From a virus (taxonomy: Duplodnaviria > Caudoviricetes), in the IMG/VR virus record IMGVR_UViG_3300028048_003124: 64,000 bases of DNA. One strand, given 5' to 3'. The notes beneath the pieces were generated by a model that saw only the letters and a list, made by a program, of their open reading frames with translations, did no database searches and was not told the origin of the DNA. A program made the position numbers and the translations under genes. Below, piece after piece: positions 1 through 64,000 of this stretch; the first letter of the stretch is position 1, and the number at the start of each line of letters is the position of its first letter.

Positions 1-440
1 ATTTTATAGCAGGACAAGATACTCCTATAACAAATTCTATGAAATACTTACAGAGTGACGCATCTACGGATTTCTTAGAAGCAAAAAAGATTTTTGATCC
101 GTTTAGTGGTGTTGTAGGAACTATATTAGGTGTATTAACAACTGCTATTTTCTTATTTTCAGCACTATCTATACTTATAGATATAATGTACTTAGTATTA
201 CCAGGGCTACAGGCAATACTTGAAAGAGGAGAGGAGAACAAACGTCCATTATTTGTAAGTAATGAGGCATATACAGCAAAAAAGGACTCAGAGAAAGATA
301 GTGAGTATAAAAATGTGTTAAGCCTTTACATAAAAAGGCGTATTGGTTTAATAATTGCTATGGCAATATGTATTGGGTACTTGATAAGTGGAAAGATGTA
401 TGATGTAATTGCATATTTTGTAGATGCGTTTACGTTGTAA
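1..440 (+). CDS. Membrane protein, 5'-partial (C-terminal two-TM module; possibly pilin-like T4SS component)
   Basis: The frame of the 39..440 ORF stays open to the window edge (FIAGQDTPITNS-M), so it is likely truncated. Two hydrophobic helices, the second ending LISG. Lies directly upstream of the transfer cluster. Confidence 0.6.
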   Translation, partial: FIAGQDTPITNSMKYLQSDASTDFLEAKKIFDPFSGVVGTILGVLTTAIFLFSALSILIDIMYLVLPGLQAILERGEENKRPLFVSNEAYTAKKDSEKDSEYKNVLSLYIKRRIGLIIAMAICIGYLISGKMYDVIAYFVDAFTL

Positions 441-454
441 TATTGGAGGAATAA

Positions 455-3400
455 GTGATGAAGTTAGCAAGAAAAGGTAAAAACTTAACTAAAAGAATAG
501 TAAGTTTACTGTTAGTAATAACAGTTCTTGTAGGAACAATTATCGTAGGGGTAGTGAGCGTTAATGCTGATTCCAACGATAGAATTGCTACTTATATAAG
601 ACTTGCAGCTGACGGCTCTATAACTGATGGAGATACATCAGGAATGACTGAAGATCAATTGCGTTTTCTTGGTTTGTACTTAAGTAACTTCTATATTCCT
701 TTTGGTACAGAGCTTGGTACAAATAATGACGATATTACAAATTCAACTAAAGAAGATATGGTAAAATCCTTACAGCAAAAGTTGGCGTTTTCCGAGGAAT
801 TATCTAAATCTTTAGTAGAAACAATCTTTGGGTATACCAGAAGTAGCATGAAAGAGTTGAGTTTGTATGTAAGCGAACATTATCACGATGGGTATGAGAA
901 GGTAAATTTAGTAGCCCCAAATTACTATAACTTTTTAAAGATTATGAGTGGAAGATCTGCTGATATTATATCAAACTACTCTTCAGATTCATCAAAAGAT
1001 GGTCTTTCAAAATCTGCTTATGATAAAAATTATAGTGATCTTTCTTCTGAGCAGCAAAAAAATATTGAAACATTACAACATTTGTCAACATACAGGTACG
1101 CTTATTGGGGTTACGAGGATGGTAGTGGTGTAGTTCCTGTATTTGATGCTAAGCTACAGAGAGACGCTGGACTAGAAAAGACAGCAAACTATACACCGTC
1201 CCAGATAGCTTTCTTTAAGTGTTTGGAGTCATGTAACATAGATTACGGTTATGGTTATTCTTTTTCTGATTTCAATGCTAACGATGATGTAGATTACGCT
1301 TCTTTGATAAAAGATATTTCAGACGAGGATGCTATGAAGATGACTATGTTTGGTCAGAAAATGGCAGTAGATTGTTTTGGAGATATAGTAGCTTTAGGTG
1401 CAAATCACCAAATTGTTGCAGTACCAGGTTGTATAAACCCGTATTCTTGGATTCCAGTTGATGAGAATGGTGAGGATGATTTTGCAGCTGGAAGTTATTA
1501 TAATATGATTAATTCGATAAGTATTGTTCAGTCTCAAACATCCTCTTCAAATGGTAGTGAGTTAGTTTCTGATTGTGAGAAGTTTGATATAAAAGATTAT
1601 GTTAATGCGCTTCATGGGGGTGTAGATCCTAGTACTCAAACAAGTGATCCTACAAGATATAAACTAGGTACAATAAATGAGTCTGATCCATATGTAAAAT
1701 CTCGGAAAGAGTATTTAGAAAAGCATTATAATGGCAGATTAATTTTTAAAGCTAATTTTGAAGTTTTAAATGATAACCTATCGTCGTTAAAACAAGAATA
1801 TGAGGGTGCAGGAAATAACGCAGACGGTGGATATAATATATTAGCAATAAGGAAAGCCAGGGGTTCTGTTAATTCTAAATTAACAGAGGATGGGTTTTTA
1901 GGCATACCGCTAAGCACTGATTTCCTCAAATTCTTGATAAAGGCTACTGATGGTTTTAGAAGCGCTTACCCTAATGATAAAACATATAGGTACGCAACAA
2001 GAAGTGGTAGTGGTGAACCAACAGATGCGTGGTATCTTAAAACAACAACTTATGATGTAGTTGCTCCAATACATAATGATTCCTTTGGTGCTGTTTTTAG
2101 TTTTAGTGAAGATGTATACAAGAGTTCTGATAACTCATATGCAGAAGAAACTCATTTACCAGTCTTAATGTCTAATGCTGTTTTTATAGATAGCTTAGGA
2201 GCATATAAGGGTAAAGATACTATAGATTACAAGGCTTTCAATGTAGCTTCTTTTGTAGACGATAGTGGAAGTGTTGCAGACTCTGCTAAGAATGCAAGCA
2301 TAATGTCCCACTCTTTTGGTAACATGTATAAAGATATAAAATCTGGAAAACTTAGTGTTCCAACAGAGGCTTCTGAACAAGCCTTAAGCTTACTGTATGT
2401 CACTTATTGTTGGGCTTGTTTATATGATAACAACTCAAAAAAAGATACAATAGGCAAACTTGGGTACAGGTTTAATGTAGATGGCTTACCTACTATGAGT
2501 AATTCTCCTTTATCTTTAGGTGATGAGGCTTTGGAAGGTAGTGATGCCCAACTAGATGCTATCAAGAATTGGACATATTACATTCTTCACCCAACAAAAG
2601 GTTTCAACTATGTCAGAATATGGTTAACTAATAAAATAAATCATTTATTACTAGGTTTCCATAGTGATATGGTAGGTACTAATGGAGTAGGGGCAACAGT
2701 GGGTATCACTAAATACAGAAGTAATATGGGTTATGTAACGATGCCAGATTTATCTGAGATAAATTGGACTAATCGCATAATTCAGTTGTATAATGATTGC
2801 ATACCATTTTTTATAGTAATCCTACTAATACTTATGTTGATTGCTTTCATTGTTGGAGCTCTTAATCTACAACACGCAATTATAGGTTTGCTAATATTTG
2901 CAGTATTTACTTTATTACCTGTTCCTATGATAAATGGAGCGGTTAGTTATAGTAATAGAATATCTCAAAATGTGTACGGAGATAAGTTCACGTATTGGGC
3001 ATTAGTCCAGCAAGAGTCATATGCATCAGCTATAGATGAGGCAGCAAATGCTACAGGAGATGGTAATAGTTCTTATGAGAATTATTTGCGAACGTTGTAT
3101 GCAGAGAATGAAAAGGTTTATAGCAATCAAGGTACTGAGAGCATACTCGTAAAATGGCAAGCTCCTAAGAAGATGGCATCATTAGTATTAACAGAAGCAG
3201 ATGCAAAAACTCTTGGCGGTCTTAATGAGACAGGTGTAAAGATGCTGAGGGGTATGCTAAATAACACATATAGTGGTCAAAGCTATGTAGATGATGAAGA
3301 TGCTGTCTATATGTATAGAAGTTATTTAGATATAAACAACTTTAGTAGATATATCTACAATAGCATAGATTCCAATAATGTGAAGTATAGGAGTTTAGCT

Positions 3401-5941
3401 TCTGCAAAGAAAACTAATTGGAAGTCTTTACCCTCAGATTCTAGATTAAATGCTATAAACAACGATATGGTTGATTACATGAATGAAGGGTACACTAATG
3501 GTGAAAATTTTGATCAGACAAAAACCTTTGATAATCAGAAGTATATTTATGTACCATTAACAAGTAATATAATTAATGATGTATTAGTTGATTATGATAA
3601 GATAAAAGATTTCAGTGACTCAAACGATATGATAAATATAAATGCTGATATCTTTAATTTCGGATTACCTCAGTTTAATCAATCATCATCTAGTTTTGCT
3701 GATAAGTGGGGTGTAGAAACATTTGCAGCAACAGGTGGTATAACAGATGATGGAAGAAAAACTGAATTAGGTAAGGTGTTGTCAAATTACTCTGAGGAAG
3801 ACTTTGTTGGTCTTGCTTCTTATGGTCTGTACTCAGAGAACCCTTATTATTACTTCTCTTGGAAGTTATACTCAGATGGTTTAAAAGCCGACAGTACAGG
3901 CAGTAAAGAAGGGTATAAAAACCTGCTACTTCAAAAAGGAGAAGGCGGCTATTTCTATAACACTGAAAATAACGGTAATAAAGAATTAAAGGACTTCATG
4001 AATATGAAGGGACTTTTCACTTATATAATACCGTATATGAAGCAGTGTAATGATATGGTACGCGAGTGGGATGATACTTTTGGAATATATGTATATGACG
4101 GTATACCAACTGAAGAAGGTCACTGGAATGAAATGACTACTGATGAGATGAAGGCTAAGTATTGGCATAATCTCAATGTAACAAGGTTATATTGTATATA
4201 CTGTCCATGGGTAGATGTTATGTATGATTGCTCTTATGCTAAGAGTGAGACTATAAATGTTATGGGAGAAAGGGTAACGATAGATGACCCGTTAGATCCT
4301 CAAAAGTACCCGTCATCTCGTCCCATGATTTTCTCAGCATCAGAGATGGCTGACTATGGGTTATCCGAAGCAGATCTAACTAAAGTAGAAAAGAAGATAC
4401 TACGTTGTAATGAGAAGTTTGAGGAACGTATGTATGAGTTATTGAATTACTATACGTTCAGTGATATAACTTTAAATTCAGCGGCAGCTATCAATTGTGC
4501 TTTCGTATTCAATAATACTTTTAGTGAAAACGGAATATTCACAGATAACCATAATATATACCCTCAATCTTTTGATTTGTCAAACTTCTCATATGATGCA
4601 TTCTTAAGATTAATTCTATCAAATGCAACTAGCGAAGATTTGTTAGAGGCTTCTGAGAGTTTGGATAATGGTACAGCTACTGGTGATGCTAGTGGTGATT
4701 TCTATGAGAGATTGGTAAATAGGTCTAGTACGATAACTGTTATAGTTATGTTAATACTTGACGTATTATCAGTATATTTAATACCTGCATTCAGAATATT
4801 CTTCTTAGTTGCGATATTCTTTGCAGCTATACTGATTGTATTAACTTCCGCTTTCAGAATTGAAGCCAGTGCAAAGTTCCTGAGGAAAGTGGGTATGCAG
4901 TTTGTAGTACCATTACTATCATTCTTTGCAGCAACAATAGGATTTTCTTTAGTAATGTCCTTATTTGTTGGAGTTGGAAATAATGCTGTGACTCAGACTG
5001 GTATATTTATATCATTAGGAGACCCAGTAGTAACGATGTTAGTAATGATCGCCTTAGATTTAATTCTACTGTTTATATACTGGAAGATAATAAAAAATGT
5101 TCTAAAGTATATAAGAGGTGACGCTAAAGCTGTAGGCGGTTTTGTAACAGGTCTTGGCGCAGCAACAGTTGGTTTAGTAGCAGGAGCTGTGGCAGCTGGT
5201 GCAGGAGGAGTACAAGGTTTTGGAAAAAGTGCTTCTAGACGGTTTAATAATTGGAGAAATCGCAACCTGCAAAAGAAGGGTAATAAGTCCTTAGAAGAGA
5301 TAGCAAACAATAAGGGTATGCCTGCGCAGGATGGTACAGGTGTTGAAAACGGTAGAGCCAATGAGAGAGGCGCAGGAGGTTCTGCTGAGCATGCTGAAGA
5401 TGCTGCTCGTAATAGGGACTTAGAAAAAGATAAGGGTGAAACTCCAGATATTAAGAGAGAAGTTGACGCCGAGGAGAGAAAGGCTGAGATTGATTCTAAA
5501 GCTGCATCTGGAGATATCGAAGGCTCTGATAACGATGATAGAAAGAGTCACATATCTTATGATACTGTTGGTTCAAATACTGGTTCTGAATCGGCAGACT
5601 CTCTAAACAACAAGGCATCTTCTGGTGCTAATATTGGTAGTAACAGTGATGTAACTACCAATAGAGCACCTAGAGAGAAGGTAAAACAGGGTTATAAGCC
5701 TGACGCCTATGATAGAGAAGAGGCAAGAAGGAGAGGTATACCGTCCAACAGGAGAGAAGGTAGTGATGCTATAAATCGAAGTGTTGGTAGTAGAGACGTT
5801 AAAAGAGACCGTGTTCCTCGCTCTAATAATGGTGGAAATAAGAGAGCTACCGATAGGGGTAGTAAGCCAGTAGAAACCCGACCAAACAGGGAGAAGGTAT
5901 CGAAACCTAAGAAAGATCCTAGAATACACGGTAATAAATAA
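455..5941 (+). CDS. Giant multi-pass membrane protein, putative VirB6/TcpH-like mating-pair protein
   Basis: 1828 aa. RBS GGAGGA; N-terminal signal/anchor; large extracellular-type regions; TM clusters near aa 785-825 and 1430-1590; charged low-complexity C-tail. Function inferred from topology and context. Confidence 0.55.
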   Translation: MMKLARKGKNLTKRIVSLLLVITVLVGTIIVGVVSVNADSNDRIATYIRLAADGSITDGDTSGMTEDQLRFLGLYLSNFYIPFGTELGTNNDDITNSTKEDMVKSLQQKLAFSEELSKSLVETIFGYTRSSMKELSLYVSEHYHDGYEKVNLVAPNYYNFLKIMSGRSADIISNYSSDSSKDGLSKSAYDKNYSDLSSEQQKNIETLQHLSTYRYAYWGYEDGSGVVPVFDAKLQRDAGLEKTANYTPSQIAFFKCLESCNIDYGYGYSFSDFNANDDVDYASLIKDISDEDAMKMTMFGQKMAVDCFGDIVALGANHQIVAVPGCINPYSWIPVDENGEDDFAAGSYYNMINSISIVQSQTSSSNGSELVSDCEKFDIKDYVNALHGGVDPSTQTSDPTRYKLGTINESDPYVKSRKEYLEKHYNGRLIFKANFEVLNDNLSSLKQEYEGAGNNADGGYNILAIRKARGSVNSKLTEDGFLGIPLSTDFLKFLIKATDGFRSAYPNDKTYRYATRSGSGEPTDAWYLKTTTYDVVAPIHNDSFGAVFSFSEDVYKSSDNSYAEETHLPVLMSNAVFIDSLGAYKGKDTIDYKAFNVASFVDDSGSVADSAKNASIMSHSFGNMYKDIKSGKLSVPTEASEQALSLLYVTYCWACLYDNNSKKDTIGKLGYRFNVDGLPTMSNSPLSLGDEALEGSDAQLDAIKNWTYYILHPTKGFNYVRIWLTNKINHLLLGFHSDMVGTNGVGATVGITKYRSNMGYVTMPDLSEINWTNRIIQLYNDCIPFFIVILLILMLIAFIVGALNLQHAIIGLLIFAVFTLLPVPMINGAVSYSNRISQNVYGDKFTYWALVQQESYASAIDEAANATGDGNSSYENYLRTLYAENEKVYSNQGTESILVKWQAPKKMASLVLTEADAKTLGGLNETGVKMLRGMLNNTYSGQSYVDDEDAVYMYRSYLDINNFSRYIYNSIDSNNVKYRSLASAKKTNWKSLPSDSRLNAINNDMVDYMNEGYTNGENFDQTKTFDNQKYIYVPLTSNIINDVLVDYDKIKDFSDSNDMININADIFNFGLPQFNQSSSSFADKWGVETFAATGGITDDGRKTELGKVLSNYSEEDFVGLASYGLYSENPYYYFSWKLYSDGLKADSTGSKEGYKNLLLQKGEGGYFYNTENNGNKELKDFMNMKGLFTYIIPYMKQCNDMVREWDDTFGIYVYDGIPTEEGHWNEMTTDEMKAKYWHNLNVTRLYCIYCPWVDVMYDCSYAKSETINVMGERVTIDDPLDPQKYPSSRPMIFSASEMADYGLSEADLTKVEKKILRCNEKFEERMYELLNYYTFSDITLNSAAAINCAFVFNNTFSENGIFTDNHNIYPQSFDLSNFSYDAFLRLILSNATSEDLLEASESLDNGTATGDASGDFYERLVNRSSTITVIVMLILDVLSVYLIPAFRIFFLVAIFFAAILIVLTSAFRIEASAKFLRKVGMQFVVPLLSFFAATIGFSLVMSLFVGVGNNAVTQTGIFISLGDPVVTMLVMIALDLILLFIYWKIIKNVLKYIRGDAKAVGGFVTGLGAATVGLVAGAVAAGAGGVQGFGKSASRRFNNWRNRNLQKKGNKSLEEIANNKGMPAQDGTGVENGRANERGAGGSAEHAEDAARNRDLEKDKGETPDIKREVDAEERKAEIDSKAASGDIEGSDNDDRKSHISYDTVGSNTGSESADSLNNKASSGANIGSNSDVTTNRAPREKVKQGYKPDAYDREEARRRGIPSNRREGSDAINRSVGSRDVKRDRVPRSNNGGNKRATDRGSKPVETRPNREKVSKPKKDPRIHGNK

Positions 5942-5968
5942 TTGTAGCATAAAGAGGAGGTTATTCTA

Positions 5969-7579
5969 ATGATTATACTTTTAATTGTTTTATTATGGAT
6001 AATTAGTATAGCATTAAGGATAACCTCCTCTGGTATAAGAACAGTAAATAGTGTTTCAAATAAGGTATCAAAACTTGCCGATAAATCAAAAGATAAAATA
6101 GAGGGTAAATTAGATGTAAAGAAAGATGTGGAAGATGTAAAAATACAGAATGGTGTTAGAGGTGTAAGAAAAACAGCTAGAAAAGCAAAAGATTTAGTAG
6201 TAAAAGCAACAACAAGGGTAATAGGTGCAGTACGAATTATAATAGATTGGCTTCGAAGAATTCTATTGTTAATACTACCAGAGATATTGCTTCTTGATTT
6301 AATAGTATTTTTGGTTTTAGTAGTAATAGCTTCTAGTGTTTTATTATTTTATGATAAGTTTGCAGAGATTAAATCAGATACTTCCTCATCTTCTTCAAGT
6401 CAGACGGTTACTGATGGTGGTAAAAGTAAGTTATTGATAATAGGTGATTCTAGAACAGTATTACTTGGCACTGTGTTGTTTGGTTTGTCAGATAAAGATC
6501 ATACTATAAAATCTAGTACAGATACTGGTGATTATATATACGCAAAAGGCGCAGAAGATTTAAGTTGGGTGAAAGATAATATAAAAGAGATTGATGATCT
6601 TGTAGATGGCGATACCGCAGTAATGTTTAACATGGGTGTTAATGATGTAGCTAATAGGAAAGCTGGATCTTCTGTAGAGCCTGTAAGTGCTTATGTTGAT
6701 TTCTTAAATGATCATTACAAGACATGGAAAGATAAGGGTGCAGATGTTTATTTTGTAAGCACTGGACCTACTAATGATGAAGCTGTAAGTGATCCAAACT
6801 ATAAGATAAACTCGGAAATAAAAGAGTTTAACAAAGGTGTAAAAGATGGTATGAATAGCGAAATAGGCTATGTTGACATATATTCCGCCATAGAAAGTGA
6901 TGTAATGAGTAAAGCCACAGAGGATGGTATACATTATTACGGGAAAGATATAAATCAAAAGATATATGATGAAATGGCAAAACACAAGGGTAGTGGTTCT
7001 ATTGAGAAAAAGTCAAAAGTTTTGATAATTGGCGACAGTAGAATGGTAGGACTGGCTACTTCTGTATTAGGAATGTCGTCAACTAAGTCAACATATAGCG
7101 GTAATTCTTGGGATTTTGTTGATGATACAAAAGATAATATTCATGTTTACGCCATGGTAAGTATGGGTTTGTCTTGGACAAAATCTAATTTGGATGAAAT
7201 AAATGGGTATATTGATTCCGATACTGCTGTTGTATTTGCAATGGGAGCAAATGACTTGTCTGGCGATAAAGATGGTGCATCCTATATTGAGTTCCTGAAT
7301 GATCAACAGCCTAAGTGGGCAGAAAAAGGTGCTTCTGTTTTCTTTGCAAGCGAGACCGCAATTGATGAGAGTAAGTATACGGGTTATTCAAATAGTGATG
7401 TAGAAAACTTTAATTCTAAGATAAAAAGTGGAGTAAATTCAAAAGTTGGGTACATTGATTTGTACTCAGCAACAAAAGATATGATAGCAACTGGAGATCA
7501 TTCTCCTGACGGTCTGCATTATGACTCAGATGTGTATGAGAAAATGTTAGATTCGATAAAATCTTCAGCAATGAAATAA
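5969..7579 (+). CDS. Membrane-anchored protein with two tandem SGNH/GDSL hydrolase domains
   Basis: IIGDSR twice, GVND/GAND, DGIHY/DGLHY: complete Ser-Asn-Asp-His motif sets in both domains. N-terminal TM helices. Confidence 0.85.
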   Translation: MIILLIVLLWIISIALRITSSGIRTVNSVSNKVSKLADKSKDKIEGKLDVKKDVEDVKIQNGVRGVRKTARKAKDLVVKATTRVIGAVRIIIDWLRRILLLILPEILLLDLIVFLVLVVIASSVLLFYDKFAEIKSDTSSSSSSQTVTDGGKSKLLIIGDSRTVLLGTVLFGLSDKDHTIKSSTDTGDYIYAKGAEDLSWVKDNIKEIDDLVDGDTAVMFNMGVNDVANRKAGSSVEPVSAYVDFLNDHYKTWKDKGADVYFVSTGPTNDEAVSDPNYKINSEIKEFNKGVKDGMNSEIGYVDIYSAIESDVMSKATEDGIHYYGKDINQKIYDEMAKHKGSGSIEKKSKVLIIGDSRMVGLATSVLGMSSTKSTYSGNSWDFVDDTKDNIHVYAMVSMGLSWTKSNLDEINGYIDSDTAVVFAMGANDLSGDKDGASYIEFLNDQQPKWAEKGASVFFASETAIDESKYTGYSNSDVENFNSKIKSGVNSKVGYIDLYSATKDMIATGDHSPDGLHYDSDVYEKMLDSIKSSAMK

Positions 7580-7582
7580 TAG

Positions 7583-7617
7583 AGTAAGCTGACTTAATAC
7601 TGTCAGCTTACTTTTTT
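7583..7617 (+). terminator. Rho-independent terminator
   Basis: AGTAAGCTGAC-N8-GTCAGCTTACT perfect stem followed by a T run. Confidence 0.85.
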
Positions 7618-7656
7618 GTTTGAGATATAGTTATATTAGAACTTAGAAACAGGTAA

Positions 7657-8769
7657 TTGTTATGTTCAACTCTTAGGGGGTATTTTATGCGAAAAGAAGA
7701 CGTTACTGGAATGCAGCCTCAAATGGGCGACATTAGTATTACTTTACCTATAACATTTGACTATTCTGGTGGTAGAAAAGATAGAAATAAAAGTATAAGG
7801 ATATGGGCTATAATTGTAAGTGTAATAGGTGTAATTGTAGCAGTTGGTATTCTGTTTGGAAAAAATGAGTTTTATATTAAGGTGCCATTATCTATACTAA
7901 TATTTTATGGTGTGCTTTTAATTATTCGTTATCTCTTTTTTAAAGAGGGGAAACGTAAAGAAGATTATAAAGCTATGATAGATAATGATTATGAAATGTC
8001 TTACAAAGAAATATGGGGTATTTATTCAGTAGAGGACACTCATCCTTACTATTGTAGGTTTAGAAATGGTAAGAGTGGTGTTTATATAAGATTAAACAAA
8101 GATGTAATTCTTGGAAAATATAGCGAGTCTGAGTATGAACATTATGAGGCTGTTGCTGATGCTTATAATTTAGCAGGAGCTGGAAAAGTTCAAATGGTTC
8201 ATATTGATTATATGGATAATGTAGGTTCAGATGAAAGACTAGAGGAGAGTTTCATAGCGATAGAGGGTGTTAGTAACCCTGATATCAAAGATATTTTAAC
8301 GGATATCTATAGTTATCAGCAGGCAAATATGCAGCGTCGTGTATCTACTTTTGATGTGTATGCCTTTTTATGGACTGGTAACGATATAACAGCATGGAAT
8401 ACTATTATTCGTATTCTAAATTGCTTTCTAGAAGCAAATTATCGTAGCTATCAGGTATTAGATGAGCGTGAGCTTAGGGAGTTAACAAAATCTGTGTTCA
8501 ATCTAAATGATTTTTCAATTACAGATGCTTCTGCTTCTGCCTTTAATACTGATGATACTGCTTCAATAAAACCAATCTCTATTTCTGACGTAGACGGAAA
8601 CATCAGGGTAATAAATAAGACCTCTCTTGAAAAAGAAGAGGAAAAGAAGTTACATAGAGAAGAGGAAATAGCTACTCAGAAGGAGATATTAAGGCGTAAA
8701 AGAGAAAAGAAAAATAAAAAGAAGAAACCGACTTCTGAAGAGGTTGATGTTTATAATGATATATTTTAA
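7657..8769 (+). CDS. TcpE/PrgI-like (VirB3-like) conjugative membrane protein
   Basis: Two adjacent N-terminal TM helices then a soluble domain; upstream of VirB4. Likely start ATG 7687. Confidence 0.5.
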   Translation: MLCSTLRGYFMRKEDVTGMQPQMGDISITLPITFDYSGGRKDRNKSIRIWAIIVSVIGVIVAVGILFGKNEFYIKVPLSILIFYGVLLIIRYLFFKEGKRKEDYKAMIDNDYEMSYKEIWGIYSVEDTHPYYCRFRNGKSGVYIRLNKDVILGKYSESEYEHYEAVADAYNLAGAGKVQMVHIDYMDNVGSDERLEESFIAIEGVSNPDIKDILTDIYSYQQANMQRRVSTFDVYAFLWTGNDITAWNTIIRILNCFLEANYRSYQVLDERELRELTKSVFNLNDFSITDASASAFNTDDTASIKPISISDVDGNIRVINKTSLEKEEEKKLHREEEIATQKEILRRKREKKNKKKKPTSEEVDVYNDIF

Positions 8770-8789
8770 TAGAAAGGGTTGTTTTAATA

Positions 8790-10358
8790 ATGTTAGTAAT
8801 GTTATCTTGTGGACCTAGTAGTGGTAAAATAATAAAAACTATTTCTACTCAGATAGATAATATAGACTTTCATAGTTTTCAAAATGTAGAGGAGTTTATA
8901 CATCAGTGTCAGTTACGACATCTGGCTTTTGATAGGCTTGTATTCACTAGTAAGTTCACTTCAAGTGAGGAGGATATGTCCTCTTTGTGTGATTTTGTAA
9001 GAAGCGATCTTGGTAGTGTTGAGATTGTAATGATACTATCTAAAAACCAAAAGAACTACGAGGGTATTTTTAAGGAGTATTTTGACAGTCCAACATACAC
9101 TGTTATGTATGTAGATAATCCTACTACAAAATGTATTGTAGATGCTGTAAATCTACCGATAATAGATGTAAAAGCTAGGTACTATAATTTGGATAAGCCA
9201 AAGGATGTTGAGAGTCATAAAAATTCTAAATTTGGATTATTCAAAGGCGGAAAAAAGAATAAAGAAAATAATTCGCAGAATCAAAATTCTGGTAATGATA
9301 GTTCTGAAAGTACGCAGAATGCTGGAGATACTGAAGAGAGCAATAGCTCAGATAACGTCGAAAAGAATGATCGTAATCTATCGGAGAATATTGGAGACTT
9401 GAATGGTACAGGTCTTTCCTCGGAAGCTGATAATCAAGAAAAACCTGAATTTGGTTTTGATGGGTTTAGTCCTGTTGCTAACGAAAACGTAGTTGCGGAT
9501 AATTCTGAACCATCAACAGACGATTTAGATTTAAACATCGGAGAATACGGTATGATGCATTCAGACTCTGGTTTTGTTGGCGATGATGATTTATCAGAGT
9601 TAGAAGAGTATGCTCGTACTCATAATACTGTAGAAGAGCCTACCAATGTTGTTCAAAGTAAACCTATTAGACAAAGGGCTTCTGAGTTAGTCAAACCTAG
9701 TGGTAGTGACGATAATAAGCCTCCTGTAGAGAAGTATGAGTCCGTAAAAGAGGATCGCCCTGTTTATACTAAAAAGGCTTCTACAGATATTATATTTGTA
9801 ACAGGTTTGCGTGGCTCAGAGGCTACAATAACAGTAGTAAATACAGCTGTTGATATGTCTAAGGAAGGCAAAAGAGTACTAATAATTGACTTAGACGACA
9901 ACCAAAGCGGAGTATTGTCTTTCATTGATGTAAATTCTTACTATTTGAGAGGTTGTTTTAATGGTATAAAAACTAGGAAAATTTATTCGGAGGATGGAGT
10001 AGATATCCTTTCCAATGGGTATGATAAGCCTATAAGCAATGATGATGTAAAAAACTTACTATCAAGTGAATTACTGACTAGGTATGATACAGTTATAGTA
10101 GATTGCCCATTAGACTGCTTACCTTTAGTAGAAGATTCTCTATTTGATAAAGGTGAAGTATGGGTATGTTGTATTCCAGATTTAAGCAAACTGGTTGAGA
10201 CTACTATGAAGCTCAACGATAGAAGCAGTGTTTCCTTGAAGAAGAATATTATCATAAACTCTAATTGTAGAGTTATTTCTAGTGATGATATTTACGATGA
10301 AGATGTTGATATGTTAAAGAGAGATTTTGTATTTCCTAATGGTTGTTGGTTGGATTAA
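8790..10358 (+). CDS. Receiver-like + acidic linker + degenerate MinD/ParA/CpaE-like P-loop protein
   Basis: IIFVTGLRGSEAT...GKRVLIIDLD...YDTVIVDCP follows the MinD/CpaE pattern, but Walker A GKT is replaced by EAT. Confidence 0.6.
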   Translation: MLVMLSCGPSSGKIIKTISTQIDNIDFHSFQNVEEFIHQCQLRHLAFDRLVFTSKFTSSEEDMSSLCDFVRSDLGSVEIVMILSKNQKNYEGIFKEYFDSPTYTVMYVDNPTTKCIVDAVNLPIIDVKARYYNLDKPKDVESHKNSKFGLFKGGKKNKENNSQNQNSGNDSSESTQNAGDTEESNSSDNVEKNDRNLSENIGDLNGTGLSSEADNQEKPEFGFDGFSPVANENVVADNSEPSTDDLDLNIGEYGMMHSDSGFVGDDDLSELEEYARTHNTVEEPTNVVQSKPIRQRASELVKPSGSDDNKPPVEKYESVKEDRPVYTKKASTDIIFVTGLRGSEATITVVNTAVDMSKEGKRVLIIDLDDNQSGVLSFIDVNSYYLRGCFNGIKTRKIYSEDGVDILSNGYDKPISNDDVKNLLSSELLTRYDTVIVDCPLDCLPLVEDSLFDKGEVWVCCIPDLSKLVETTMKLNDRSSVSLKKNIIINSNCRVISSDDIYDEDVDMLKRDFVFPNGCWLD

Positions 10359-10376
10359 CAGTAGGGTGGTAAGGTT

Positions 10377-11621
10377 ATGAATATATTGGTTTCTGATTCA
10401 ACTATATCTTATAAAAATTGGATAGTTGTTAGAACTATTAAAGATGCTTTAAGTGTCGTAGGATTTGTTGAAGGGTTAGTATATCATAAAAGTCAAGAAA
10501 AGTCTGAGGACAAGATAAAGTTTATGACAGAGTTTTCTAAAAAGCATACAAGTTGTAAGATAGTATATTTGTGTGCCAAGGATAAGGCTGATAATGCTCT
10601 TAAGATGTTGATAACAGGTGGTCTTAACGGCAAGTATGTAGACGATGAGTTTTATCTTGAGAGTGATAGAGAGCTAAATACTCTTTTAGTAGATTCTGCT
10701 ATGATTGTAAAATCTTCTGATCTATCGGGTATTGATGTGCTGAGAGATTTCTTTAATAGGTACACTTCTGGTGATAAGCCAATATCTAAAAGGTATTTGT
10801 CGATTGTAAAATCTGCGGCAATAGAGCTAAGTGAGGCTTATGCAGAGAAAAATAAAGAGATATTAGAGATGTCTGAGTCTGCGGCTGAGATATTCTCTAA
10901 CTCGATAGATTTAATAGCTCAGATGCGTGAGCAGCAAGAGTCTTTAGAAAAGGATATAAAATCTATAAGAGATAGAAGTGCTGAGATGACTTCATACTCG
11001 CAGCCAGCAAGGGCAATAGGTGGATCAGTTTTATTCTACCCCAGAGTTAATTATTTAAAGAACAAAGCTATAATACGCATAAAAGATATTGGAGATTGTC
11101 CTTATGTTACATCATTTTGTATAGGTTTTAGAGAGTATTTAGAGAGAATAAAAAGTGTAAGACCAAAACTAATCGTAATAGAGGGTAATGGTCATATAAA
11201 AAGAGATTGCTACCCAGACTTCAAGTGGGTAGTAAATGAAAATAAGAACGATATTAGAAACTATTATGATAAAGTGGTTTTTACAAACTGTCCAACAACT
11301 GTAATAATGTCTAAGTTGTTAGATGATAGTGATTATGATACATTTATTGTATTAGATAAGACTGAGAATTATAAAGACCATATCTTAAACAGTAAGGGTT
11401 TAGTAATATATTCGATTGCTTCTGAGCGTTTTATAACTCAGTTAAAATTACCTAAAAAGGATTGCATAACATTAATAAAAGAAGTGAAAGGCACTCTGTT
11501 TAGTTTACCTTTCTTTTCAGATTATCCTAAAAGAGATGATCAGAGAATGAATATGTACTTACGAGAGTGTTCCGATAGGTATAACATTTTATTTAGTGCT
11601 AGGCTTGGAAATACTTTATAA
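10377..11621 (+). CDS. Hypothetical protein (receiver-like N-terminus, central coiled coil)
   Basis: 414 aa ORF with RBS; heptad-like segment around aa 150-205; in the transfer operon. Confidence 0.55.
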   Translation: MNILVSDSTISYKNWIVVRTIKDALSVVGFVEGLVYHKSQEKSEDKIKFMTEFSKKHTSCKIVYLCAKDKADNALKMLITGGLNGKYVDDEFYLESDRELNTLLVDSAMIVKSSDLSGIDVLRDFFNRYTSGDKPISKRYLSIVKSAAIELSEAYAEKNKEILEMSESAAEIFSNSIDLIAQMREQQESLEKDIKSIRDRSAEMTSYSQPARAIGGSVLFYPRVNYLKNKAIIRIKDIGDCPYVTSFCIGFREYLERIKSVRPKLIVIEGNGHIKRDCYPDFKWVVNENKNDIRNYYDKVVFTNCPTTVIMSKLLDDSDYDTFIVLDKTENYKDHILNSKGLVIYSIASERFITQLKLPKKDCITLIKEVKGTLFSLPFFSDYPKRDDQRMNMYLRECSDRYNILFSARLGNTL

Positions 11622-11641
11622 GTATTTAGAAAGAGGTTACT

Positions 11642-13705
11642 ATGTGGCTATTTAAGAAAACAGAGCATCCAGATGTGAAAATATCAGCAACTAAGTTTTG
11701 GGTGCACTACATAATGACTCACTTGCGTAGAAATGTAAGTATGTACCCTAAGTTAAGGGATTACAACTTCTATGCTAATGAGAATGCTACAATGAGTGGT
11801 AAGACTAGGATAACATACTATTACACGATAGACGGATATCCTATCGAGACTCCTATAGATTTTAGAGCTGATATAAGAGATGTAACAGCTTCTGATGTTA
11901 AGGTATCTTTCATATCTACGTTTGAGCCTACAAGAATAGATTGGAACAGTGCTCAAATGCGTTCTAAGTTGAAGACTTGGCAAAACATTGAGGAAGATTC
12001 TGTTGAGGTAACTAGTTATAACTATAATAAGTATGCTACAAGTTTGACCAGTAGAGAAAGAAGAAAAGACTCGATAGTGTATTTGACAGATGCTGGTCAA
12101 AGAAAACGTAACCTATTTAAATACAGAACACTGATGGTAGTAAGTGGTTACAGAGGAGAAAATTTTGATAAGTCTATCTTTGAAATTGAGGAGCACTGCA
12201 AGTCTATCGATATGAAGATAACAAGGGTAGAGGAAGATTTAGGCGAGTTTTTAAAGGCTTTTAGCCCATTTTCTGCCCAGTTGACTAGCAAGATATTAAA
12301 ACAGGTAGGTAATAACACTTTACCTGATGAACAGATAGCCAGATTTAGTACTTACGCGCAGGGTAAGATAGGCAAGAGTGGTATTATGTTTGGAACAGAT
12401 ATACACTCTGGTTTTGCCGTTTACAAGCAGGTAAAGAAATCAGATGTAGATGCCGAGAACATACTTATAACAGCTGAGACCGGTGGTGGTAAGTCTTATT
12501 TTGCAAAGTATTTATTATTACAATTGTTGGCGTATGATTACTTTAATGGTACTATAAATGATATAGAAGGCTCTGAGTATCTGCCTTTAGCAAATTACCT
12601 AAGTCATAATGACAAAGTGGTAATATTAAATATGGCAGAGGGTCAAGGTTGTTATTATGACCCATTTGAAATATCTCTAACTGGTGTCGAGAAGTTAGAT
12701 GCTGACCTTTTTACTTTCTGTAAGTCATTCACAAACACGATATTTAGGGTATTGATAGGTGAAACATTACTAGACACTAATGATTGGGCGCAAAAGATTG
12801 TAAACAATGCGATTGCTTTAGCATATTCTGAGTTAGGTGTTAAAGAGAGCGACAGTTCTACTTGGGAGAACACCAAAGGTTATGACTTATTTTATGTATA
12901 TTCCAAGTTCAAGGATTTGTACCTTGAGTGTATAAGACTTAAAGATGCAAGAGAGGAAGATTTAGCGTTAAGCCAGAGGTATAAGTTGAACCCAGAGTAT
13001 TTAGATACGCTTGATAAGGTTGTTGCAAAGCTATCAGAGTATTTTGAACCTTTTGAAAGAGGTGGAATACGTTCAGACGTATTTAAGAACAGGGTAACTC
13101 TTAGCGATATTGTTGATGCTAAGTTACTTGTAAACTCGTTTGGTATGGAAGGAAGATCTGCAACAACTGTAGATAAAACTCAGATGGCTTTGACTCAGAT
13201 ATCAGCAGCAAACATATCATATATACGGAGTATTTTCTCGAAAGCTCAAGGTAAGTTTAATTTCAAGGTCTGGGAGGAGTTCCAAAGATGGGGGCAATTT
13301 CCAGGTAGTGCAATAACTATTAAAACGGCTATAACTGGTGGTCGTAAGTTGGGTGATGTTAATTTTATTATTACTAATAATGTAAAAGAGTTATTAGATG
13401 ATGATAGATTTGCTATCTTTGATAATATTACTTCTTTTGCAATAGGTGCTATTGCTTCTCAGAGTACTAGAACTCGTTTATGCGAAGAGTTGTCTGTACC
13501 AAATCTACAGGTAGAGTTAGACAGCATAGTATTAAATAAGGGTAATACAGAGACTTTTGAGAGTAGTAACATGTTACAGAGTAAGTACGACAAGGCTTTC
13601 CTTGTTTGTCTTGATAAGACGGTATCAACTATTGCGAAAGCCGAGTTACCATATCACATAGCTACAAGCTCTATATTTAAGACTGGTGTAGATATAAGAA
13701 AGTAG
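11642..13705 (+). CDS. VirB4/TcpF-like conjugative ATPase
   Basis: Walker A ILITAETGGGKS, INDIEGSEY, Walker B KVWEEF, GRKLG motif; size and context fit VirB4. Confidence 0.85.
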   Translation: MWLFKKTEHPDVKISATKFWVHYIMTHLRRNVSMYPKLRDYNFYANENATMSGKTRITYYYTIDGYPIETPIDFRADIRDVTASDVKVSFISTFEPTRIDWNSAQMRSKLKTWQNIEEDSVEVTSYNYNKYATSLTSRERRKDSIVYLTDAGQRKRNLFKYRTLMVVSGYRGENFDKSIFEIEEHCKSIDMKITRVEEDLGEFLKAFSPFSAQLTSKILKQVGNNTLPDEQIARFSTYAQGKIGKSGIMFGTDIHSGFAVYKQVKKSDVDAENILITAETGGGKSYFAKYLLLQLLAYDYFNGTINDIEGSEYLPLANYLSHNDKVVILNMAEGQGCYYDPFEISLTGVEKLDADLFTFCKSFTNTIFRVLIGETLLDTNDWAQKIVNNAIALAYSELGVKESDSSTWENTKGYDLFYVYSKFKDLYLECIRLKDAREEDLALSQRYKLNPEYLDTLDKVVAKLSEYFEPFERGGIRSDVFKNRVTLSDIVDAKLLVNSFGMEGRSATTVDKTQMALTQISAANISYIRSIFSKAQGKFNFKVWEEFQRWGQFPGSAITIKTAITGGRKLGDVNFIITNNVKELLDDDRFAIFDNITSFAIGAIASQSTRTRLCEELSVPNLQVELDSIVLNKGNTETFESSNMLQSKYDKAFLVCLDKTVSTIAKAELPYHIATSSIFKTGVDIRK

Positions 13706-13715
13706 GGGTTATTTT

Positions 13716-14603
13716 ATGATAAAAAAGGTTTTTGGCAATAAAAAACTATTGTTAGCTATAATAGCTGGTTTTTTGGTGCTTGTTCTGATTATAGGTGGAA
13801 CTATAAGTTCCCATAACAAGCAGAAAGAGAAGGAGAAATCCGAAGCAGAGGCAAGGGAGCGTATGGAGCAGGAAGAAGCTGATATGCTCAATAATTCTGA
13901 CTTTCTTTTAATAAATAAACAGGAAGATTTAAGAAAAAAGTATGGAGCTCTACCAGAAGGGTATATCTGGGACTTTGATGGCTCATTACTGAGTCTTGGT
14001 GATAAGTCTATGTCTGCTGAAGAGGTTCTATATGCATATCTAAATGGTGTAAAAACTTTAGACTTCTCCTCTGTACAGAAGTTTTCTAGAAATAGTATGG
14101 TTGTTGAAACTTATTCAGAGTACTTCAATGAGTCAGCGAGATATAATGATTACAAAGAGAGTTTTATGCGTAATATGTATCGATCTTGTATGTTGTCTAT
14201 ACAGACCGATAAAGTAATAAGTAATACTGTTTTTGCAGAAAACAAACAGGTGTTTACTATAAAAGTAAGTATGTTAGATTTGACTACAAAGGATTTCTGG
14301 CAGAAAGATAAGGAAACTATATACAAAAACTTACAGTTATATAAGAAAGATGAAGCAGATGATACAAAGGGTGATATCTACCTCTATGATTACATAAACA
14401 GATATTATTCTAGTGAAGATGCAGCTAGGAGAGATGTAACTTTTGATATTACACTAGAAAGGTATGCTGATTTGGATACAGGTTGGTTAGTAAGTATAGA
14501 TACAGATGTAGATGCGGCTTGTAGATATGCTGATGGTACTTTAGTTGTCCAGTATATTAAAGAGTGCTTTGCTTCAGAGGCATATGATTATTTTAATAAA
14601 TAA
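13716..14603 (+). CDS. Single-TM extracellular protein, putative VirB8/TcpC-like
   Basis: N-terminal anchor, coiled coil, then an alpha/beta domain; directly after VirB4. Confidence 0.45.
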   Translation: MIKKVFGNKKLLLAIIAGFLVLVLIIGGTISSHNKQKEKEKSEAEARERMEQEEADMLNNSDFLLINKQEDLRKKYGALPEGYIWDFDGSLLSLGDKSMSAEEVLYAYLNGVKTLDFSSVQKFSRNSMVVETYSEYFNESARYNDYKESFMRNMYRSCMLSIQTDKVISNTVFAENKQVFTIKVSMLDLTTKDFWQKDKETIYKNLQLYKKDEADDTKGDIYLYDYINRYYSSEDAARRDVTFDITLERYADLDTGWLVSIDTDVDAACRYADGTLVVQYIKECFASEAYDYFNK

Positions 14604-14611
14604 GTTAGGTT

Positions 14612-14806
14612 GTGGTTAAAATTAGGTTTACAAGTACTGATTTATGGTTAACACTCTTAATTATAGTTGTTGCATTTTTGTTTTCGCACATGACTACCGA
14701 TAGAGATATGCCAAAAAACATGAGAACTGTAGCTTGGGTAGTATTTATAATACTTTCGTTACTATACTTAATATTTGGGGTAATTGTGGCAGGAAAGGTT
14801 GGTTAA
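14612..14806 (+). CDS. Small two-TM membrane protein
   Basis: 64 aa, two hydrophobic helices, fills the gap in the operon. Confidence 0.65.
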   Translation: MVKIRFTSTDLWLTLLIIVVAFLFSHMTTDRDMPKNMRTVAWVVFIILSLLYLIFGVIVAGKVG

Positions 14807-14808
14807 TT

Positions 14809-17154
14809 ATGCCTGATTTTGATAGAATGCGTGCTGAACATGATTTTAATATGAACCCACCTGTAAGTGCCCCAGGTCAAGGAGATGATGGTTGGGGGGA
14901 TTTATTTAGCCAACCCTCTCAAGAGCCAATGCAAGGAACACCAATGGGTAGTGACGTTGATATAAACAGCATACTTAATGGTCAAGGTAATATGGGCGGA
15001 GTTCCAGGAATACCAGGTATGCAGGGTGGTATTGGCGGTGTAAATGGGATGCCTAACCAGTTCGGAAATATGCAGCAGAGTCAAACTTTTGGAGACAAGG
15101 TCTCAGAGGGTATTGATAAGGCGGCTGTAGCTTCCGCAAAGGGTTTATGGAGTTACATAAAGTATGTAGTTAAGTCATTTACAAATAACACCAATAATGA
15201 TTGGAACGCTTTAGGCGCAAAGTACTTCAAAGTTTCCTCGATTATAGCAATTGTTGGTGTTGTACTGTTATTGTTAAGGCTTATTGGGGTACATATTGCT
15301 GGAGATTTGCCGTTATTTACGGCAGGTGTTTTTGGTTTTGCAGTTGGATTGTGCATGACAATATTTATTCCAAAAACAAAGGAGGAACCAGTAGTTGAGG
15401 ATGTTAATCAGGAGGTTAATGTAAACCCTGATACAAATTATTCTGATTGGGATGAAGATACCTATCAAGAAGAGTATGAAGAGGAATCCTATGATGACGA
15501 GGATTGGGGTTCAGACGAATCTTACGATAGTTTTGATGATATAGATGACAGCTTATTTGCGAGTAATGATGATTTCAATGCAAAAGAAGCGGTATCTACT
15601 TTACCTGATATACCGTCAGGGCAGTATACAAGGCAGTTTTTATTTGAAACATTTTCCAAAGTGTTGCCATCAGTAAATCCTAATTTCATGCAGATGGTTT
15701 CTGTTAGTGATACTGATGATGAGTTTCTAACGTTTGAGGACTTTTTGCTTAGAGCAGCAGGTCAGACTGGTGCTAAAGAAGAGAAGTTGGAAGAGATACA
15801 GATGGTAGAAATGTATAAGAACCTGTTCTTAATACGCTTAATAGCAACAAGACCTGCAGGATTGAAAGAAAAAGAGATCGCTGACGGTGTTGCTGATTTG
15901 TATAAACGTGATGAGTACGGAGCAACAATAGAGGGTAGAGAAGGCGTATTCGGTAGAGTAAATTCTCAGGTAGGTAGACTAATAATAGATATTTTCCTAT
16001 CAAAGAATGTTATGGTATCTCTTGGTGATGTGTTTAGGCAGAAGTCTGAATTCTTACTAGACATAAATAACACGATGCCTTTAATCTGGGGTATTAGTGA
16101 GATGGGAAAAGTATTCTGCTATGATGGAATGAAAGATGGTAATGGAGGAATGCTTATAAGTGGTGAGGCAAGAAGTGGTAAGTCATGGAAAGGTCAGTCT
16201 CTTATTGCTCAGATGTGTATGTTCCGCTCGCCTAAAGAGCTAAACTTTTATTTCTATGATGTTAAGGGTATTGCTTCTGACTATGCTTATTTAAGCAAAG
16301 TACTTCCTCACTGTAAGGGTTTTTGTGGTGAAGCTTTAAAGTTCAATAATAGTATAGAGAGTATACTAAACAGAGAGAATAAGCGTAGAACTGCTCTGCT
16401 TGGAGGAAAATATACTAATGTTAAGGATTATAATAAAGATCATCCTTATGATAAAATTCCAACTATTTATTTTGTTATAGATGAGATGGCTACGGCTATG
16501 TCGGAAATGATGGATAAAGATATAGAGATCCGTAAGAAGTTTGATTCTCTATTAAAGCAGATAGCCACTAAGTACCCATATTTAGAGTTAAAGTTGTTAC
16601 TATTTCCACACAGAATTGTTAACGACATTATAAACAAGACTGTTTCCTCTATGATTTCCACTCGTTCTGTAATGGGTAATGTGCCAGCTGAGGAGTTAAA
16701 GAACGCTCTTGATGTTAAAAACTTTCAGTATTCTTTGGTAAAGACTGGTGATATGGCAATCAAGTCGAGTTCAATTAATAGTGGTAATGTTGTATATAGT
16801 CACTCAGAGGTACTGTCTACCAGTGAGCAGACGAATCGTAAGATATTTGACTATATAGGTGAGGTGTGGCGTAAGTTAGAGCCAGATTGTAAACCTATGG
16901 TAGAAGATGGTATTTCTTCTGAAACTACAGGAAGAAATATAAGAAAAGAAAGCAAGCCTGCAAGAGATAATTCGGTATTTGACGAAGACTTCTCTTATAG
17001 TCCTAAAAACAGTAAGGACTCAGGTTTTGCTGACGCTGTCGGTGTAGATGATTTAGAGGAAGAGTTTGGTATTTCTTCAGATGTTGATGAGTCTTTTTGG
17101 GATGATAAATTAAAGGATTCAGATTCTGACAGTTTTTGGGATAACTTCAGCTAA
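14809..17154 (+). CDS. FtsK/SpoIIIE-family (TcpA-like) coupling ATPase
   Basis: Two TM helices, acidic linker, Walker A GMLISGEARSGKS, FYFYDVK, Walker B FVIDEM. Start moved to ATG 14809 (RBS AGGAAAGG) from the track's 14734. Confidence 0.8.
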   Translation: MPDFDRMRAEHDFNMNPPVSAPGQGDDGWGDLFSQPSQEPMQGTPMGSDVDINSILNGQGNMGGVPGIPGMQGGIGGVNGMPNQFGNMQQSQTFGDKVSEGIDKAAVASAKGLWSYIKYVVKSFTNNTNNDWNALGAKYFKVSSIIAIVGVVLLLLRLIGVHIAGDLPLFTAGVFGFAVGLCMTIFIPKTKEEPVVEDVNQEVNVNPDTNYSDWDEDTYQEEYEEESYDDEDWGSDESYDSFDDIDDSLFASNDDFNAKEAVSTLPDIPSGQYTRQFLFETFSKVLPSVNPNFMQMVSVSDTDDEFLTFEDFLLRAAGQTGAKEEKLEEIQMVEMYKNLFLIRLIATRPAGLKEKEIADGVADLYKRDEYGATIEGREGVFGRVNSQVGRLIIDIFLSKNVMVSLGDVFRQKSEFLLDINNTMPLIWGISEMGKVFCYDGMKDGNGGMLISGEARSGKSWKGQSLIAQMCMFRSPKELNFYFYDVKGIASDYAYLSKVLPHCKGFCGEALKFNNSIESILNRENKRRTALLGGKYTNVKDYNKDHPYDKIPTIYFVIDEMATAMSEMMDKDIEIRKKFDSLLKQIATKYPYLELKLLLFPHRIVNDIINKTVSSMISTRSVMGNVPAEELKNALDVKNFQYSLVKTGDMAIKSSSINSGNVVYSHSEVLSTSEQTNRKIFDYIGEVWRKLEPDCKPMVEDGISSETTGRNIRKESKPARDNSVFDEDFSYSPKNSKDSGFADAVGVDDLEEEFGISSDVDESFWDDKLKDSDSDSFWDNFS

Positions 17155-17177
17155 AATGCTGTAGGAGGGTTGTTAAT

Positions 17178-18092
17178 ATGGTGCAAACAGTAAAAGTATC
17201 TGGTAATACAGAAGATATATTTAGTTGTATAGACTTTTATCAAAATATTTCTGTTGTAGGTTTGCAGTCTATTGATGACTTAAGAAAAGTATATATAAAG
17301 ATGTATCTTGATGACTATAAGCACAGGTATGCTTATAGGCAGAGAAAGAAAAAGGCTGTAAGCGAGGAAAAGGCTAAAGTTGAGAAAACTGTTCTTCTTG
17401 ACAAGGATATTAATTCTGTTGAGAAAGTCGAAGAGGTTGTTCAGCCTGTTGAAGAGGTAAATAATGACCCAGAAGAAAGTGTCAACTCTAATACAGATGA
17501 AAGAGAAGCATACATAGCAAGACTATGGAAAGAGAAATATCCGATAGCAGAATACGTAAATAGGGGTACCTACATAGAGGATGTGGTTGTAAAGAAACAA
17601 CCAGCCCCTGTTGAGGTAAAAGATGTTGAGTATGTTAAGACTGGAGTTATTTTAGAAGATTTTGTTGTTCCTAGCAAGGCTGATGTGACTACTGTCGCTG
17701 AGAGTGTAGAGGCTGAGTCTACTAAAGAACCAATAGTATATGTTCAGCGTGGTGTTATTTTAGAAGATGTAGTATCAAAGGTTTCTACAGATTATGTTTC
17801 ATTTGCTTCTGAGGAAGATATAGTAAAACCAAAAATAAAAGAAAAATCAGAGGGTAAGGTAGAAGAAAGATATACTGAAGCCCCAAGAGAACATAAACCT
17901 AAACGCAAAAAAGTAGCAACTAAAAAAGAACCCGAAAAAACCGAAGTATATAAAAATGTTAGAGATTACGTAAAGAGAAATCCAGGATGTGTATTAAATG
18001 ACCTACTAGGGTATTTCTCTCAAAAAGAAGTACAAAGGGCTTTAATGGGAGCTAAGGTTGTACAAAGAAAAAAGAAATTTTATGTGGTTTAA
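17178..18092 (+). CDS. Hypothetical protein with three internal YVxxGxxxED repeats and a possible C-terminal winged helix
   Basis: Repeats seen in the translation; basic helical C-terminus. Confidence 0.6.
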   Translation: MVQTVKVSGNTEDIFSCIDFYQNISVVGLQSIDDLRKVYIKMYLDDYKHRYAYRQRKKKAVSEEKAKVEKTVLLDKDINSVEKVEEVVQPVEEVNNDPEESVNSNTDEREAYIARLWKEKYPIAEYVNRGTYIEDVVVKKQPAPVEVKDVEYVKTGVILEDFVVPSKADVTTVAESVEAESTKEPIVYVQRGVILEDVVSKVSTDYVSFASEEDIVKPKIKEKSEGKVEERYTEAPREHKPKRKKVATKKEPEKTEVYKNVRDYVKRNPGCVLNDLLGYFSQKEVQRALMGAKVVQRKKKFYVV

Positions 18093-18103
18093 TTGGTGAT
18101 ATT

Positions 18104-18481
18104 ATGCAGATAACTAGAGTTATTTACAACGATGATGGTTTTAAGGCTAAAGAGGCATTGGCAGTGTGTTCAATAATTTTTGATGACTGCTTCAAATTAA
18201 AGGGTATTAGTTTATATAAAGGACCCGATGGGTATTATCTTACTTTTCCAAGTAGGCAAGATGTGTATAAAAAAGTAAGAAAGTTAAATGAGGATTTAGA
18301 TATAAAGTTTCCAGAGAATACTAGAGAAAAAGGTAACTCTAATAAGTCGTATGAAGAGTTTTTTCATCCAGTGTCAAATAAGATGTATAGTTATATGTTA
18401 AGCACTATAATAGATGGTTTTGAGAAGAATGAGTCTGATATAAGAGGTCATTTTTCGAAAGTTTCTTACAGGTTATCTTAA
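18104..18481 (+). CDS. spoVG: SpoVG-family nucleic-acid-binding protein
   Basis: MQIT.V...AVCSIIFDDCF.LKGISL..G.DGY.L.FPSR...EEFFHPV matches the SpoVG pattern. Confidence 0.8.
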   Translation: MQITRVIYNDDGFKAKEALAVCSIIFDDCFKLKGISLYKGPDGYYLTFPSRQDVYKKVRKLNEDLDIKFPENTREKGNSNKSYEEFFHPVSNKMYSYMLSTIIDGFEKNESDIRGHFSKVSYRLS

Positions 18482-18501
18482 TTTATTAAGGGGTTGTAGT
18501 T

Positions 18502-20085
18502 TTGTCTAGAGCTAAGGAAGTAGTTTACTACAGAAATAGATTAAAAGGCACCAAGCTGTCTGAGTCTGACTGTGATGTTCTTGAGAACCTACTGAAAGTG
18601 GACGCTCAAAACGGGTATATAAAAGATTTGCAGAATATAATATGGGAATTAGATCCATCAGATGTAGAGTTGTTAAAAAATACTAAAGATAACACTTTTC
18701 TGACAATGAAGAAAGGTATGCTAACAAACATACAAACTGTCGGTGTAGCCTATATGTATTTTGCAAAGAGTTTAATACTTGGAGATTCTGTTGGATTAGG
18801 TAAAACTGTAGAGATTTGTGGTCTTTGTAACTTATTAGAGTCTAAGATGCTAAAAAATAATCAAGAGTTTAGGTGTCTTTATTTAACAGAGAAAAATCTG
18901 TTACAGCAGACTAGGGATAAGTTTATCAAATTTACTGGAAACTACACAGAGCTTGTATGGGGTGAAAAAAAGTACGTTCAAAAGTTTTGTTCAGATAACT
19001 CTGAGTATATTCAATACAGTGTTGTAGGAGCTCACTCATTATTAACAAATCCTATCTTTCAGGAGTACCTCATTGCATATAAAAGACGTAATGGCTGTTA
19101 CCCATTTGATCTACTGGTAATTGATGAGGCTGGAGATGTTCTTAAAAACTCAAAGACGAAGACATATAAGGACGCTATGCAAATCAGAGATATGTTCGAA
19201 AGGGTAATAATCCTGAATGCAACTTCCTTTGAGAAAGAACTGGGTATGTTTTATAATCAAATTCATTTTGTTGATAAGACTTTTTTACCAACTAAGACAG
19301 AATTTCAGAAAGAGTATGAGATTAAGGATTATACTGGACCATACCCTCGATTTTCGGGTAAATATCAAAACCAAGATAAGTTTAAGAGCTTAGTTGCTTA
19401 TAGGTACTTAGCTAGAACTCGCAAGAGCACTGGAGCAACAATGACAAATTGTTCAGCTGATGTTGTTGTAGTACCTTTAAGTCAAGAGCAGAAGGAACTT
19501 TTAAAAATAACAAGTATGCCTAGTATGGTATATGATTGCCCATCTTACTTTGGAACTGGTGTTGATACCAATGAAGAGACAACTCCCAAATTGGCAGCGC
19601 TGGTAAAAATATTAACAGATACTTGGGCAGATGAAAGTGAAATACTTGTTTACTCTCGTTATAAAGAGGCTCAAGATAATATAAAATATACTCTACAAGA
19701 GTATGATATAGACTGCTATATACTTAATGGTGATTCTTCAAAAGATGAGAGAGAAGCAGTAATAAATGCCTTTAAATTAGGAGACATAAGGGTACTAATA
19801 ACAAATGTACAAAAAGGCTTAGATTTTGGTAATTGTAACCATTGTATATTTTATAATTATGATAGTAATCCGAATAACATGGTACAATTTGAGGGTAGAA
19901 TGACTAGAAGCTACAATATTGATAATAAGCACGTCATATTGTTAATATCTAGGGGTAAGGAATTAAGGGCTTTCAAGAAAGTAGCAGTTGAGAGAGCAAC
20001 AGCTAGTGATATCTTCGCAGGAAGTGATTATTCTTGTGTGTTAAGCATATTGTTAGATAGCGGTAAGATTGCTGAATTAAAATAA
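18502..20085 (+). CDS. SNF2-like superfamily 2 helicase
   Basis: LILGDSVGLGKT, LVIDEAG, NAT, GLDF, QFEGRMTR. Confidence 0.85.
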   Translation: MSRAKEVVYYRNRLKGTKLSESDCDVLENLLKVDAQNGYIKDLQNIIWELDPSDVELLKNTKDNTFLTMKKGMLTNIQTVGVAYMYFAKSLILGDSVGLGKTVEICGLCNLLESKMLKNNQEFRCLYLTEKNLLQQTRDKFIKFTGNYTELVWGEKKYVQKFCSDNSEYIQYSVVGAHSLLTNPIFQEYLIAYKRRNGCYPFDLLVIDEAGDVLKNSKTKTYKDAMQIRDMFERVIILNATSFEKELGMFYNQIHFVDKTFLPTKTEFQKEYEIKDYTGPYPRFSGKYQNQDKFKSLVAYRYLARTRKSTGATMTNCSADVVVVPLSQEQKELLKITSMPSMVYDCPSYFGTGVDTNEETTPKLAALVKILTDTWADESEILVYSRYKEAQDNIKYTLQEYDIDCYILNGDSSKDEREAVINAFKLGDIRVLITNVQKGLDFGNCNHCIFYNYDSNPNNMVQFEGRMTRSYNIDNKHVILLISRGKELRAFKKVAVERATASDIFAGSDYSCVLSILLDSGKIAELK

Positions 20086-20090
20086 CAATT

Positions 20091-20121
20091 GGGTTGATAC
20101 TATAGTTTGTAGTATTAACCC
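20091..20121 (+). terminator. Hairpin/possible terminator
   Basis: GGGTTGATACTATA-GTT-TGTAGTATTAACCC stem with G-U pairs; weak T tail. Confidence 0.6.
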
Positions 20122-20142
20122 TATTATTTTAGGTGGTTAATT

Positions 20143-21393
20143 ATGAAGAATATTGTTAAATTTGTTGTATGTATGGCATTGATATTCAGTATAATGATTT
20201 GTTCTACAGTCAATGTAAGTGCATATTTATATAAACCATCAGACATGGATTCAGCAGAACAGTTGAAGCACGTAGAATATTGGACTCAGTTCGATGATCC
20301 TTGGGCAAATGATCCGATTGGAAATACTGGTTCCACATATCATGGGGCTGGATGTTCAACCTATTCAGCAGCATATATGCTTGTAAAAATGGGTTTATTA
20401 GATCCAAAGAAGGGTGATACCGCAAAGACTTTAATAGATAAAGCTGAGAACTGCTCAACATATATGTGGAATGGTAAAGGTGTGAGCTATTATTTCAATT
20501 ATGATGAAATAGATAAATTATACCCAGATATAAAGTATGAGGGTAGAGCGGATTACAACACTGTACCTATAGATGAGGCTGTAACTGTTGCAAAAAAGAA
20601 AATCAGCGAAGGGTATTATTGCATAATGCAGGTCGAGGGTACAGCGAAATCAGGTGCTCATGCAGGTCATATGATATTTATAGATGGTGTTACCTCTGAT
20701 GGAAAAATGAGTGTAGGTGATAGTGGTTTTGGACCAGGAACAACTTTAGAAGATATTTATGAAATGTCCACCTTAACTTCATGGTACTTAGAGTTGTTTT
20801 CGTATAAGGTTCCTTGTAACGAGCAGCCATCTATATATGATGATACAGCAATAAGGACAGGAGAGAGTTCCTACACAAAAGCTGATGAAGCAGCTTATAT
20901 AGATTTAGTAAGTGAGTGGCAACTAGTTGGCATGCCTGAGAAATCAAAATTGAATGAAAACGTAGTGAGGGTAACGAATTCTTCTGATGATGGTAATGCT
21001 CTTAAATTAGAGGAAAAAGAAAACATAGCGTCAATTTTAGAAAGTAAAAAAGCTCAAACGCCAACATTGGCTCAGATACTTGGAACAATAATGTCAGTAG
21101 TCGGTTTAATAATACTTGCATATTCTTTACTATTGTTGATAGGCTTTTTCCTAGATAGGTTTAATTCATTTATAGATGTGTCTATAGTTGGTATATTAAC
21201 TTTTGGGAAGATAAAAATAGTAACAAAAGAGGAACGAAGGCAGATGAGTGAAGAAGAGGCAAAAAGAAGTGGCTACTCAACAGGTGCTAAACTGCTCTTA
21301 TTGTTATTAGTTTTGTGTATAATTGGTGGTTTGATGTTAAGCGGAACAATATTAAAGGTAGTATATCTGGTAACAGGAAAGATACTTGGGTAG
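20143..21393 (+). CDS. Exported C39-like cysteine peptidase with conserved C-terminal two-TM module
   Basis: Signal peptide; YWTQFDDPW, GCSTYS, GHMIFIDG; SEWQLVGMPEKS; two C-terminal TMs. Confidence 0.75.
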   Translation: MKNIVKFVVCMALIFSIMICSTVNVSAYLYKPSDMDSAEQLKHVEYWTQFDDPWANDPIGNTGSTYHGAGCSTYSAAYMLVKMGLLDPKKGDTAKTLIDKAENCSTYMWNGKGVSYYFNYDEIDKLYPDIKYEGRADYNTVPIDEAVTVAKKKISEGYYCIMQVEGTAKSGAHAGHMIFIDGVTSDGKMSVGDSGFGPGTTLEDIYEMSTLTSWYLELFSYKVPCNEQPSIYDDTAIRTGESSYTKADEAAYIDLVSEWQLVGMPEKSKLNENVVRVTNSSDDGNALKLEEKENIASILESKKAQTPTLAQILGTIMSVVGLIILAYSLLLLIGFFLDRFNSFIDVSIVGILTFGKIKIVTKEERRQMSEEEAKRSGYSTGAKLLLLLLVLCIIGGLMLSGTILKVVYLVTGKILG

Positions 21394-21402
21394 AGGTGTA
21401 TA

Positions 21403-22650
21403 ATGAAACTACTTAAAAGATTTATAGTAATTACGCTCATCCTTTCTATAATTTCTATAAGTATAATAAGTACATCAGCTTTTGTACGGGCTGAGGATAG
21501 CCTTGCTTCAGTAGAAAACTGGTGTCAGTGGTTAGACCCTTGGGCAAATGAGTCGGCATATGGAAATACGGGAACAGGATATGACATAGCTAACAATTGC
21601 TGCTCATATTACAGCGTAGCGTATATGTTAGTAAAGATGGGTATATATGATCCAAAGAAGGGTGATAACGCTGGTACATTTTTTAAAGCAATGAGAGAGA
21701 AAGGTTGTATAGATGGTGATAGCAATTGGCTGTGTCACTTTAAAGATGTACCTAAAGTATATCCTGAGGTTGAGTTTGTAGACTCAGGATCTGACGATGG
21801 TAGGTGGGCAGAAGCTACTGGATCTTGGGATAGTTGTAAGGCTTGGTACAAAGAGAAGTACAATGAGGGTTATTATATTTGTTTATGCTTTACATCGGCA
21901 GCAAGTAACGGACATTTTGTATTTATAGATGGTTTCACAGAGGATGGTAAGACAAGTGTAGGAGATTGCGGCTATGAGGGTGGTACTGTATTAGAAGACC
22001 TACATTCGAGTATATCGGCATCAAGCTGTTTTTTATTTAAGTATAAGAAACCGTGTAATGAACAGCCATCCATTTATGATGGAACAGCCCTAAGAACTGG
22101 TACGGATAATGATTTAACTTCAGAAGAACAATCTCAGTATGACTCGATAGTATCAGAATGGCAATTAATGGGTATGCCAGAGAAGTCAAAAATATATGAG
22201 AGAGCAGAGGCAGTAATACAAGAGATAGGTAAGATTAAAAATCTTGGTTCAAGGGAGAATTTAGATATAGAGCACACTCAAAGTTTGATATCTATAAAAG
22301 AAAGCATGGAAGCTCAAAAAATGACAGCTGAGAAGATAATGAGTATCATTTGTTCATTGGTGGGTTTATTAATGGAGGTATATGTTTTATTACTATTGTT
22401 AGCGTTCTTTTTTGACAGATTTAATAATTTTTTAGATGCGAGTGTAGTAAGTATATTAAGTTTTGGAAAGTTAAATGTACTTTCAAAGTATGAAATGCAG
22501 ATGGTGACAGAAAAGGAGAAAGCAGAAAAAGGTTATATATCTTATACCAATTTCTTTATAAAACTTCTGGTAATATCACTAATAGGTGGTCTTTTATTAT
22601 CTGGAGTATTATTAAAAGGTATATTTTTTATTATAAGAAAAATTGTTTAA
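21403..22650 (+). CDS. Exported C39-like cysteine peptidase paralog with C-terminal two-TM module
   Basis: WCQWLDPW, CCSYYS, GHFVFIDG; SEWQLMGMPEKS. Confidence 0.75.
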   Translation: MKLLKRFIVITLILSIISISIISTSAFVRAEDSLASVENWCQWLDPWANESAYGNTGTGYDIANNCCSYYSVAYMLVKMGIYDPKKGDNAGTFFKAMREKGCIDGDSNWLCHFKDVPKVYPEVEFVDSGSDDGRWAEATGSWDSCKAWYKEKYNEGYYICLCFTSAASNGHFVFIDGFTEDGKTSVGDCGYEGGTVLEDLHSSISASSCFLFKYKKPCNEQPSIYDGTALRTGTDNDLTSEEQSQYDSIVSEWQLMGMPEKSKIYERAEAVIQEIGKIKNLGSRENLDIEHTQSLISIKESMEAQKMTAEKIMSIICSLVGLLMEVYVLLLLLAFFFDRFNNFLDASVVSILSFGKLNVLSKYEMQMVTEKEKAEKGYISYTNFFIKLLVISLIGGLLLSGVLLKGIFFIIRKIV

Positions 22651-22653
22651 TTT

Positions 22654-23688
22654 TTGGAGGTTGTAATGTTGAAAATGGTCAAAATAACAAGATATATCGT
22701 GGTTTCAGTATTTATGCTGAGTATTCTGCTAATAAACAGTATAAGTGTTGGCGCATACGCTAACAATATAGATTACGGAGTAGGTATTGATAAGTTATCA
22801 GAAAGCCCAGAGAATTGGATACAAGGTAGTATCCCTAATGTAAACAAAGAAACAATTTCGGGTACTGACTCCACAAGCTCGATTGCGAGTAGTGCTTGTA
22901 GTTCTTTTGCAATGACTTATGCCTTAGTAAAGATGGGTATATATAATCCTGCAAATGGAGATAATCCATATTCACTAATAAAAGTTTTAAGAGAAAAGAA
23001 TCTGATATTCCCAGGAGCAGAGTGGGGTTATTTTGATTTTACAAGAGTTAATGAAGTTGATAAATCCGTACATTATGAGTGGAGAGACGATACAGTAAAG
23101 GGTATGAATTTTGATCAAGCTATTAAATACATAAAAGGCTTGTGGAACGAAGGATATTACGTTGTTGCCATAGTATATGGTGGACCAACGAGAGGTCATT
23201 GTATTTTCATAGATGGTATAAATGAAGACGGTTCAATAAGTATAGGCGACAGTGGTTTTGTTGGTACAACTTGGGAAGAAACTTATGGAAAGTATGATAT
23301 GAGATTTTCGTATCTTGAGGTAATGAGTTGTGATGGAAAACCGTTTTTAAACCAACCATCTATATATGATGATAATATATTAAGAGCTGTTTCAGATAAG
23401 GAAGTTGAAGATTACAATGTATTGTTATATGAGACAGATGTAGAAGACATGAGGGTAAAATCTCATAATATTGCTAAGATTGAGTTGCAGTCTTTATCTT
23501 TTAATTCTTACCCAGAGGTACCAGGAAGAGGTATTATAGATGTTGAAGATTTAGATAATATTGAGATTAAAAAAGATGTAGATTGGTTTTTAATATCAAA
23601 TATATTGTTTCAGATATTCCTACTGTTTATAATAATGTTTTATATAAGGAATATGAGAGTATCTCAGATTCAAAAAAGGAGATATTAA
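22654..23688 (+). CDS. Exported C39-like cysteine peptidase paralog with single C-terminal TM
   Basis: ACSSFAM, GHCIFIDG, QPSIYD shared with its neighbours; C-terminal module degenerate. Confidence 0.72.
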   Translation: MEVVMLKMVKITRYIVVSVFMLSILLINSISVGAYANNIDYGVGIDKLSESPENWIQGSIPNVNKETISGTDSTSSIASSACSSFAMTYALVKMGIYNPANGDNPYSLIKVLREKNLIFPGAEWGYFDFTRVNEVDKSVHYEWRDDTVKGMNFDQAIKYIKGLWNEGYYVVAIVYGGPTRGHCIFIDGINEDGSISIGDSGFVGTTWEETYGKYDMRFSYLEVMSCDGKPFLNQPSIYDDNILRAVSDKEVEDYNVLLYETDVEDMRVKSHNIAKIELQSLSFNSYPEVPGRGIIDVEDLDNIEIKKDVDWFLISNILFQIFLLFIIMFYIRNMRVSQIQKRRY

Positions 23689-23689
23689 T

Positions 23690-24826
23690 ATGCCTAAGAG
23701 GTTAGTTAGTGTACTTTTGGTGCTGTTAGTAGTAATAAGCATATCTACATTTAATGTAAAAGCAGCTGATGAGGAGTACAAGACTTTTATGCAGATAGAT
23801 GATAGATGGAGATACAAGCATTTTGGTAATGGCGATGAGATAGGCGCTACAGGTTGTTGGATGGTATCTTACTGCATACTATTTGCTTTTGCAGACCCAT
23901 CTTTAAGAGATGTAAATAAGTGGAATCCAGGAATAATGGGGGAAGAAGGAGGGTACTTACATTTCGATGAAAGCAGTTGTATCACAGATCCAAACCCTAT
24001 AAAAGGACCATTAACTTATGTAGGAAGCGAATCTTACTATTCAAAAGAGGATGTAAATAATGCTTGTAAGCAAGCAATAAAAGAAGGAAAGTATATAATA
24101 GCTTGGTCTGACTTTTCAGGGACTCACTTCAGTCCAGTAACTGGTTGGGATAAAGAGGGCGATCATCCATATATTCACGATGTAGGGTATTACCCTCCAG
24201 AAGAGGGATATGATAGGTTTACAAGTACTGGTATAACAAAATTGTTTTTTTATGAGAGTAGTATGGAGCCTTCGTATGCTTCATATAATGGTGAAATAGT
24301 AGGCAGTTATGAGCAGGATAATGCGGATACTAAGTCATCAGAAGATTTAGGTGAGATATTATCAGAGTGGGATTTAACTGGAATGCCATTGAGGTCAAAG
24401 ATAGCAGCAGAGTATTTGATACCATCAGTAGAAGAGATCCAAGAAGGTAAAGATAAATACAATATGCTTCAAATTAAAGAAAACATTGATCTAAGAAAAA
24501 AATCATCATTAAATATTGCTAATATTGCTGTAACTGTTTTTGGTATTTTATTAATGGTGTATGGTTTATTACTACTAATATCATTCTTTTTTGACAGGTT
24601 TAATAATTTTTTTGATTTTTCATTAATAAGCGTACTATCTATAGGGCGAATAAAATTGGCAGATAGTGGAGAGGTAATAACAGATGAGATGAGAAAGCAG
24701 GGGTTTGTAACAAGCACAACTTTATTGATACGTATAGGTGTAATAGAGTTAATAGGTGGTTTACTTGTATCTGGCGTGATAGTTCGTTTAATATTTAAGA
24801 TAGTGCAGGCTATAATTGTGAATTGA
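23690..24826 (+). CDS. Exported C39-like cysteine peptidase (divergent) with C-terminal two-TM module
   Basis: FMQIDDRW, GCWMVS, THF, IHD; SEWDLTGMPLRS. Confidence 0.72.
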   Translation: MPKRLVSVLLVLLVVISISTFNVKAADEEYKTFMQIDDRWRYKHFGNGDEIGATGCWMVSYCILFAFADPSLRDVNKWNPGIMGEEGGYLHFDESSCITDPNPIKGPLTYVGSESYYSKEDVNNACKQAIKEGKYIIAWSDFSGTHFSPVTGWDKEGDHPYIHDVGYYPPEEGYDRFTSTGITKLFFYESSMEPSYASYNGEIVGSYEQDNADTKSSEDLGEILSEWDLTGMPLRSKIAAEYLIPSVEEIQEGKDKYNMLQIKENIDLRKKSSLNIANIAVTVFGILLMVYGLLLLISFFFDRFNNFFDFSLISVLSIGRIKLADSGEVITDEMRKQGFVTSTTLLIRIGVIELIGGLLVSGVIVRLIFKIVQAIIVN

Positions 24827-24831
24827 GATAT

Positions 24832-24888
24832 GCTACATACGTTGAGGTTTTCTGTAGAGGCTTTCTTCGTATGTAGCTTTTCTTTTTC
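24832..24888 (+). terminator. Rho-independent terminator
   Basis: GCTACATACG...CGTATGTAGC stem followed by TTTTCTTTTT. Confidence 0.7.
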
Positions 24889-24922
24889 GGATAGCTATGT
24901 GTTTTTATTGGAAGGTTTGTGT

Positions 24923-25246
24923 ATGGCGGTATATGATTTAAAAAGGGTGACTAAAGCCTATGTAAGTGGCTTTTATAAATATATAAATTTTAAGAAACTA
25001 AACGATGCTTCGGCTAGTGGTTTATATGATTTATTCTCTTATAGTTTAAAGAATATATATGGTTTACCCCCATCCGAGAAAGGGTACTATATAGATATGT
25101 ATGGAGATAGTTGTATAGATTATTTAAAGAAGTTAAAGGGTGTACCGAAAAGGATTGATAGGTTAGGCTCTACCGAAAGGTTGAGCATTGTGACTATGTG
25201 TCAGAGTTATTTTGTGGCTGTTGATTATGTACACTTTAATAAATAA
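24923..25246 (+). CDS. Hypothetical protein
   Basis: Part of the 24830..25246 ORF; start moved to ATG 24923 (RBS GGAAGG) because the upstream part overlaps the terminator. Confidence 0.6.
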   Translation: MAVYDLKRVTKAYVSGFYKYINFKKLNDASASGLYDLFSYSLKNIYGLPPSEKGYYIDMYGDSCIDYLKKLKGVPKRIDRLGSTERLSIVTMCQSYFVAVDYVHFNK

Positions 25247-25257
25247 GAGGTTGTAGT

Positions 25258-26082
25258 ATGGGTATTAAAAACCATTTTGAGGACTGTCCTTATAACTGTA
25301 ATATGTTCGGTAAGTTGCTTGATCCTAATACTGGAAACATGATAGACTGCCCCCATTGTTCTAAACTAAAAAAGGAGATGCTTGCTAAGGGTGTTGCAGT
25401 AGAAGAGGATGAAAATAGGACATTACCTTTAGCGGAGCTATTGGGTATAAAGTCTAAATATCTTTCTAAAAACTTTGTCTTTGATACTCTAATACCTGAG
25501 GGTGAGTGTCTTTTTTTAGAAGATGATAGTATTGATTTTGTTAAACGAGAAACAGAGGCTTTATACCATACGCTATCATTAGGGGAATTACCTGAGTACA
25601 GTGTATGCTTTGGTATATCTATAAAGGGTAGGGCTGATAGATTGGCTTATCCTTTATTAGCGACCAGTTATCTTAAAGGTTTGAGTGTAGGTAAGTTTAT
25701 AACCTGTAGTGAATTAAGCAGACTACAATTAAAGGGTAGTGATGAGTACGATAGTTATATATCTTCAGATGTTCAAATCATTTTAATAGGAGAGGGTAGT
25801 ACAAAGGGTGAAATCTCTTGTGCAAAGGGTTTAATGCAGTCAAGAGCATTAAAAGGTAAACCGACAATTTTTATAACTACTTGGACGATAGAAGCTTGTA
25901 GTCTAATGCTTGGGTATTTAGATGATACAGATAATATGCTGTTGGCTAGACCTGTATTTGTAAAGTATAAGAATAGTGGAAAGTCCTCTAATTACATTAA
26001 CAAATTGACAGGTGTAGAGAACGATAGGTATGATGAAGAAACCGACATGGGTGGACAGGGTTTTTCAATTGCAGATTTATAA
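25258..26082 (+). CDS. DnaC/IstB-like helicase-loader homolog with degenerate ATPase motifs
   Basis: N-terminal Cys cluster (CPYNC...CPHC), FVFDT, ITCSEL, QSRALKGKPTIFITT; Walker A and B degenerate. Confidence 0.55.
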   Translation: MGIKNHFEDCPYNCNMFGKLLDPNTGNMIDCPHCSKLKKEMLAKGVAVEEDENRTLPLAELLGIKSKYLSKNFVFDTLIPEGECLFLEDDSIDFVKRETEALYHTLSLGELPEYSVCFGISIKGRADRLAYPLLATSYLKGLSVGKFITCSELSRLQLKGSDEYDSYISSDVQIILIGEGSTKGEISCAKGLMQSRALKGKPTIFITTWTIEACSLMLGYLDDTDNMLLARPVFVKYKNSGKSSNYINKLTGVENDRYDEETDMGGQGFSIADL

Positions 26083-26106
26083 TATAAGTAAAGAGAGGTT
26101 GTAATT

Positions 26107-27267
26107 ATGAAATATAATGATGTAGTTTTTCGTAATCCAATTAAGGTTGTAACTTGTGAGAGTGTTACAGAAGGTCATCCTGATAAGTTATGTGATATTA
26201 TATCAGATTCTATTCTTGATGCATATCTTTCAAAAGATAAGAATGCAAGAGTAGCTTGTGAGACTATTGCTAAGGATAATACGATTATCCTAGTAGGTGA
26301 GGTATCAAGTAATGCTTACGTTGATAGAAGAAAAGTCGTATCTAAGGTACTGAAGAAAGTAGGGTATGACGATGAGGAGTTGTGGGGTACCGATTACAAA
26401 ACATTTAAACTGATAGACTTGTTGGGAAGTCAGTCGAAAGATATAAGCAAAGCCGTAAACAAGGAAAAAATACAAGCAGGAGACCAGGGGATTATGTATG
26501 GGTATGCTTGTGATGAGACAGATTGTTTCATGCCTTTAGCTTATGTTTTGGCAACAAGATTGGTAAAGAAGTTAGCAGAGGAGAGAAAGTCTGGGCATTC
26601 AAACTTCTTGGGACCTGATGGTAAGGCTCAGGTATCTGTTGTGTATTATGATGATGGTACTTATGAGGTAGCTAATGTTGTAATTTCATCCCAGCATTTT
26701 ACAATATCTTTAGATAAAGATAAGGAGCTTGAAATTCTTCGTAAGAGTATTCTTGATTATGTTGTGAAGCCAGTATTGGGTGCATTAATGCCACGAGAGG
26801 GTGCTGTGTTTATCAATCCAGCTGGAAGATTTGCTATTGGTGGACCTACTGGAGATAGCGGTTTAACTGGTAGGAAGTTGATGGTCGATACCTATGGTGG
26901 TGTAGCCCATCATGGTGGTGGTGCTTTCAGTGGTAAAGATCCAAGTAAGGTAGATAGAAGTGGTGCATATTTTGCAAGATGGCTAGCTAAGCTAGTAGTA
27001 TGTAGGGGTATCGCTAGTGAATGTGAGGTTATGTTATCTTACATGATAGGAAGATCTGAAACGACGAGTGTACTCGTTAATGCAAAATACAATGAAGGTT
27101 ATAAATTAAGAGATGTTTTAGATATTGTTGAGGAGTTTGATAGCTCTCCTCAGGGTATTATTGATAGGTTTAAACTATTTGATATTCATAACTATTCAAG
27201 TGTTGCAGCCTATGGACATTTTGGTGAAAATGCCAAGGATATGCCTTGGGAGAACGTTGAATTATAA
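26107..27267 (+). CDS. metK: S-adenosylmethionine synthetase
   Basis: ESVTEGHPDK, AGDQG, DGKAQV, GLTGRK, GGGAFSGKDPSKVDRS, AAYGHFG. Confidence 0.97.
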   Translation: MKYNDVVFRNPIKVVTCESVTEGHPDKLCDIISDSILDAYLSKDKNARVACETIAKDNTIILVGEVSSNAYVDRRKVVSKVLKKVGYDDEELWGTDYKTFKLIDLLGSQSKDISKAVNKEKIQAGDQGIMYGYACDETDCFMPLAYVLATRLVKKLAEERKSGHSNFLGPDGKAQVSVVYYDDGTYEVANVVISSQHFTISLDKDKELEILRKSILDYVVKPVLGALMPREGAVFINPAGRFAIGGPTGDSGLTGRKLMVDTYGGVAHHGGGAFSGKDPSKVDRSGAYFARWLAKLVVCRGIASECEVMLSYMIGRSETTSVLVNAKYNEGYKLRDVLDIVEEFDSSPQGIIDRFKLFDIHNYSSVAAYGHFGENAKDMPWENVEL

Positions 27268-27286
27268 ACAACTTGTTATATTAAGA

Positions 27287-27336
27287 TAACGGTATTAATT
27301 GTAAGTTTTTGCTTATATTAATGCCGTTAATTTTTT
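27287..27336 (+). terminator. Rho-independent terminator of metK
   Basis: TAACGGTATTAAT...ATTAATGCCGTTA long stem followed by T6. Confidence 0.8.
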
Positions 27337-27703
27337 AGATATAGATTTTTAGTCTGGTATGGCAGACTAATTAAAAACTATGAGATAGAAGTAAAAGTAT
27401 TATAAATTAGAAGTAGGTTGTTTAAGATTTTTTCCTAAATTTGATTTATTTAATGTTTAATAGATTATATGGTTTTTGGTAAAGATTATTAAATAAAAAT
27501 TTCTTAGAATTGTGTATTTTATATAGATTGTATCAAAGAATTTTAGTTATTTTTATGTGTTTAGTTTCTTGTAGGTATAGTAATTTTTTATTTTGTTTTA
27601 AAATAAATATTCCAAGAAGGATCTTTTTAGTTTAACTAAAGAGTCTTTAGTTTTAACTTAAATAAAGATTGCCTATATTATAATTTTAAAAGGAGCAAAA
27701 ACA

Positions 27704-29251
27704 ATGGGGTATACGCCTAAGATTTATAGGGTTGCAGATATGTTAAAGGGTGTTGAGTATGATAATAATTTCAAAGATGATGATGTTTACTTTTGGTCGA
27801 CTCCAAGAGGAGATGGTTATGGAACAGTAAAAGATATGGTAGAAACTTGTGGTTTGTACGATAAGTATGAGTTTATGTGTAAATATTGTAATGTAAAAAC
27901 CTTAAAGATGGGTGTAAGTATCGTAAACACTGGTTTATTGTGCAAGGATTGTGCAAAAACAAGTTATTATGTCAACACATGGTCAAAGGTTTTTCCGTTT
28001 TTTGATAAGATGTATGATTCGGAAAAGAATACTGTTCCTCTTGAAAGGTTAAGGAGAAGTGATAATAAGAATGATTACTGGTTTGTATGTGAAAAAGGTC
28101 ATAGTTTTACTTCAAAAATAAGAGGGGTATTAAATAGTACAACTGGTTTTCATGGTTGTCCTGTGTGCTCTGGAAGGAGTTTAGTAGAGGGTAATTCACT
28201 ATATGATGTTTTTGGAGATATGGTAGACGGGTATTGGGATTATGGCAAGAATGACAGTAACGGACTAAAACCTGATATGATAGCTCCTCATTCAAATGTC
28301 AGGGCTTTTTGGAGGTGTATTAATTGTGGTAAGACCTATGAACAGCCGATATGTAATAGGGTAGTTTCAGTAGGGTATTGTCCTGATTGCGTGAGTAAGA
28401 TGTACCAGTCGTCTGGAGAGGCTGAACTGGCTGATTGGCTTAGTAGGTATGTCGATGTAGTTGAAAGGTATAAATTCGCAGGAAGGGGTACAGAGTTAGA
28501 TATTTATATACCATCAAAGCATATAGGCATAGAGTTTAATGGTATATATTATCACTCTGATGCGATATTAACCGATAAGAATAGTGACTATAAAAAGTAT
28601 AAGAAAGCAGAAGAGAGGGGTATAACCTTTATGTGTGTGTCTGGGAGGACGACTGGAAGTACAAGAAAGACTTGGTAAAGCTAATGATACTAAGGAAATT
28701 AGGTTTAAGCACCGAGAGGAAGGTAAATGCAAGAGATTGTAGGGTAGTTAAAAGCTCTGGTTCTTCTGGGTTGTTAGATAGTTATCACATTCAAGGAAAG
28801 GTAAATGTAGGCTGTAAATATTATCACTTAGTTGAGAAAAATGGTAATGTAGTAGCCGAGTTAGCCTATAAACAAGATGAAGAGAGTGTATACATAATCA
28901 GATATGGCAGCTCCTGAATAGTAAGGGGGTGGTTTTTCTAAGATTTTGAGCGTATTAAAGTCAACCGAAGGGTGTAAGATTATTTACACCTTCTCGGATA
29001 ACTCTGTATCTGACGGTAGTATGTATAGGGTGTGTGGTTTCAGAAAGGTAGAAGATTTGAGACCAGATTACTCCCACGTATCCAAGGGTAGAAGGGTACA
29101 TAAATCAAACTTTCGGAAGGACAGATTCCTCAAAGACGAGGGATTGATTTACAAGGAAGGGTTAACTGAGAAAGAATTAGCTATGGTAAACGGATTAAAC
29201 AGGGTATATGATTATGGCAAGGTACGTTGGGAGTTAGCTGTTGAGAAATAG
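27704..29251 (+). pseudogene. Disrupted zinc-ribbon/PD-(D/E)XK endonuclease (homing-endonuclease-like), copy 1
   Basis: Fragments 27704..28678, 28633..28917 and 28946..29251 are collinear with the intact paralogs. Lesions: +TG near 28632-28639, TGA at 28915-28917, +G near 28925-28929. Confidence 0.85.
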
Positions 29252-29280
29252 TAATCTATTGAGAAGGGTATAGAGAGCAA

Positions 29281-29838
29281 ATGAGGAAGATAGTATTTGT
29301 AGATATGGACGGTGTAGTAGCCCGTTATGAGAGGTGGGCTTACCGTGGCAGAATTATAGATGATGTAAGAGAGAAAGAACCCATCTTTACGCAGAAGGGT
29401 AGTAAGTTTTTCAGAACTTGTAAACCTGATTTAAATGCAATAAGGATGGTAAAAGGCTTAAACAGTATAAACTCCTTATCAGTAATGGTATTATCAGGGG
29501 TATCATCAGGGGAAGTTGGTGAGGAGCAGATAGAAGATAAGTCCTACTGGTTAAAGAAAAATATGCATTTCCTAAACGAAACACAACAGCTATTCACAAG
29601 TGGTAGTAAGGTAGCAGAGGCTTGTAACTTTTTAGGTATAAGGAAACTAAACAAAGACTTAATTTTAATAGATGATTTTAATGGCAACCTGTTAGAGTGG
29701 GAGAAGGCTGGAGGAGTGGCAATAAAGTATATCAATGGGGTAAACTCAGAGAGCAGCTGGAATGGTTTAAAGGTAAGAAGCGATAGTGTTGTAGGGGATA
29801 TAGTAGTTATAATGAATACATTGGGTATAGTTTGTTAG
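29281..29838 (+). CDS. HAD-family 5'(3')-deoxyribonucleotidase (NT5C-like)
   Basis: FVDMDGVVA, LIDDF..NL.EW.KAGG.AI. Confidence 0.8.
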   Translation: MRKIVFVDMDGVVARYERWAYRGRIIDDVREKEPIFTQKGSKFFRTCKPDLNAIRMVKGLNSINSLSVMVLSGVSSGEVGEEQIEDKSYWLKKNMHFLNETQQLFTSGSKVAEACNFLGIRKLNKDLILIDDFNGNLLEWEKAGGVAIKYINGVNSESSWNGLKVRSDSVVGDIVVIMNTLGIVC

Positions 29839-29854
29839 GCGTTTGTAAAAAGGA

Positions 29855-31879
29855 GTGTTTTGTATGATATATAAATTAGAGGACTATGTTGTAAATGCGG
29901 AAAAATTGTCGATGGACAAAGTATACACTTGGAGTATATTGGGTAATTTATATGACGGGACTGTACAAGATTTTATAGAGAGTACGCTAGATGTCGGTGT
30001 TACATACTCATTTGTGTGTAATAATTGTGGTAAAGTGTGTACTAAAGGTGTAAATTCAATATTAAGGGGTGGACTTTTGTGCGCACCTTGTGCAAGGGCA
30101 GTGGGGAGACAGAAAAAGAAATTGGAGAAAGGTTTAAGCTTGTACAATTATTACCCAGTTGTTGCAGAGTGGTTTGATAATGCAGGAAATGGTGTCAGTT
30201 CTAAAGATGTGTATTTTAACTCTCAAGATAAGTATTTGTTCAAATGTCCAAAGTGTGGGGTAATATACAAGAAGGCTCTTAATCTTGTGGTAAACTCTTA
30301 TGTAAAGCATAACTCAAACGGATGTAGGGTATGTGCAGGATATCAGGTATTGGAGGGTTTTAATGATATAACTGCGAGAAATAAACCATCAGCAGAGTAT
30401 TGGGACGAGGAGAAAAATGGAATACCAAGTAATAGGGTATTGTGGAGTGACCAAAATCCTCGATGGTTTAGATGTCCTGAGGGGCACTCTTATCAAAGAA
30501 CACCTTTCAGAATGTTAAACTCCTATAATAAGGGTATAGATGGTAAAGACCTATGTCCTATATGTAAAGGAACTGAGGTGCTGAAAGGATACAATGACAT
30601 AGCGTCTAGGAATCCTTTGGCACTAAGATACTGGGATTATGATAAGAATGGTGATAATACTCCAGAGACCGTTTATTACAGGTCTCACGTTCAGTACTGG
30701 TTTCGTTGTGGAGAGGGGCATAGTTTTCTAAAAAGACCTAATGAGTTTTATCTGCAACTGAACAATGTAGGTATGTCTGCTGAGGGTTGTCCTGTGTGTT
30801 CTGGAAATAGGTTTTCTGGTGGTGTTAACGATTTATTAACAAAGTATGGAGAAACAGTTGAAAAGTATTGGGATTATGAGAAGAACACAGAGAGACCTGA
30901 AGAGGTGTTCGCCTATTCAGGGAAAGAGTATTGGTGGAAATGTGTAAAATGTGGGAAAAGTTTCTTGCTTGACAACGACAGAAGGGTGCGAGGTTTAGGT
31001 TTGTGTGAAGATTGCAGGGTAATAAAATCTGTCAGTACTTTTGAAATTGAGGTTTACAATGAGGTGAAGAAACTGTACTTAAACGCTGAAAGTCAGGTAC
31101 AGTTTGATGGGATGACATACGATATCTACGTGCCAGATAGGAAATTAGTTATTGAGTGTAATGGTGTGTATTGGCATTCAGATGCCGTAAGTAGGTATAC
31201 AGATGGAAATCATAATAAAAAGAGGCTCAATACTCTAAGAAAGAATAGGTTGTCCCTATTTGTAATATGGGAAGATCAGTGGGTAACAAATAAAGACCTG
31301 GTTCTGAGGGTATTAAAAAGAAAACTTGGTAAGAGTACTGAAAAGAAGGTAAATGCCAGAGACTGTGTAGTATCTGAACAAGGAAGTAGTTCAGGGGTAA
31401 TACAAAACAATCATATTCAAGGTGATGTGGGTGTTGGTTGTAGATATGTTTCATTGGAGCTAAACGGGTATCCTGTGGCAGAGATAGCCTATAAGTTAGA
31501 TGAGAATGGTTTATACATATGTAGGTATGCAACAAACAGTCTTGTTAGAGGTGGTTTTTCGAAGTTATTAAAATATCTGATTGATACAGCTTGTGATGAT
31601 GGATGTTGTATATACACCTTTTCAGATAATAGTATATCTGACGGAAACCTATATAGGGTATGTGGTTTTGAAAAAGTTGATGAGTTAGCATCTGATTATA
31701 TGTATGTCTATAAAGATATAAGGTATCATAAATTTAACTTTCGAAAGAGTAGATTTAAAAAAGACCCTAATTTAAAATTTGAGGAGGGTATGACTGAAAG
31801 AGAATTAGCAAACCTTAATAAAATATACAGGGTATATGATTATGGCAAGGTAAAGTGGCAATTGATAGTAAAAAAGTAA
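29855..31879 (+). CDS. Zinc-ribbon (DUF4379-like) repeat + PD-(D/E)XK endonuclease, copy 2
   Basis: Repeated W.Y.KN...W..C..GH...GCP.C units; YDIYVP..LVIECNGVYWHS, IWED; C-terminal RGGFSKL/TFSDN/YDYGK domain. Confidence 0.8.
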   Translation: MFCMIYKLEDYVVNAEKLSMDKVYTWSILGNLYDGTVQDFIESTLDVGVTYSFVCNNCGKVCTKGVNSILRGGLLCAPCARAVGRQKKKLEKGLSLYNYYPVVAEWFDNAGNGVSSKDVYFNSQDKYLFKCPKCGVIYKKALNLVVNSYVKHNSNGCRVCAGYQVLEGFNDITARNKPSAEYWDEEKNGIPSNRVLWSDQNPRWFRCPEGHSYQRTPFRMLNSYNKGIDGKDLCPICKGTEVLKGYNDIASRNPLALRYWDYDKNGDNTPETVYYRSHVQYWFRCGEGHSFLKRPNEFYLQLNNVGMSAEGCPVCSGNRFSGGVNDLLTKYGETVEKYWDYEKNTERPEEVFAYSGKEYWWKCVKCGKSFLLDNDRRVRGLGLCEDCRVIKSVSTFEIEVYNEVKKLYLNAESQVQFDGMTYDIYVPDRKLVIECNGVYWHSDAVSRYTDGNHNKKRLNTLRKNRLSLFVIWEDQWVTNKDLVLRVLKRKLGKSTEKKVNARDCVVSEQGSSSGVIQNNHIQGDVGVGCRYVSLELNGYPVAEIAYKLDENGLYICRYATNSLVRGGFSKLLKYLIDTACDDGCCIYTFSDNSISDGNLYRVCGFEKVDELASDYMYVYKDIRYHKFNFRKSRFKKDPNLKFEEGMTERELANLNKIYRVYDYGKVKWQLIVKK

Positions 31880-31908
31880 AGATTGCTCTAAAAACCTTAT
31901 AGACAGGG

Positions 31909-31937
31909 TTGTATTAATAGTAGAAATATGGTAAAAT
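31909..31937 (+). promoter_or_regulatory. sigmaA-type promoter of gyrB (extended -10)
   Basis: TTGTAT-N17 (ending TGG)-TAAAAT. Confidence 0.75.
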
Positions 31938-31977
31938 ATATTTAGAATCAAATTTAGGTTCTTATTTCGTATAAGGA

Positions 31978-34032
31978 GTGAAAACTATGGCTGATAAAAG
32001 GTATGACGACAGTTCGATATCCCAGCTTAAAGGCGCAGAGCGTGTAAGGTTGAGACCTGAAGCTCTATTGGGCAGTAGGGGTATTGACGGTGCAATCCAT
32101 ACCATTCAGGAGATCATTGGTAATGCCACTGATGAAAAACTGGCAGGGTATGGAGATCAGCTCGACATTTGTTACCGCGAAGATGGGAGTATCTCTATCA
32201 GAGATTATGGTAGAGGAGTACCTCTTGGTTGGAATGAGAAAGAGCAGGCTTGGAATTACAACCTAATTTATAACGAGTTGTATGCAGGCGGTAAGTACGC
32301 TGATAACCAGCAGGTTCTCAGAGATATTGACGAGAGAAATGATTGGGAAGCCTTTAGAATGGAGGACCACCCATATTTGATTTCTATCGGTCTCAACGGT
32401 CTTGGCGGAGCGGCTACTCAGTATAGTTCTAAGTACTTCATTGTAAAATCTTACCGTGATGGCGTAATGTCAGAGATGCAGTTCGAGAAGGGGTGTCCCA
32501 TCCTTGATGAACTGATAGTCGAGAAAACAGATGAACCCAATGGTACTTATATTGAGTGGAAACCTGATGACGATGTTTTCACAGATACTGACATACCCGA
32601 GAAGTGGTTTGAGAACACTTGCAAGGCATTGGCTTTTGTATCTGGTTTTAAGGTTAATCTGAATATCAAAGGTGAACAGTATACATTTAATGCAAGTTCT
32701 ATTTCTAATGAGATGAAGGAGTCTGTTGGTGATTGTGTTTTTGGTCATAACTTTAAGCACATTGTTGACGGTACTGGTGATGTCTGTATTTGCGATGTAG
32801 AGATTGCAATTGGACCTAACGGTAGAAATCAGGATTTTTACCACAATAAGGTAGCAATTAGAGGTGGAGCTCATGCAACTGGCGTATACACTGCCTTAAG
32901 CCAGTTCTTCTATAAGGTAAGTCAGAATAACGGTATTAAGATTACAGAGAGGGACTACGCAGGAAAGTTTTCTGTAATTATTTCTACTCTTGCCAATAAG
33001 GCAAGTCTTAGAAACCAGACAAAAGATAGTATTGACGATATGTGGATTGCTAGTCTCATTGCAGATACTATGTTTAATCTGCTATCTACAGAGTACTCAA
33101 AGGGTACTCCATGGCTACAGGGTATTATCGATGAGGTTGTTGTAAACGCTCAAAACAGAATTGCTGTAGCTGAGATGTCTAAGAACTTAAAAGAAGTTCA
33201 GAAGGCTACAACTCGTCATAAGGCAAGTAACAAGTTTGTAACCTGTCGTTCTTATGAAGATGGAAAAAGAGCAGCAGAAACAGAATTCTTTATTACAGAG
33301 GGTGATTCTGCAGGTGGTAACGTCGTATTATCGAGAGATAGTGATTACCAGTGTCTTTTAAAAATTAGGGGTAAGTCTTTGAACGTATTCAAAGCTCCTT
33401 TGCAGAAACTCATCGCAAATAAAGAGATACTTGATATGATAAGTATCTTGGGCTGTGGTGTAGATCTGGGTATCGATGATTTTGAAACTTTTGATATAAA
33501 TAAGCTTAAGGTTGGTAAGATTATCTTTGCGACAGATGCCGACGTCGACGGAGCTCACATTCGCGTGTTACTTTTCCTTATTATTTACAGGCTCTTCCCG
33601 AAGCTTTTATCCTCAGGAAACATCTACGTTGCAGAGACCCCTCTGTACGTGCTGAATATGAAAAACAATGAGTCTATCTACTGCATGACCGAGGAAGAAA
33701 TGAGAGAAAAGAGTGCCGAGTTAAGCGGTCAGATACGTACAATCGACCGTTTTAAGGGCTTAGGCGAGTGTTCGACTAGCGTCCTTTGGTCAACGATGCT
33801 CAATCCTGAAACACGAAGCTTACGTCAAATCAAAATAGATCCTAATGACACAGATATCTATTCAGCTCTTGAGGTACTCTTTGGTAAGTCAACAGCGGAT
33901 AGAAAGAGGGCTATCCTCGGAAGTATGTTGGGTACTGACTTCGATGAGACTATTGAGAGTATCGACGATATTGCAAATTACATTGATGGTCTTGAGTTAA
34001 ATAATCTGGAAGTAGAAGACGTAGAATATTAA
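31978..34032 (+). CDS. gyrB: Type IIA topoisomerase subunit B (GyrB/ParE family)
   Basis: EIIGNATDE, DYGRGVP, GLNGLG, TEGDSAGG, IRGK, TDADVDGAHI, RFKGLGE. Likely start ATG 31987. Gyrase versus topo IV cannot be settled by eye. Confidence 0.93.
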   Translation: MKTMADKRYDDSSISQLKGAERVRLRPEALLGSRGIDGAIHTIQEIIGNATDEKLAGYGDQLDICYREDGSISIRDYGRGVPLGWNEKEQAWNYNLIYNELYAGGKYADNQQVLRDIDERNDWEAFRMEDHPYLISIGLNGLGGAATQYSSKYFIVKSYRDGVMSEMQFEKGCPILDELIVEKTDEPNGTYIEWKPDDDVFTDTDIPEKWFENTCKALAFVSGFKVNLNIKGEQYTFNASSISNEMKESVGDCVFGHNFKHIVDGTGDVCICDVEIAIGPNGRNQDFYHNKVAIRGGAHATGVYTALSQFFYKVSQNNGIKITERDYAGKFSVIISTLANKASLRNQTKDSIDDMWIASLIADTMFNLLSTEYSKGTPWLQGIIDEVVVNAQNRIAVAEMSKNLKEVQKATTRHKASNKFVTCRSYEDGKRAAETEFFITEGDSAGGNVVLSRDSDYQCLLKIRGKSLNVFKAPLQKLIANKEILDMISILGCGVDLGIDDFETFDINKLKVGKIIFATDADVDGAHIRVLLFLIIYRLFPKLLSSGNIYVAETPLYVLNMKNNESIYCMTEEEMREKSAELSGQIRTIDRFKGLGECSTSVLWSTMLNPETRSLRQIKIDPNDTDIYSALEVLFGKSTADRKRAILGSMLGTDFDETIESIDDIANYIDGLELNNLEVEDVEY

Positions 34033-34039
34033 AAGCTAA

Positions 34040-34069
34040 GGGTATGCTGATAGATATATTGGCATACCC
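34040..34069 (+). terminator. Hairpin after gyrB
   Basis: GGGTATGCTGATA-GATA-TATTGGCATACCC stem; no strong T tract. Confidence 0.55.
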
Positions 34070-34090
34070 ATAATTTATAGGAGGGTAATA

Positions 34091-34600
34091 GTGAATTGTT
34101 ATAGTCTTTCGATGTTAAGAAATATTTTAAATACTGTTAATATCGATATGGTGTCAAACAGATTTCCACCAAATAACAATACTTTTCTTGTTATAAACAA
34201 TGCCTGTAAGGTATGGTTTAAGGATGGTTATGCTCCAAAGGAGTTAGAGAAATATGTTATTTATAGATTTGATATGGGTTTATCTGTAGATAATATATCC
34301 AAAACTATGCAAGTAACAAACGCAAAAGTTTCTCGTTCTCTTAACCTGTTTGTAAAGAATGTCAGATGGGTATTAAGAGACTCTATTGCTAGTGGGGTTT
34401 ATAAAAGGCTCGTTAGTGAATTTCCTGAGATACTATACATGCCTAAGGTGTGTAAGGCTTTACATAGCTTTAATATCTTGGATACTTATGATATGGCTTT
34501 TTGTGATTTTGATGCTATATTAAAGTCTAAGAGGTTTTCTTCGAAAGATAAGTCAAAGTTAAAGGAAATTCGGTCAATTTGTGAAAGAAAGTATAATTAA
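34091..34600 (+). CDS. Degenerate sigma70 region 4-like HTH + RNAP alphaCTD-like protein
   Basis: YRFDMGLSVDNISKTMQVTNAKVSR (HTH-like); PKVCKALHSFNI...AILKSKRFS (alphaCTD-like). Confidence 0.5.
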   Translation: MNCYSLSMLRNILNTVNIDMVSNRFPPNNNTFLVINNACKVWFKDGYAPKELEKYVIYRFDMGLSVDNISKTMQVTNAKVSRSLNLFVKNVRWVLRDSIASGVYKRLVSEFPEILYMPKVCKALHSFNILDTYDMAFCDFDAILKSKRFSSKDKSKLKEIRSICERKYN

Positions 34601-35138
34601 GGGTTGTTTGTGTATGTGTTTTGATATAAATGGAAATGAGAAAAAGTTTTTATTAAATGTATATAACGGTATATTAAAAGTAGCTAAAAATAAAAAATTA
34701 TATACAAGTTTCTCAACAATGGAAATATTGAGTTGTCTAAAGAGAGTTATAGACACATCAGTCAGTAAGGGTATTTTAACAGATAGAGAGTATGCAACGT
34801 TATATTCAAAGTTTTGGAACGGTTTTTCAGATGCAAAGATTGCAAGTTTTGAGGGCATAAGTAACTCTATGATTTTTTATAGAGTTAAGTGGTCTATATT
34901 AAAAGTGCTTAACTTTGAGTTATTAAAAGAATTAAAAGCATTTCCAGATGGTGCTATAGAATATGTAAATATGTCTAAAAGGGCTTACAATGCCTTAAAA
35001 ATAAATGGTGTAAATACTGTAAGTGCTTTATGCGATATGTCAGATGATGTCATTTTGTCTAAAAAGCATATTGGTGAAACACTTGGTAGGGAAATTTGCG
35101 GTATTAAGGAGAGGTTAATACATGAGGAAGCTAAGTAA
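34581..35138 (+). CDS. sigma70 region 4-like HTH + RNAP alphaCTD fusion
   Basis: LTDREYATL...GFSDAKIASFEGIS; IEYVNMSKRAYNALKINGVNTVSAL...KHIG. Likely start ATG 34614. Confidence 0.75.
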   Translation: MKESIIKGCLCMCFDINGNEKKFLLNVYNGILKVAKNKKLYTSFSTMEILSCLKRVIDTSVSKGILTDREYATLYSKFWNGFSDAKIASFEGISNSMIFYRVKWSILKVLNFELLKELKAFPDGAIEYVNMSKRAYNALKINGVNTVSALCDMSDDVILSKKHIGETLGREICGIKERLIHEEAK

Positions 35139-35784
35139 TAAAGGTAAGAAAAACTTTAAAAAAGTTTTATATGTTGGTTTATACATAGTAATTATAAGCT
35201 GGATGGTTGTATCTGGTATTCAGTTATGGTTAGACTGTGCCATTTTAGATAATAACTACTCAAATATGTTGGTAGATAAGCAAGATGGTAGTATTACAGA
35301 GGTTGCTGATGTTTATAGTAATGGTGACTTTACTTTATCTGACGACGGTACAGTTCTAAAGTCAGATAGTGATATAAATAATTATGTAAGGGTACCAAGT
35401 TATGGTAGTTACTACTATAATAAAGAAAACAAGTCTTTCTTTGCGCCATTAACAAAGGTAGAAACAAGAAACCTAATGCTTAAGTTTGTATTGTTAGATA
35501 TGCTGAGTTTTATCATAATGATTATACTCCTTGTCCATAATAGGAATAAGGGTACTTGGTTAAAAGTAATTATATGGGTTTCAGAGCTTCTATATGCTTT
35601 TGGGACATACTTGGTATATGCAAACGCTCTAAGTGTACTTTACAGAGTAGAGAAAGGTGTATGGATTATACCTTTGGCTAAATTGGCGATATTATGTATT
35701 GTATTATTAATTGCATTTATAGTAGATGCAAGAAAAGATACAAAACTACCTTTAAGACTTCATAGGAGGAAGAAAGATGGTTAA
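35122..35784 (+). CDS. Multi-pass membrane protein
   Basis: About four hydrophobic helices with one large loop. Confidence 0.7.
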   Translation: MRKLSNKGKKNFKKVLYVGLYIVIISWMVVSGIQLWLDCAILDNNYSNMLVDKQDGSITEVADVYSNGDFTLSDDGTVLKSDSDINNYVRVPSYGSYYYNKENKSFFAPLTKVETRNLMLKFVLLDMLSFIIMIILLVHNRNKGTWLKVIIWVSELLYAFGTYLVYANALSVLYRVEKGVWIIPLAKLAILCIVLLIAFIVDARKDTKLPLRLHRRKKDG

Positions 35785-36730
35785 TTCAACATATAAGTAT
35801 GCTAAAGCAATGGGGTATGTATCTCGTATAGCGTCTACGATAGTATACATAGTAAACGGGAATATGTATGAGTATGGTGCTTGTGTACATTTTAAAATAT
35901 GTAGAAAAGATTTGTACTCTTTTTATTCTTTTAGTCGTAATGCGGCAAAAAAGTCAATAAGTACGCCAAAGACTCAAAGCAAAGAGGTTATTGCTCTTTG
36001 GTATGCTTCTTTGCTAACGAGGTCGGTAGAGGCTCTTGCAAATGGTGCAAGTATTTCCGTTATTGTAAACACGTTTGGGGTATCAAGATCTAATATAAAC
36101 TGGGTGGTCAGTAAGGCGATGAAAGAATATGTGAAAGATGATCCGCCTGAGTTAGATTTGTACAGGCTTGTCTTAGGTGGTGATATATCATCAAAAGATT
36201 TGCCTGTTGATTATAAAGAAACAGTAAAGTATCTTTTAGGTTTATTATCTCCTAGAAGAGAGATGGTTTTAAGGATGCGTATTGGTCTAGATAATAACAA
36301 GCATACTTTAGATCAGGTAGCAAGGGAGTTTAATGTAACTAAGGAAGTTGTAAGACGTATTGAGTCTCAGGCTCTAATGGAACTGCGTAGTTCTGGGAAA
36401 GTTGATATGTTAAAGCTCGGTATTAAAAAATACAATTCTCTTCCAACAACTAAGGAGATTGTTGGTAAAGACAAACCAATAGAGCAGTTTAATTTTTCTG
36501 TAAGGACATATAATTGTTTAAAAAGGGCAGGTTTTAATACTTTAAGTGATTTTAACGGTGTGTCAGTTTATAAGTTACTTCAGATACGCAATTTTAGAGA
36601 ATGGTGTGTAGAAGAGGTAATAAGCTCACTTAAAAAGTCCAAGTGTGTGAGTTTTTCAGGCAATGTGGATAATATTAGTTTAACTAAAAATGTAGATGCC
36701 CTGAGAGGTATTACTATTAAGATTTTGTGA
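35777..36730 (+). CDS. sigma70 region 4 + RNAP alphaCTD fusion protein
   Basis: LSPRREMVLRMRIGL...TLDQVAREFNVTKEVVRRIESQALMELR (sigma 4); PIEQFNFSVRTYNCLKRAGFNTL...IRNF (alphaCTD). Confidence 0.85.
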   Translation: MVNSTYKYAKAMGYVSRIASTIVYIVNGNMYEYGACVHFKICRKDLYSFYSFSRNAAKKSISTPKTQSKEVIALWYASLLTRSVEALANGASISVIVNTFGVSRSNINWVVSKAMKEYVKDDPPELDLYRLVLGGDISSKDLPVDYKETVKYLLGLLSPRREMVLRMRIGLDNNKHTLDQVAREFNVTKEVVRRIESQALMELRSSGKVDMLKLGIKKYNSLPTTKEIVGKDKPIEQFNFSVRTYNCLKRAGFNTLSDFNGVSVYKLLQIRNFREWCVEEVISSLKKSKCVSFSGNVDNISLTKNVDALRGITIKIL

Positions 36731-36738
36731 GGTAAGCA

Positions 36739-37674
36739 ATGAGTAGCAGATTATCGCAAGAAAAAGCATCAGAAGGTATTAAGTATATTGGCAAGATATA
36801 CAATGCTTTATACGCAATAAAAAACAAAATGGTAGACGAATGGGTAGCCTGTAAAGCTGTTGGTATTTATAGAAAAGATCTTTGGTCTTTTTATAGAAAG
36901 GTTCAGAAACATACAGGAAGTTACTCTTTTTATAACAAGACCGCAGTTGCTTTAGGTTACTCAGGAAGGCTGATTAAGGCTTTAGAAAAGTTATCCTATG
37001 GTAATGATAGTAATAGGGTTTGTCAGATGTATAATGTACAGTGGTCTCACATTCTGTGGGCTATTGATAGAGCAAATGTTAAGTATGTATTCAACGATCC
37101 GCCTGAGTTAGACCTATATAAAGATTTGCTTGAAAATGATGCGTTAACTGTAAAGGATTTGCCTAAAGATTACAGAAATACCGTTGTTTACTGTTTATCT
37201 AAAGTCAAGTACAAGGATGCTAAAGACGTTTTAGAACATTATTACGGTATTTACGGTAATAAGATGTCATTAGGTGATCTAGATACAATGTTAAGTAAAC
37301 CAAAAGGTTCTAGCTCAGCTGCAAGAAGTCGTGGGCTAAACTTCTTAAGAAAGTATTTTATGCACCTGCTGACAACTGGTCTTGCAAGTGCGGATATCAT
37401 GGACCCAAACACTGTAAGTTTGGACAGCTTATTCGGTCAAAGAGTAGCAAGCAGTCTAAACGAAATGGGTATAAATTCATTAAAAGATATGAATGGAATG
37501 TCCTATGCAGATTTGATATACATTCGTAATTTCGGTGATGAGGTAGTGAAAAGCATTTTTGAAAGGTTAAGTATTTTGTCTTGTATTAGGTTTAGTAGGA
37601 AGATTGATTCCTATGATAAGCTGTGTGAAGAACCCTACACGAGGATTTTGGTATATTCGTGTCCTGATTGTTAG
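36739..37674 (+). CDS. Paralog of 35777..36730 (degenerate sigma 4 + alphaCTD)
   Basis: Shares RKDL.SFY, DPPELDLY and KDLP.DY..TV.Y.L; RVASSLNEMGINSLKDM...IRNFG. Confidence 0.75.
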   Translation: MSSRLSQEKASEGIKYIGKIYNALYAIKNKMVDEWVACKAVGIYRKDLWSFYRKVQKHTGSYSFYNKTAVALGYSGRLIKALEKLSYGNDSNRVCQMYNVQWSHILWAIDRANVKYVFNDPPELDLYKDLLENDALTVKDLPKDYRNTVVYCLSKVKYKDAKDVLEHYYGIYGNKMSLGDLDTMLSKPKGSSSAARSRGLNFLRKYFMHLLTTGLASADIMDPNTVSLDSLFGQRVASSLNEMGINSLKDMNGMSYADLIYIRNFGDEVVKSIFERLSILSCIRFSRKIDSYDKLCEEPYTRILVYSCPDC

Positions 37675-37728
37675 TTAATTGTATATAACAATAAAGAATT
37701 AAATATTTACAAAATAGAAGGAGAACCT

Positions 37729-39795
37729 ATGGGTATTCATAAAAAGTACTTAACACCTCAACTTTATTGTAAAGATATTATAGATTTTTCTATGAAAGAA
37801 AAAGTTTATAATTGGGTAATAAATGGTGAAGAGTATTCTGGAACCTTATTAGATTTCTTCTCTGAGTATAGGTATAAAGATATTCAAGGAGATAGTTGTT
37901 GTGATGTAGAGTCTATAAAAAAGGGTTATAAAAATTTTATAAATTCTTTGAGTGGTATATACAGTCACGAGAGTGTTATAGCAGGTATATGCCCTGTTTG
38001 TAATATGTTTGCAACAGTATCTTGGTATAGATATAATAGTGGTGGTTTTAAATGTAAACAGTGTTCTACTGTGAAAGGTTTGTCAATTGCTGATAATGAG
38101 AAGGTTAAAGCTTTATATTTAAGAGCTAACAATATTTTCCCGCCAGAGTCTATACCCTTGTATTCTCAGAAGGATATAAAGTTTAAGTGTTCAGTAGGTC
38201 ATGAATTTTATAGACGCCCATCATCAATAGTGAGGAACGGTGTGATAGGCGAAGGTTGTCCTATTTGCAACAATTCGTTAAACGCCACAAATTTTCTTAA
38301 AGATAATCCTAAAGCGGCATCTATGTGGGATTATACAAGAAACGGTATAAATCCAGAAGATGTGGCAAGGAGTAGTGGTAAGTATTATTGGTTTGTATGC
38401 CCAGAAGGTCATAGTTTTCAATCTTCACCGAATATTTTAGATAGAAGAAGGAATAGTGTAGGTTTTGGTTGCCCTGAGTGTTATAGATTATATAAGTTAA
38501 ATACTTATAATTTAGCTTCAAGGTATCCAACAATATACAAGTATTGGGATGATCGAAATCCCGAAGACCCTGCTGATGTAATGTCAGACCCAGAGGGTAT
38601 AAATAGTGATAAATTATATTGGGTTCATTGTGATTTCGGTCATGTGTATAAACAGTCTGCATGTAAAATAGGTAAGAGTTTCAATAAAGATGGTATAAAG
38701 AGATGTCCAGTGTGTTCTGGGCAGTTCTTGCAGAGTGGTGTCAATGATTTGAAAACTTTAATGCCTAAGGTAGCAGAATGTTGGGATTATGAGAGGAATA
38801 CTTCTTTACCAGAAGACTATGCTCCATTTTCTCACAAGCCAGCATGGTTTAAGTGTGTAGTATGCGGTAGGAGTGTGTACTATAAGTCCATAAATGATAG
38901 AAGCAAGTCTGCAGGTTATTGCAAAGATTGCGCTTCTAAATTCAACCAATCATTAACAGAAAAGGAACTTATAAATTATGTAACAAGCCTAGGTTTCGAA
39001 GTAAAAACAGATAAGACTTTAGGCGATATGCACTACAAGTATGATATGTATATAGCTGAGATGGGGCTGTTAATAGAGTACAATGGTGTATATTACCACA
39101 GTGAGGCTGTTCATACTGATAAGATGCGACATTATAAGAAATATGCTGAGGCTAAAAACGCAGGTTTAGACTTATTTGTAATTTGGGAAGATGATTATAA
39201 AAGAAACCCAGATTTGATAAAGCGTATGTTGAGAAATAGATTAAACGTGTCTATTGAGAGTAAGGTTAACGCAAGAGATTGCATTGTTGTCTACCCAGAT
39301 ACAGTATCCGCAAAGGTTTTTCTAAATGAAAATCATATACAGATGTCTGGTGGGTTGAATACATACTTAGCTTTATCATTAAATGGGTTTTTTGTAGCTG
39401 TAATGGCATATTCCGTAAAAGATGGTGTTGCTACAATAAATAGATATGCAACATCTTGTAATGTTAGAGGTGGTTTTTCCAAATTATTAAAAGTTTTGAG
39501 CAGTAATGATGAACTTACGGCTATAGAGACTTTTTCAGATAATAGCATATCCGATGGAGATCTGTATAAAAACAGTGGTTTTGTTATTACTAAACATATA
39601 AAACCCGACTACAGTTATTTGTACAAGGGTAGGGAAAGGGTACATAAGTTTAATTTAAGAAAAAAAGCATTTCAAAAAGACGTAAATCTAGTTTATAAAG
39701 AGGGTATGTCTGAGGCAGAGTTGGCTGAGTTAAACGGTTTATATCGTATATGGGATTATGGTAAAAAGAAATGGAGACTAGATTTAACTTTGTAG
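37729..39795 (+). CDS. Zinc-ribbon (DUF4379-like) repeat + PD-(D/E)XK endonuclease, copy 3
   Basis: Same architecture as 29855..31879; YDMYI...LIEYNGVYYHS, IWEDD, RGGFSKL, TFSDN, WDYGK. Confidence 0.8.
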   Translation: MGIHKKYLTPQLYCKDIIDFSMKEKVYNWVINGEEYSGTLLDFFSEYRYKDIQGDSCCDVESIKKGYKNFINSLSGIYSHESVIAGICPVCNMFATVSWYRYNSGGFKCKQCSTVKGLSIADNEKVKALYLRANNIFPPESIPLYSQKDIKFKCSVGHEFYRRPSSIVRNGVIGEGCPICNNSLNATNFLKDNPKAASMWDYTRNGINPEDVARSSGKYYWFVCPEGHSFQSSPNILDRRRNSVGFGCPECYRLYKLNTYNLASRYPTIYKYWDDRNPEDPADVMSDPEGINSDKLYWVHCDFGHVYKQSACKIGKSFNKDGIKRCPVCSGQFLQSGVNDLKTLMPKVAECWDYERNTSLPEDYAPFSHKPAWFKCVVCGRSVYYKSINDRSKSAGYCKDCASKFNQSLTEKELINYVTSLGFEVKTDKTLGDMHYKYDMYIAEMGLLIEYNGVYYHSEAVHTDKMRHYKKYAEAKNAGLDLFVIWEDDYKRNPDLIKRMLRNRLNVSIESKVNARDCIVVYPDTVSAKVFLNENHIQMSGGLNTYLALSLNGFFVAVMAYSVKDGVATINRYATSCNVRGGFSKLLKVLSSNDELTAIETFSDNSISDGDLYKNSGFVITKHIKPDYSYLYKGRERVHKFNLRKKAFQKDVNLVYKEGMSEAELAELNGLYRIWDYGKKKWRLDLTL

Positions 39796-39801
39796 ATATT
39801 A

Positions 39802-39830
39802 TTGCATATTTGGTAGAAATATGGTATAAT
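39802..39830 (+). promoter_or_regulatory. sigmaA-type promoter of gyrA-dnaB (extended -10)
   Basis: TTGCAT-N17 (ending TGG)-TATAAT, followed by RBS AGGAGG. Confidence 0.85.
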
Positions 39831-39861
39831 ATATGTAGACCTAGAAATTTAGGAGGTTTAT

Positions 39862-42039
39862 ATGCAGAACGAAATTTATAATGGCGTTTCTGATGGTTTT
39901 AGCTTCTTAGTAGATGGGTATATGGATTACTCTAAAGAGGTAATAGCGAGACGTGCTATTCCTGATCTAAGAGATGGATTAAAACCTGTTCAGCGCAGAA
40001 TTATGTATGCAGCCAAGTTGGCTGATAAAGGTATGATGCAAAAGTGTGCAACCTTTGTTGCTGACTCTATGAAACTTCACCCGCACGGCGACTCCTCTGT
40101 GTATGGTGCTTTTGTTCTTATGACAGATGTTAACGGTTCATGGAACGTACCTGTTATTAAAGGTATGGGTAATCTTGGTAAGGTTTATTCTAAGAACCCT
40201 CCTGCAGCATATCGTTATCCTAAGGCTATGCTTCACGAGAACGCCAAGGAATATTTCAAGGAAAAAGACGTTTTTGACCTAGTCCAATCCGAAGAGGGTG
40301 ATGGTGTAGAGCCCGTCGTTCTGTACCCATCATACCCATCAGTTCTTGTAAACGGAACAGCAGGTATTGCAGTATCAGTTGGTACAAGAATTCCGTCATT
40401 CAATTTCATAGATGTCCTCGAGATGACTAAAAAGTTCATCCAACAGGGAAAATTAGATCCTGTTAAGGATATCATCTATCCTGATTTTCCGACAGGCGGT
40501 ATTCTCGTAAAGACTGATTCTGAGGTTGCTAAGATTATGGCAACTGGTATCGGTAAACTGAAAATCAGAGCGAAGGTAGAGATTAACGGTAACGAGATCA
40601 TAGTAAAGGAAGTACCCTACGGTAAAACAGTAGAGGGTATCGTAGAGCAGATTGAGTCCTCTGATATGAGGGAGATCAAGTCTGTTATGAATCTAACGGG
40701 TAATAACTCAGTCGGAAAGGTAGTTATCCAGTGTAGAAGCAAGAGGGTAGTTGAATGGGTACTCCTTGAGTTATACAGAAGAAATATCCTGCAAAATTAT
40801 TATGCAAGTAATATTCTTGTAATCAATGATGGTAAGCCCTATATTTACGGTGTTCATAAGATCGTAGAAGAATGGGTAAAGTTTAGAAGAAATGTAATAA
40901 TTAAAAAGTTCAATCATGAACTGGATGGGCTTTCTTCCGAACTATTAACTCTTGATTACTTTATTCGTTTAATCTCAAACACTGAGTGGAAAGATACTTA
41001 CGTTCAGAAAGCAACTAAGGTATCTAAGAAAGATGCGGATGTCTATCTTCATGAGATTTTTGATGATATTCCTCAGGATGTTTGTGATTGGATTAATGGT
41101 CGTGCGATTAGTGCTTTTAATAACGGCGGTCGGTATATGAACAGATATAACGACTTATCGGAGTATAAAAAGTATTGTGAAGATATGCACAATAATCCTG
41201 ATAAGTATATTTTAAATGAGCTCGACGAGCTTATATCAAAAAACAAGTCTTTACATCCTCGTAAGACCTTTATTTCTAACACTGATTACAAGTTTAGTAA
41301 GATCGTAGAAGCAGAGGGTATTGAGGACGATTCGCCTTGTGTATATACGCTAACTACTGATGGATTCCTATTTAAGACACGTGATGTGCCGAACATTAAC
41401 TCAAGCATCATGAACCAGTTTAAAGGTCAGGCAAACAGTGTACTTGTGGGATTTGATAAGTTTGGTCGTGTTTTACGATTAAGCGGATCTGAGGTAGCAT
41501 ATACTGCACCTGGCTCTAATGGATTGTATCTGCCGAAGGTATTTGATGCTTCTTTCCAAGAGGATTATCGCATCCTCTATATGGGTTTGTGTGATGGTAC
41601 TAAGCGTATGCTTGTTTATAGAGATGGCTTCATCGGCTTTTTGGATACATCAGAATGGGTAGGGAAGAAAGTCGTTAAGGTTATCTCCAAGGGTGTATGC
41701 TTGGCTGTTATGGATAAATTGCTTGAAGTATATGAGGAGGAAGATATTCCTCAGTGCTTGCTTCTTGCAGATGATTCTGGAAAGAAGATTAAGTTAGGTG
41801 TACTTCATTCAAACGAGATCCCAGTTAGGGGTAGAACCAGTAGGGCGAAGGTGTTTAATGGTAAAAACATTGACACTAAGTATATTAAGGGTTGTTCGTA
41901 TTTTGAGTTAGCAACTTATTTAAAGAATCCTGATAGGTACTACAATAAGTTAACAAAGATCGAGGAAGATGCTTTTATTGGTGACATCGAAGAGATGGCA
42001 GATGGTAAGTATCTTGAGTTCTGCACAGACTTAGAATAA
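39862..42039 (+). CDS. gyrA: Type IIA topoisomerase subunit A (GyrA/ParC family)
   Basis: RAIPDLRDGLKPVQRRI, HPHGDS, catalytic AAYRY, LVNGTAGIAV, PDFPTGG. No canonical GyrA-box seen. Confidence 0.93.
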   Translation: MQNEIYNGVSDGFSFLVDGYMDYSKEVIARRAIPDLRDGLKPVQRRIMYAAKLADKGMMQKCATFVADSMKLHPHGDSSVYGAFVLMTDVNGSWNVPVIKGMGNLGKVYSKNPPAAYRYPKAMLHENAKEYFKEKDVFDLVQSEEGDGVEPVVLYPSYPSVLVNGTAGIAVSVGTRIPSFNFIDVLEMTKKFIQQGKLDPVKDIIYPDFPTGGILVKTDSEVAKIMATGIGKLKIRAKVEINGNEIIVKEVPYGKTVEGIVEQIESSDMREIKSVMNLTGNNSVGKVVIQCRSKRVVEWVLLELYRRNILQNYYASNILVINDGKPYIYGVHKIVEEWVKFRRNVIIKKFNHELDGLSSELLTLDYFIRLISNTEWKDTYVQKATKVSKKDADVYLHEIFDDIPQDVCDWINGRAISAFNNGGRYMNRYNDLSEYKKYCEDMHNNPDKYILNELDELISKNKSLHPRKTFISNTDYKFSKIVEAEGIEDDSPCVYTLTTDGFLFKTRDVPNINSSIMNQFKGQANSVLVGFDKFGRVLRLSGSEVAYTAPGSNGLYLPKVFDASFQEDYRILYMGLCDGTKRMLVYRDGFIGFLDTSEWVGKKVVKVISKGVCLAVMDKLLEVYEEEDIPQCLLLADDSGKKIKLGVLHSNEIPVRGRTSRAKVFNGKNIDTKYIKGCSYFELATYLKNPDRYYNKLTKIEEDAFIGDIEEMADGKYLEFCTDLE

Positions 42040-42055
42040 GAAAGGGGTAGATATA

Positions 42056-43720
42056 GTGGCAACTGATGATAAAAACATCTATGAAGAAATGGATGAAGTA
42101 TCTTCAACCACTATACCTGCCGATTCTGATACCGACGAAGTTGAAGCCATAATTGAAAATGAAGATAGTCCAGTTTTGGATGTATCTGGAGTAGATTTGG
42201 GAGACTTTCAGGTAGACGAGTCGGAAGATAATGATGACGATGTAATCTCATCTGAGGAGCGGCTTAGACTGTTCTCAGATGAGATTTTATCCAGTTGTAT
42301 TCAGGGTAAATCTATTTCTCGCTATGCTTTAGAGAAGCTATTGTCTATTACAAATCCTAGGCTTTTTAGGGATGAGAATTATATTCTGTTCTCTATATAC
42401 TTCTTCTATAGGAGTAAGCTAAAGCTTATAACTATTGATTCGGAGTTTATCAAACTGTTTTTAACAAGAAATAGAAAGCTCTTAAAGAGGTCTAGAGGGT
42501 ACATAGATATCAATGCTTATGGCGAGGTCGATGGCTCTAACGAACTAGGGTATATTTCTGGAGTTATAAAGCATTTCAATAGGCTTAAGGCTATGCCAGA
42601 AATATCTGTAGATGAGTTTGAGACCTATTTTGAAAAATACCTTATAGAGTTCAAAGCAATTGAAGCAGCAAAGGTATATCGGCAGTGTCAACAGATATTA
42701 ACTGACGGGCTGAAGATAGGTCGCAAGACTTATGTAGGTTTTGAAGATAGTCAAAGCTATTGTAAAAAGTGCCTTGCTGAGATAGAAGGTCTTGTGGATA
42801 CCAACATGGGTACTGGTTTTGTCAAAATGTCGGAGGTACTTTTAGACGAGAAGCCTGATAACAAAAAGCCTGTTAAAATAGGCGATTTTGGGCGTATTGC
42901 TCCGTTAAACGAAGCATACGGGGGTATATATACAGGAATGTTTTATTCCTTTATAGCACCTCCAAAATCGGGCAAATCGAAGCTATCTGCACGTATTTGT
43001 CATAACGTAGCTGTTGTAGCAGGAAACAATGTGACGGTATGGGCACAGGAGGGTGGTCATGAGATGTGGACAGCCCAGATGAGGGCTATACATTTTGACT
43101 ACATTTATAATACTGGTGTTGATGTTGTTAGCAGAAAGTTCGGTGTAACACAGGAAGTGATTATGCACGATTCTTTCAAATCTGATGAATTAAGGCAGTT
43201 AGAGCTGTCTAGTAAGTTAGACCTTGCTACAAATCAAGATTATGGAAGTATCGACTACATAGATAGACCTTTCAACGTCGAGACTTTTATAGAGGATATA
43301 GACACCTCGGTAAAAGAAAACAATAGTAAGTTGGTTATTATTGACTATTTACAGTTGATAGGTTCAGCCAACGGGGTATCTGAAAGAGAAAGAATTGCTA
43401 ATGCTTATAAAGAACTATTAAAGTATTGTAAGCAGAGTAATGTTGCCGTGATAAGTCCTGCACAGTTCAAGCAGGAGTCTTTTAACGATCTTATAAGCAA
43501 GAAAACCGTGGACGGAAGTGATCTGCGTACAGCAGCAGGTGGTTCATCAGAGGTATTAAGAACACCTGATATTCTATTTGCATTGTGGGCAAGTGTTACA
43601 GACTTGCAGAACAATAGTATGAAGATTATTTCTCTCCCATCTCGTATGAACAAAACTTTCCCGAATATAGATATGAGGATTGATTTAGCGACGTGTCAAT
43701 TCATATCTGTAGATGGGTAA
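42056..43720 (+). CDS. dnaB: DnaB-like SF4 replicative helicase
   Basis: FIAPPKSGKS, AQE, LVIIDYLQLI, VISPAQ; acidic N-terminal extension. Confidence 0.8.
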   Translation: MATDDKNIYEEMDEVSSTTIPADSDTDEVEAIIENEDSPVLDVSGVDLGDFQVDESEDNDDDVISSEERLRLFSDEILSSCIQGKSISRYALEKLLSITNPRLFRDENYILFSIYFFYRSKLKLITIDSEFIKLFLTRNRKLLKRSRGYIDINAYGEVDGSNELGYISGVIKHFNRLKAMPEISVDEFETYFEKYLIEFKAIEAAKVYRQCQQILTDGLKIGRKTYVGFEDSQSYCKKCLAEIEGLVDTNMGTGFVKMSEVLLDEKPDNKKPVKIGDFGRIAPLNEAYGGIYTGMFYSFIAPPKSGKSKLSARICHNVAVVAGNNVTVWAQEGGHEMWTAQMRAIHFDYIYNTGVDVVSRKFGVTQEVIMHDSFKSDELRQLELSSKLDLATNQDYGSIDYIDRPFNVETFIEDIDTSVKENNSKLVIIDYLQLIGSANGVSERERIANAYKELLKYCKQSNVAVISPAQFKQESFNDLISKKTVDGSDLRTAAGGSSEVLRTPDILFALWASVTDLQNNSMKIISLPSRMNKTFPNIDMRIDLATCQFISVDG

Positions 43721-43733
43721 TATTCAGTTAACG

Positions 43734-43778
43734 AAATGCCGTTTAACTTTGATTATTAAAAGTTAAACGGCATTTTTT
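43734..43778 (+). terminator. Rho-independent terminator
   Basis: 17-bp perfect inverted repeat AAATGCCGTTTAACTTT/AAAGTTAAACGGCATTT ending in a T run. Confidence 0.9.
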
Positions 43779-43818
43779 ATATTTATATTTATATAGCCAT
43801 CAAGGGGGTTGCTCGTAA

Positions 43819-44358
43819 ATGTTTAATAAACAAGCAATAAAGATTATAGTTATTATAGCAATATTTCTTTTAGTATGTGTTGGTGTGTTTTTTATCTCTA
43901 AGAGTATTGTATATCATACCAGTACAAAGGACGCTTTAAGGACTGTTGTGGAATTACCAACAGAGAAAGAAATCTCAAGGGTAGATATTGTAAATAATAC
44001 TAGTCTCAAGGATGTAAAAGACTATTGGGGTAGTAAGATTTCAATAGAAAGTGATAAAGATGTTATATATGATGTAGCAAGTAAGTATTCAGTTATGTTA
44101 TTAAGTTGTAATGAATCTCCTTATAAAGAAATAGGAGATAGTTATGATATATATGAGAAAGACAGTTCTATAGTTGTAGCAATAGATTGCGGTAGTTATG
44201 GAAAGATAGAGGTAATGTGTTCTACATACTCTGGAGTACCTATGGGTTTTGTAAGGAATGGTAGTTTTTCAGATGATGAATTGGATTTCATCAGCCTATA
44301 CTTGGGTAATAAGGCTATAGTAAAGAAGTTAGACGGTGATGTTTATGGTGCATGGTAA
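43819..44358 (+). CDS. Membrane-anchored protein, partner of the downstream lysozyme (paralog of 45556..46086)
   Basis: N-terminal TM; shares SPY, YD.Y and V.CS....P..F.....FS..E..F with 45556..46086. Confidence 0.7.
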   Translation: MFNKQAIKIIVIIAIFLLVCVGVFFISKSIVYHTSTKDALRTVVELPTEKEISRVDIVNNTSLKDVKDYWGSKISIESDKDVIYDVASKYSVMLLSCNESPYKEIGDSYDIYEKDSSIVVAIDCGSYGKIEVMCSTYSGVPMGFVRNGSFSDDELDFISLYLGNKAIVKKLDGDVYGAW

Positions 44359-45538
44359 ATGTTTAAAAGCGGCATGTATAATGTTATTTCTAATGATATT
44401 GTTTGTACTTTTAATTACTCAAGTAGGCGCTATGAATTTATATTGTGCAGGTAATACATATACAGGTAAATACGATTTATCGAAGCCCCACGAGGTAAAT
44501 GTTCACTCAGATGAGGAGACAAGGAACAATAATATGAAGGCATGGTACCAACAGATGCTAGCATGGGGTTACACAGAAGAAGGGGCAGCTGCTGTGTTAG
44601 GAAACTGCGCCAGAGAGTGTGGTTTCGGTGAAGCTGATATAACGCAAGGTGGCGTAGATTGGGAAGACTTTGTTTATGGAGGAACAGGTCTGGGTATGTG
44701 CCAGTGGACTTTTTATGCTCGTCAAGACTTGCTTTTTGATACTGCATATGATATGGGTAAACAGTGGACGGACTTGGGGGTACAATTAGTAGTTTTTGAT
44801 AAGGAGTTTAATGGTAGCTCAACTGTAGAGGAGTTTAAAACATCTCATGATTTATATGCTTTAACTGTACGCTTTTGTGATGACTATGAAAACCCTAAGA
44901 ATGATGATGGTTCAGAGTACCCAAGAAGATATGAATACGCCCAACAGTATTTAGATATGTGTAAGGGTTTAAAGGCTAAGGATTATGATGGAGTATTTGA
45001 TACATCAAGTACATCATCAAGTGAAGGAAAAGCAGATACATCAATAGGCATACTAAGTGAATGGGAGTTAACGGGTATGCCTGTTAAAAGTGGGTTAACT
45101 GCTAATATCGGGACTTTGGAATTAGGGGATAGAAGTAGCTTAAACGCAACTGATATGGTAAATATAGCATCAATAGGTGACGATATATCTTTGACAAAAA
45201 CTTATAACGCATGGACAACGGTTAGGGTAATTATAGTGTTTGTAGGTTTATTGATGTTGATTTATGCCTTGATGCTTATGTTAGCATTGTTTGTAGACAA
45301 ATTTAACAATATATTTGATTTTTCTATGATAGGTATAATTACTTTTGGTGCTATTCATTTTTCTGATGATAAGTATTCTAGCAATGGAGAAGAAGATGTG
45401 GTAAGAACAACAGATACAAAAAGAATGGTGATATTGATAATTGCAATAGCACTGATAGGTGGTATATTGGTGTCTGGCGGTGTTTTGCCTTTCATATTAA
45501 GGGCTGTATACAAAGTAACCAGTGCAATAACTGGGTAA
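44336..45538 (+). CDS. Phage-tail-lysozyme-like muramidase with C-terminal two-TM module
   Basis: AAAVLGNCARECG, GLGMCQWT, WTDLGVQL, YENP; SEWELTGMPVKS. Confidence 0.8.
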   Translation: MMFMVHGKCLKAACIMLFLMILFVLLITQVGAMNLYCAGNTYTGKYDLSKPHEVNVHSDEETRNNNMKAWYQQMLAWGYTEEGAAAVLGNCARECGFGEADITQGGVDWEDFVYGGTGLGMCQWTFYARQDLLFDTAYDMGKQWTDLGVQLVVFDKEFNGSSTVEEFKTSHDLYALTVRFCDDYENPKNDDGSEYPRRYEYAQQYLDMCKGLKAKDYDGVFDTSSTSSSEGKADTSIGILSEWELTGMPVKSGLTANIGTLELGDRSSLNATDMVNIASIGDDISLTKTYNAWTTVRVIIVFVGLLMLIYALMLMLALFVDKFNNIFDFSMIGIITFGAIHFSDDKYSSNGEEDVVRTTDTKRMVILIIAIALIGGILVSGGVLPFILRAVYKVTSAITG

Positions 45539-45555
45539 TTTTAAGGGGTGTTATT

Positions 45556-46086
45556 ATGGATGAAAAAAGGAAGAAAATACTAATAAAGGTGGGATTAGCT
45601 CTGATACTCATAGCCTTAATAGGCTTGGTAGCAAATGCAATAACACGCAGTGTAATGGAAAGGAGTTATTCTACATCAAAAGAGTTTCGTGATGATGCTG
45701 TCGAAGATGTAAAGGTAGTTAATGGTAAGGATAAGGATGAGGTTCTTGCAAAAATAAATAGTGGAGTTTATGGAGAAATAGATGATATAGGAAAGGCTTG
45801 TGAGGAGAATACGCTAAGCTTTTTATCAATAGTAGGATCGCCGTACTTAAAGTATATAGCGGATTGTACTTATGACGTGTATAAAATAAAAGCAGGGTAT
45901 GCTATAAAAATATCATTTAGTGAAGGTAATGAGTTGAAGGTACTATGTTCCGATACAACTGCCATCCCTGTTAACTTTATAAAAGAAAAAGAGTTCTCCG
46001 AGGAAGAGAAAAAGTTCTTCCATAGTATAGGAAAATGTTGGGAGGTGCCTTTACCTGATGGTACATACTCAATCCAATATAGGTAA
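45556..46086 (+). CDS. Membrane-anchored protein, partner of the downstream lysozyme
   Basis: Paralog of 43819..44358; overlaps the next gene. Confidence 0.7.
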   Translation: MDEKRKKILIKVGLALILIALIGLVANAITRSVMERSYSTSKEFRDDAVEDVKVVNGKDKDEVLAKINSGVYGEIDDIGKACEENTLSFLSIVGSPYLKYIADCTYDVYKIKAGYAIKISFSEGNELKVLCSDTTAIPVNFIKEKEFSEEEKKFFHSIGKCWEVPLPDGTYSIQYR

Positions 46087-47278
46087 TATATCAAAAAGGG
46101 TATTATCTTTTATACTTGTATTTTTAATAATAGGTATAATGACTGCCCAATACTGTAGTGTCGGTGCTGTAAATAAAGGCTCTTATAGTGGTAAGTATGA
46201 TTTAGATGCTCCTCATGTTGTAAATATGCAATACAATCCATATACAAATACATACGATGAGGCTAAATGTGATGCGAACTTAGCAGCTTGTTATCAACAG
46301 TTTTTAGCGTGGGGTTTAACAAAGAATGCAGCTATAGCCATAGTTGGTAACTTTAGGGCAGAAGGTTGCGGTGGTACAGATACAACGGAGGGTTGGTCTG
46401 ACTGGGATGATTTTACATTCGGCTCAACGGGTATAGGCTTGATGGGCTTTACTTGGTGGGAATTACAGGAATTGCTATTCGATAATGCCTATGATATGGG
46501 TGTACAGTGGATGGATGTTGGAGCACAGTTAAAAACAATAAAAGATTATTATTTCCCCTTAAAGGATATGTACTATGAAGAAGGGTACAGTATAGATGAG
46601 TTAGCGGCTGATTTTTGTATAGCTTATGAGAGACCTGCGGTTAACAACACATCAGATAGAGCTAGTTATGCCCTCCAGTATTTTGATAAATTTAAAGACC
46701 TACCAGCAAAGGACTATGATGGTTCATTAGCAGATTATTCCGCAAATGGTAAAACTACAGAAAGCGGTACATTGACTGGCGATGGTTCAACAGAGTGGGA
46801 CTTAGTGGGTATGCCTGCAAAAAGTAACTTAACTGCAGAGGCAGCATTAGGTGATGTGAAGTTTGTCACTGTAGATAATATAGAAGATGTAACGCAAAGG
46901 TATAGTGTTGCGGTTATAAAAGAAGATATAGAATCTCTCAAGAGCTTTAATGCATGGACAACTGCTAGGACTATTGTTGTCTTTTTCGGTTTATTGTTGC
47001 TAATATATTCATTATTGTTATTGTTGGCTATGCTTTTTGATAAGCTAAACAATATAATAGATATATCCCTAGTAGGGGTACTTACCTTTGGGTTAATAAA
47101 GTTTTCAGATGATAAAGAGATTGGTGAAGAAAGTGAGGCGAAGGGCAATTTTATAAATACAAGGAAGATGGTTATAGTGATAATTGTTATTGCTTTTGTA
47201 GGCGGTGTTTTAGTAGCCGGAGGTGTAGTACCTTTCATAATGAAGAGCGTATATAAAATCACCAACGGGCTAAGTTAG
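46058..47278 (+). CDS. Phage-tail-lysozyme-like muramidase with C-terminal two-TM module
   Basis: AIAIVGNFRAEG, GIGLMGFT, WMDVGAQL, YERP; TEWDLVGMPAKS. Confidence 0.78.
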   Translation: MVHTQSNIGNISKRVLSFILVFLIIGIMTAQYCSVGAVNKGSYSGKYDLDAPHVVNMQYNPYTNTYDEAKCDANLAACYQQFLAWGLTKNAAIAIVGNFRAEGCGGTDTTEGWSDWDDFTFGSTGIGLMGFTWWELQELLFDNAYDMGVQWMDVGAQLKTIKDYYFPLKDMYYEEGYSIDELAADFCIAYERPAVNNTSDRASYALQYFDKFKDLPAKDYDGSLADYSANGKTTESGTLTGDGSTEWDLVGMPAKSNLTAEAALGDVKFVTVDNIEDVTQRYSVAVIKEDIESLKSFNAWTTARTIVVFFGLLLLIYSLLLLLAMLFDKLNNIIDISLVGVLTFGLIKFSDDKEIGEESEAKGNFINTRKMVIVIIVIAFVGGVLVAGGVVPFIMKSVYKITNGLS

Positions 47279-47383
47279 TATTACAGAAGTCAGGTTATTT
47301 TTTGTGATATGAGACCCTAGATGGGTAACTTATATAAATATCTATGTAGGTTAAAATTATTTTATTTTTGGAGGAGATATATT

Positions 47384-48019
47384 ATGCCAAATAATGAAGC
47401 GTTAATGGCAGCAGCTCAACAGTTTGCAAACAATCTGAGTAAGTATCCTGAAGAGGAGCAGATGGCGGTTTCTTTAATTTCAAAGAACGTGCTTAATGGA
47501 TGCTCTTGGGAGCTCACTAGAAACAATGGTGATATCAGAAAGATGAGAGACAGTTTCCTCAGCAATCCCAATACTGACATCAAGGAGATTACCTATAGTC
47601 ACAGCAAGAAGATTACAGGTTTTCTGGTATATATGAAGCTTGATAGATTGATTGGTATTCTCCAGAAGGAAGCTCTGGGGGTATTCGATAAGAAGGCTCT
47701 CGATGGCGCAATGAACCATAGAAGAGAAGCTGTAGCTTCGTGTGCAAAGTTAATGGATAAGGGTTACAAGGGAAGAATTGGTATGTTCTGCACTAATGAT
47801 TCCAAGACAATCACTGTAGATGGTCGTTCTTATCCTGCATTTGCCCTTACTCTTGACGAGTTGTGTTCCATTTGTGCAAACAAGGGATATGGTTTTGCGG
47901 TAGGAAGTACTGTTAGAACTCCTGACGAGGTTAGAGCCCATTTGGATGCGGTACTCAAGGCTTGTATCGTTGCACCGAGTAGTAATGCTGTTTTCATTGA
48001 TATCGCTCCGATGAGATGA
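47384..48019 (+). CDS. Hypothetical protein
   Basis: Strong RBS GGAGGAG before ATG 47384 (track start 47321); has its own terminator. Confidence 0.75.
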   Translation: MPNNEALMAAAQQFANNLSKYPEEEQMAVSLISKNVLNGCSWELTRNNGDIRKMRDSFLSNPNTDIKEITYSHSKKITGFLVYMKLDRLIGILQKEALGVFDKKALDGAMNHRREAVASCAKLMDKGYKGRIGMFCTNDSKTITVDGRSYPAFALTLDELCSICANKGYGFAVGSTVRTPDEVRAHLDAVLKACIVAPSSNAVFIDIAPMR

Positions 48020-48031
48020 TTATTACCTATG

Positions 48032-48065
48032 ATAAGCCATCACTATATGTGATGGCTTATTTTTT
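48032..48065 (+). terminator. Rho-independent terminator
   Basis: ATAAGCCATCAC-TATAT-GTGATGGCTTAT followed by a T run. Confidence 0.9.
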
Positions 48066-48086
48066 ATTTGTTATAAATTTAAGGGG

Positions 48087-48614
48087 TTGTATTTGTACAT
48101 GGAGAAAACTACTTTAAGTACATATTTTTCTATAGTAGAGTACTATAAAAAGGTTGTACAGCCGTTAAATCCTGCTCACTACAGAATAAAATCAGATAAA
48201 ATGATGGTATGTCCTCTTCACGATGATGTAAACCCATCAATGGGTATAATTCTGAATGGAAAAGGTGAGGAATTATACCATTGCTTTGGTTGCAATAGAT
48301 GGGGTAATATTGTAGAGTTGCATAAAGCTGTAAGCAGAAGATTATTCAAAAAGTATTTATCTGATGATGAGGCTCTAAAAGACTTATGTAGGGTATTTAA
48401 TGTTGACTATGTTTTAGTTTCTGATAGCATACAAGAGTCTGAAAAGGATGAAGATATTCGTCAAGAGGTTGCTATACGTGAAGCGATGGATCGCTTTGAT
48501 ATTGCCGATTATCAGAGGATGTTTACGGAGGGTAAACTGAAGAAAAAACCCATTGCGTATTTTAATACGCTAACTATGATGATGATAGCTGAGATGAAGG
48601 AGTCCGAGTCTTGA
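48087..48614 (+). CDS. Stand-alone primase-type CHC2 zinc-finger protein
   Basis: CPLHDDVNPSM...YHCFGC...GNI; 175 aa; no TOPRIM domain. Confidence 0.8.
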   Translation: MYLYMEKTTLSTYFSIVEYYKKVVQPLNPAHYRIKSDKMMVCPLHDDVNPSMGIILNGKGEELYHCFGCNRWGNIVELHKAVSRRLFKKYLSDDEALKDLCRVFNVDYVLVSDSIQESEKDEDIRQEVAIREAMDRFDIADYQRMFTEGKLKKKPIAYFNTLTMMMIAEMKESES

Positions 48615-48832
48615 ATATAAACATTAAAAAGTACAGGTTAAACAATAATTACTTTATAAAGTGTTCAGAAGTCAAAATAAAGAGTGGTAGCTCTTTGTAC
48701 GCAGTTGAGGTTTTCTGTCATGGAGAAGTAGTAGACGGAAGGTCTGGGATTGCTTGAAAAGATATAGCAAATGATGTGTTTTGTAGGTTAAGGGATAAAT
48801 ACATACACAAGATAAATATTGGTGTAGCGTAA
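48611..48832 (+). pseudogene. Small 73-codon ORF interrupted by an in-frame TGA (or a 48-aa gene)
   Basis: RBS AAGGAG; TTG start overlaps the upstream stop; TGA at 48755-48757; frame continues to TAA 48830-48832 and fills the gap. Confidence 0.4.
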
Positions 48833-48839
48833 TTTATAG

Positions 48840-49835
48840 GTGATTGTTATGGATGATATTACAATGGATTTCAGTATAGATGATATTTTAAAAGATGAGC
48901 AGGAAGATTCCGATACAGAGGATGTACAAGATGGGGAAACTGTTTCCTTTTCTGAATTATCGGAGGATGTAATAGTGCCAAAGAAAGGTGTATTCTTGGG
49001 GCTAGATATATCTCAAAACTCATCGGGTATTTGCTTATATGTGGATGGTATTAAAACCACGTTCAATGCATCAGTAGAATACAAAGAGGGTAACCCTCAT
49101 GCTGAGGCTTTGATGAGAAAACAGTTAAAGGAAGATTTACTGGAAGTAATAGAGGGTCGACAGTTAGACTTAATCGTTATAGAGGACGTATTTGAGGGAA
49201 GCAATGCTGAGGTTGTAAGAAAGTTATATGCCTTAAACACTGCTATAGATGATTTAATTCTAGATGGTAAAGTTTCTTGCAAAGAGTTTGTAAGGGTACA
49301 GAATGGTACTTGGAAGAGTTGGCTTTCGGTAGTAGATAGCTCAGGAGAGTTTAAGGGCTTTAATGATAAAGAGAAAATCAAAGGGTACTTAAGTATGCTA
49401 GGGGTTGTAGAAGAAGGTAAAGGTTTTCAAGATAGATTAGATGCCACGGGTATGCTAATAGGATATTTCTTAAAAAAATCTGAGGGAGATATTGAGAAGT
49501 CCTCAAAAAAGAAAGGAATACGAGTAAACTTAAAGGATATTTCTTCTGCCTACGAAGTAGACCCTGATTTAATAGTAATGGAGGCTGCTTACGGCGAGGA
49601 AGATGCAAAGGTAATTTACATAAATGATAAAAAACTAACGAAGAAATCAATAGTAGAGTATATGTCCTCGGATATTTCTGCCATTTTTGTATCTAGTAAT
49701 CCTATAAAAATAGGGTTATTGGCTGATACTTTAAACCTACCCACAATTGAAGAAGGTGGGTACTTTGGTTTTTGGTTGGATAGTAAGGCGAGGAAAAAGT
49801 ATCAGAAAAGATTAGATAAACTTAAAGAGAGTTGA
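48840..49835 (+). CDS. RuvC-like Holliday junction resolvase with extra C-terminal domain
   Basis: FLGLDISQNSSG, IVIEDVF, WKS, DRLDA. Confidence 0.75.
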   Translation: MIVMDDITMDFSIDDILKDEQEDSDTEDVQDGETVSFSELSEDVIVPKKGVFLGLDISQNSSGICLYVDGIKTTFNASVEYKEGNPHAEALMRKQLKEDLLEVIEGRQLDLIVIEDVFEGSNAEVVRKLYALNTAIDDLILDGKVSCKEFVRVQNGTWKSWLSVVDSSGEFKGFNDKEKIKGYLSMLGVVEEGKGFQDRLDATGMLIGYFLKKSEGDIEKSSKKKGIRVNLKDISSAYEVDPDLIVMEAAYGEEDAKVIYINDKKLTKKSIVEYMSSDISAIFVSSNPIKIGLLADTLNLPTIEEGGYFGFWLDSKARKKYQKRLDKLKES

Positions 49836-49841
49836 TATTTT

Positions 49842-50381
49842 ATGAGGTTTGTGGTGTGTACCTATACAAACCAAGATACCTATGTAAAATTAGAACCCAC
49901 CTCTTGTTGTAGGTTAGAAGATTATAGAATAGCTTTAAAAGAAGCATCCTCATCGGGTATTTTTTATGCTAAGACAATATATGATAGCTTTCAAGATAAA
50001 ATAGTTTTTATAAACAAGTATGTATCAGAGTTGGGCAGGTATTTAGGAATAAATCTAATTAATGGCAATGAGAAGGAGAGGTTAGGTTTTATACTAAATT
50101 CTTTCTTTGTTAAGATAGGTGATAGTGCTTGTTTAAAAAGCAAGAGACCTATTGGTATAGATTTAATATACTACGATAAGGAAGGCAACAAGATCTGTAC
50201 TGATCTAGAGGATTTTAAATCTACACGAAAAGATGTATCTTTTTTAGTAGATGGTGTATTAGATGTTTGCAGTTCTATGTATGGAAATGTAAATTCTATT
50301 TATTGGGATTCCTATGGTGATGACGTAGGGTATAGCTTAATTAATGATGAAGTTATAATACGCAAAGGTCATATTTTATAA
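49842..50381 (+). CDS. Hypothetical protein
   Basis: 179 aa ORF in operon. Confidence 0.6.
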   Translation: MRFVVCTYTNQDTYVKLEPTSCCRLEDYRIALKEASSSGIFYAKTIYDSFQDKIVFINKYVSELGRYLGINLINGNEKERLGFILNSFFVKIGDSACLKSKRPIGIDLIYYDKEGNKICTDLEDFKSTRKDVSFLVDGVLDVCSSMYGNVNSIYWDSYGDDVGYSLINDEVIIRKGHIL

Positions 50382-50409
50382 ATTTTAAAAGAATTGGAGA
50401 AGTGTAAAA

Positions 50410-50865
50410 ATGGCTGAGAGTAGATTTTGTCAAAACTGCGGTAATAAGGTGGTGAGCGGAGTTCGATTTTGCTCGAATTGCGGGGCTGATTTAGGAGTTC
50501 AGTCTGGTGTAGGCTCTGATAACGTAAATAACGGTAATTTCGTTAATAATAATTTTAATCCTTATTCACAACCGACTAATTATGGGGAGCCTTTTGTATA
50601 TAATGAAACGGTTAATACGTCTTTAGAAAAGGCTAATGACTGGGCGACGTTAGCGTTGGTATTCTCCATATTAGGAATATGGTTTTTACCTTTTACAATA
50701 ACGGGCACTGTTTTTAATGTGAAGGCAAGAAAGGCTAGATCCACAAAGACTGGTTTTCTGATTGCGGCAACTATTTTGAATGTAATAGGTTACATCTTTG
50801 CTTTAATGTGGGCTATAGCTATATCATTCTTTATAGCTCTAATGGTAAATGGACCTTACTATTAA
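50410..50865 (+). CDS. Zinc-ribbon membrane protein
   Basis: FCQNCG...FCSNCG, N-rich linker, C-terminal TMs. Confidence 0.75.
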   Translation: MAESRFCQNCGNKVVSGVRFCSNCGADLGVQSGVGSDNVNNGNFVNNNFNPYSQPTNYGEPFVYNETVNTSLEKANDWATLALVFSILGIWFLPFTITGTVFNVKARKARSTKTGFLIAATILNVIGYIFALMWAIAISFFIALMVNGPYY

Positions 50866-50889
50866 TAAGTGAGTGAGTGGTGTCGGTAA

Positions 50890-51327
50890 ATGTATGATTA
50901 CAATAATATGAATTACTTGACAGACCAAAATGGGTATTCTCTAGACCCGAATATGGGTATGTATGGCTATCCAGAGGATATAAATCTTGGGATGCCCTAC
51001 CCCATGGGTAATATGCAGGGAATGGCAGGCATGCAAGGCATGCAGGGTGGCTACCCCCAGAACAATGATAACATGGGTGGAATAGCTCCAACCCAGCAGA
51101 GCATAAAGGATTATGTGTGCTTGGCTTCTGGTTGTTACTCTGTAGATGTAGTTGACGAGTTCGAAACTCTTAGGGCGAGACATATATGTGAGGGTACTAA
51201 GTTGATACAGGTATTAAACAGAACTTTTATACCTGTGCCAACAACAAAGGGTATGGTTAATGTTGAGGTATTTTTCTGTCCTATGTGTAGGAAGTTAATC
51301 ATTAATAAGTCCAGCATGATACTCTAA
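50890..51327 (+). CDS. Hypothetical protein (M/G/Q/Y low-complexity N-terminus, Cys/His C-terminus)
   Basis: GNMQGMAGMQGMQGG; HIC...FCPMC. Confidence 0.65.
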   Translation: MYDYNNMNYLTDQNGYSLDPNMGMYGYPEDINLGMPYPMGNMQGMAGMQGMQGGYPQNNDNMGGIAPTQQSIKDYVCLASGCYSVDVVDEFETLRARHICEGTKLIQVLNRTFIPVPTTKGMVNVEVFFCPMCRKLIINKSSMIL

Positions 51328-51376
51328 GAAGCTTAGATTTTATTTTTCTGATAAATCAAAAACTTTTTAGAAGGTC

Positions 51377-51405
51377 TTGCAAAATAGAATGATATATGGT
51401 AAGAT
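51377..51405 (+). promoter_or_regulatory. sigmaA-type promoter (extended -10)
   Basis: TTGCAA-N17 (ending TGG)-TAAGAT. Confidence 0.6.
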
Positions 51406-51478
51406 AGCATCACAAAATCAATTTAGTTGGTTTTGTGGTGCTTACTTTATTAAAAACAGAAACAAGGAGAAATGACAA

Positions 51479-52159
51479 ATGAAAAGAGCAAGAATTACCA
51501 TGTATCGCGAGAATATCGTCGAGGACTTAAGCATTGTTGATGACGCCATCAGCAATGGGGCTGTTTTAAACAGGGAAGAATGGTTTGACTTTGTATTTAA
51601 GATGGCTTTTGTTGGGAAGTTAAATAAAAATATTTTTAAGTATTACCTCTTTAATAAGAGGTTGGTATGGTTGGCAGAAGCGTATGCAGATGCATTACAT
51701 AGTGTAACAACTATTATCAACAATGGCTTCACCAAAACAGGGTATGAGAGAATGGTAAGCCGTGTTGCATCCAACATGAATAAGTTGGTCTACCGTAAAA
51801 ATCCTTTCACTTGTATCGGCTGTGATAGGGACGGAGTGAACTACATTAGGGTATATGCTGACGAAGAGCGCGTTGGTGTTTTTCCTGTAAGATCTAAAAA
51901 AGAAGCCGTTAAGGGAATTGTTGTATTGACTAGATATTTCTCTTCGATTGCAGATGGTGTTCCGCATGATGTAGAGTTTGTTAATTTTCTCGATGGTTTT
52001 CTTTCGGCGGAGTTGGATAGAATCCTCTTCAACGAGAGACCAACTCCGTATGTATGCTTAAATGATTCTGATAGGTTGGCTTGCCAGCTAAGTAGAGCAG
52101 GGTACAATTATTACGGAGATGAGAAAGTAATACCGATTGTACGAGCTGTTTCTTGGTAA
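51479..52159 (+). CDS. Hypothetical protein
   Basis: RBS AAGGAG, 226 aa, upstream promoter. Confidence 0.7.
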   Translation: MKRARITMYRENIVEDLSIVDDAISNGAVLNREEWFDFVFKMAFVGKLNKNIFKYYLFNKRLVWLAEAYADALHSVTTIINNGFTKTGYERMVSRVASNMNKLVYRKNPFTCIGCDRDGVNYIRVYADEERVGVFPVRSKKEAVKGIVVLTRYFSSIADGVPHDVEFVNFLDGFLSAELDRILFNERPTPYVCLNDSDRLACQLSRAGYNYYGDEKVIPIVRAVSW

Positions 52160-52170
52160 TAAATATGTAG

Positions 52171-52208
52171 CACCTCATACAGTCGGGTAAGATTGTATGA
52201 GGTGTTTT
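52171..52208 (+). terminator. Hairpin/terminator overlapping the next RBS
   Basis: CACCTCATACAGTC-GGGTAA-GATTGTATGAGGTG followed by TTTT. Confidence 0.65.
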
Positions 52209-53741
52209 ATTATGGCTAAAAATTATTCTGATGAGTTTGTAGAAGATACTTTTGAAGAAGATACTTACGATGAGTATGAAGATGATTACCCCGAGGAGTA
52301 TGATGAAGAGTATGACGAGGAATACGATGAGGATACTGAATGGTCTGAGGAAGATAGCGGTTTTGTAAGTGAAGAAGATTTAAATTATCAGGAAGATTAC
52401 GGTGATGAAGATCGTGTCGATGATATTGAGGATGCCAAAGATGCTGATGACGCTATGGCTAGAGCTCTACATATCGACAAGGGTAGTTTTTCAATATCAA
52501 TGGGTACAATTAGTATAGATGATATTGTTATTCCAACTCCTATAAAAGATAGCAGGAAAGAGACATACTTAGGTCTAATGCGGTCTGTCGAAGAGTTAGG
52601 GGTACTATACCCTATCCACGTAATGATACTAGAGGGGTATGCTGACTATGTAGAAGATAACGGTTCAGACGAGGGGTATGAGGGACCTAAGTACTTACTA
52701 CTCGATGGTCTAAGGCGTATTTTTGCGTCCAAAAAGAATGGTATAAACAGAGTTAATGCTGTTATATATGATTTTGTAGACAAAGAAAAAGGCTCCGATA
52801 TGGTAAATATACTAAGCCTTATTCTAAATAAAACACAGAGAAAGTCTTGGGCAGAAGTCTGGTATATGCAACAGGTACTTGAAGGTCAGTCTGACTTATC
52901 TCCAGGTAATGTAGAGTATCTGTTACAATTAGAACCAGGCGATGCTATGAAGTTAAAAGAGGTAATGTCGCGAAGATCTGAGTTTCCTGAACCTGCTGAG
53001 GATCTTTTAAGTAAAAAGAAAACACTACAACAGGCTTATAATATGCTAAATAAGCAAATGAAGGAGCAGGATCAGCTCGCCAAGGAAGATGTTAGTGGTG
53101 TAAGTGAGTTAGATGAGGCAGAAGGCGTGGTAGAAGAGGGTACAGATGACGGAAAATTGTCTGATGATGAAGTAAAAGAAATTCTAGATATGGAGAGTTC
53201 CTTTGAGGGTGATTTATCAGATGATGAGTTTGATGAACTAATGGGTAATAATATACCAAATGAACGTCAGACAGTTGGTGAGAGACATCCGCTTGATCCA
53301 GCATTAAGAGCAGCAGTACTTGCAAGAGATGGTTATTGTTGTCAGGTAACAGGTAGAGGAAAAGATTTACCTGCTCCTATCGCACTAAGTATACTTAATG
53401 TTCATCATAAAATACCAGTATCGGATGGTGGAGAGGATACACTTGAAAACTTAATAACGGTAGAGCTTAGTGTTCATACTTTAATTCACGTTATACAAAG
53501 AAATGGCGGCAAGTTGGGTATGTCTAAAGAAAAGTTTGATGCTCTAGATGAGGAAGAGAAGAAATTTATAACAGGTGTAATGAAGCTTGCTCGAATTGCC
53601 GTAGAAGCTGATAGACGTACTGGTAAAACTAAAGATCAGGTAAGAAAAGATACGTCAGATGCTGTTCGTTTTAAGATGCCAGGTTTAGTGCAAAGGGAGA
53701 ATATGGAAGCCATAGCTAAGGCTAAAATTAAAGAAGGTTAG
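52197..53741 (+). CDS. ParB/Srx-domain + HNH nuclease fusion with very acidic N-terminus
   Basis: SVEELGVLYPI...LLDGLRRI (ParB); RAAVLARDGYCCQ...VHHKIP...GGEDTLENL...H..IH (HNH). Likely start ATG 52212. Confidence 0.8.
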   Translation: MRCFIMAKNYSDEFVEDTFEEDTYDEYEDDYPEEYDEEYDEEYDEDTEWSEEDSGFVSEEDLNYQEDYGDEDRVDDIEDAKDADDAMARALHIDKGSFSISMGTISIDDIVIPTPIKDSRKETYLGLMRSVEELGVLYPIHVMILEGYADYVEDNGSDEGYEGPKYLLLDGLRRIFASKKNGINRVNAVIYDFVDKEKGSDMVNILSLILNKTQRKSWAEVWYMQQVLEGQSDLSPGNVEYLLQLEPGDAMKLKEVMSRRSEFPEPAEDLLSKKKTLQQAYNMLNKQMKEQDQLAKEDVSGVSELDEAEGVVEEGTDDGKLSDDEVKEILDMESSFEGDLSDDEFDELMGNNIPNERQTVGERHPLDPALRAAVLARDGYCCQVTGRGKDLPAPIALSILNVHHKIPVSDGGEDTLENLITVELSVHTLIHVIQRNGGKLGMSKEKFDALDEEEKKFITGVMKLARIAVEADRRTGKTKDQVRKDTSDAVRFKMPGLVQRENMEAIAKAKIKEG

Positions 53742-53899
53742 TCGTACATTAAAAGTACATAGAAAGTGCATAACGAGTATGTTATATTGTTAAGTATTTA
53801 TGGTATATTTTCTATAAAACAGGCATAATAACAATATGTTTCAAGTTTAGGCTGTAGTACATTCATATTCGATAATAAACAACGACGGGGGTAATTAAC

Positions 53900-54688
53900 A
53901 TGATTTTTAGGACAGATGGGTTACTAACTTCTAAGGATATGCAAGATGCTTTATTTAATATATTAAGTAAAGGACTAAAGGGTGATTCAAAGTATGCATT
54001 CAAGGGAGGGTACATTGTATCTAATTTTCTAACAAAAAATATGAGGGCTACAAAGGATATAGATATGTCTGTTGTAGACAAGCAGACATATCTAAAAGTA
54101 GTGGAGTTGGTAAAGCCATTATTAGAAGAGTGGAAGGCAGAGGGGCAAATATTCGGGTATGACACCAAGCCGCCAGTAGTAACTGAAACAAAAAGAACTA
54201 GCGGTTTTGTTAAGATGTACCGTAAAACTAGTGATAATACGCCTAAAAGAAAAATTTGTGGTATAGATATAAGTGAACATAGTTTGACATTCGGTATAGT
54301 ATCTATAAACAATGGGGTAAATGTCTTTTCTGTTGAGAGAATGTTATCAGATAAGCTTGCGGTTGTTTTTTCAAATCCTGTAAAGTTAAAGAAGCGTTGT
54401 AGAGATTTGTATGATATTTATCTATTTGACCTAATAGGTGCAAAGATTGATGTAGATGTGCTAAGAAGTGGCTTAAATTATCATAACATAGATATCTTCA
54501 GTATATCGGCATTAGAGAGAATGGTTTTAACTGATATATCGGAACTATTGTATGCGTTGGAAATTATGTTAAAGGGTGGGCAGAGAGTACCATTAAATGA
54601 GAAAGGCTTGTCTACCGTAACACCAGAGGTATTAGTTTCGGAGAATATAAGAATACTTGACCTGCTAAGGAGTTGGTTTATGTGCTGA
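53900..54688 (+). CDS. AbiEii-family nucleotidyltransferase toxin
   Basis: YAFKGG, RATKDID, DKL, RCRDLYDI. Confidence 0.85.
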   Translation: MIFRTDGLLTSKDMQDALFNILSKGLKGDSKYAFKGGYIVSNFLTKNMRATKDIDMSVVDKQTYLKVVELVKPLLEEWKAEGQIFGYDTKPPVVTETKRTSGFVKMYRKTSDNTPKRKICGIDISEHSLTFGIVSINNGVNVFSVERMLSDKLAVVFSNPVKLKKRCRDLYDIYLFDLIGAKIDVDVLRSGLNYHNIDIFSISALERMVLTDISELLYALEIMLKGGQRVPLNEKGLSTVTPEVLVSENIRILDLLRSWFMC

Positions 54689-55134
54689 GATCTAGAAATC
54701 TTAAGGATATTAGTGTTTGCAATGATTATTGGTTGGATAGAATATCCAGTTTCAGTTCTATTATCGGAGAGACAGCCGCTATATACAATGGGTATTCTTA
54801 TGGAGATCCAAATAATACAATGTTATGTAGAACAAATGTAAGATGGTTAAATGGTTTCTTTACTGGATTAAGGCGTTTTGTGTATCTTGAAAATTATGAT
54901 GACGTCAAGGGTATATATAATGGTTTTCCATCAAAGGAACGAACGATTTGTGATTTCTTAATGTATCCAAAGGAATTAGGGGCAGAGCTATATCTAATTG
55001 ATACATTAAATGGGTATAGCGAGGAAAATGACGGTGATTTTAGCAAGGTCTATGAAATGATGGCAGAGCTTGGTATCGAGAGAGGTAAGCTTGACTACTG
55101 GTTAGATCATTTAGATGATTATAGTGATGAATAG
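54673..55134 (+). CDS. Putative AbiEi-like antitoxin (C-terminal domain only)
   Basis: ETAAIYNGY and SKERTICDFL motifs; overlaps the AbiEii gene. Confidence 0.5.
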   Translation: MVYVLRSRNLKDISVCNDYWLDRISSFSSIIGETAAIYNGYSYGDPNNTMLCRTNVRWLNGFFTGLRRFVYLENYDDVKGIYNGFPSKERTICDFLMYPKELGAELYLIDTLNGYSEENDGDFSKVYEMMAELGIERGKLDYWLDHLDDYSDE

Positions 55135-55145
55135 CAGGTGTTTTT

Positions 55146-55973
55146 ATGTTATTAACTACAAATATTAGTAGTAGAGATGCTTTTTTATTGTCCTCAACTT
55201 CAAGGGGAGTACAGAAGAAATGGGTAAAGTCGGGATATTATTACAAAGCTGATACATTTGGGTATGAGTGTATATCCGAGGCACTTGCAAGTCAATTGTG
55301 TTACAATATTGCTGGTTTCAGAGAGGGTATAGACTACGCAGATTACAGCTTATGTAATATACGTCTTGATGGTGAGCTTTTGTGTGGCTGTTATAGTAAA
55401 AATTTTTTAGGTAACGGGGAGAGTATAATATCTTTTGCAAAAGTATTAGAGTCTGTATTAACAAAAGAAGATTGTCAGAGGCTGTTCTCCAACTCGAATA
55501 AAGGTAAACCCTTACTAGAGGATATTGTGTCTGTATGTTCTATGGGTACAGGTGTTAGTGAAGATGCCATTAAGTCTTATTTAGCCAGGGTGCTACAATT
55601 AGATGCTATAATTCTAAACCCTGATAGGCATCTAAATAATCTTGCATTTATACGAAGTAAGAGTGGTACTTATCGGCTTGCACCTATTTATGATAATGGG
55701 CTAGCTTTTCTTGCAGATACTATAACATTCGGCTTTGAGAGAAAGATGCAGCAAATGGTGCGGTCTGTAAAATCCAAGCCGTTTAGTAATTCATTTAAGA
55801 AACAGGTGGGCTACATTACAGATTATGGTTTATTGCCCATAAGTATAAAAGGTTTATATAATGATTTAAAAAATTATTCACCGCCTTTTAAGCATAAAGG
55901 CTATAGAAGAGCTTGTAAAGTATTAGAAATGCGATTAAAAGAATTGGAGGGTATAGCATGGAGAAGGGTGTAA
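55146..55973 (+). CDS. HipA-family kinase (catalytic domain)
   Basis: GVQKKW, SEALAS, DAIILNPDRHLNNL, LAPIYDNG. Confidence 0.85.
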   Translation: MLLTTNISSRDAFLLSSTSRGVQKKWVKSGYYYKADTFGYECISEALASQLCYNIAGFREGIDYADYSLCNIRLDGELLCGCYSKNFLGNGESIISFAKVLESVLTKEDCQRLFSNSNKGKPLLEDIVSVCSMGTGVSEDAIKSYLARVLQLDAIILNPDRHLNNLAFIRSKSGTYRLAPIYDNGLAFLADTITFGFERKMQQMVRSVKSKPFSNSFKKQVGYITDYGLLPISIKGLYNDLKNYSPPFKHKGYRRACKVLEMRLKELEGIAWRRV

Positions 55974-56323
55974 ATTATAGCAAGTTTCAATATTTGTATG
56001 AAGATACGATATTTGCTGATGTAACGATAAAAGATGATGGGGTATATTTTGTAAACTACGCAAATAACCCCATAGATTGTCCATTCGGTGTATCAAGGAG
56101 TCCTGTGTCAAAAGAAAAGTTAATTGCCTTTTTTAAGACACGAACAATACCTGAGACGAGAGCCAATTTGCAGGATGTGCTGGAGTCAGGAGGGTTTTTG
56201 TATTATGATGCGCCAAATCTTATAAAAAGAAACCATGGGGTAATGTCTGACGACTGCTACTGGATTAGGTTTGAGGGAGAAAACTTAACTTGGGATGACG
56301 TAAAACATTTGCGTGGGGTATAA
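55958..56323 (+). CDS. HipA N-terminal-like (HipS/coupler-like) protein
   Basis: FFKTRTIPETR...HGVMSDDCYW resembles the N-terminal part of 61667..62818. Confidence 0.6.
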   Translation: MEKGVNYSKFQYLYEDTIFADVTIKDDGVYFVNYANNPIDCPFGVSRSPVSKEKLIAFFKTRTIPETRANLQDVLESGGFLYYDAPNLIKRNHGVMSDDCYWIRFEGENLTWDDVKHLRGV

Positions 56324-56348
56324 AGGCAAGAAGATAAATAGTTTAATT

Positions 56349-56379
56349 AAAAGCATACATATTATAATGTATGCTTTTT
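56349..56379 (+). terminator. Rho-independent terminator (possibly bidirectional)
   Basis: AAAAGCATACAT-N6-ATGTATGCTTTT. Confidence 0.8.
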
Positions 56380-56509
56380 GTTTTAGAGTAGGTACACAAT
56401 TATTGACTTAAAAATTTTAATAGGTTTCTATTTATATATTAACTTAGAAGTTATTAAATAGTATGTGTTTATTTAAATCTTATTTATTTGTTATATTTGG
56501 AGATATATT

Positions 56510-57274
56510 ATGAGAAGGTTGTTGATTGGCTCATATTTTTTGGTAATTGCTTATTGTTATATGTTTCTACTTTCAGGGTGTGGTTTGCTTAACAGTAAGT
56601 TAAGCAATGAAGTAGAAACCTATGCTATAGAGACATATAGCGAAGATAGAAAAACAGAGGTATTAGAAAAAGAAGGACTATCAGAGAGCTCTTTAAACCT
56701 ATATCAACAGTCTGTTGTAGAATCTGCATTAAGTATTTTTAATTATATAGATTATAAATACCCAAACAATAATTTTAAATATATTTGTATTACCCCATCT
56801 GAGTTGTTAAATGGTAATACAGCTACTTTAGAGGTACAAAGTGAGTATGGTGTAGTAAAAGCTAAGAGAAGTTATAATGGTGAAAAGCTTGAGTTTTCGG
56901 ATAACTATGACGAAGTAAAAGCAGGGTATAGTGCTAAGGTAGATGTAGAAGAGTTTCTTTCAGAATATATACAAAAGGGTTATTTTTTCGTGAAAGTATA
57001 TCCCACAAATGGCTCGAATGAGAGCAAATGGGGTACTTGTGGTTCTATTTATTTTTATGCAGATGGTAGCAGTATATCTGTGGATGATTTCAAAGAATAT
57101 ATACAAGTATTAGAAGATTTTTCGAAGAAGTTACCAGTGAATTACGAAGTCTTTGGGTACTTAACTGTAGATAGGAATACCCTAAGTTACTATATGTTAG
57201 ACACAAAAGGTAATTATGATTCTAGAGATTTTATCTTAGAGTATAGTTTTAAAGAGTACAGTACAAAGAATTAA
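56510..57274 (+). CDS. Putative lipoprotein
   Basis: Hydrophobic signal with lipobox LLSGC. Confidence 0.7.
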   Translation: MRRLLIGSYFLVIAYCYMFLLSGCGLLNSKLSNEVETYAIETYSEDRKTEVLEKEGLSESSLNLYQQSVVESALSIFNYIDYKYPNNNFKYICITPSELLNGNTATLEVQSEYGVVKAKRSYNGEKLEFSDNYDEVKAGYSAKVDVEEFLSEYIQKGYFFVKVYPTNGSNESKWGTCGSIYFYADGSSISVDDFKEYIQVLEDFSKKLPVNYEVFGYLTVDRNTLSYYMLDTKGNYDSRDFILEYSFKEYSTKN

Positions 57275-57281
57275 GATATTA

Positions 57282-57310
57282 TTGTATAAAATACAGATTT
57301 ATGGTAAAAT
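57282..57310 (+). promoter_or_regulatory. sigmaA-type promoter (extended -10)
   Basis: TTGTAT-N17 (ending TGG)-TAAAAT, same pattern as the gyrA and gyrB promoters. Confidence 0.7.
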
Positions 57311-57340
57311 ATAAACGATATAGATAGGTGGTAGTTATTT

Positions 57341-57598
57341 ATGATTAATAAAATATTGGTAGAGCAGCTAACTGTATATTATCCTGCTATATTAGAGAGA
57401 GCAAAGATGGATGGCATAAAGATTGAAACACCACTAAACAGGGTAATAAGTGACGGTGTTTTGTCTATGCGTAAAGAGTATTCTTTATCTAGCTTTGATA
57501 AAATATTATTGTTATTGAATAAGGCAGGTTTTATATGGGAAGTATGGGGTAATAATTACTTCACATACACAATAGTAATAAGAGGGTACTTAGCTTAA
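57341..57598 (+). CDS. Hypothetical protein
   Basis: 85 aa, RBS AGGTGG. Confidence 0.6.
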   Translation: MINKILVEQLTVYYPAILERAKMDGIKIETPLNRVISDGVLSMRKEYSLSSFDKILLLLNKAGFIWEVWGNNYFTYTIVIRGYLA

Positions 57599-57617
57599 AT
57601 AAAAAGGGGTTGTAAAT

Positions 57618-58058
57618 TTGAAAAGGATTTCAAAAGATAAGTATTATTTAAATATCGCTTTTGCTGTATGTAAGAGGTCTAATTGTCTTAAGAGGCATTA
57701 TGGTGCAGTAATTGTAAAAGATGATGTCATAGTAGCTACAGGGTACAATGGATCACCAAGAGGAGAGGAAAACTGCTGTGATGTAGGTTTTTGTAATAGG
57801 TTATCTGTGCCGAGTAATTATGGTGATTATTCGGGATGTCATTCAGTACATGCTGAGCAGAATGCTTTACTTGCCACAGATAGGTCTAAGCTGATAGGAG
57901 CTACGCTTTATCTTGCAGGTGAAGAATATCTTGAAGATATGATATACGATGTTGGTTTTGTTTATAAAAGGATGGATAAATGTGTACCTTGTCCTATCTG
58001 CAAGAGAATGATAGATAATGCTGGTATAGCAAGGGTTGTAGGTGAGTTAAATGAGTAA
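57618..58058 (+). CDS. dCMP deaminase (ComEB-like)
   Basis: RSNC.KRHYGAVIV, TGYNG, VHAEQNA, PCPIC. Confidence 0.92.
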   Translation: MKRISKDKYYLNIAFAVCKRSNCLKRHYGAVIVKDDVIVATGYNGSPRGEENCCDVGFCNRLSVPSNYGDYSGCHSVHAEQNALLATDRSKLIGATLYLAGEEYLEDMIYDVGFVYKRMDKCVPCPICKRMIDNAGIARVVGELNE

Positions 58059-58416
58059 TGTCTTTGAAAACAAACCACTGTTAACAGAATTAATGAAGGG
58101 CGAAGAGGGTAAGTTAACCTCTTTGGTAGATGATATAAAAGCTGTATCTTGGTGCTTTGAGGATAATCCTAACAAAGTGGCAGGCGGTTATATAAAAGTA
58201 ACAATGTATTGCTACTTTAATGTTTATAAGGATATAAAAACTGTAGAGGAGTATTTTCATATATTCTTGAGAAGCACAAGATCTAACAAATACGTTGGTG
58301 TTAAGAGTTTCGTGTATTGGAAATTCATAGGGAATAACACAGGTATTGCTAAAGAGATATTAAACTTGATCGAAAATAGTGGAACTGATGGAAGCTATAT
58401 GGTAACTATATGGTAA
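58051..58416 (+). CDS. Hypothetical protein
   Basis: 121 aa, overlaps the upstream stop. Confidence 0.6.
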   Translation: MSNVFENKPLLTELMKGEEGKLTSLVDDIKAVSWCFEDNPNKVAGGYIKVTMYCYFNVYKDIKTVEEYFHIFLRSTRSNKYVGVKSFVYWKFIGNNTGIAKEILNLIENSGTDGSYMVTIW

Positions 58417-58437
58417 TTAATAATAAATAGGTGGAGG

Positions 58438-59346
58438 TTGTTTATGTTTGTCACTGATATAAAAGAAGATTACGGTATGTTAGGGTTGCCTGAAAGATTT
58501 GCCGATATACTACCAGAGTTTTGTGATACTTGTGGTGCACCAATGGAGATTAGTGATACGTTGACTGGGTTGCATTGCAGTAATCCAAGATGCAGCAATA
58601 AAATGGTAATGAGGATAAGAACTCTGTGCCAAGACTTAGGTATTCTGCGTTTTGGAGAGAGTACTATAGAGAAGTTCATAGATTATTATGGACCAACAAG
58701 CCCCATGGATATATTTGAACTGGAAGAGGGTATGTGCTTAGCTCCTGATGTATCTCCAAAAATCTCCGCTGATGTCATATCTCAGATTAAGAAAAGCCGT
58801 AAGATGCAGTTATGGGAGTATGTAATGTTCTCTAACATACCTTTCGTAAGGACGTCAGCAATGAAGATCTTCTCAGGGTACAAGACTATTGAAGATGCTT
58901 TTGCAGATATCGAATCAGGGGGTATTGCCTTTATCCAGAAAAAGTTAGACTTATCTGATTTAACGGTATCTGTTCAGGCTATAAAGGTGTACAACAGTCT
59001 TATGGAGTATAAGGATGATCTAATTGCAGGTGTAAAAGACGTAGAGATAATTGATATGTCTGATAAAATTACACTAAAGGTAGTATGCTCTGATCAAGTA
59101 GGTGGTAGGTTTAATAAGAAAGCTGAGTTTTATGCCTATGTAAACAATACTTTTGCAGATAAACTACATTGTGACTTCTTGCCGAGTGTCAATAAAAATA
59201 TTGACTATCTTGTATGGGCAGGGGCTGACGGCTCAGCAGCAAGATATACAAGTAAGGTAAAGAAGGTAGAAGGGTATAACGCAAAAGGTTGTAACATACC
59301 TATTGTAACAGCTGAGCAGTTCATAAAGATTGTTGAAGATCTTTAA
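58438..59346 (+). CDS. NAD-dependent DNA ligase C-terminal module only (Zn finger, HhH, BRCT)
   Basis: PEFCDTCG...LHCSNPRC; GILRFGESTIEK and IPFVRTSA (HhH); SVNKNIDYLV...SKVKK...IPIVTAEQF (BRCT). No KxDG adenylation domain. Confidence 0.75.
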   Translation: MFMFVTDIKEDYGMLGLPERFADILPEFCDTCGAPMEISDTLTGLHCSNPRCSNKMVMRIRTLCQDLGILRFGESTIEKFIDYYGPTSPMDIFELEEGMCLAPDVSPKISADVISQIKKSRKMQLWEYVMFSNIPFVRTSAMKIFSGYKTIEDAFADIESGGIAFIQKKLDLSDLTVSVQAIKVYNSLMEYKDDLIAGVKDVEIIDMSDKITLKVVCSDQVGGRFNKKAEFYAYVNNTFADKLHCDFLPSVNKNIDYLVWAGADGSAARYTSKVKKVEGYNAKGCNIPIVTAEQFIKIVEDL

Positions 59347-59416
59347 GATGTAGTGTCTTATTTACAGTTAACTAGGATAAATGATTTAATAATAGAGAGG
59401 GCGTAAGAGTTTAATT

Positions 59417-60013
59417 ATGGTATCTATAACAAATAAGCGTGATTTTGCATGGTTGCTGTATCTTGTAAACGAGTGTAAGTCCGATGAGATTCTTGCTAAT
59501 GATATGTGGGATATTTTTGAGGGTTTGGTTATGTATGCATCAGACTTTATGGGTGACGCTGTAACTATAAAGAGTTACCAAATAAAAAGAAGAAGGAACA
59601 AGGTGCGTTTGGTAATGAACCCAGGGTATGTAGATATGCTAATATCCTCTATACATGGTGGTAAAGAACTCTGTTATATGAGCATATATCCTAGTAAAAT
59701 AGATATAAAATTTCCAACAGTTACAAATTCTACGCTAACGCCAAAAGCTGATTTAATGTGGCTAATAGATATCTTAGAGGGTATCTATGAGGATGGTGTT
59801 GATTACCTTAAGGCTTTTAAGATTAAAGAGTCGAATTCCAGCTATGGTATCAGTCCTATAGTAAAGGCATCTACTTTGCTAAAGAGAATGATGTTTTCGG
59901 AAGGCAAGACTTTAGGGTTTTCAGTAGAATTTTTACAAAATCAGGGGTTCACCGATAAAGTTATTTACAATGCTATATGCAACGTACTTAAAGAAACAAG
60001 TTATGTAGAATGA
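59417..60013 (+). CDS. Hypothetical protein
   Basis: 198 aa ORF. Confidence 0.6.
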   Translation: MVSITNKRDFAWLLYLVNECKSDEILANDMWDIFEGLVMYASDFMGDAVTIKSYQIKRRRNKVRLVMNPGYVDMLISSIHGGKELCYMSIYPSKIDIKFPTVTNSTLTPKADLMWLIDILEGIYEDGVDYLKAFKIKESNSSYGISPIVKASTLLKRMMFSEGKTLGFSVEFLQNQGFTDKVIYNAICNVLKETSYVE

Positions 60014-60023
60014 GGTGTTTTAA

Positions 60024-60776
60024 TTGGGATTAAACAAAAGTAGTATAAGAAAATATGACTCGATAGTGTATAACCTGAAAAATACTAAAGAGTTATCAGA
60101 GGTTGTTAAAGATAGTATCTTAGAGGTACTTACAAGTATAGTTGACTATTTTGAGCTAAGAGATAGCTTAAAAGATGGTATTTGTATAACGGATATATCT
60201 TTAAGAGATGTTGGTGAGAGCTTCAGACTAAAGGTATGTGGATATGCAGGACCGAGTGTTAATGAAGATGGAACTGGTAATGATTTGGAAGAGTGCAGTG
60301 TAACTGTCTATTTAAAACCAACAGATTTGAGTATTCTGATCGGTGATTTACAGAAAGCAGAGGTAACTGTAAGTGGGGATTTATACCCTTATGATGGTGA
60401 TATAGGTGTAAACCTTGTCCCAGATGCTAGCATAAAAGAGACTCTAGAGTGGTGTATTAATGCTTTGGAGAATTACGGAAAACCAGTAATGGGTATTGAT
60501 TTTCATGTAACGGGTATTAACGAGACTAGTTATTCTGTTGATTATGAGAAGCCTTTTACTGAAACACATACTGAGGTAGATTGGAACAGAGAGGAGCATT
60601 TCGGTGCTTCGGCTGAGGCTTGGATAGATGTTAAGTTGGCATTAAATGATGTAGAAGCGGAAGAGGCTATAAAAAAGGGTGACTTTATCTTTGGCACCCA
60701 TGTAGTTAAAGAAAAAGAAACAGATGATAAAACTGCTGTAGGCGCAGAGTACTTATACATTGAGTTAAACGGGTAA
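60024..60776 (+). CDS. Hypothetical acidic protein
   Basis: 250 aa, RBS GAGGTG. Confidence 0.6.
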   Translation: MGLNKSSIRKYDSIVYNLKNTKELSEVVKDSILEVLTSIVDYFELRDSLKDGICITDISLRDVGESFRLKVCGYAGPSVNEDGTGNDLEECSVTVYLKPTDLSILIGDLQKAEVTVSGDLYPYDGDIGVNLVPDASIKETLEWCINALENYGKPVMGIDFHVTGINETSYSVDYEKPFTETHTEVDWNREEHFGASAEAWIDVKLALNDVEAEEAIKKGDFIFGTHVVKEKETDDKTAVGAEYLYIELNG

Positions 60777-60790
60777 GGGGTGGATTTGGC

Positions 60791-61072
60791 TTGAAACAGT
60801 TTATATTAAGAAAACTTATAAGATGGGACAATGGTCGTATTTATGCAGTAGAGGTGCCTGTTCAGTTTAAGGTTGTTGTTGCACCAAACGCTGTTAAAGC
60901 TTGTAGTATGTTGGTATCAGAGGCAAATAATTTTAAAAGGAAACCAGCAAATAGAAGTATAAACCCAGGAGAAGGTTGTGCAGAGATAGAGAACATTTAC
61001 AATGGTCATAAATCTTATATAATGTTCGATTGTTTAGATTATGAGGAAGTTCGAAGTATATTTTTGAGGTAA
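60791..61072 (+). CDS. Hypothetical protein
   Basis: 93 aa, RBS-like AGGGGTGG. Confidence 0.55.
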   Translation: MKQFILRKLIRWDNGRIYAVEVPVQFKVVVAPNAVKACSMLVSEANNFKRKPANRSINPGEGCAEIENIYNGHKSYIMFDCLDYEEVRSIFLR

Positions 61073-61090
61073 AGAGGTGTGTAGTAGTTA

Positions 61091-61351
61091 ATGGTAGGTG
61101 TTAGAAGAATACAGTGTCTTTCCATGGCTAAAGAGGATGAAAAATGGTATGGCAAGAAGGCTTTGGTAGGCGACACTATAAGGGTATTTACAAAGTTAGG
61201 AGTAGTATCTGGTGTTTTAAAGAAAATAAACAGTGTTAAGGTAGAGGTATTATGTGATAAGGGTAGAGTTGCTTGCTTACCATTATCAGAAATATCCAGT
61301 TTTGAGGTTGTTTACAGAGGGGATAACGCTATAAGATTTTTTAGTAGGTGA
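61091..61351 (+). CDS. Small beta-rich protein, possible Sm/LSm-like fold
   Basis: VGDTIRVFTKLGVVSGVLKKI...LPLSEISSF; paralog of the next gene. Confidence 0.55.
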   Translation: MVGVRRIQCLSMAKEDEKWYGKKALVGDTIRVFTKLGVVSGVLKKINSVKVEVLCDKGRVACLPLSEISSFEVVYRGDNAIRFFSR

Positions 61352-61355
61352 TTTA

Positions 61356-61610
61356 ATGGTCGAAGTAAAGAGGGTATCGTGTATTTCTATTCCTGAAGAG
61401 CCTTTTCCTAGGAATAGAACAGTAAGAACAAAAGCATTTGTAGGAGATACCGTAGATTTGTACACATCAAGCGGTTTTGTCCGTGGAGAGATACGTAGTA
61501 TAGGTTCTAATGTAGAGTTGTATGTACAGGGTTCTATTGTGAGGATTCCGATATCCTCTATAAGGAACTTTGTAATAGCTGGTAGAGGAAAGTTATACAG
61601 TAGTTTCTAA
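61356..61610 (+). CDS. Small beta-rich protein, possible Sm/LSm-like fold
   Basis: VGDTVDLYTSSGFVRGEIRSI...IPISSIRNF. Confidence 0.55.
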   Translation: MVEVKRVSCISIPEEPFPRNRTVRTKAFVGDTVDLYTSSGFVRGEIRSIGSNVELYVQGSIVRIPISSIRNFVIAGRGKLYSSF

Positions 61611-61666
61611 TAGGTACTAAAGTGCAGATAGAAGCTTATTTAATTTATAAAGGTTGGTGCTAAGGT

Positions 61667-62818
61667 ATGGATTTTTTAATAATGAATAAAGACGTCCCTA
61701 TCTTAAGGTTCGGAAGCACTACACAAAAGGGTATCTCAACGGGTATTGTCATAAAAGAGGTTTATAGTAATACTATACCTCTGACCTTCTCAATGGGGCG
61801 AATTATAGATATAAACGAGTGGCTCAAGGGTAGATTAGTCCTAAGCCACAGGAGAGATATACTAAAACAATTAGAGTTTATTGGAATAGTAAAGATATTT
61901 GATATCATATCTGTTACAAATTGTATATCTTTAAACGACACTTACTGGGTAAAACAAGTAGGTAGTAAAATAAATTGGGATAGGGTATCACCTTATAGAA
62001 ATCCATTAAATTCTGCGATAGCTGACTATGCAATAGGGAGCGGAAGGAGTTTTAACGGTAAGAAAATTTCATCATCACCAGATTTTTCTACTGGTGGTAG
62101 TTTTCCAAAATGTTGGAAAAGGGTAAATGGTGTTATATATTTATATAAGACGGGTAGCCCAGGGTTTTCTAATTCTGGGATAGAGCCCTATTCAGAAATC
62201 TATGCATCAAAATTAATGGAAAAATTAGATATACCGCACATTACATACGAGTTAGTCAATTATAAAAATCGTCTTGCGACAAGGTGTCCATGTATGTGTA
62301 GTGAGAAAATTGGTTTATACCAAGTAGGAGATTTAACTGTAATACGAGAAGGGTATGAAGATTTAGTAAAACAGGGTTTTGTAAGTCCAGAATATTTATC
62401 TGAAATGCTTTTGGTAGATTATTTATCACTAAACATAGATAGACATCTAGGAAACATAGGTATATTGGTTGATAACGATAGTCAGGTTTTATTGAAAGGT
62501 TCTCCAATTTATGATAATAACATGTCTTTTGTACCATATTTTGTACCAGACAATTCAAAAAAACTATCTCAAAGTTTAGAGGAGTATATTATAGGTGCAG
62601 ATAGCAATGGTGATATTTTAAGGGCTTCTGACGGTTCTACCTTTGAGGACATTTTTAGGCTCTCCTTAAAATTGGGAGGGAATAAGATAGTGTCAAAGGT
62701 TAAAAATCTAAGGGGTTTTAGGTTTAAAACATCTATGCCACGTGATAGAGTTGCAAATGCTGTGTTAGATAGGCAGTTGACGATAGCAAATAAAATACTC
62801 AATAGTTATAAGAGGTGA
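61667..62818 (+). CDS. Full-length HipA-family kinase
   Basis: GSFPKCW, SEIYAS, DYLSLNIDRHLGNIG, SPIYDNN. Confidence 0.85.
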   Translation: MDFLIMNKDVPILRFGSTTQKGISTGIVIKEVYSNTIPLTFSMGRIIDINEWLKGRLVLSHRRDILKQLEFIGIVKIFDIISVTNCISLNDTYWVKQVGSKINWDRVSPYRNPLNSAIADYAIGSGRSFNGKKISSSPDFSTGGSFPKCWKRVNGVIYLYKTGSPGFSNSGIEPYSEIYASKLMEKLDIPHITYELVNYKNRLATRCPCMCSEKIGLYQVGDLTVIREGYEDLVKQGFVSPEYLSEMLLVDYLSLNIDRHLGNIGILVDNDSQVLLKGSPIYDNNMSFVPYFVPDNSKKLSQSLEEYIIGADSNGDILRASDGSTFEDIFRLSLKLGGNKIVSKVKNLRGFRFKTSMPRDRVANAVLDRQLTIANKILNSYKR

Positions 62819-63204
62819 GTCCGATACAATCATACAGACAAGCGTTCATAAGGGCAAACCCAGGGGTAAGACTACCAGGGTATGCAGGTTATTGGTATCG
62901 GTGTTCAAACTGTGGTAAGTGGTGTGGCAGACCAGGACGAGATAGGATAAAGATACCAGATAGCTGTAAAATGGAAGTAGATCACATAAAACCGTGGAGT
63001 CAAGGTGGTAGTGATGAGGTATGGAATTTACAACCTATGTGTAAACCTTGTAATAGAGCAAAGTCCAATGGAGTAACTATATCAGATAGGGGAAAGATAT
63101 TAAAAAATGATATACTTCACGGAGATATAGTAACTGGGTATTTGAGAAGAAAGTTTAGGCAAAACAAGGTACTTAAGGTACTAGGTATTAATAAAAGGAG
63201 ATAA
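62815..63204 (+). CDS. HNH endonuclease
   Basis: CSNCG...EVDHIKPWSQGGSDEVWNLQPMCKPCNRAK; GTGA overlap with the kinase stop. Confidence 0.88.
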   Translation: MSPIQSYRQAFIRANPGVRLPGYAGYWYRCSNCGKWCGRPGRDRIKIPDSCKMEVDHIKPWSQGGSDEVWNLQPMCKPCNRAKSNGVTISDRGKILKNDILHGDIVTGYLRRKFRQNKVLKVLGINKRR

Positions 63205-63212
63205 GATAGAAT

Positions 63213-63995
63213 ATGAAAAAAGTTGTATTTAATGATGAGTTGTCTTTTTCAACATTTGTTTTGGGATTAGAAAAACTTTATTGGGGTAAGAGTTTCAATT
63301 TTGAAGTTGAGAGTGACAGAGTTATTGATATGTATAATTATTTAACTGATATGACATACCGTTTAGCTTCTTACTCTGGAAGTGAGAAGACTGTAGTTAT
63401 TCTCCCATCATTTGAAACTATTGGTAGTGAAAAAGGCAAGGTCTCATATTACTATAAGGTAACAGTTGAGAGTGGCGGAGCAATTAATATCTATATGTAT
63501 AACGTTGATATGGACTTGTATGCAGTACAAGGGATTGATGATGAAGATACTGTTGCTGAAGCAGAAGAATATGATGATGTTGTATTCTATTCTGTAAGTG
63601 ATATGCTTAATAATATAGAAAAGATACCTGTTTCAGATAAAGATAAGTCATTATGCCTCAGGGTATATGATGGCATAATAGTCTACTCCGATGATGCAGA
63701 AGATATAAGAGATATGTATGAAACTTTTGCAAATTGTGTAGATCATATATTAACAGACGGTTATGATGAGTTTATTGATGAAGATAATTTTCTTAGATTA
63801 AAGGAATCAAAAGGTAATCAGAGAAGACCTTTTAATAAGGTAAGATATATATGTAAAGAGTTTGATAAGCTCTTCAAAAAGGGAAATATCTCTGTAAATG
63901 AGGTAATAGAAGATCTAAAATTTAGAGGCTTTGATGAGGAAGATGTAAATAAGGCTGTTTTGATGTCTATAGGTTCAACAGTATGGAAAGACTAA
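63213..63995 (+). CDS. Hypothetical acidic protein
   Basis: 260 aa ORF. Confidence 0.6.
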   Translation: MKKVVFNDELSFSTFVLGLEKLYWGKSFNFEVESDRVIDMYNYLTDMTYRLASYSGSEKTVVILPSFETIGSEKGKVSYYYKVTVESGGAINIYMYNVDMDLYAVQGIDDEDTVAEAEEYDDVVFYSVSDMLNNIEKIPVSDKDKSLCLRVYDGIIVYSDDAEDIRDMYETFANCVDHILTDGYDEFIDEDNFLRLKESKGNQRRPFNKVRYICKEFDKLFKKGNISVNEVIEDLKFRGFDEEDVNKAVLMSIGSTVWKD

Positions 63996-64000
63996 TCTAG

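Follow-up and report, generated by a model that had tools for sequence, protein, structure and literature searches.

Free-standing and intron-borne endonucleases of the EDxHD (Vsr-like) family are the closest described relatives of the genes reported here. In the sections of the papers cited, Hef of phage U5 was described in the interval between nrdA and nrdB (Edgell 2010), and the EDxHD family is said to include Hef-type enzymes (Taylor et al. 2011, PMC3239194). A group of endonucleases of group II introns combines three to five CapR/DUF4379/DUF723-like units with an EDxHD/Vsr domain, and these zinc units are proposed there to add DNA specificity (NAR 2025, PMC12350094). Two further systems bear on the C-terminal half of the proteins. 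Mom of phage Mu is a GNAT protein responsible for a Gly-tRNA-dependent modification of adenine in double-stranded DNA (PMC13219725, PMC7261163), and REase-Mom fusions in jumbo phages have been read as restriction combined with protective modification (Iyer et al. 2021, PMC7824862).

We analyzed a 64-kb stretch of rumen DNA (hereafter the window) that belongs to a large uncultured mobile element, or huge phage, of at least 229 kb. Three paralogous endonuclease genes lie on its plus strand: a broken copy (27704..29251), intact copy A (29855..31879; 674 aa from a GTG), and intact copy B (37729..39795; 688 aa, from its ORF and its Pfam and PHROG matches). A tblastn search with both intact copies found these three and no others in the 64 kb, in agreement with the preliminary description, which had reported three zinc-ribbon endonucleases. 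The likelier start of copy A is the ATG at 29864, which is preceded by AAGGAG and yields a product of 671 aa; the 89% identical protein P0001 is likewise 671 aa long. Copies A and B are 36.7% identical. The conserved genes that adjoin the three paralogs are metK, gyrB, and gyrA. Copy A ends ~100 bases before a gyrB-like gene for topoisomerase II subunit B (31978..34032, plus strand, likely start ATG 31987; Pfam and NCBIfam), and copy B ends 66 bases before a gyrA-like gene for subunit A (39862..42039, plus strand; Pfam DNA_topoisoIV, E 9.6e-78, and NCBIfam). The intact copies thus sit directly ahead of gyrB and gyrA, as first described.

The likeness to Hef-type endonucleases noted at the outset is supported. 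The copies matched PHROG 3339 (homing endonuclease) and PHROG 559 with E-values of 1e-59 to 1e-71, and tblastn against phages found family matches in 415 phage records. The best of these were Campylobacter phage genes annotated as Hef-like homing endonucleases; among the 40 rows listed, 37 were from Campylobacter phages, with 8-11 family places per record. The nuclease and GNAT core alone reached at least 80% query coverage in 378 of 405 phage records, and ~20 viral structure models matched it with TMq values of 0.72-0.90. A homolog in the T4-type phage N2 (28% identity, E 1e-13) lies between nrdA and nrdB. In the viral collection the family comprises at least 595 confirmed stretches, and 459 proteins match at E 1e-10. 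At the nucleotide level, megablast of positions 26000-44000 against phages returned no matches, and NCBIfam returned no family for copy A, copy B, or pieces one and three of the broken copy. PHROG 559 carries the label HNH endonuclease, which we judge a misnomer here because Pfam matched no HNH family in any of the copies. Collectively, these comparisons identify the three copies as members of a known and common family, for which GenBank annotators use the name Hef-like homing endonuclease.

In all three paralogs, an N-terminal zinc ribbon and DUF4379 treble-clef units precede a nuclease of the Vsr-like EDxHD type, and a conserved domain forms the C terminus. In copy A the zinc array spans residues 51-390 (30005..31024, plus strand; Pfam DUF4379, four stretches, E 5.1e-32), with knuckles at C55/C58+C76/C79, C131/C134+C157/C160, C207/H211+C234/C237, C285/H289+C312/C315, and C363/C366+C384/C387, in a full-length model with a pLDDT of 89.7. 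In copy B the zinc array, nuclease, and GNAT domain occupy approximately residues 85-403, 404-510, and 511-688. DUF4379 (PF14311, cut-off 24.5 bits) matched copies A and B and the broken copy with 110.3, 90.4, and 61.4 bits, over four, three, and two stretches, and was found in 39/39 family members, so that the several zinc repeats ascribed to every copy are well above threshold in all three. By a count of Cys/His knuckles read by eye, both intact copies have a zinc ribbon and four DUF4379 units, or five predicted zinc sites, and the broken copy has three. The earlier proposal that the arrays differ in both length and sequence is accordingly borne out for sequence and fails on length for the intact pair, whose unit numbers are equal.

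The nuclease of copy A (residues 391-495; 31025..31339, plus strand) was recognized by its fold, a profile match, and conserved residues. Its modeled fold (model residues 1-106, pLDDT 95.3) matched 3hrl_A (Z 11.8), 3r3p_B (Z 11.5), and 1cw0_A (Z 11.2), and the profile match to 3r3p_A had an E-value of 2.7e-6. E397 is conserved in 38/39 family sequences and D423, N436, H441, and D474 in 39/39 each; the assignment of these positions to the EDxHD motif follows motif order and the 3r3p_A profile match rather than residue-level superposition. Like copy A at N436, I-Bth0305I has an asparagine at this position. The Pfam model REase_MTES_1575 (PF18741) stayed below its cut-off of 38.2 bits, with 34.4 and 22.5 bits. 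The modeled fold and the composite motif both indicate that the copies belong to the EDxHD (Vsr-like) family, which places the nuclease within a narrower branch of the PD-(D/E)XK fold to which it had been assigned.

The broken copy is a pseudogene distributed over three ORFs (27704-28678, 28633-28917, and 28946-29251). Compared with the intact 674-aa P0006, it carries three lesions, all on the plus strand: a +2 frameshift in a (TG)n run within the nuclease motif FMCVWEDD (28632..28641), a Cys codon changed to an in-frame TGA (28915..28917), and one extra T, a +1 frameshift, within RGGFSK of the GNAT domain (28930). TGA is a normal stop in the window, ending 8 of 53 ORFs. The decayed copy first reported is therefore real, and it is consistent with the point in a homing cycle at which copies decay. 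Its residues 1 to ~155 (27704 to ~28167) share 99% identity with P0121, an intact protein of 657 aa, and from there on it shares 90-95% identity with residues 302-668 of P0006; P0121 and P0006 are themselves only 41% identical. The join lies at a GCPVCSG zinc knuckle. These identities show that the broken copy is a recombinant of two paralogs joined inside the zinc array, and its array is short because recombination took units out.

We compared the window with four relatives (X2, X3, X4, and X9), all of them close (~96% or nearer), and scored parts of the window lacking contig cover as absent only where a contig bridges them. In X2 (a 121.6-kb contig) and X3 (a 183-kb contig), both from the rumen, positions 25200-28167 and 32002-45000 match at ~98%, with the exception of a diverged 197-base patch at 33605-33803. 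Between these flanks, the 3835 window bases from 28167 to 32002 are swapped for 2365 others, which open with one intact paralog, P0121; roughly 830 bases separate this P0121-type gene from gyrB. X2 and X3 lack both copy A and the broken copy, and no copy directly precedes their gyrB. The exchanged stretch also includes a HAD-type 5'-3' deoxyribonucleotidase-like gene (29281..29838, plus strand; PHROG 2643, E 3.9e-12) that separates the broken copy from copy A; at a likeness threshold of 80%, it is uncovered in X2 and almost so in X3. X4 matches the window arrangement over 28527-31270 at ~96%, and another contig in X4 carries a copy A relative, 66% identical, that runs into gyrB; a joint in X4 from 27589 to 30496 consists of 27 letters only and was not used. 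All four relatives carry copy B, and none of the four yielded an allele free of any endonuclease. Wider searches with gyrA and gyrB returned no relatives among viral contigs, a single 1393-base contig with only the 3' end of gyrB among metagenome contigs, and only bacterial gyrA at 29% identity among genome contigs. Because close relatives hold different versions at one site, we conclude that the genes are mobile. The preliminary description had held that fixed presence in all relatives would speak against homing: copy A and the broken copy vary as homing predicts, and copy B, found in four of four, does not. Copy A and the broken copy are thus free-standing and variable in close relatives in the manner of Hef-like genes, and copy B is not variable among the relatives compared.

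An association with highly conserved genes was also apparent elsewhere in the family. At 77 viral loci, which are partly non-independent (for example L045/L048, L065/L068, and L046/L053), genes for tail sheath, tail tube, major head protein, or large terminase made up 40 of 140 immediate neighbor ORFs compared to 5 of 120 control ORFs at a distance of three genes (Fisher p 6e-8; ORF calls followed a simple longest-ORF rule, and categories were tallied by hand). At one locus, L033, the family member splits a terminase gene.

Our favored explanation, which we consider very probably correct, treats the copies as Hef-like homing endonuclease genes that stand free and encode enzymes of the Vsr-like EDxHD class. 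In a homing cycle, the zinc ribbon at the N terminus, together with the four DUF4379 units, would anchor the protein to an extended DNA site, and its EDxHD nuclease would cut a genome without the gene in or near the adjoining conserved gene. Repair templated by the carrier genome would then transfer the gene, along with flanking DNA, to the cleaved genome.

What a plain homing model leaves unexplained is the strong conservation of the C-terminal domain and of the Mom residues that it appears to keep. The preliminary description had pointed to RGGFSK, TFSDN, and YDYGK/WDYGK motifs in this region, all of which are present and conserved across the family, and had missed that the domain has, as judged from its model, a Mom-like GNAT fold. 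In copy A it spans residues 496-674 (31340..31876, plus strand). The modeled fold matched GNAT proteins with Z 11-13.3, and Mom (8bv8_B, Z 10.9, 142 residues aligned) was the closest GNAT by alignment length; Foldseek likewise returned Mom (8bv8_A, E 8.4e-5) with the top TMq, whereas a PDB sequence profile search returned no matches for the GNAT half. An hhalign comparison with Mu Mom gave an E-value of 0.012, and through this match five of the seven Mom active-site positions compared appear to be kept: H58 as H520, R111 as R557, and Y159 as Y600 (39/39 members each), D149 as D591 (38/39), and S124 as S569 (Ser or Thr in 35/39). Between paralog pairs, conservation is highest in the GNAT domain, at 49-61% identity compared to 21-50% for the zinc units.

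These features would favor a different reading, in which the genes are a weapon that cuts and modifies: the Mom-like half would modify the element's own adenines and the nuclease would attack unmodified DNA of the host or of competitors. In that case the genes would serve the element and not just themselves. This function was proposed for such fusions in the cited section of PMC7824862, and the five "momylating" genes that it describes in phage PA5oct appear to be the five family places found there by tblastn, one of which is labeled Hef-like in GenBank. We nevertheless regard this reading as unlikely. R151, which is essential in Mu Mom according to PMC13219725, falls in a variable column (Ser in 12/39), and Y59 aligns with Ile. 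Among the window's copies, the Pfam Mom family (PF25680) matched the broken copy alone, in its third piece, at 19.1 bits and below the cut-off of 27.1; it matched only 2/39 family members at E 0.01. Furthermore, a defense gene need not adjoin the most conserved genes, be swapped allele for allele between near-identical genomes, or decay in place. Position, polymorphism, and decay at this locus all fit selfish homing better than restriction combined with modification. The two readings are also compatible in part, and homing endonucleases too exclude the markers of competitors.

Within the homing model, we tentatively suggest a role for the conserved half, one that is possible but rather unlikely: aimed by the zinc array, the Mom-like domain may modify an adenine in the protein's own recognition site in the carrier genome and so confer self-immunity. 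Literature searches found no paper testing the role of the Mom-like half in these endonucleases. If the suggestion is true, these proteins would be single-chain homing endonucleases with a built-in protective modification, and their specificity could be reshuffled by recombination at zinc knuckles. Such reshuffling can happen, since the chimeric pseudogene shows a join of this kind.

Copy B requires separate comment. Because it is present in four of four relatives and differs from its nearest relative (P0124, 98% identical) by 11 scattered residue changes, with the next relative at 51%, it is possibly fixed or domesticated. In addition, a 21-base promoter-like motif with an extended -10 lies in both gaps downstream of the intact copies, TGGTAAAAT between copy A and gyrB (31920..31940, plus strand) and TGGTATAAT between copy B and gyrA (39813..39833, plus strand), each identified by sequence match; these are its only two matches in the window compared to 0.04 expected by chance, and a shorter core of the motif was not enriched (nine matches versus 5.6 expected). 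It is nonetheless most improbable that copy B at least is a domesticated or fixed DNA-binding protein that has stopped moving and serves the element, for example in expression or repair of the gyrase genes, as this pattern of presence and sequence and the placement of the motif might suggest: all nuclease catalytic residues are intact, the sister site ahead of gyrB is polymorphic, and fixation within a small clade, here seen in four close relatives only, occurs normally in the course of homing.

Taken as Hef-like homing endonuclease genes, the three copies can be set beside the systems described above. Three findings are new here: the differing content between metK and gyrB in ~98% identical relatives, the chimeric broken copy, and the neighbor bias at viral loci. 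The locus catches the Hef-like family moving in natural rumen populations, with different paralogs at one site in near-identical backbones, and its decayed chimera shows how zinc arrays gain, lose, and swap units. In the material available for U5, T4-type, ViI-like, Campylobacter, and jumbo phages, Hef and Hef-like genes share with the copies a core of Vsr-like nuclease followed by a GNAT-like domain. Like Hef-like genes, the copies are free-standing, co-oriented with a conserved neighbor, and present several times per genome. The Campylobacter phage proteins, 25-33% identical to those here, also have N-terminal zinc units, whereas the phage N2 protein lacks both the DUF4379 units and an equivalent of D591; the intact copies have a ribbon and four such units and appear to keep most Mom active-site residues. 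I-Bth0305I, in the cited part of PMC3239194, shares the nuclease fold (for 3r3p_B, rmsd 2.9 over 95/98 residues, 23% identity) and all five motif residues, but is intron-encoded, has NUMOD/HTH DNA-binding modules, and has no GNAT domain. The group II intron endonucleases likewise have a string of ~60-residue zinc units before an EDxHD nuclease; they sit in introns, however, and the cited part of that paper mentions no C-terminal GNAT domain, whereas the copies are free-standing. Mu Mom has the GNAT fold and, apparently, the five active-site positions in common with the copies, which appear to lack equivalents of R151 and Y59; unlike Mu Mom, the Mom-like domain here forms a single protein with a nuclease and a zinc array and remains below the Pfam cut-off. 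Finally, the REase-Mom fusions of jumbo phages, as presented in the cited section of PMC7824862, have an identical architecture and, judging from PA5oct, probably belong to the same gene family, and the locus sharpens the question of what the conserved Mom-like half does.

A tblastn search of the window with both intact copies as queries found exactly three family members, as had been proposed in the preliminary description for 27704..39795, and the RGGFSK, TFSDN and YDYGK/WDYGK motifs named there are present; its observation is confirmed and its interpretation largely right. All three copies carry DUF4379, far over the Pfam cut-off. In each intact copy, A (29855-31879) and B (37729-39795), the knuckles, read by eye, give one CxxC...CxxC ribbon at the N-terminus and four DUF4379 units. 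The two are 36.7% identical; for the broken copy (27704-29251), identity to copy A is 53-60% in the C-terminal pieces. The likelier start of copy A is ATG 29864, behind AAGGAG, rather than the listed GTG 29855, giving a 671-aa protein; P0001, a relative 89% identical to it, is also 671 aa. For gyrB, ATG 31987 is likelier than GTG 31978. The scores of a full-length model of copy A (pLDDT 89.7, pTM 0.49) fit a protein of well-folded units on flexible links. We consider it highly probable that the copies are Hef-like EDxHD homing endonucleases, in which the zinc units would read DNA and the nuclease would cleave genomes without the endonuclease gene, with gyrB and gyrA, or DNA close to them, as the putative target.

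Among 39 aligned full-architecture family proteins, the catalytic columns (copy A numbering) hold E397 in 38 of 39 and D423, N436, H441 and D474 in 39 of 39 each. The family profile matches I-Bth0305I (chain 3r3p_A, E 2.7e-6). In a model of copy A residues 388-674 (pLDDT 95.3), the first 106 residues align to 3hrl_A (Z 11.8), I-Bth0305I 3r3p_B (Z 11.5, rmsd 2.9, 95/98 residues) and Vsr 1cw0_A (Z 11.2). The predicted nuclease of copy A is of the EDxHD branch, in which a passage of Taylor et al. 2011 (PMC3239194) already put Hef-type enzymes. The Pfam MTES_1575 match of the copies is below cut-off. As a name for the copies, the 'HNH' of PHROG 559 is incorrect, since Pfam finds no HNH domain in any of them.

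The C-terminal domain, left unnamed in the preliminary description, has a GNAT fold (model residues 115-287). This half matches RimI 5isv_A (Z 13.3), many other GNATs (Z 11-13) and phage Mu Mom 8bv8_B, which gives the longest alignment (142 residues, Z 10.9). By Foldseek the best query-normalised TM-score is that of Mom 8bv8_A (E 8.4e-5), and in a comparison with viral models a Mom is the first stand-alone match that bears a name. The hhalign match between the family and Mu Mom is weak (E 0.012), yet the active-site residues, taken from passages of PMC13219725 and PMC7261163, line up. By this weak mapping, Mom H58, R111 and Y159 correspond to H520, R557 and Y600 (39/39 each in the alignment), D149 to D591 (38/39) and S124 to S569 (Ser 20, Thr 15, Gly 4 of 39); R151 falls on S593, in a variable column, and Y59 on I521 (Ile). 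Between paralogues the GNAT half is best conserved: identity is 49-61% there, compared with 37-50% in the nuclease and 21-60% in the zinc units. Judged from model and sequence, this domain resembles Mom in its fold and in most active-site positions, with any activity putative and membership of the Mom family tentative. The Pfam Mom model falls below cut-off, only 2 of the 39 members matching at E 0.01.

All genes around the copies lie on the + strand: metK (26107-27267), an A+T-rich non-coding gap of 436 bases (27268-27703; ~98% conserved in X2 and X3, contigs from two other metagenome runs), the broken copy, a HAD-type deoxyribonucleotidase-like gene (29281-29838), copy A, gyrB (31978-34032), five small ORFs (34091-37674), copy B, gyrA (39862-42039) and a DnaB-like helicase gene (42056-43720). 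Three of the small ORFs match RNA polymerase alpha-CTD, one of these also sigma-70 region 4 (Pfam). A 21-base promoter-like motif with an extended -10, GTAGAAATATGGTAWAATATA, occurs only twice in the window (0.04 expected by chance), at 31920-31940 and 39813-39833, directly after each intact endonuclease gene and preceding gyrB and gyrA. It may co-regulate both gyrase subunits or else be part of mobile cassettes; the X2/X3 match to the window restarts only at 32002, past the first site.

Homing endonucleases habitually sit beside the most conserved genes. We examined 77 viral loci of the family (longest-ORF rule, >=70 codons), scanning neighbours with PHROGs and counting categories by hand at E 1e-10; of 154 neighbours possible per set, the missing ORFs in both sets lie off contig ends. 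The 140 immediate neighbours comprised 16 tail sheath, 10 tail tube, 11 major head and 3 large terminase genes, 40 in total, plus 12 of the same family, compared with 2, 2, 1 and 0, 5 in total, plus 1 of the same family, among 120 control genes three genes away. By Fisher test the four core genes give p 6e-8 and the same-family neighbours p 0.004, values that are too small because some loci are near-duplicates, though the contrast is still large. In viral contig L033 (2859-7415), a family member has an ORF matching the large terminase subunit on either side, as though it split the terminase gene. These positions bear on the idea that the proteins are a cut-and-modify weapon: Iyer et al. 2021 (PMC7824862) describe REase-Mom fusions of jumbo phages and interpret them as restriction combined with a modification that protects, and such a role can overlap with homing, but a defence gene needs no place beside the most conserved genes, and we regard this account as improbable.

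Polymorphism among close relatives is as expected for homing in one interval. Contigs from four runs of four studies were compared over 25200-45000. X2 (121.6 kb) and X3 (183 kb) are ~98% identical to the window over 25200-28167 (52 and 50 differences in 2968 bases) and from 32002 onward (187 in 11,198); in place of 28167-32002 (3835 bases) they have just 2365 bases, of other sequence. A search with residues 1-154 of the broken copy found P0121, an intact family member of 657 aa on contigs as long as 224 kb, at 99% identity over the query, and its length and conserved motifs fit short X2/X3 pieces on family motifs (arithmetic on record coordinates). From this replacement, match and motif pieces, the X2/X3 order is metK, one intact P0121-type gene, ~830 bases of other content and gyrB; X2/X3 have no match to the deoxyribonucleotidase gene of the window, and copy A would not fit between their metK and gyrB. 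X4, a third run, has the window's arrangement (28527-31270, 109 differences, 18 gaps) and also a 3725-base contig in which a copy A relative runs into gyrB; this equals the length of the contig bearing P0002, a protein 66% identical to copy A. Fixed presence in relatives, which the preliminary description had set against homing, is contradicted by the metK-gyrB interval, whereas copy B is covered in 4/4 runs, its nearest protein relative differing by 11 scattered changes (98% identity) and the next being 51% identical. Fixed or domesticated proteins, chiefly a question for copy B, are a very unlikely explanation.

The gyrB 5' part adjoining the variable stretch diverges more than the rest in X2 (3.18% vs 1.69%, p 1e-4) and weakly so in X3 (2.74% vs 2.02%, p 0.06), at most a hint of co-conversion. 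Within gyrB, a patch at 33605-33803 (197 bases, residues 540-606) is <80% identical in X2, X3 and X4, which otherwise match at ~98%, and 189/200 identical to metagenome contig L001, elsewhere only 70-80%; it has the look of a brief stretch of gene conversion by a distant lineage.

Two paralogues are joined in the broken copy, making it a chimera: its residues 1 to ~155 are of P0121 type (99% identity), and those from ~148 to the end share 90-95% identity with P0006 (residues 302-668), a 674-aa protein that is intact and only 41% identical to P0121. The switch, at a GCPVCSG knuckle, drops the intervening units and leaves the ribbon, one P0121-type unit and the last P0006-type unit. This chimera shows that paralogues do recombine inside the zinc array. 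Three lesions, evidently later than the recombination, destroy the frame, bearing out the claim of one decayed copy. Copy A and P0001 differ at 71/671 positions, 28 of them in residues 317-376 (first half of unit 4 plus linker), with a further cluster in residues 618-650, a second sign of patchiness.

Every window ORF >=80 codons is on the + strand (ORF scan), minus-strand ORFs being short only, and G+C is ~35%. Megablast of 26000-44000 against the phage collection gave no DNA-level match. We call the window part of a large uncultured rumen mobile element or huge phage because PHROG matches of the 33 other ORFs are sparse and none is a capsid or tail gene, its own protein P0122 was found on a 229,201-base contig, and the runs containing the stretch are from bovine and sheep gut (19 rows, 11 studies, likely source included). 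A 1828-aa ORF (455-5941) has no PHROG match at E 1e-5; a 514-aa ORF (52197-53741), with weak PHROG matches to HNH endonuclease and ParB-like proteins, may encode a further nuclease, from a different family.

The suggested kinship to phage Hef-type free-standing endonucleases holds. PHROGs 3339 and 559 match the copies at E 1e-59 to 1e-71. With copy B, tblastn hits 415 phage records, each with <60% identity; Campylobacter phage genes annotated as Hef or Hef-like rank first, at 8-11 places per record (37 Campylobacter rows among the best 40 of 415). The nuclease plus GNAT core alone hits 405 phage records, 378 covering >=80% of it, including PA5oct (5 places), huge uncultured phages, Lak-B2 and T4-type coliphages, and at least 595 family stretches were confirmed in the viral contig collection. 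By sequence the copies belong to the already known Hef-like EDxHD family; the gene kind being known, what makes the locus of interest is its snapshot of a population, the chimeric copy and the Mom-like half with its putative activity. Zinc arrays of CapR/DUF4379/DUF723 type before an EDxHD domain appear, in part of a 2025 paper (PMC12350094), in intron-borne endonucleases. The homologue in T4-type phage N2 sits between nrdA and nrdB, the place where, in excerpts of the literature including Edgell 2010, the Hef of U5 replaces mobE; it has the core in common with the copies here (28% identity, E 1e-13) but lacks the DUF4379 units that these carry.
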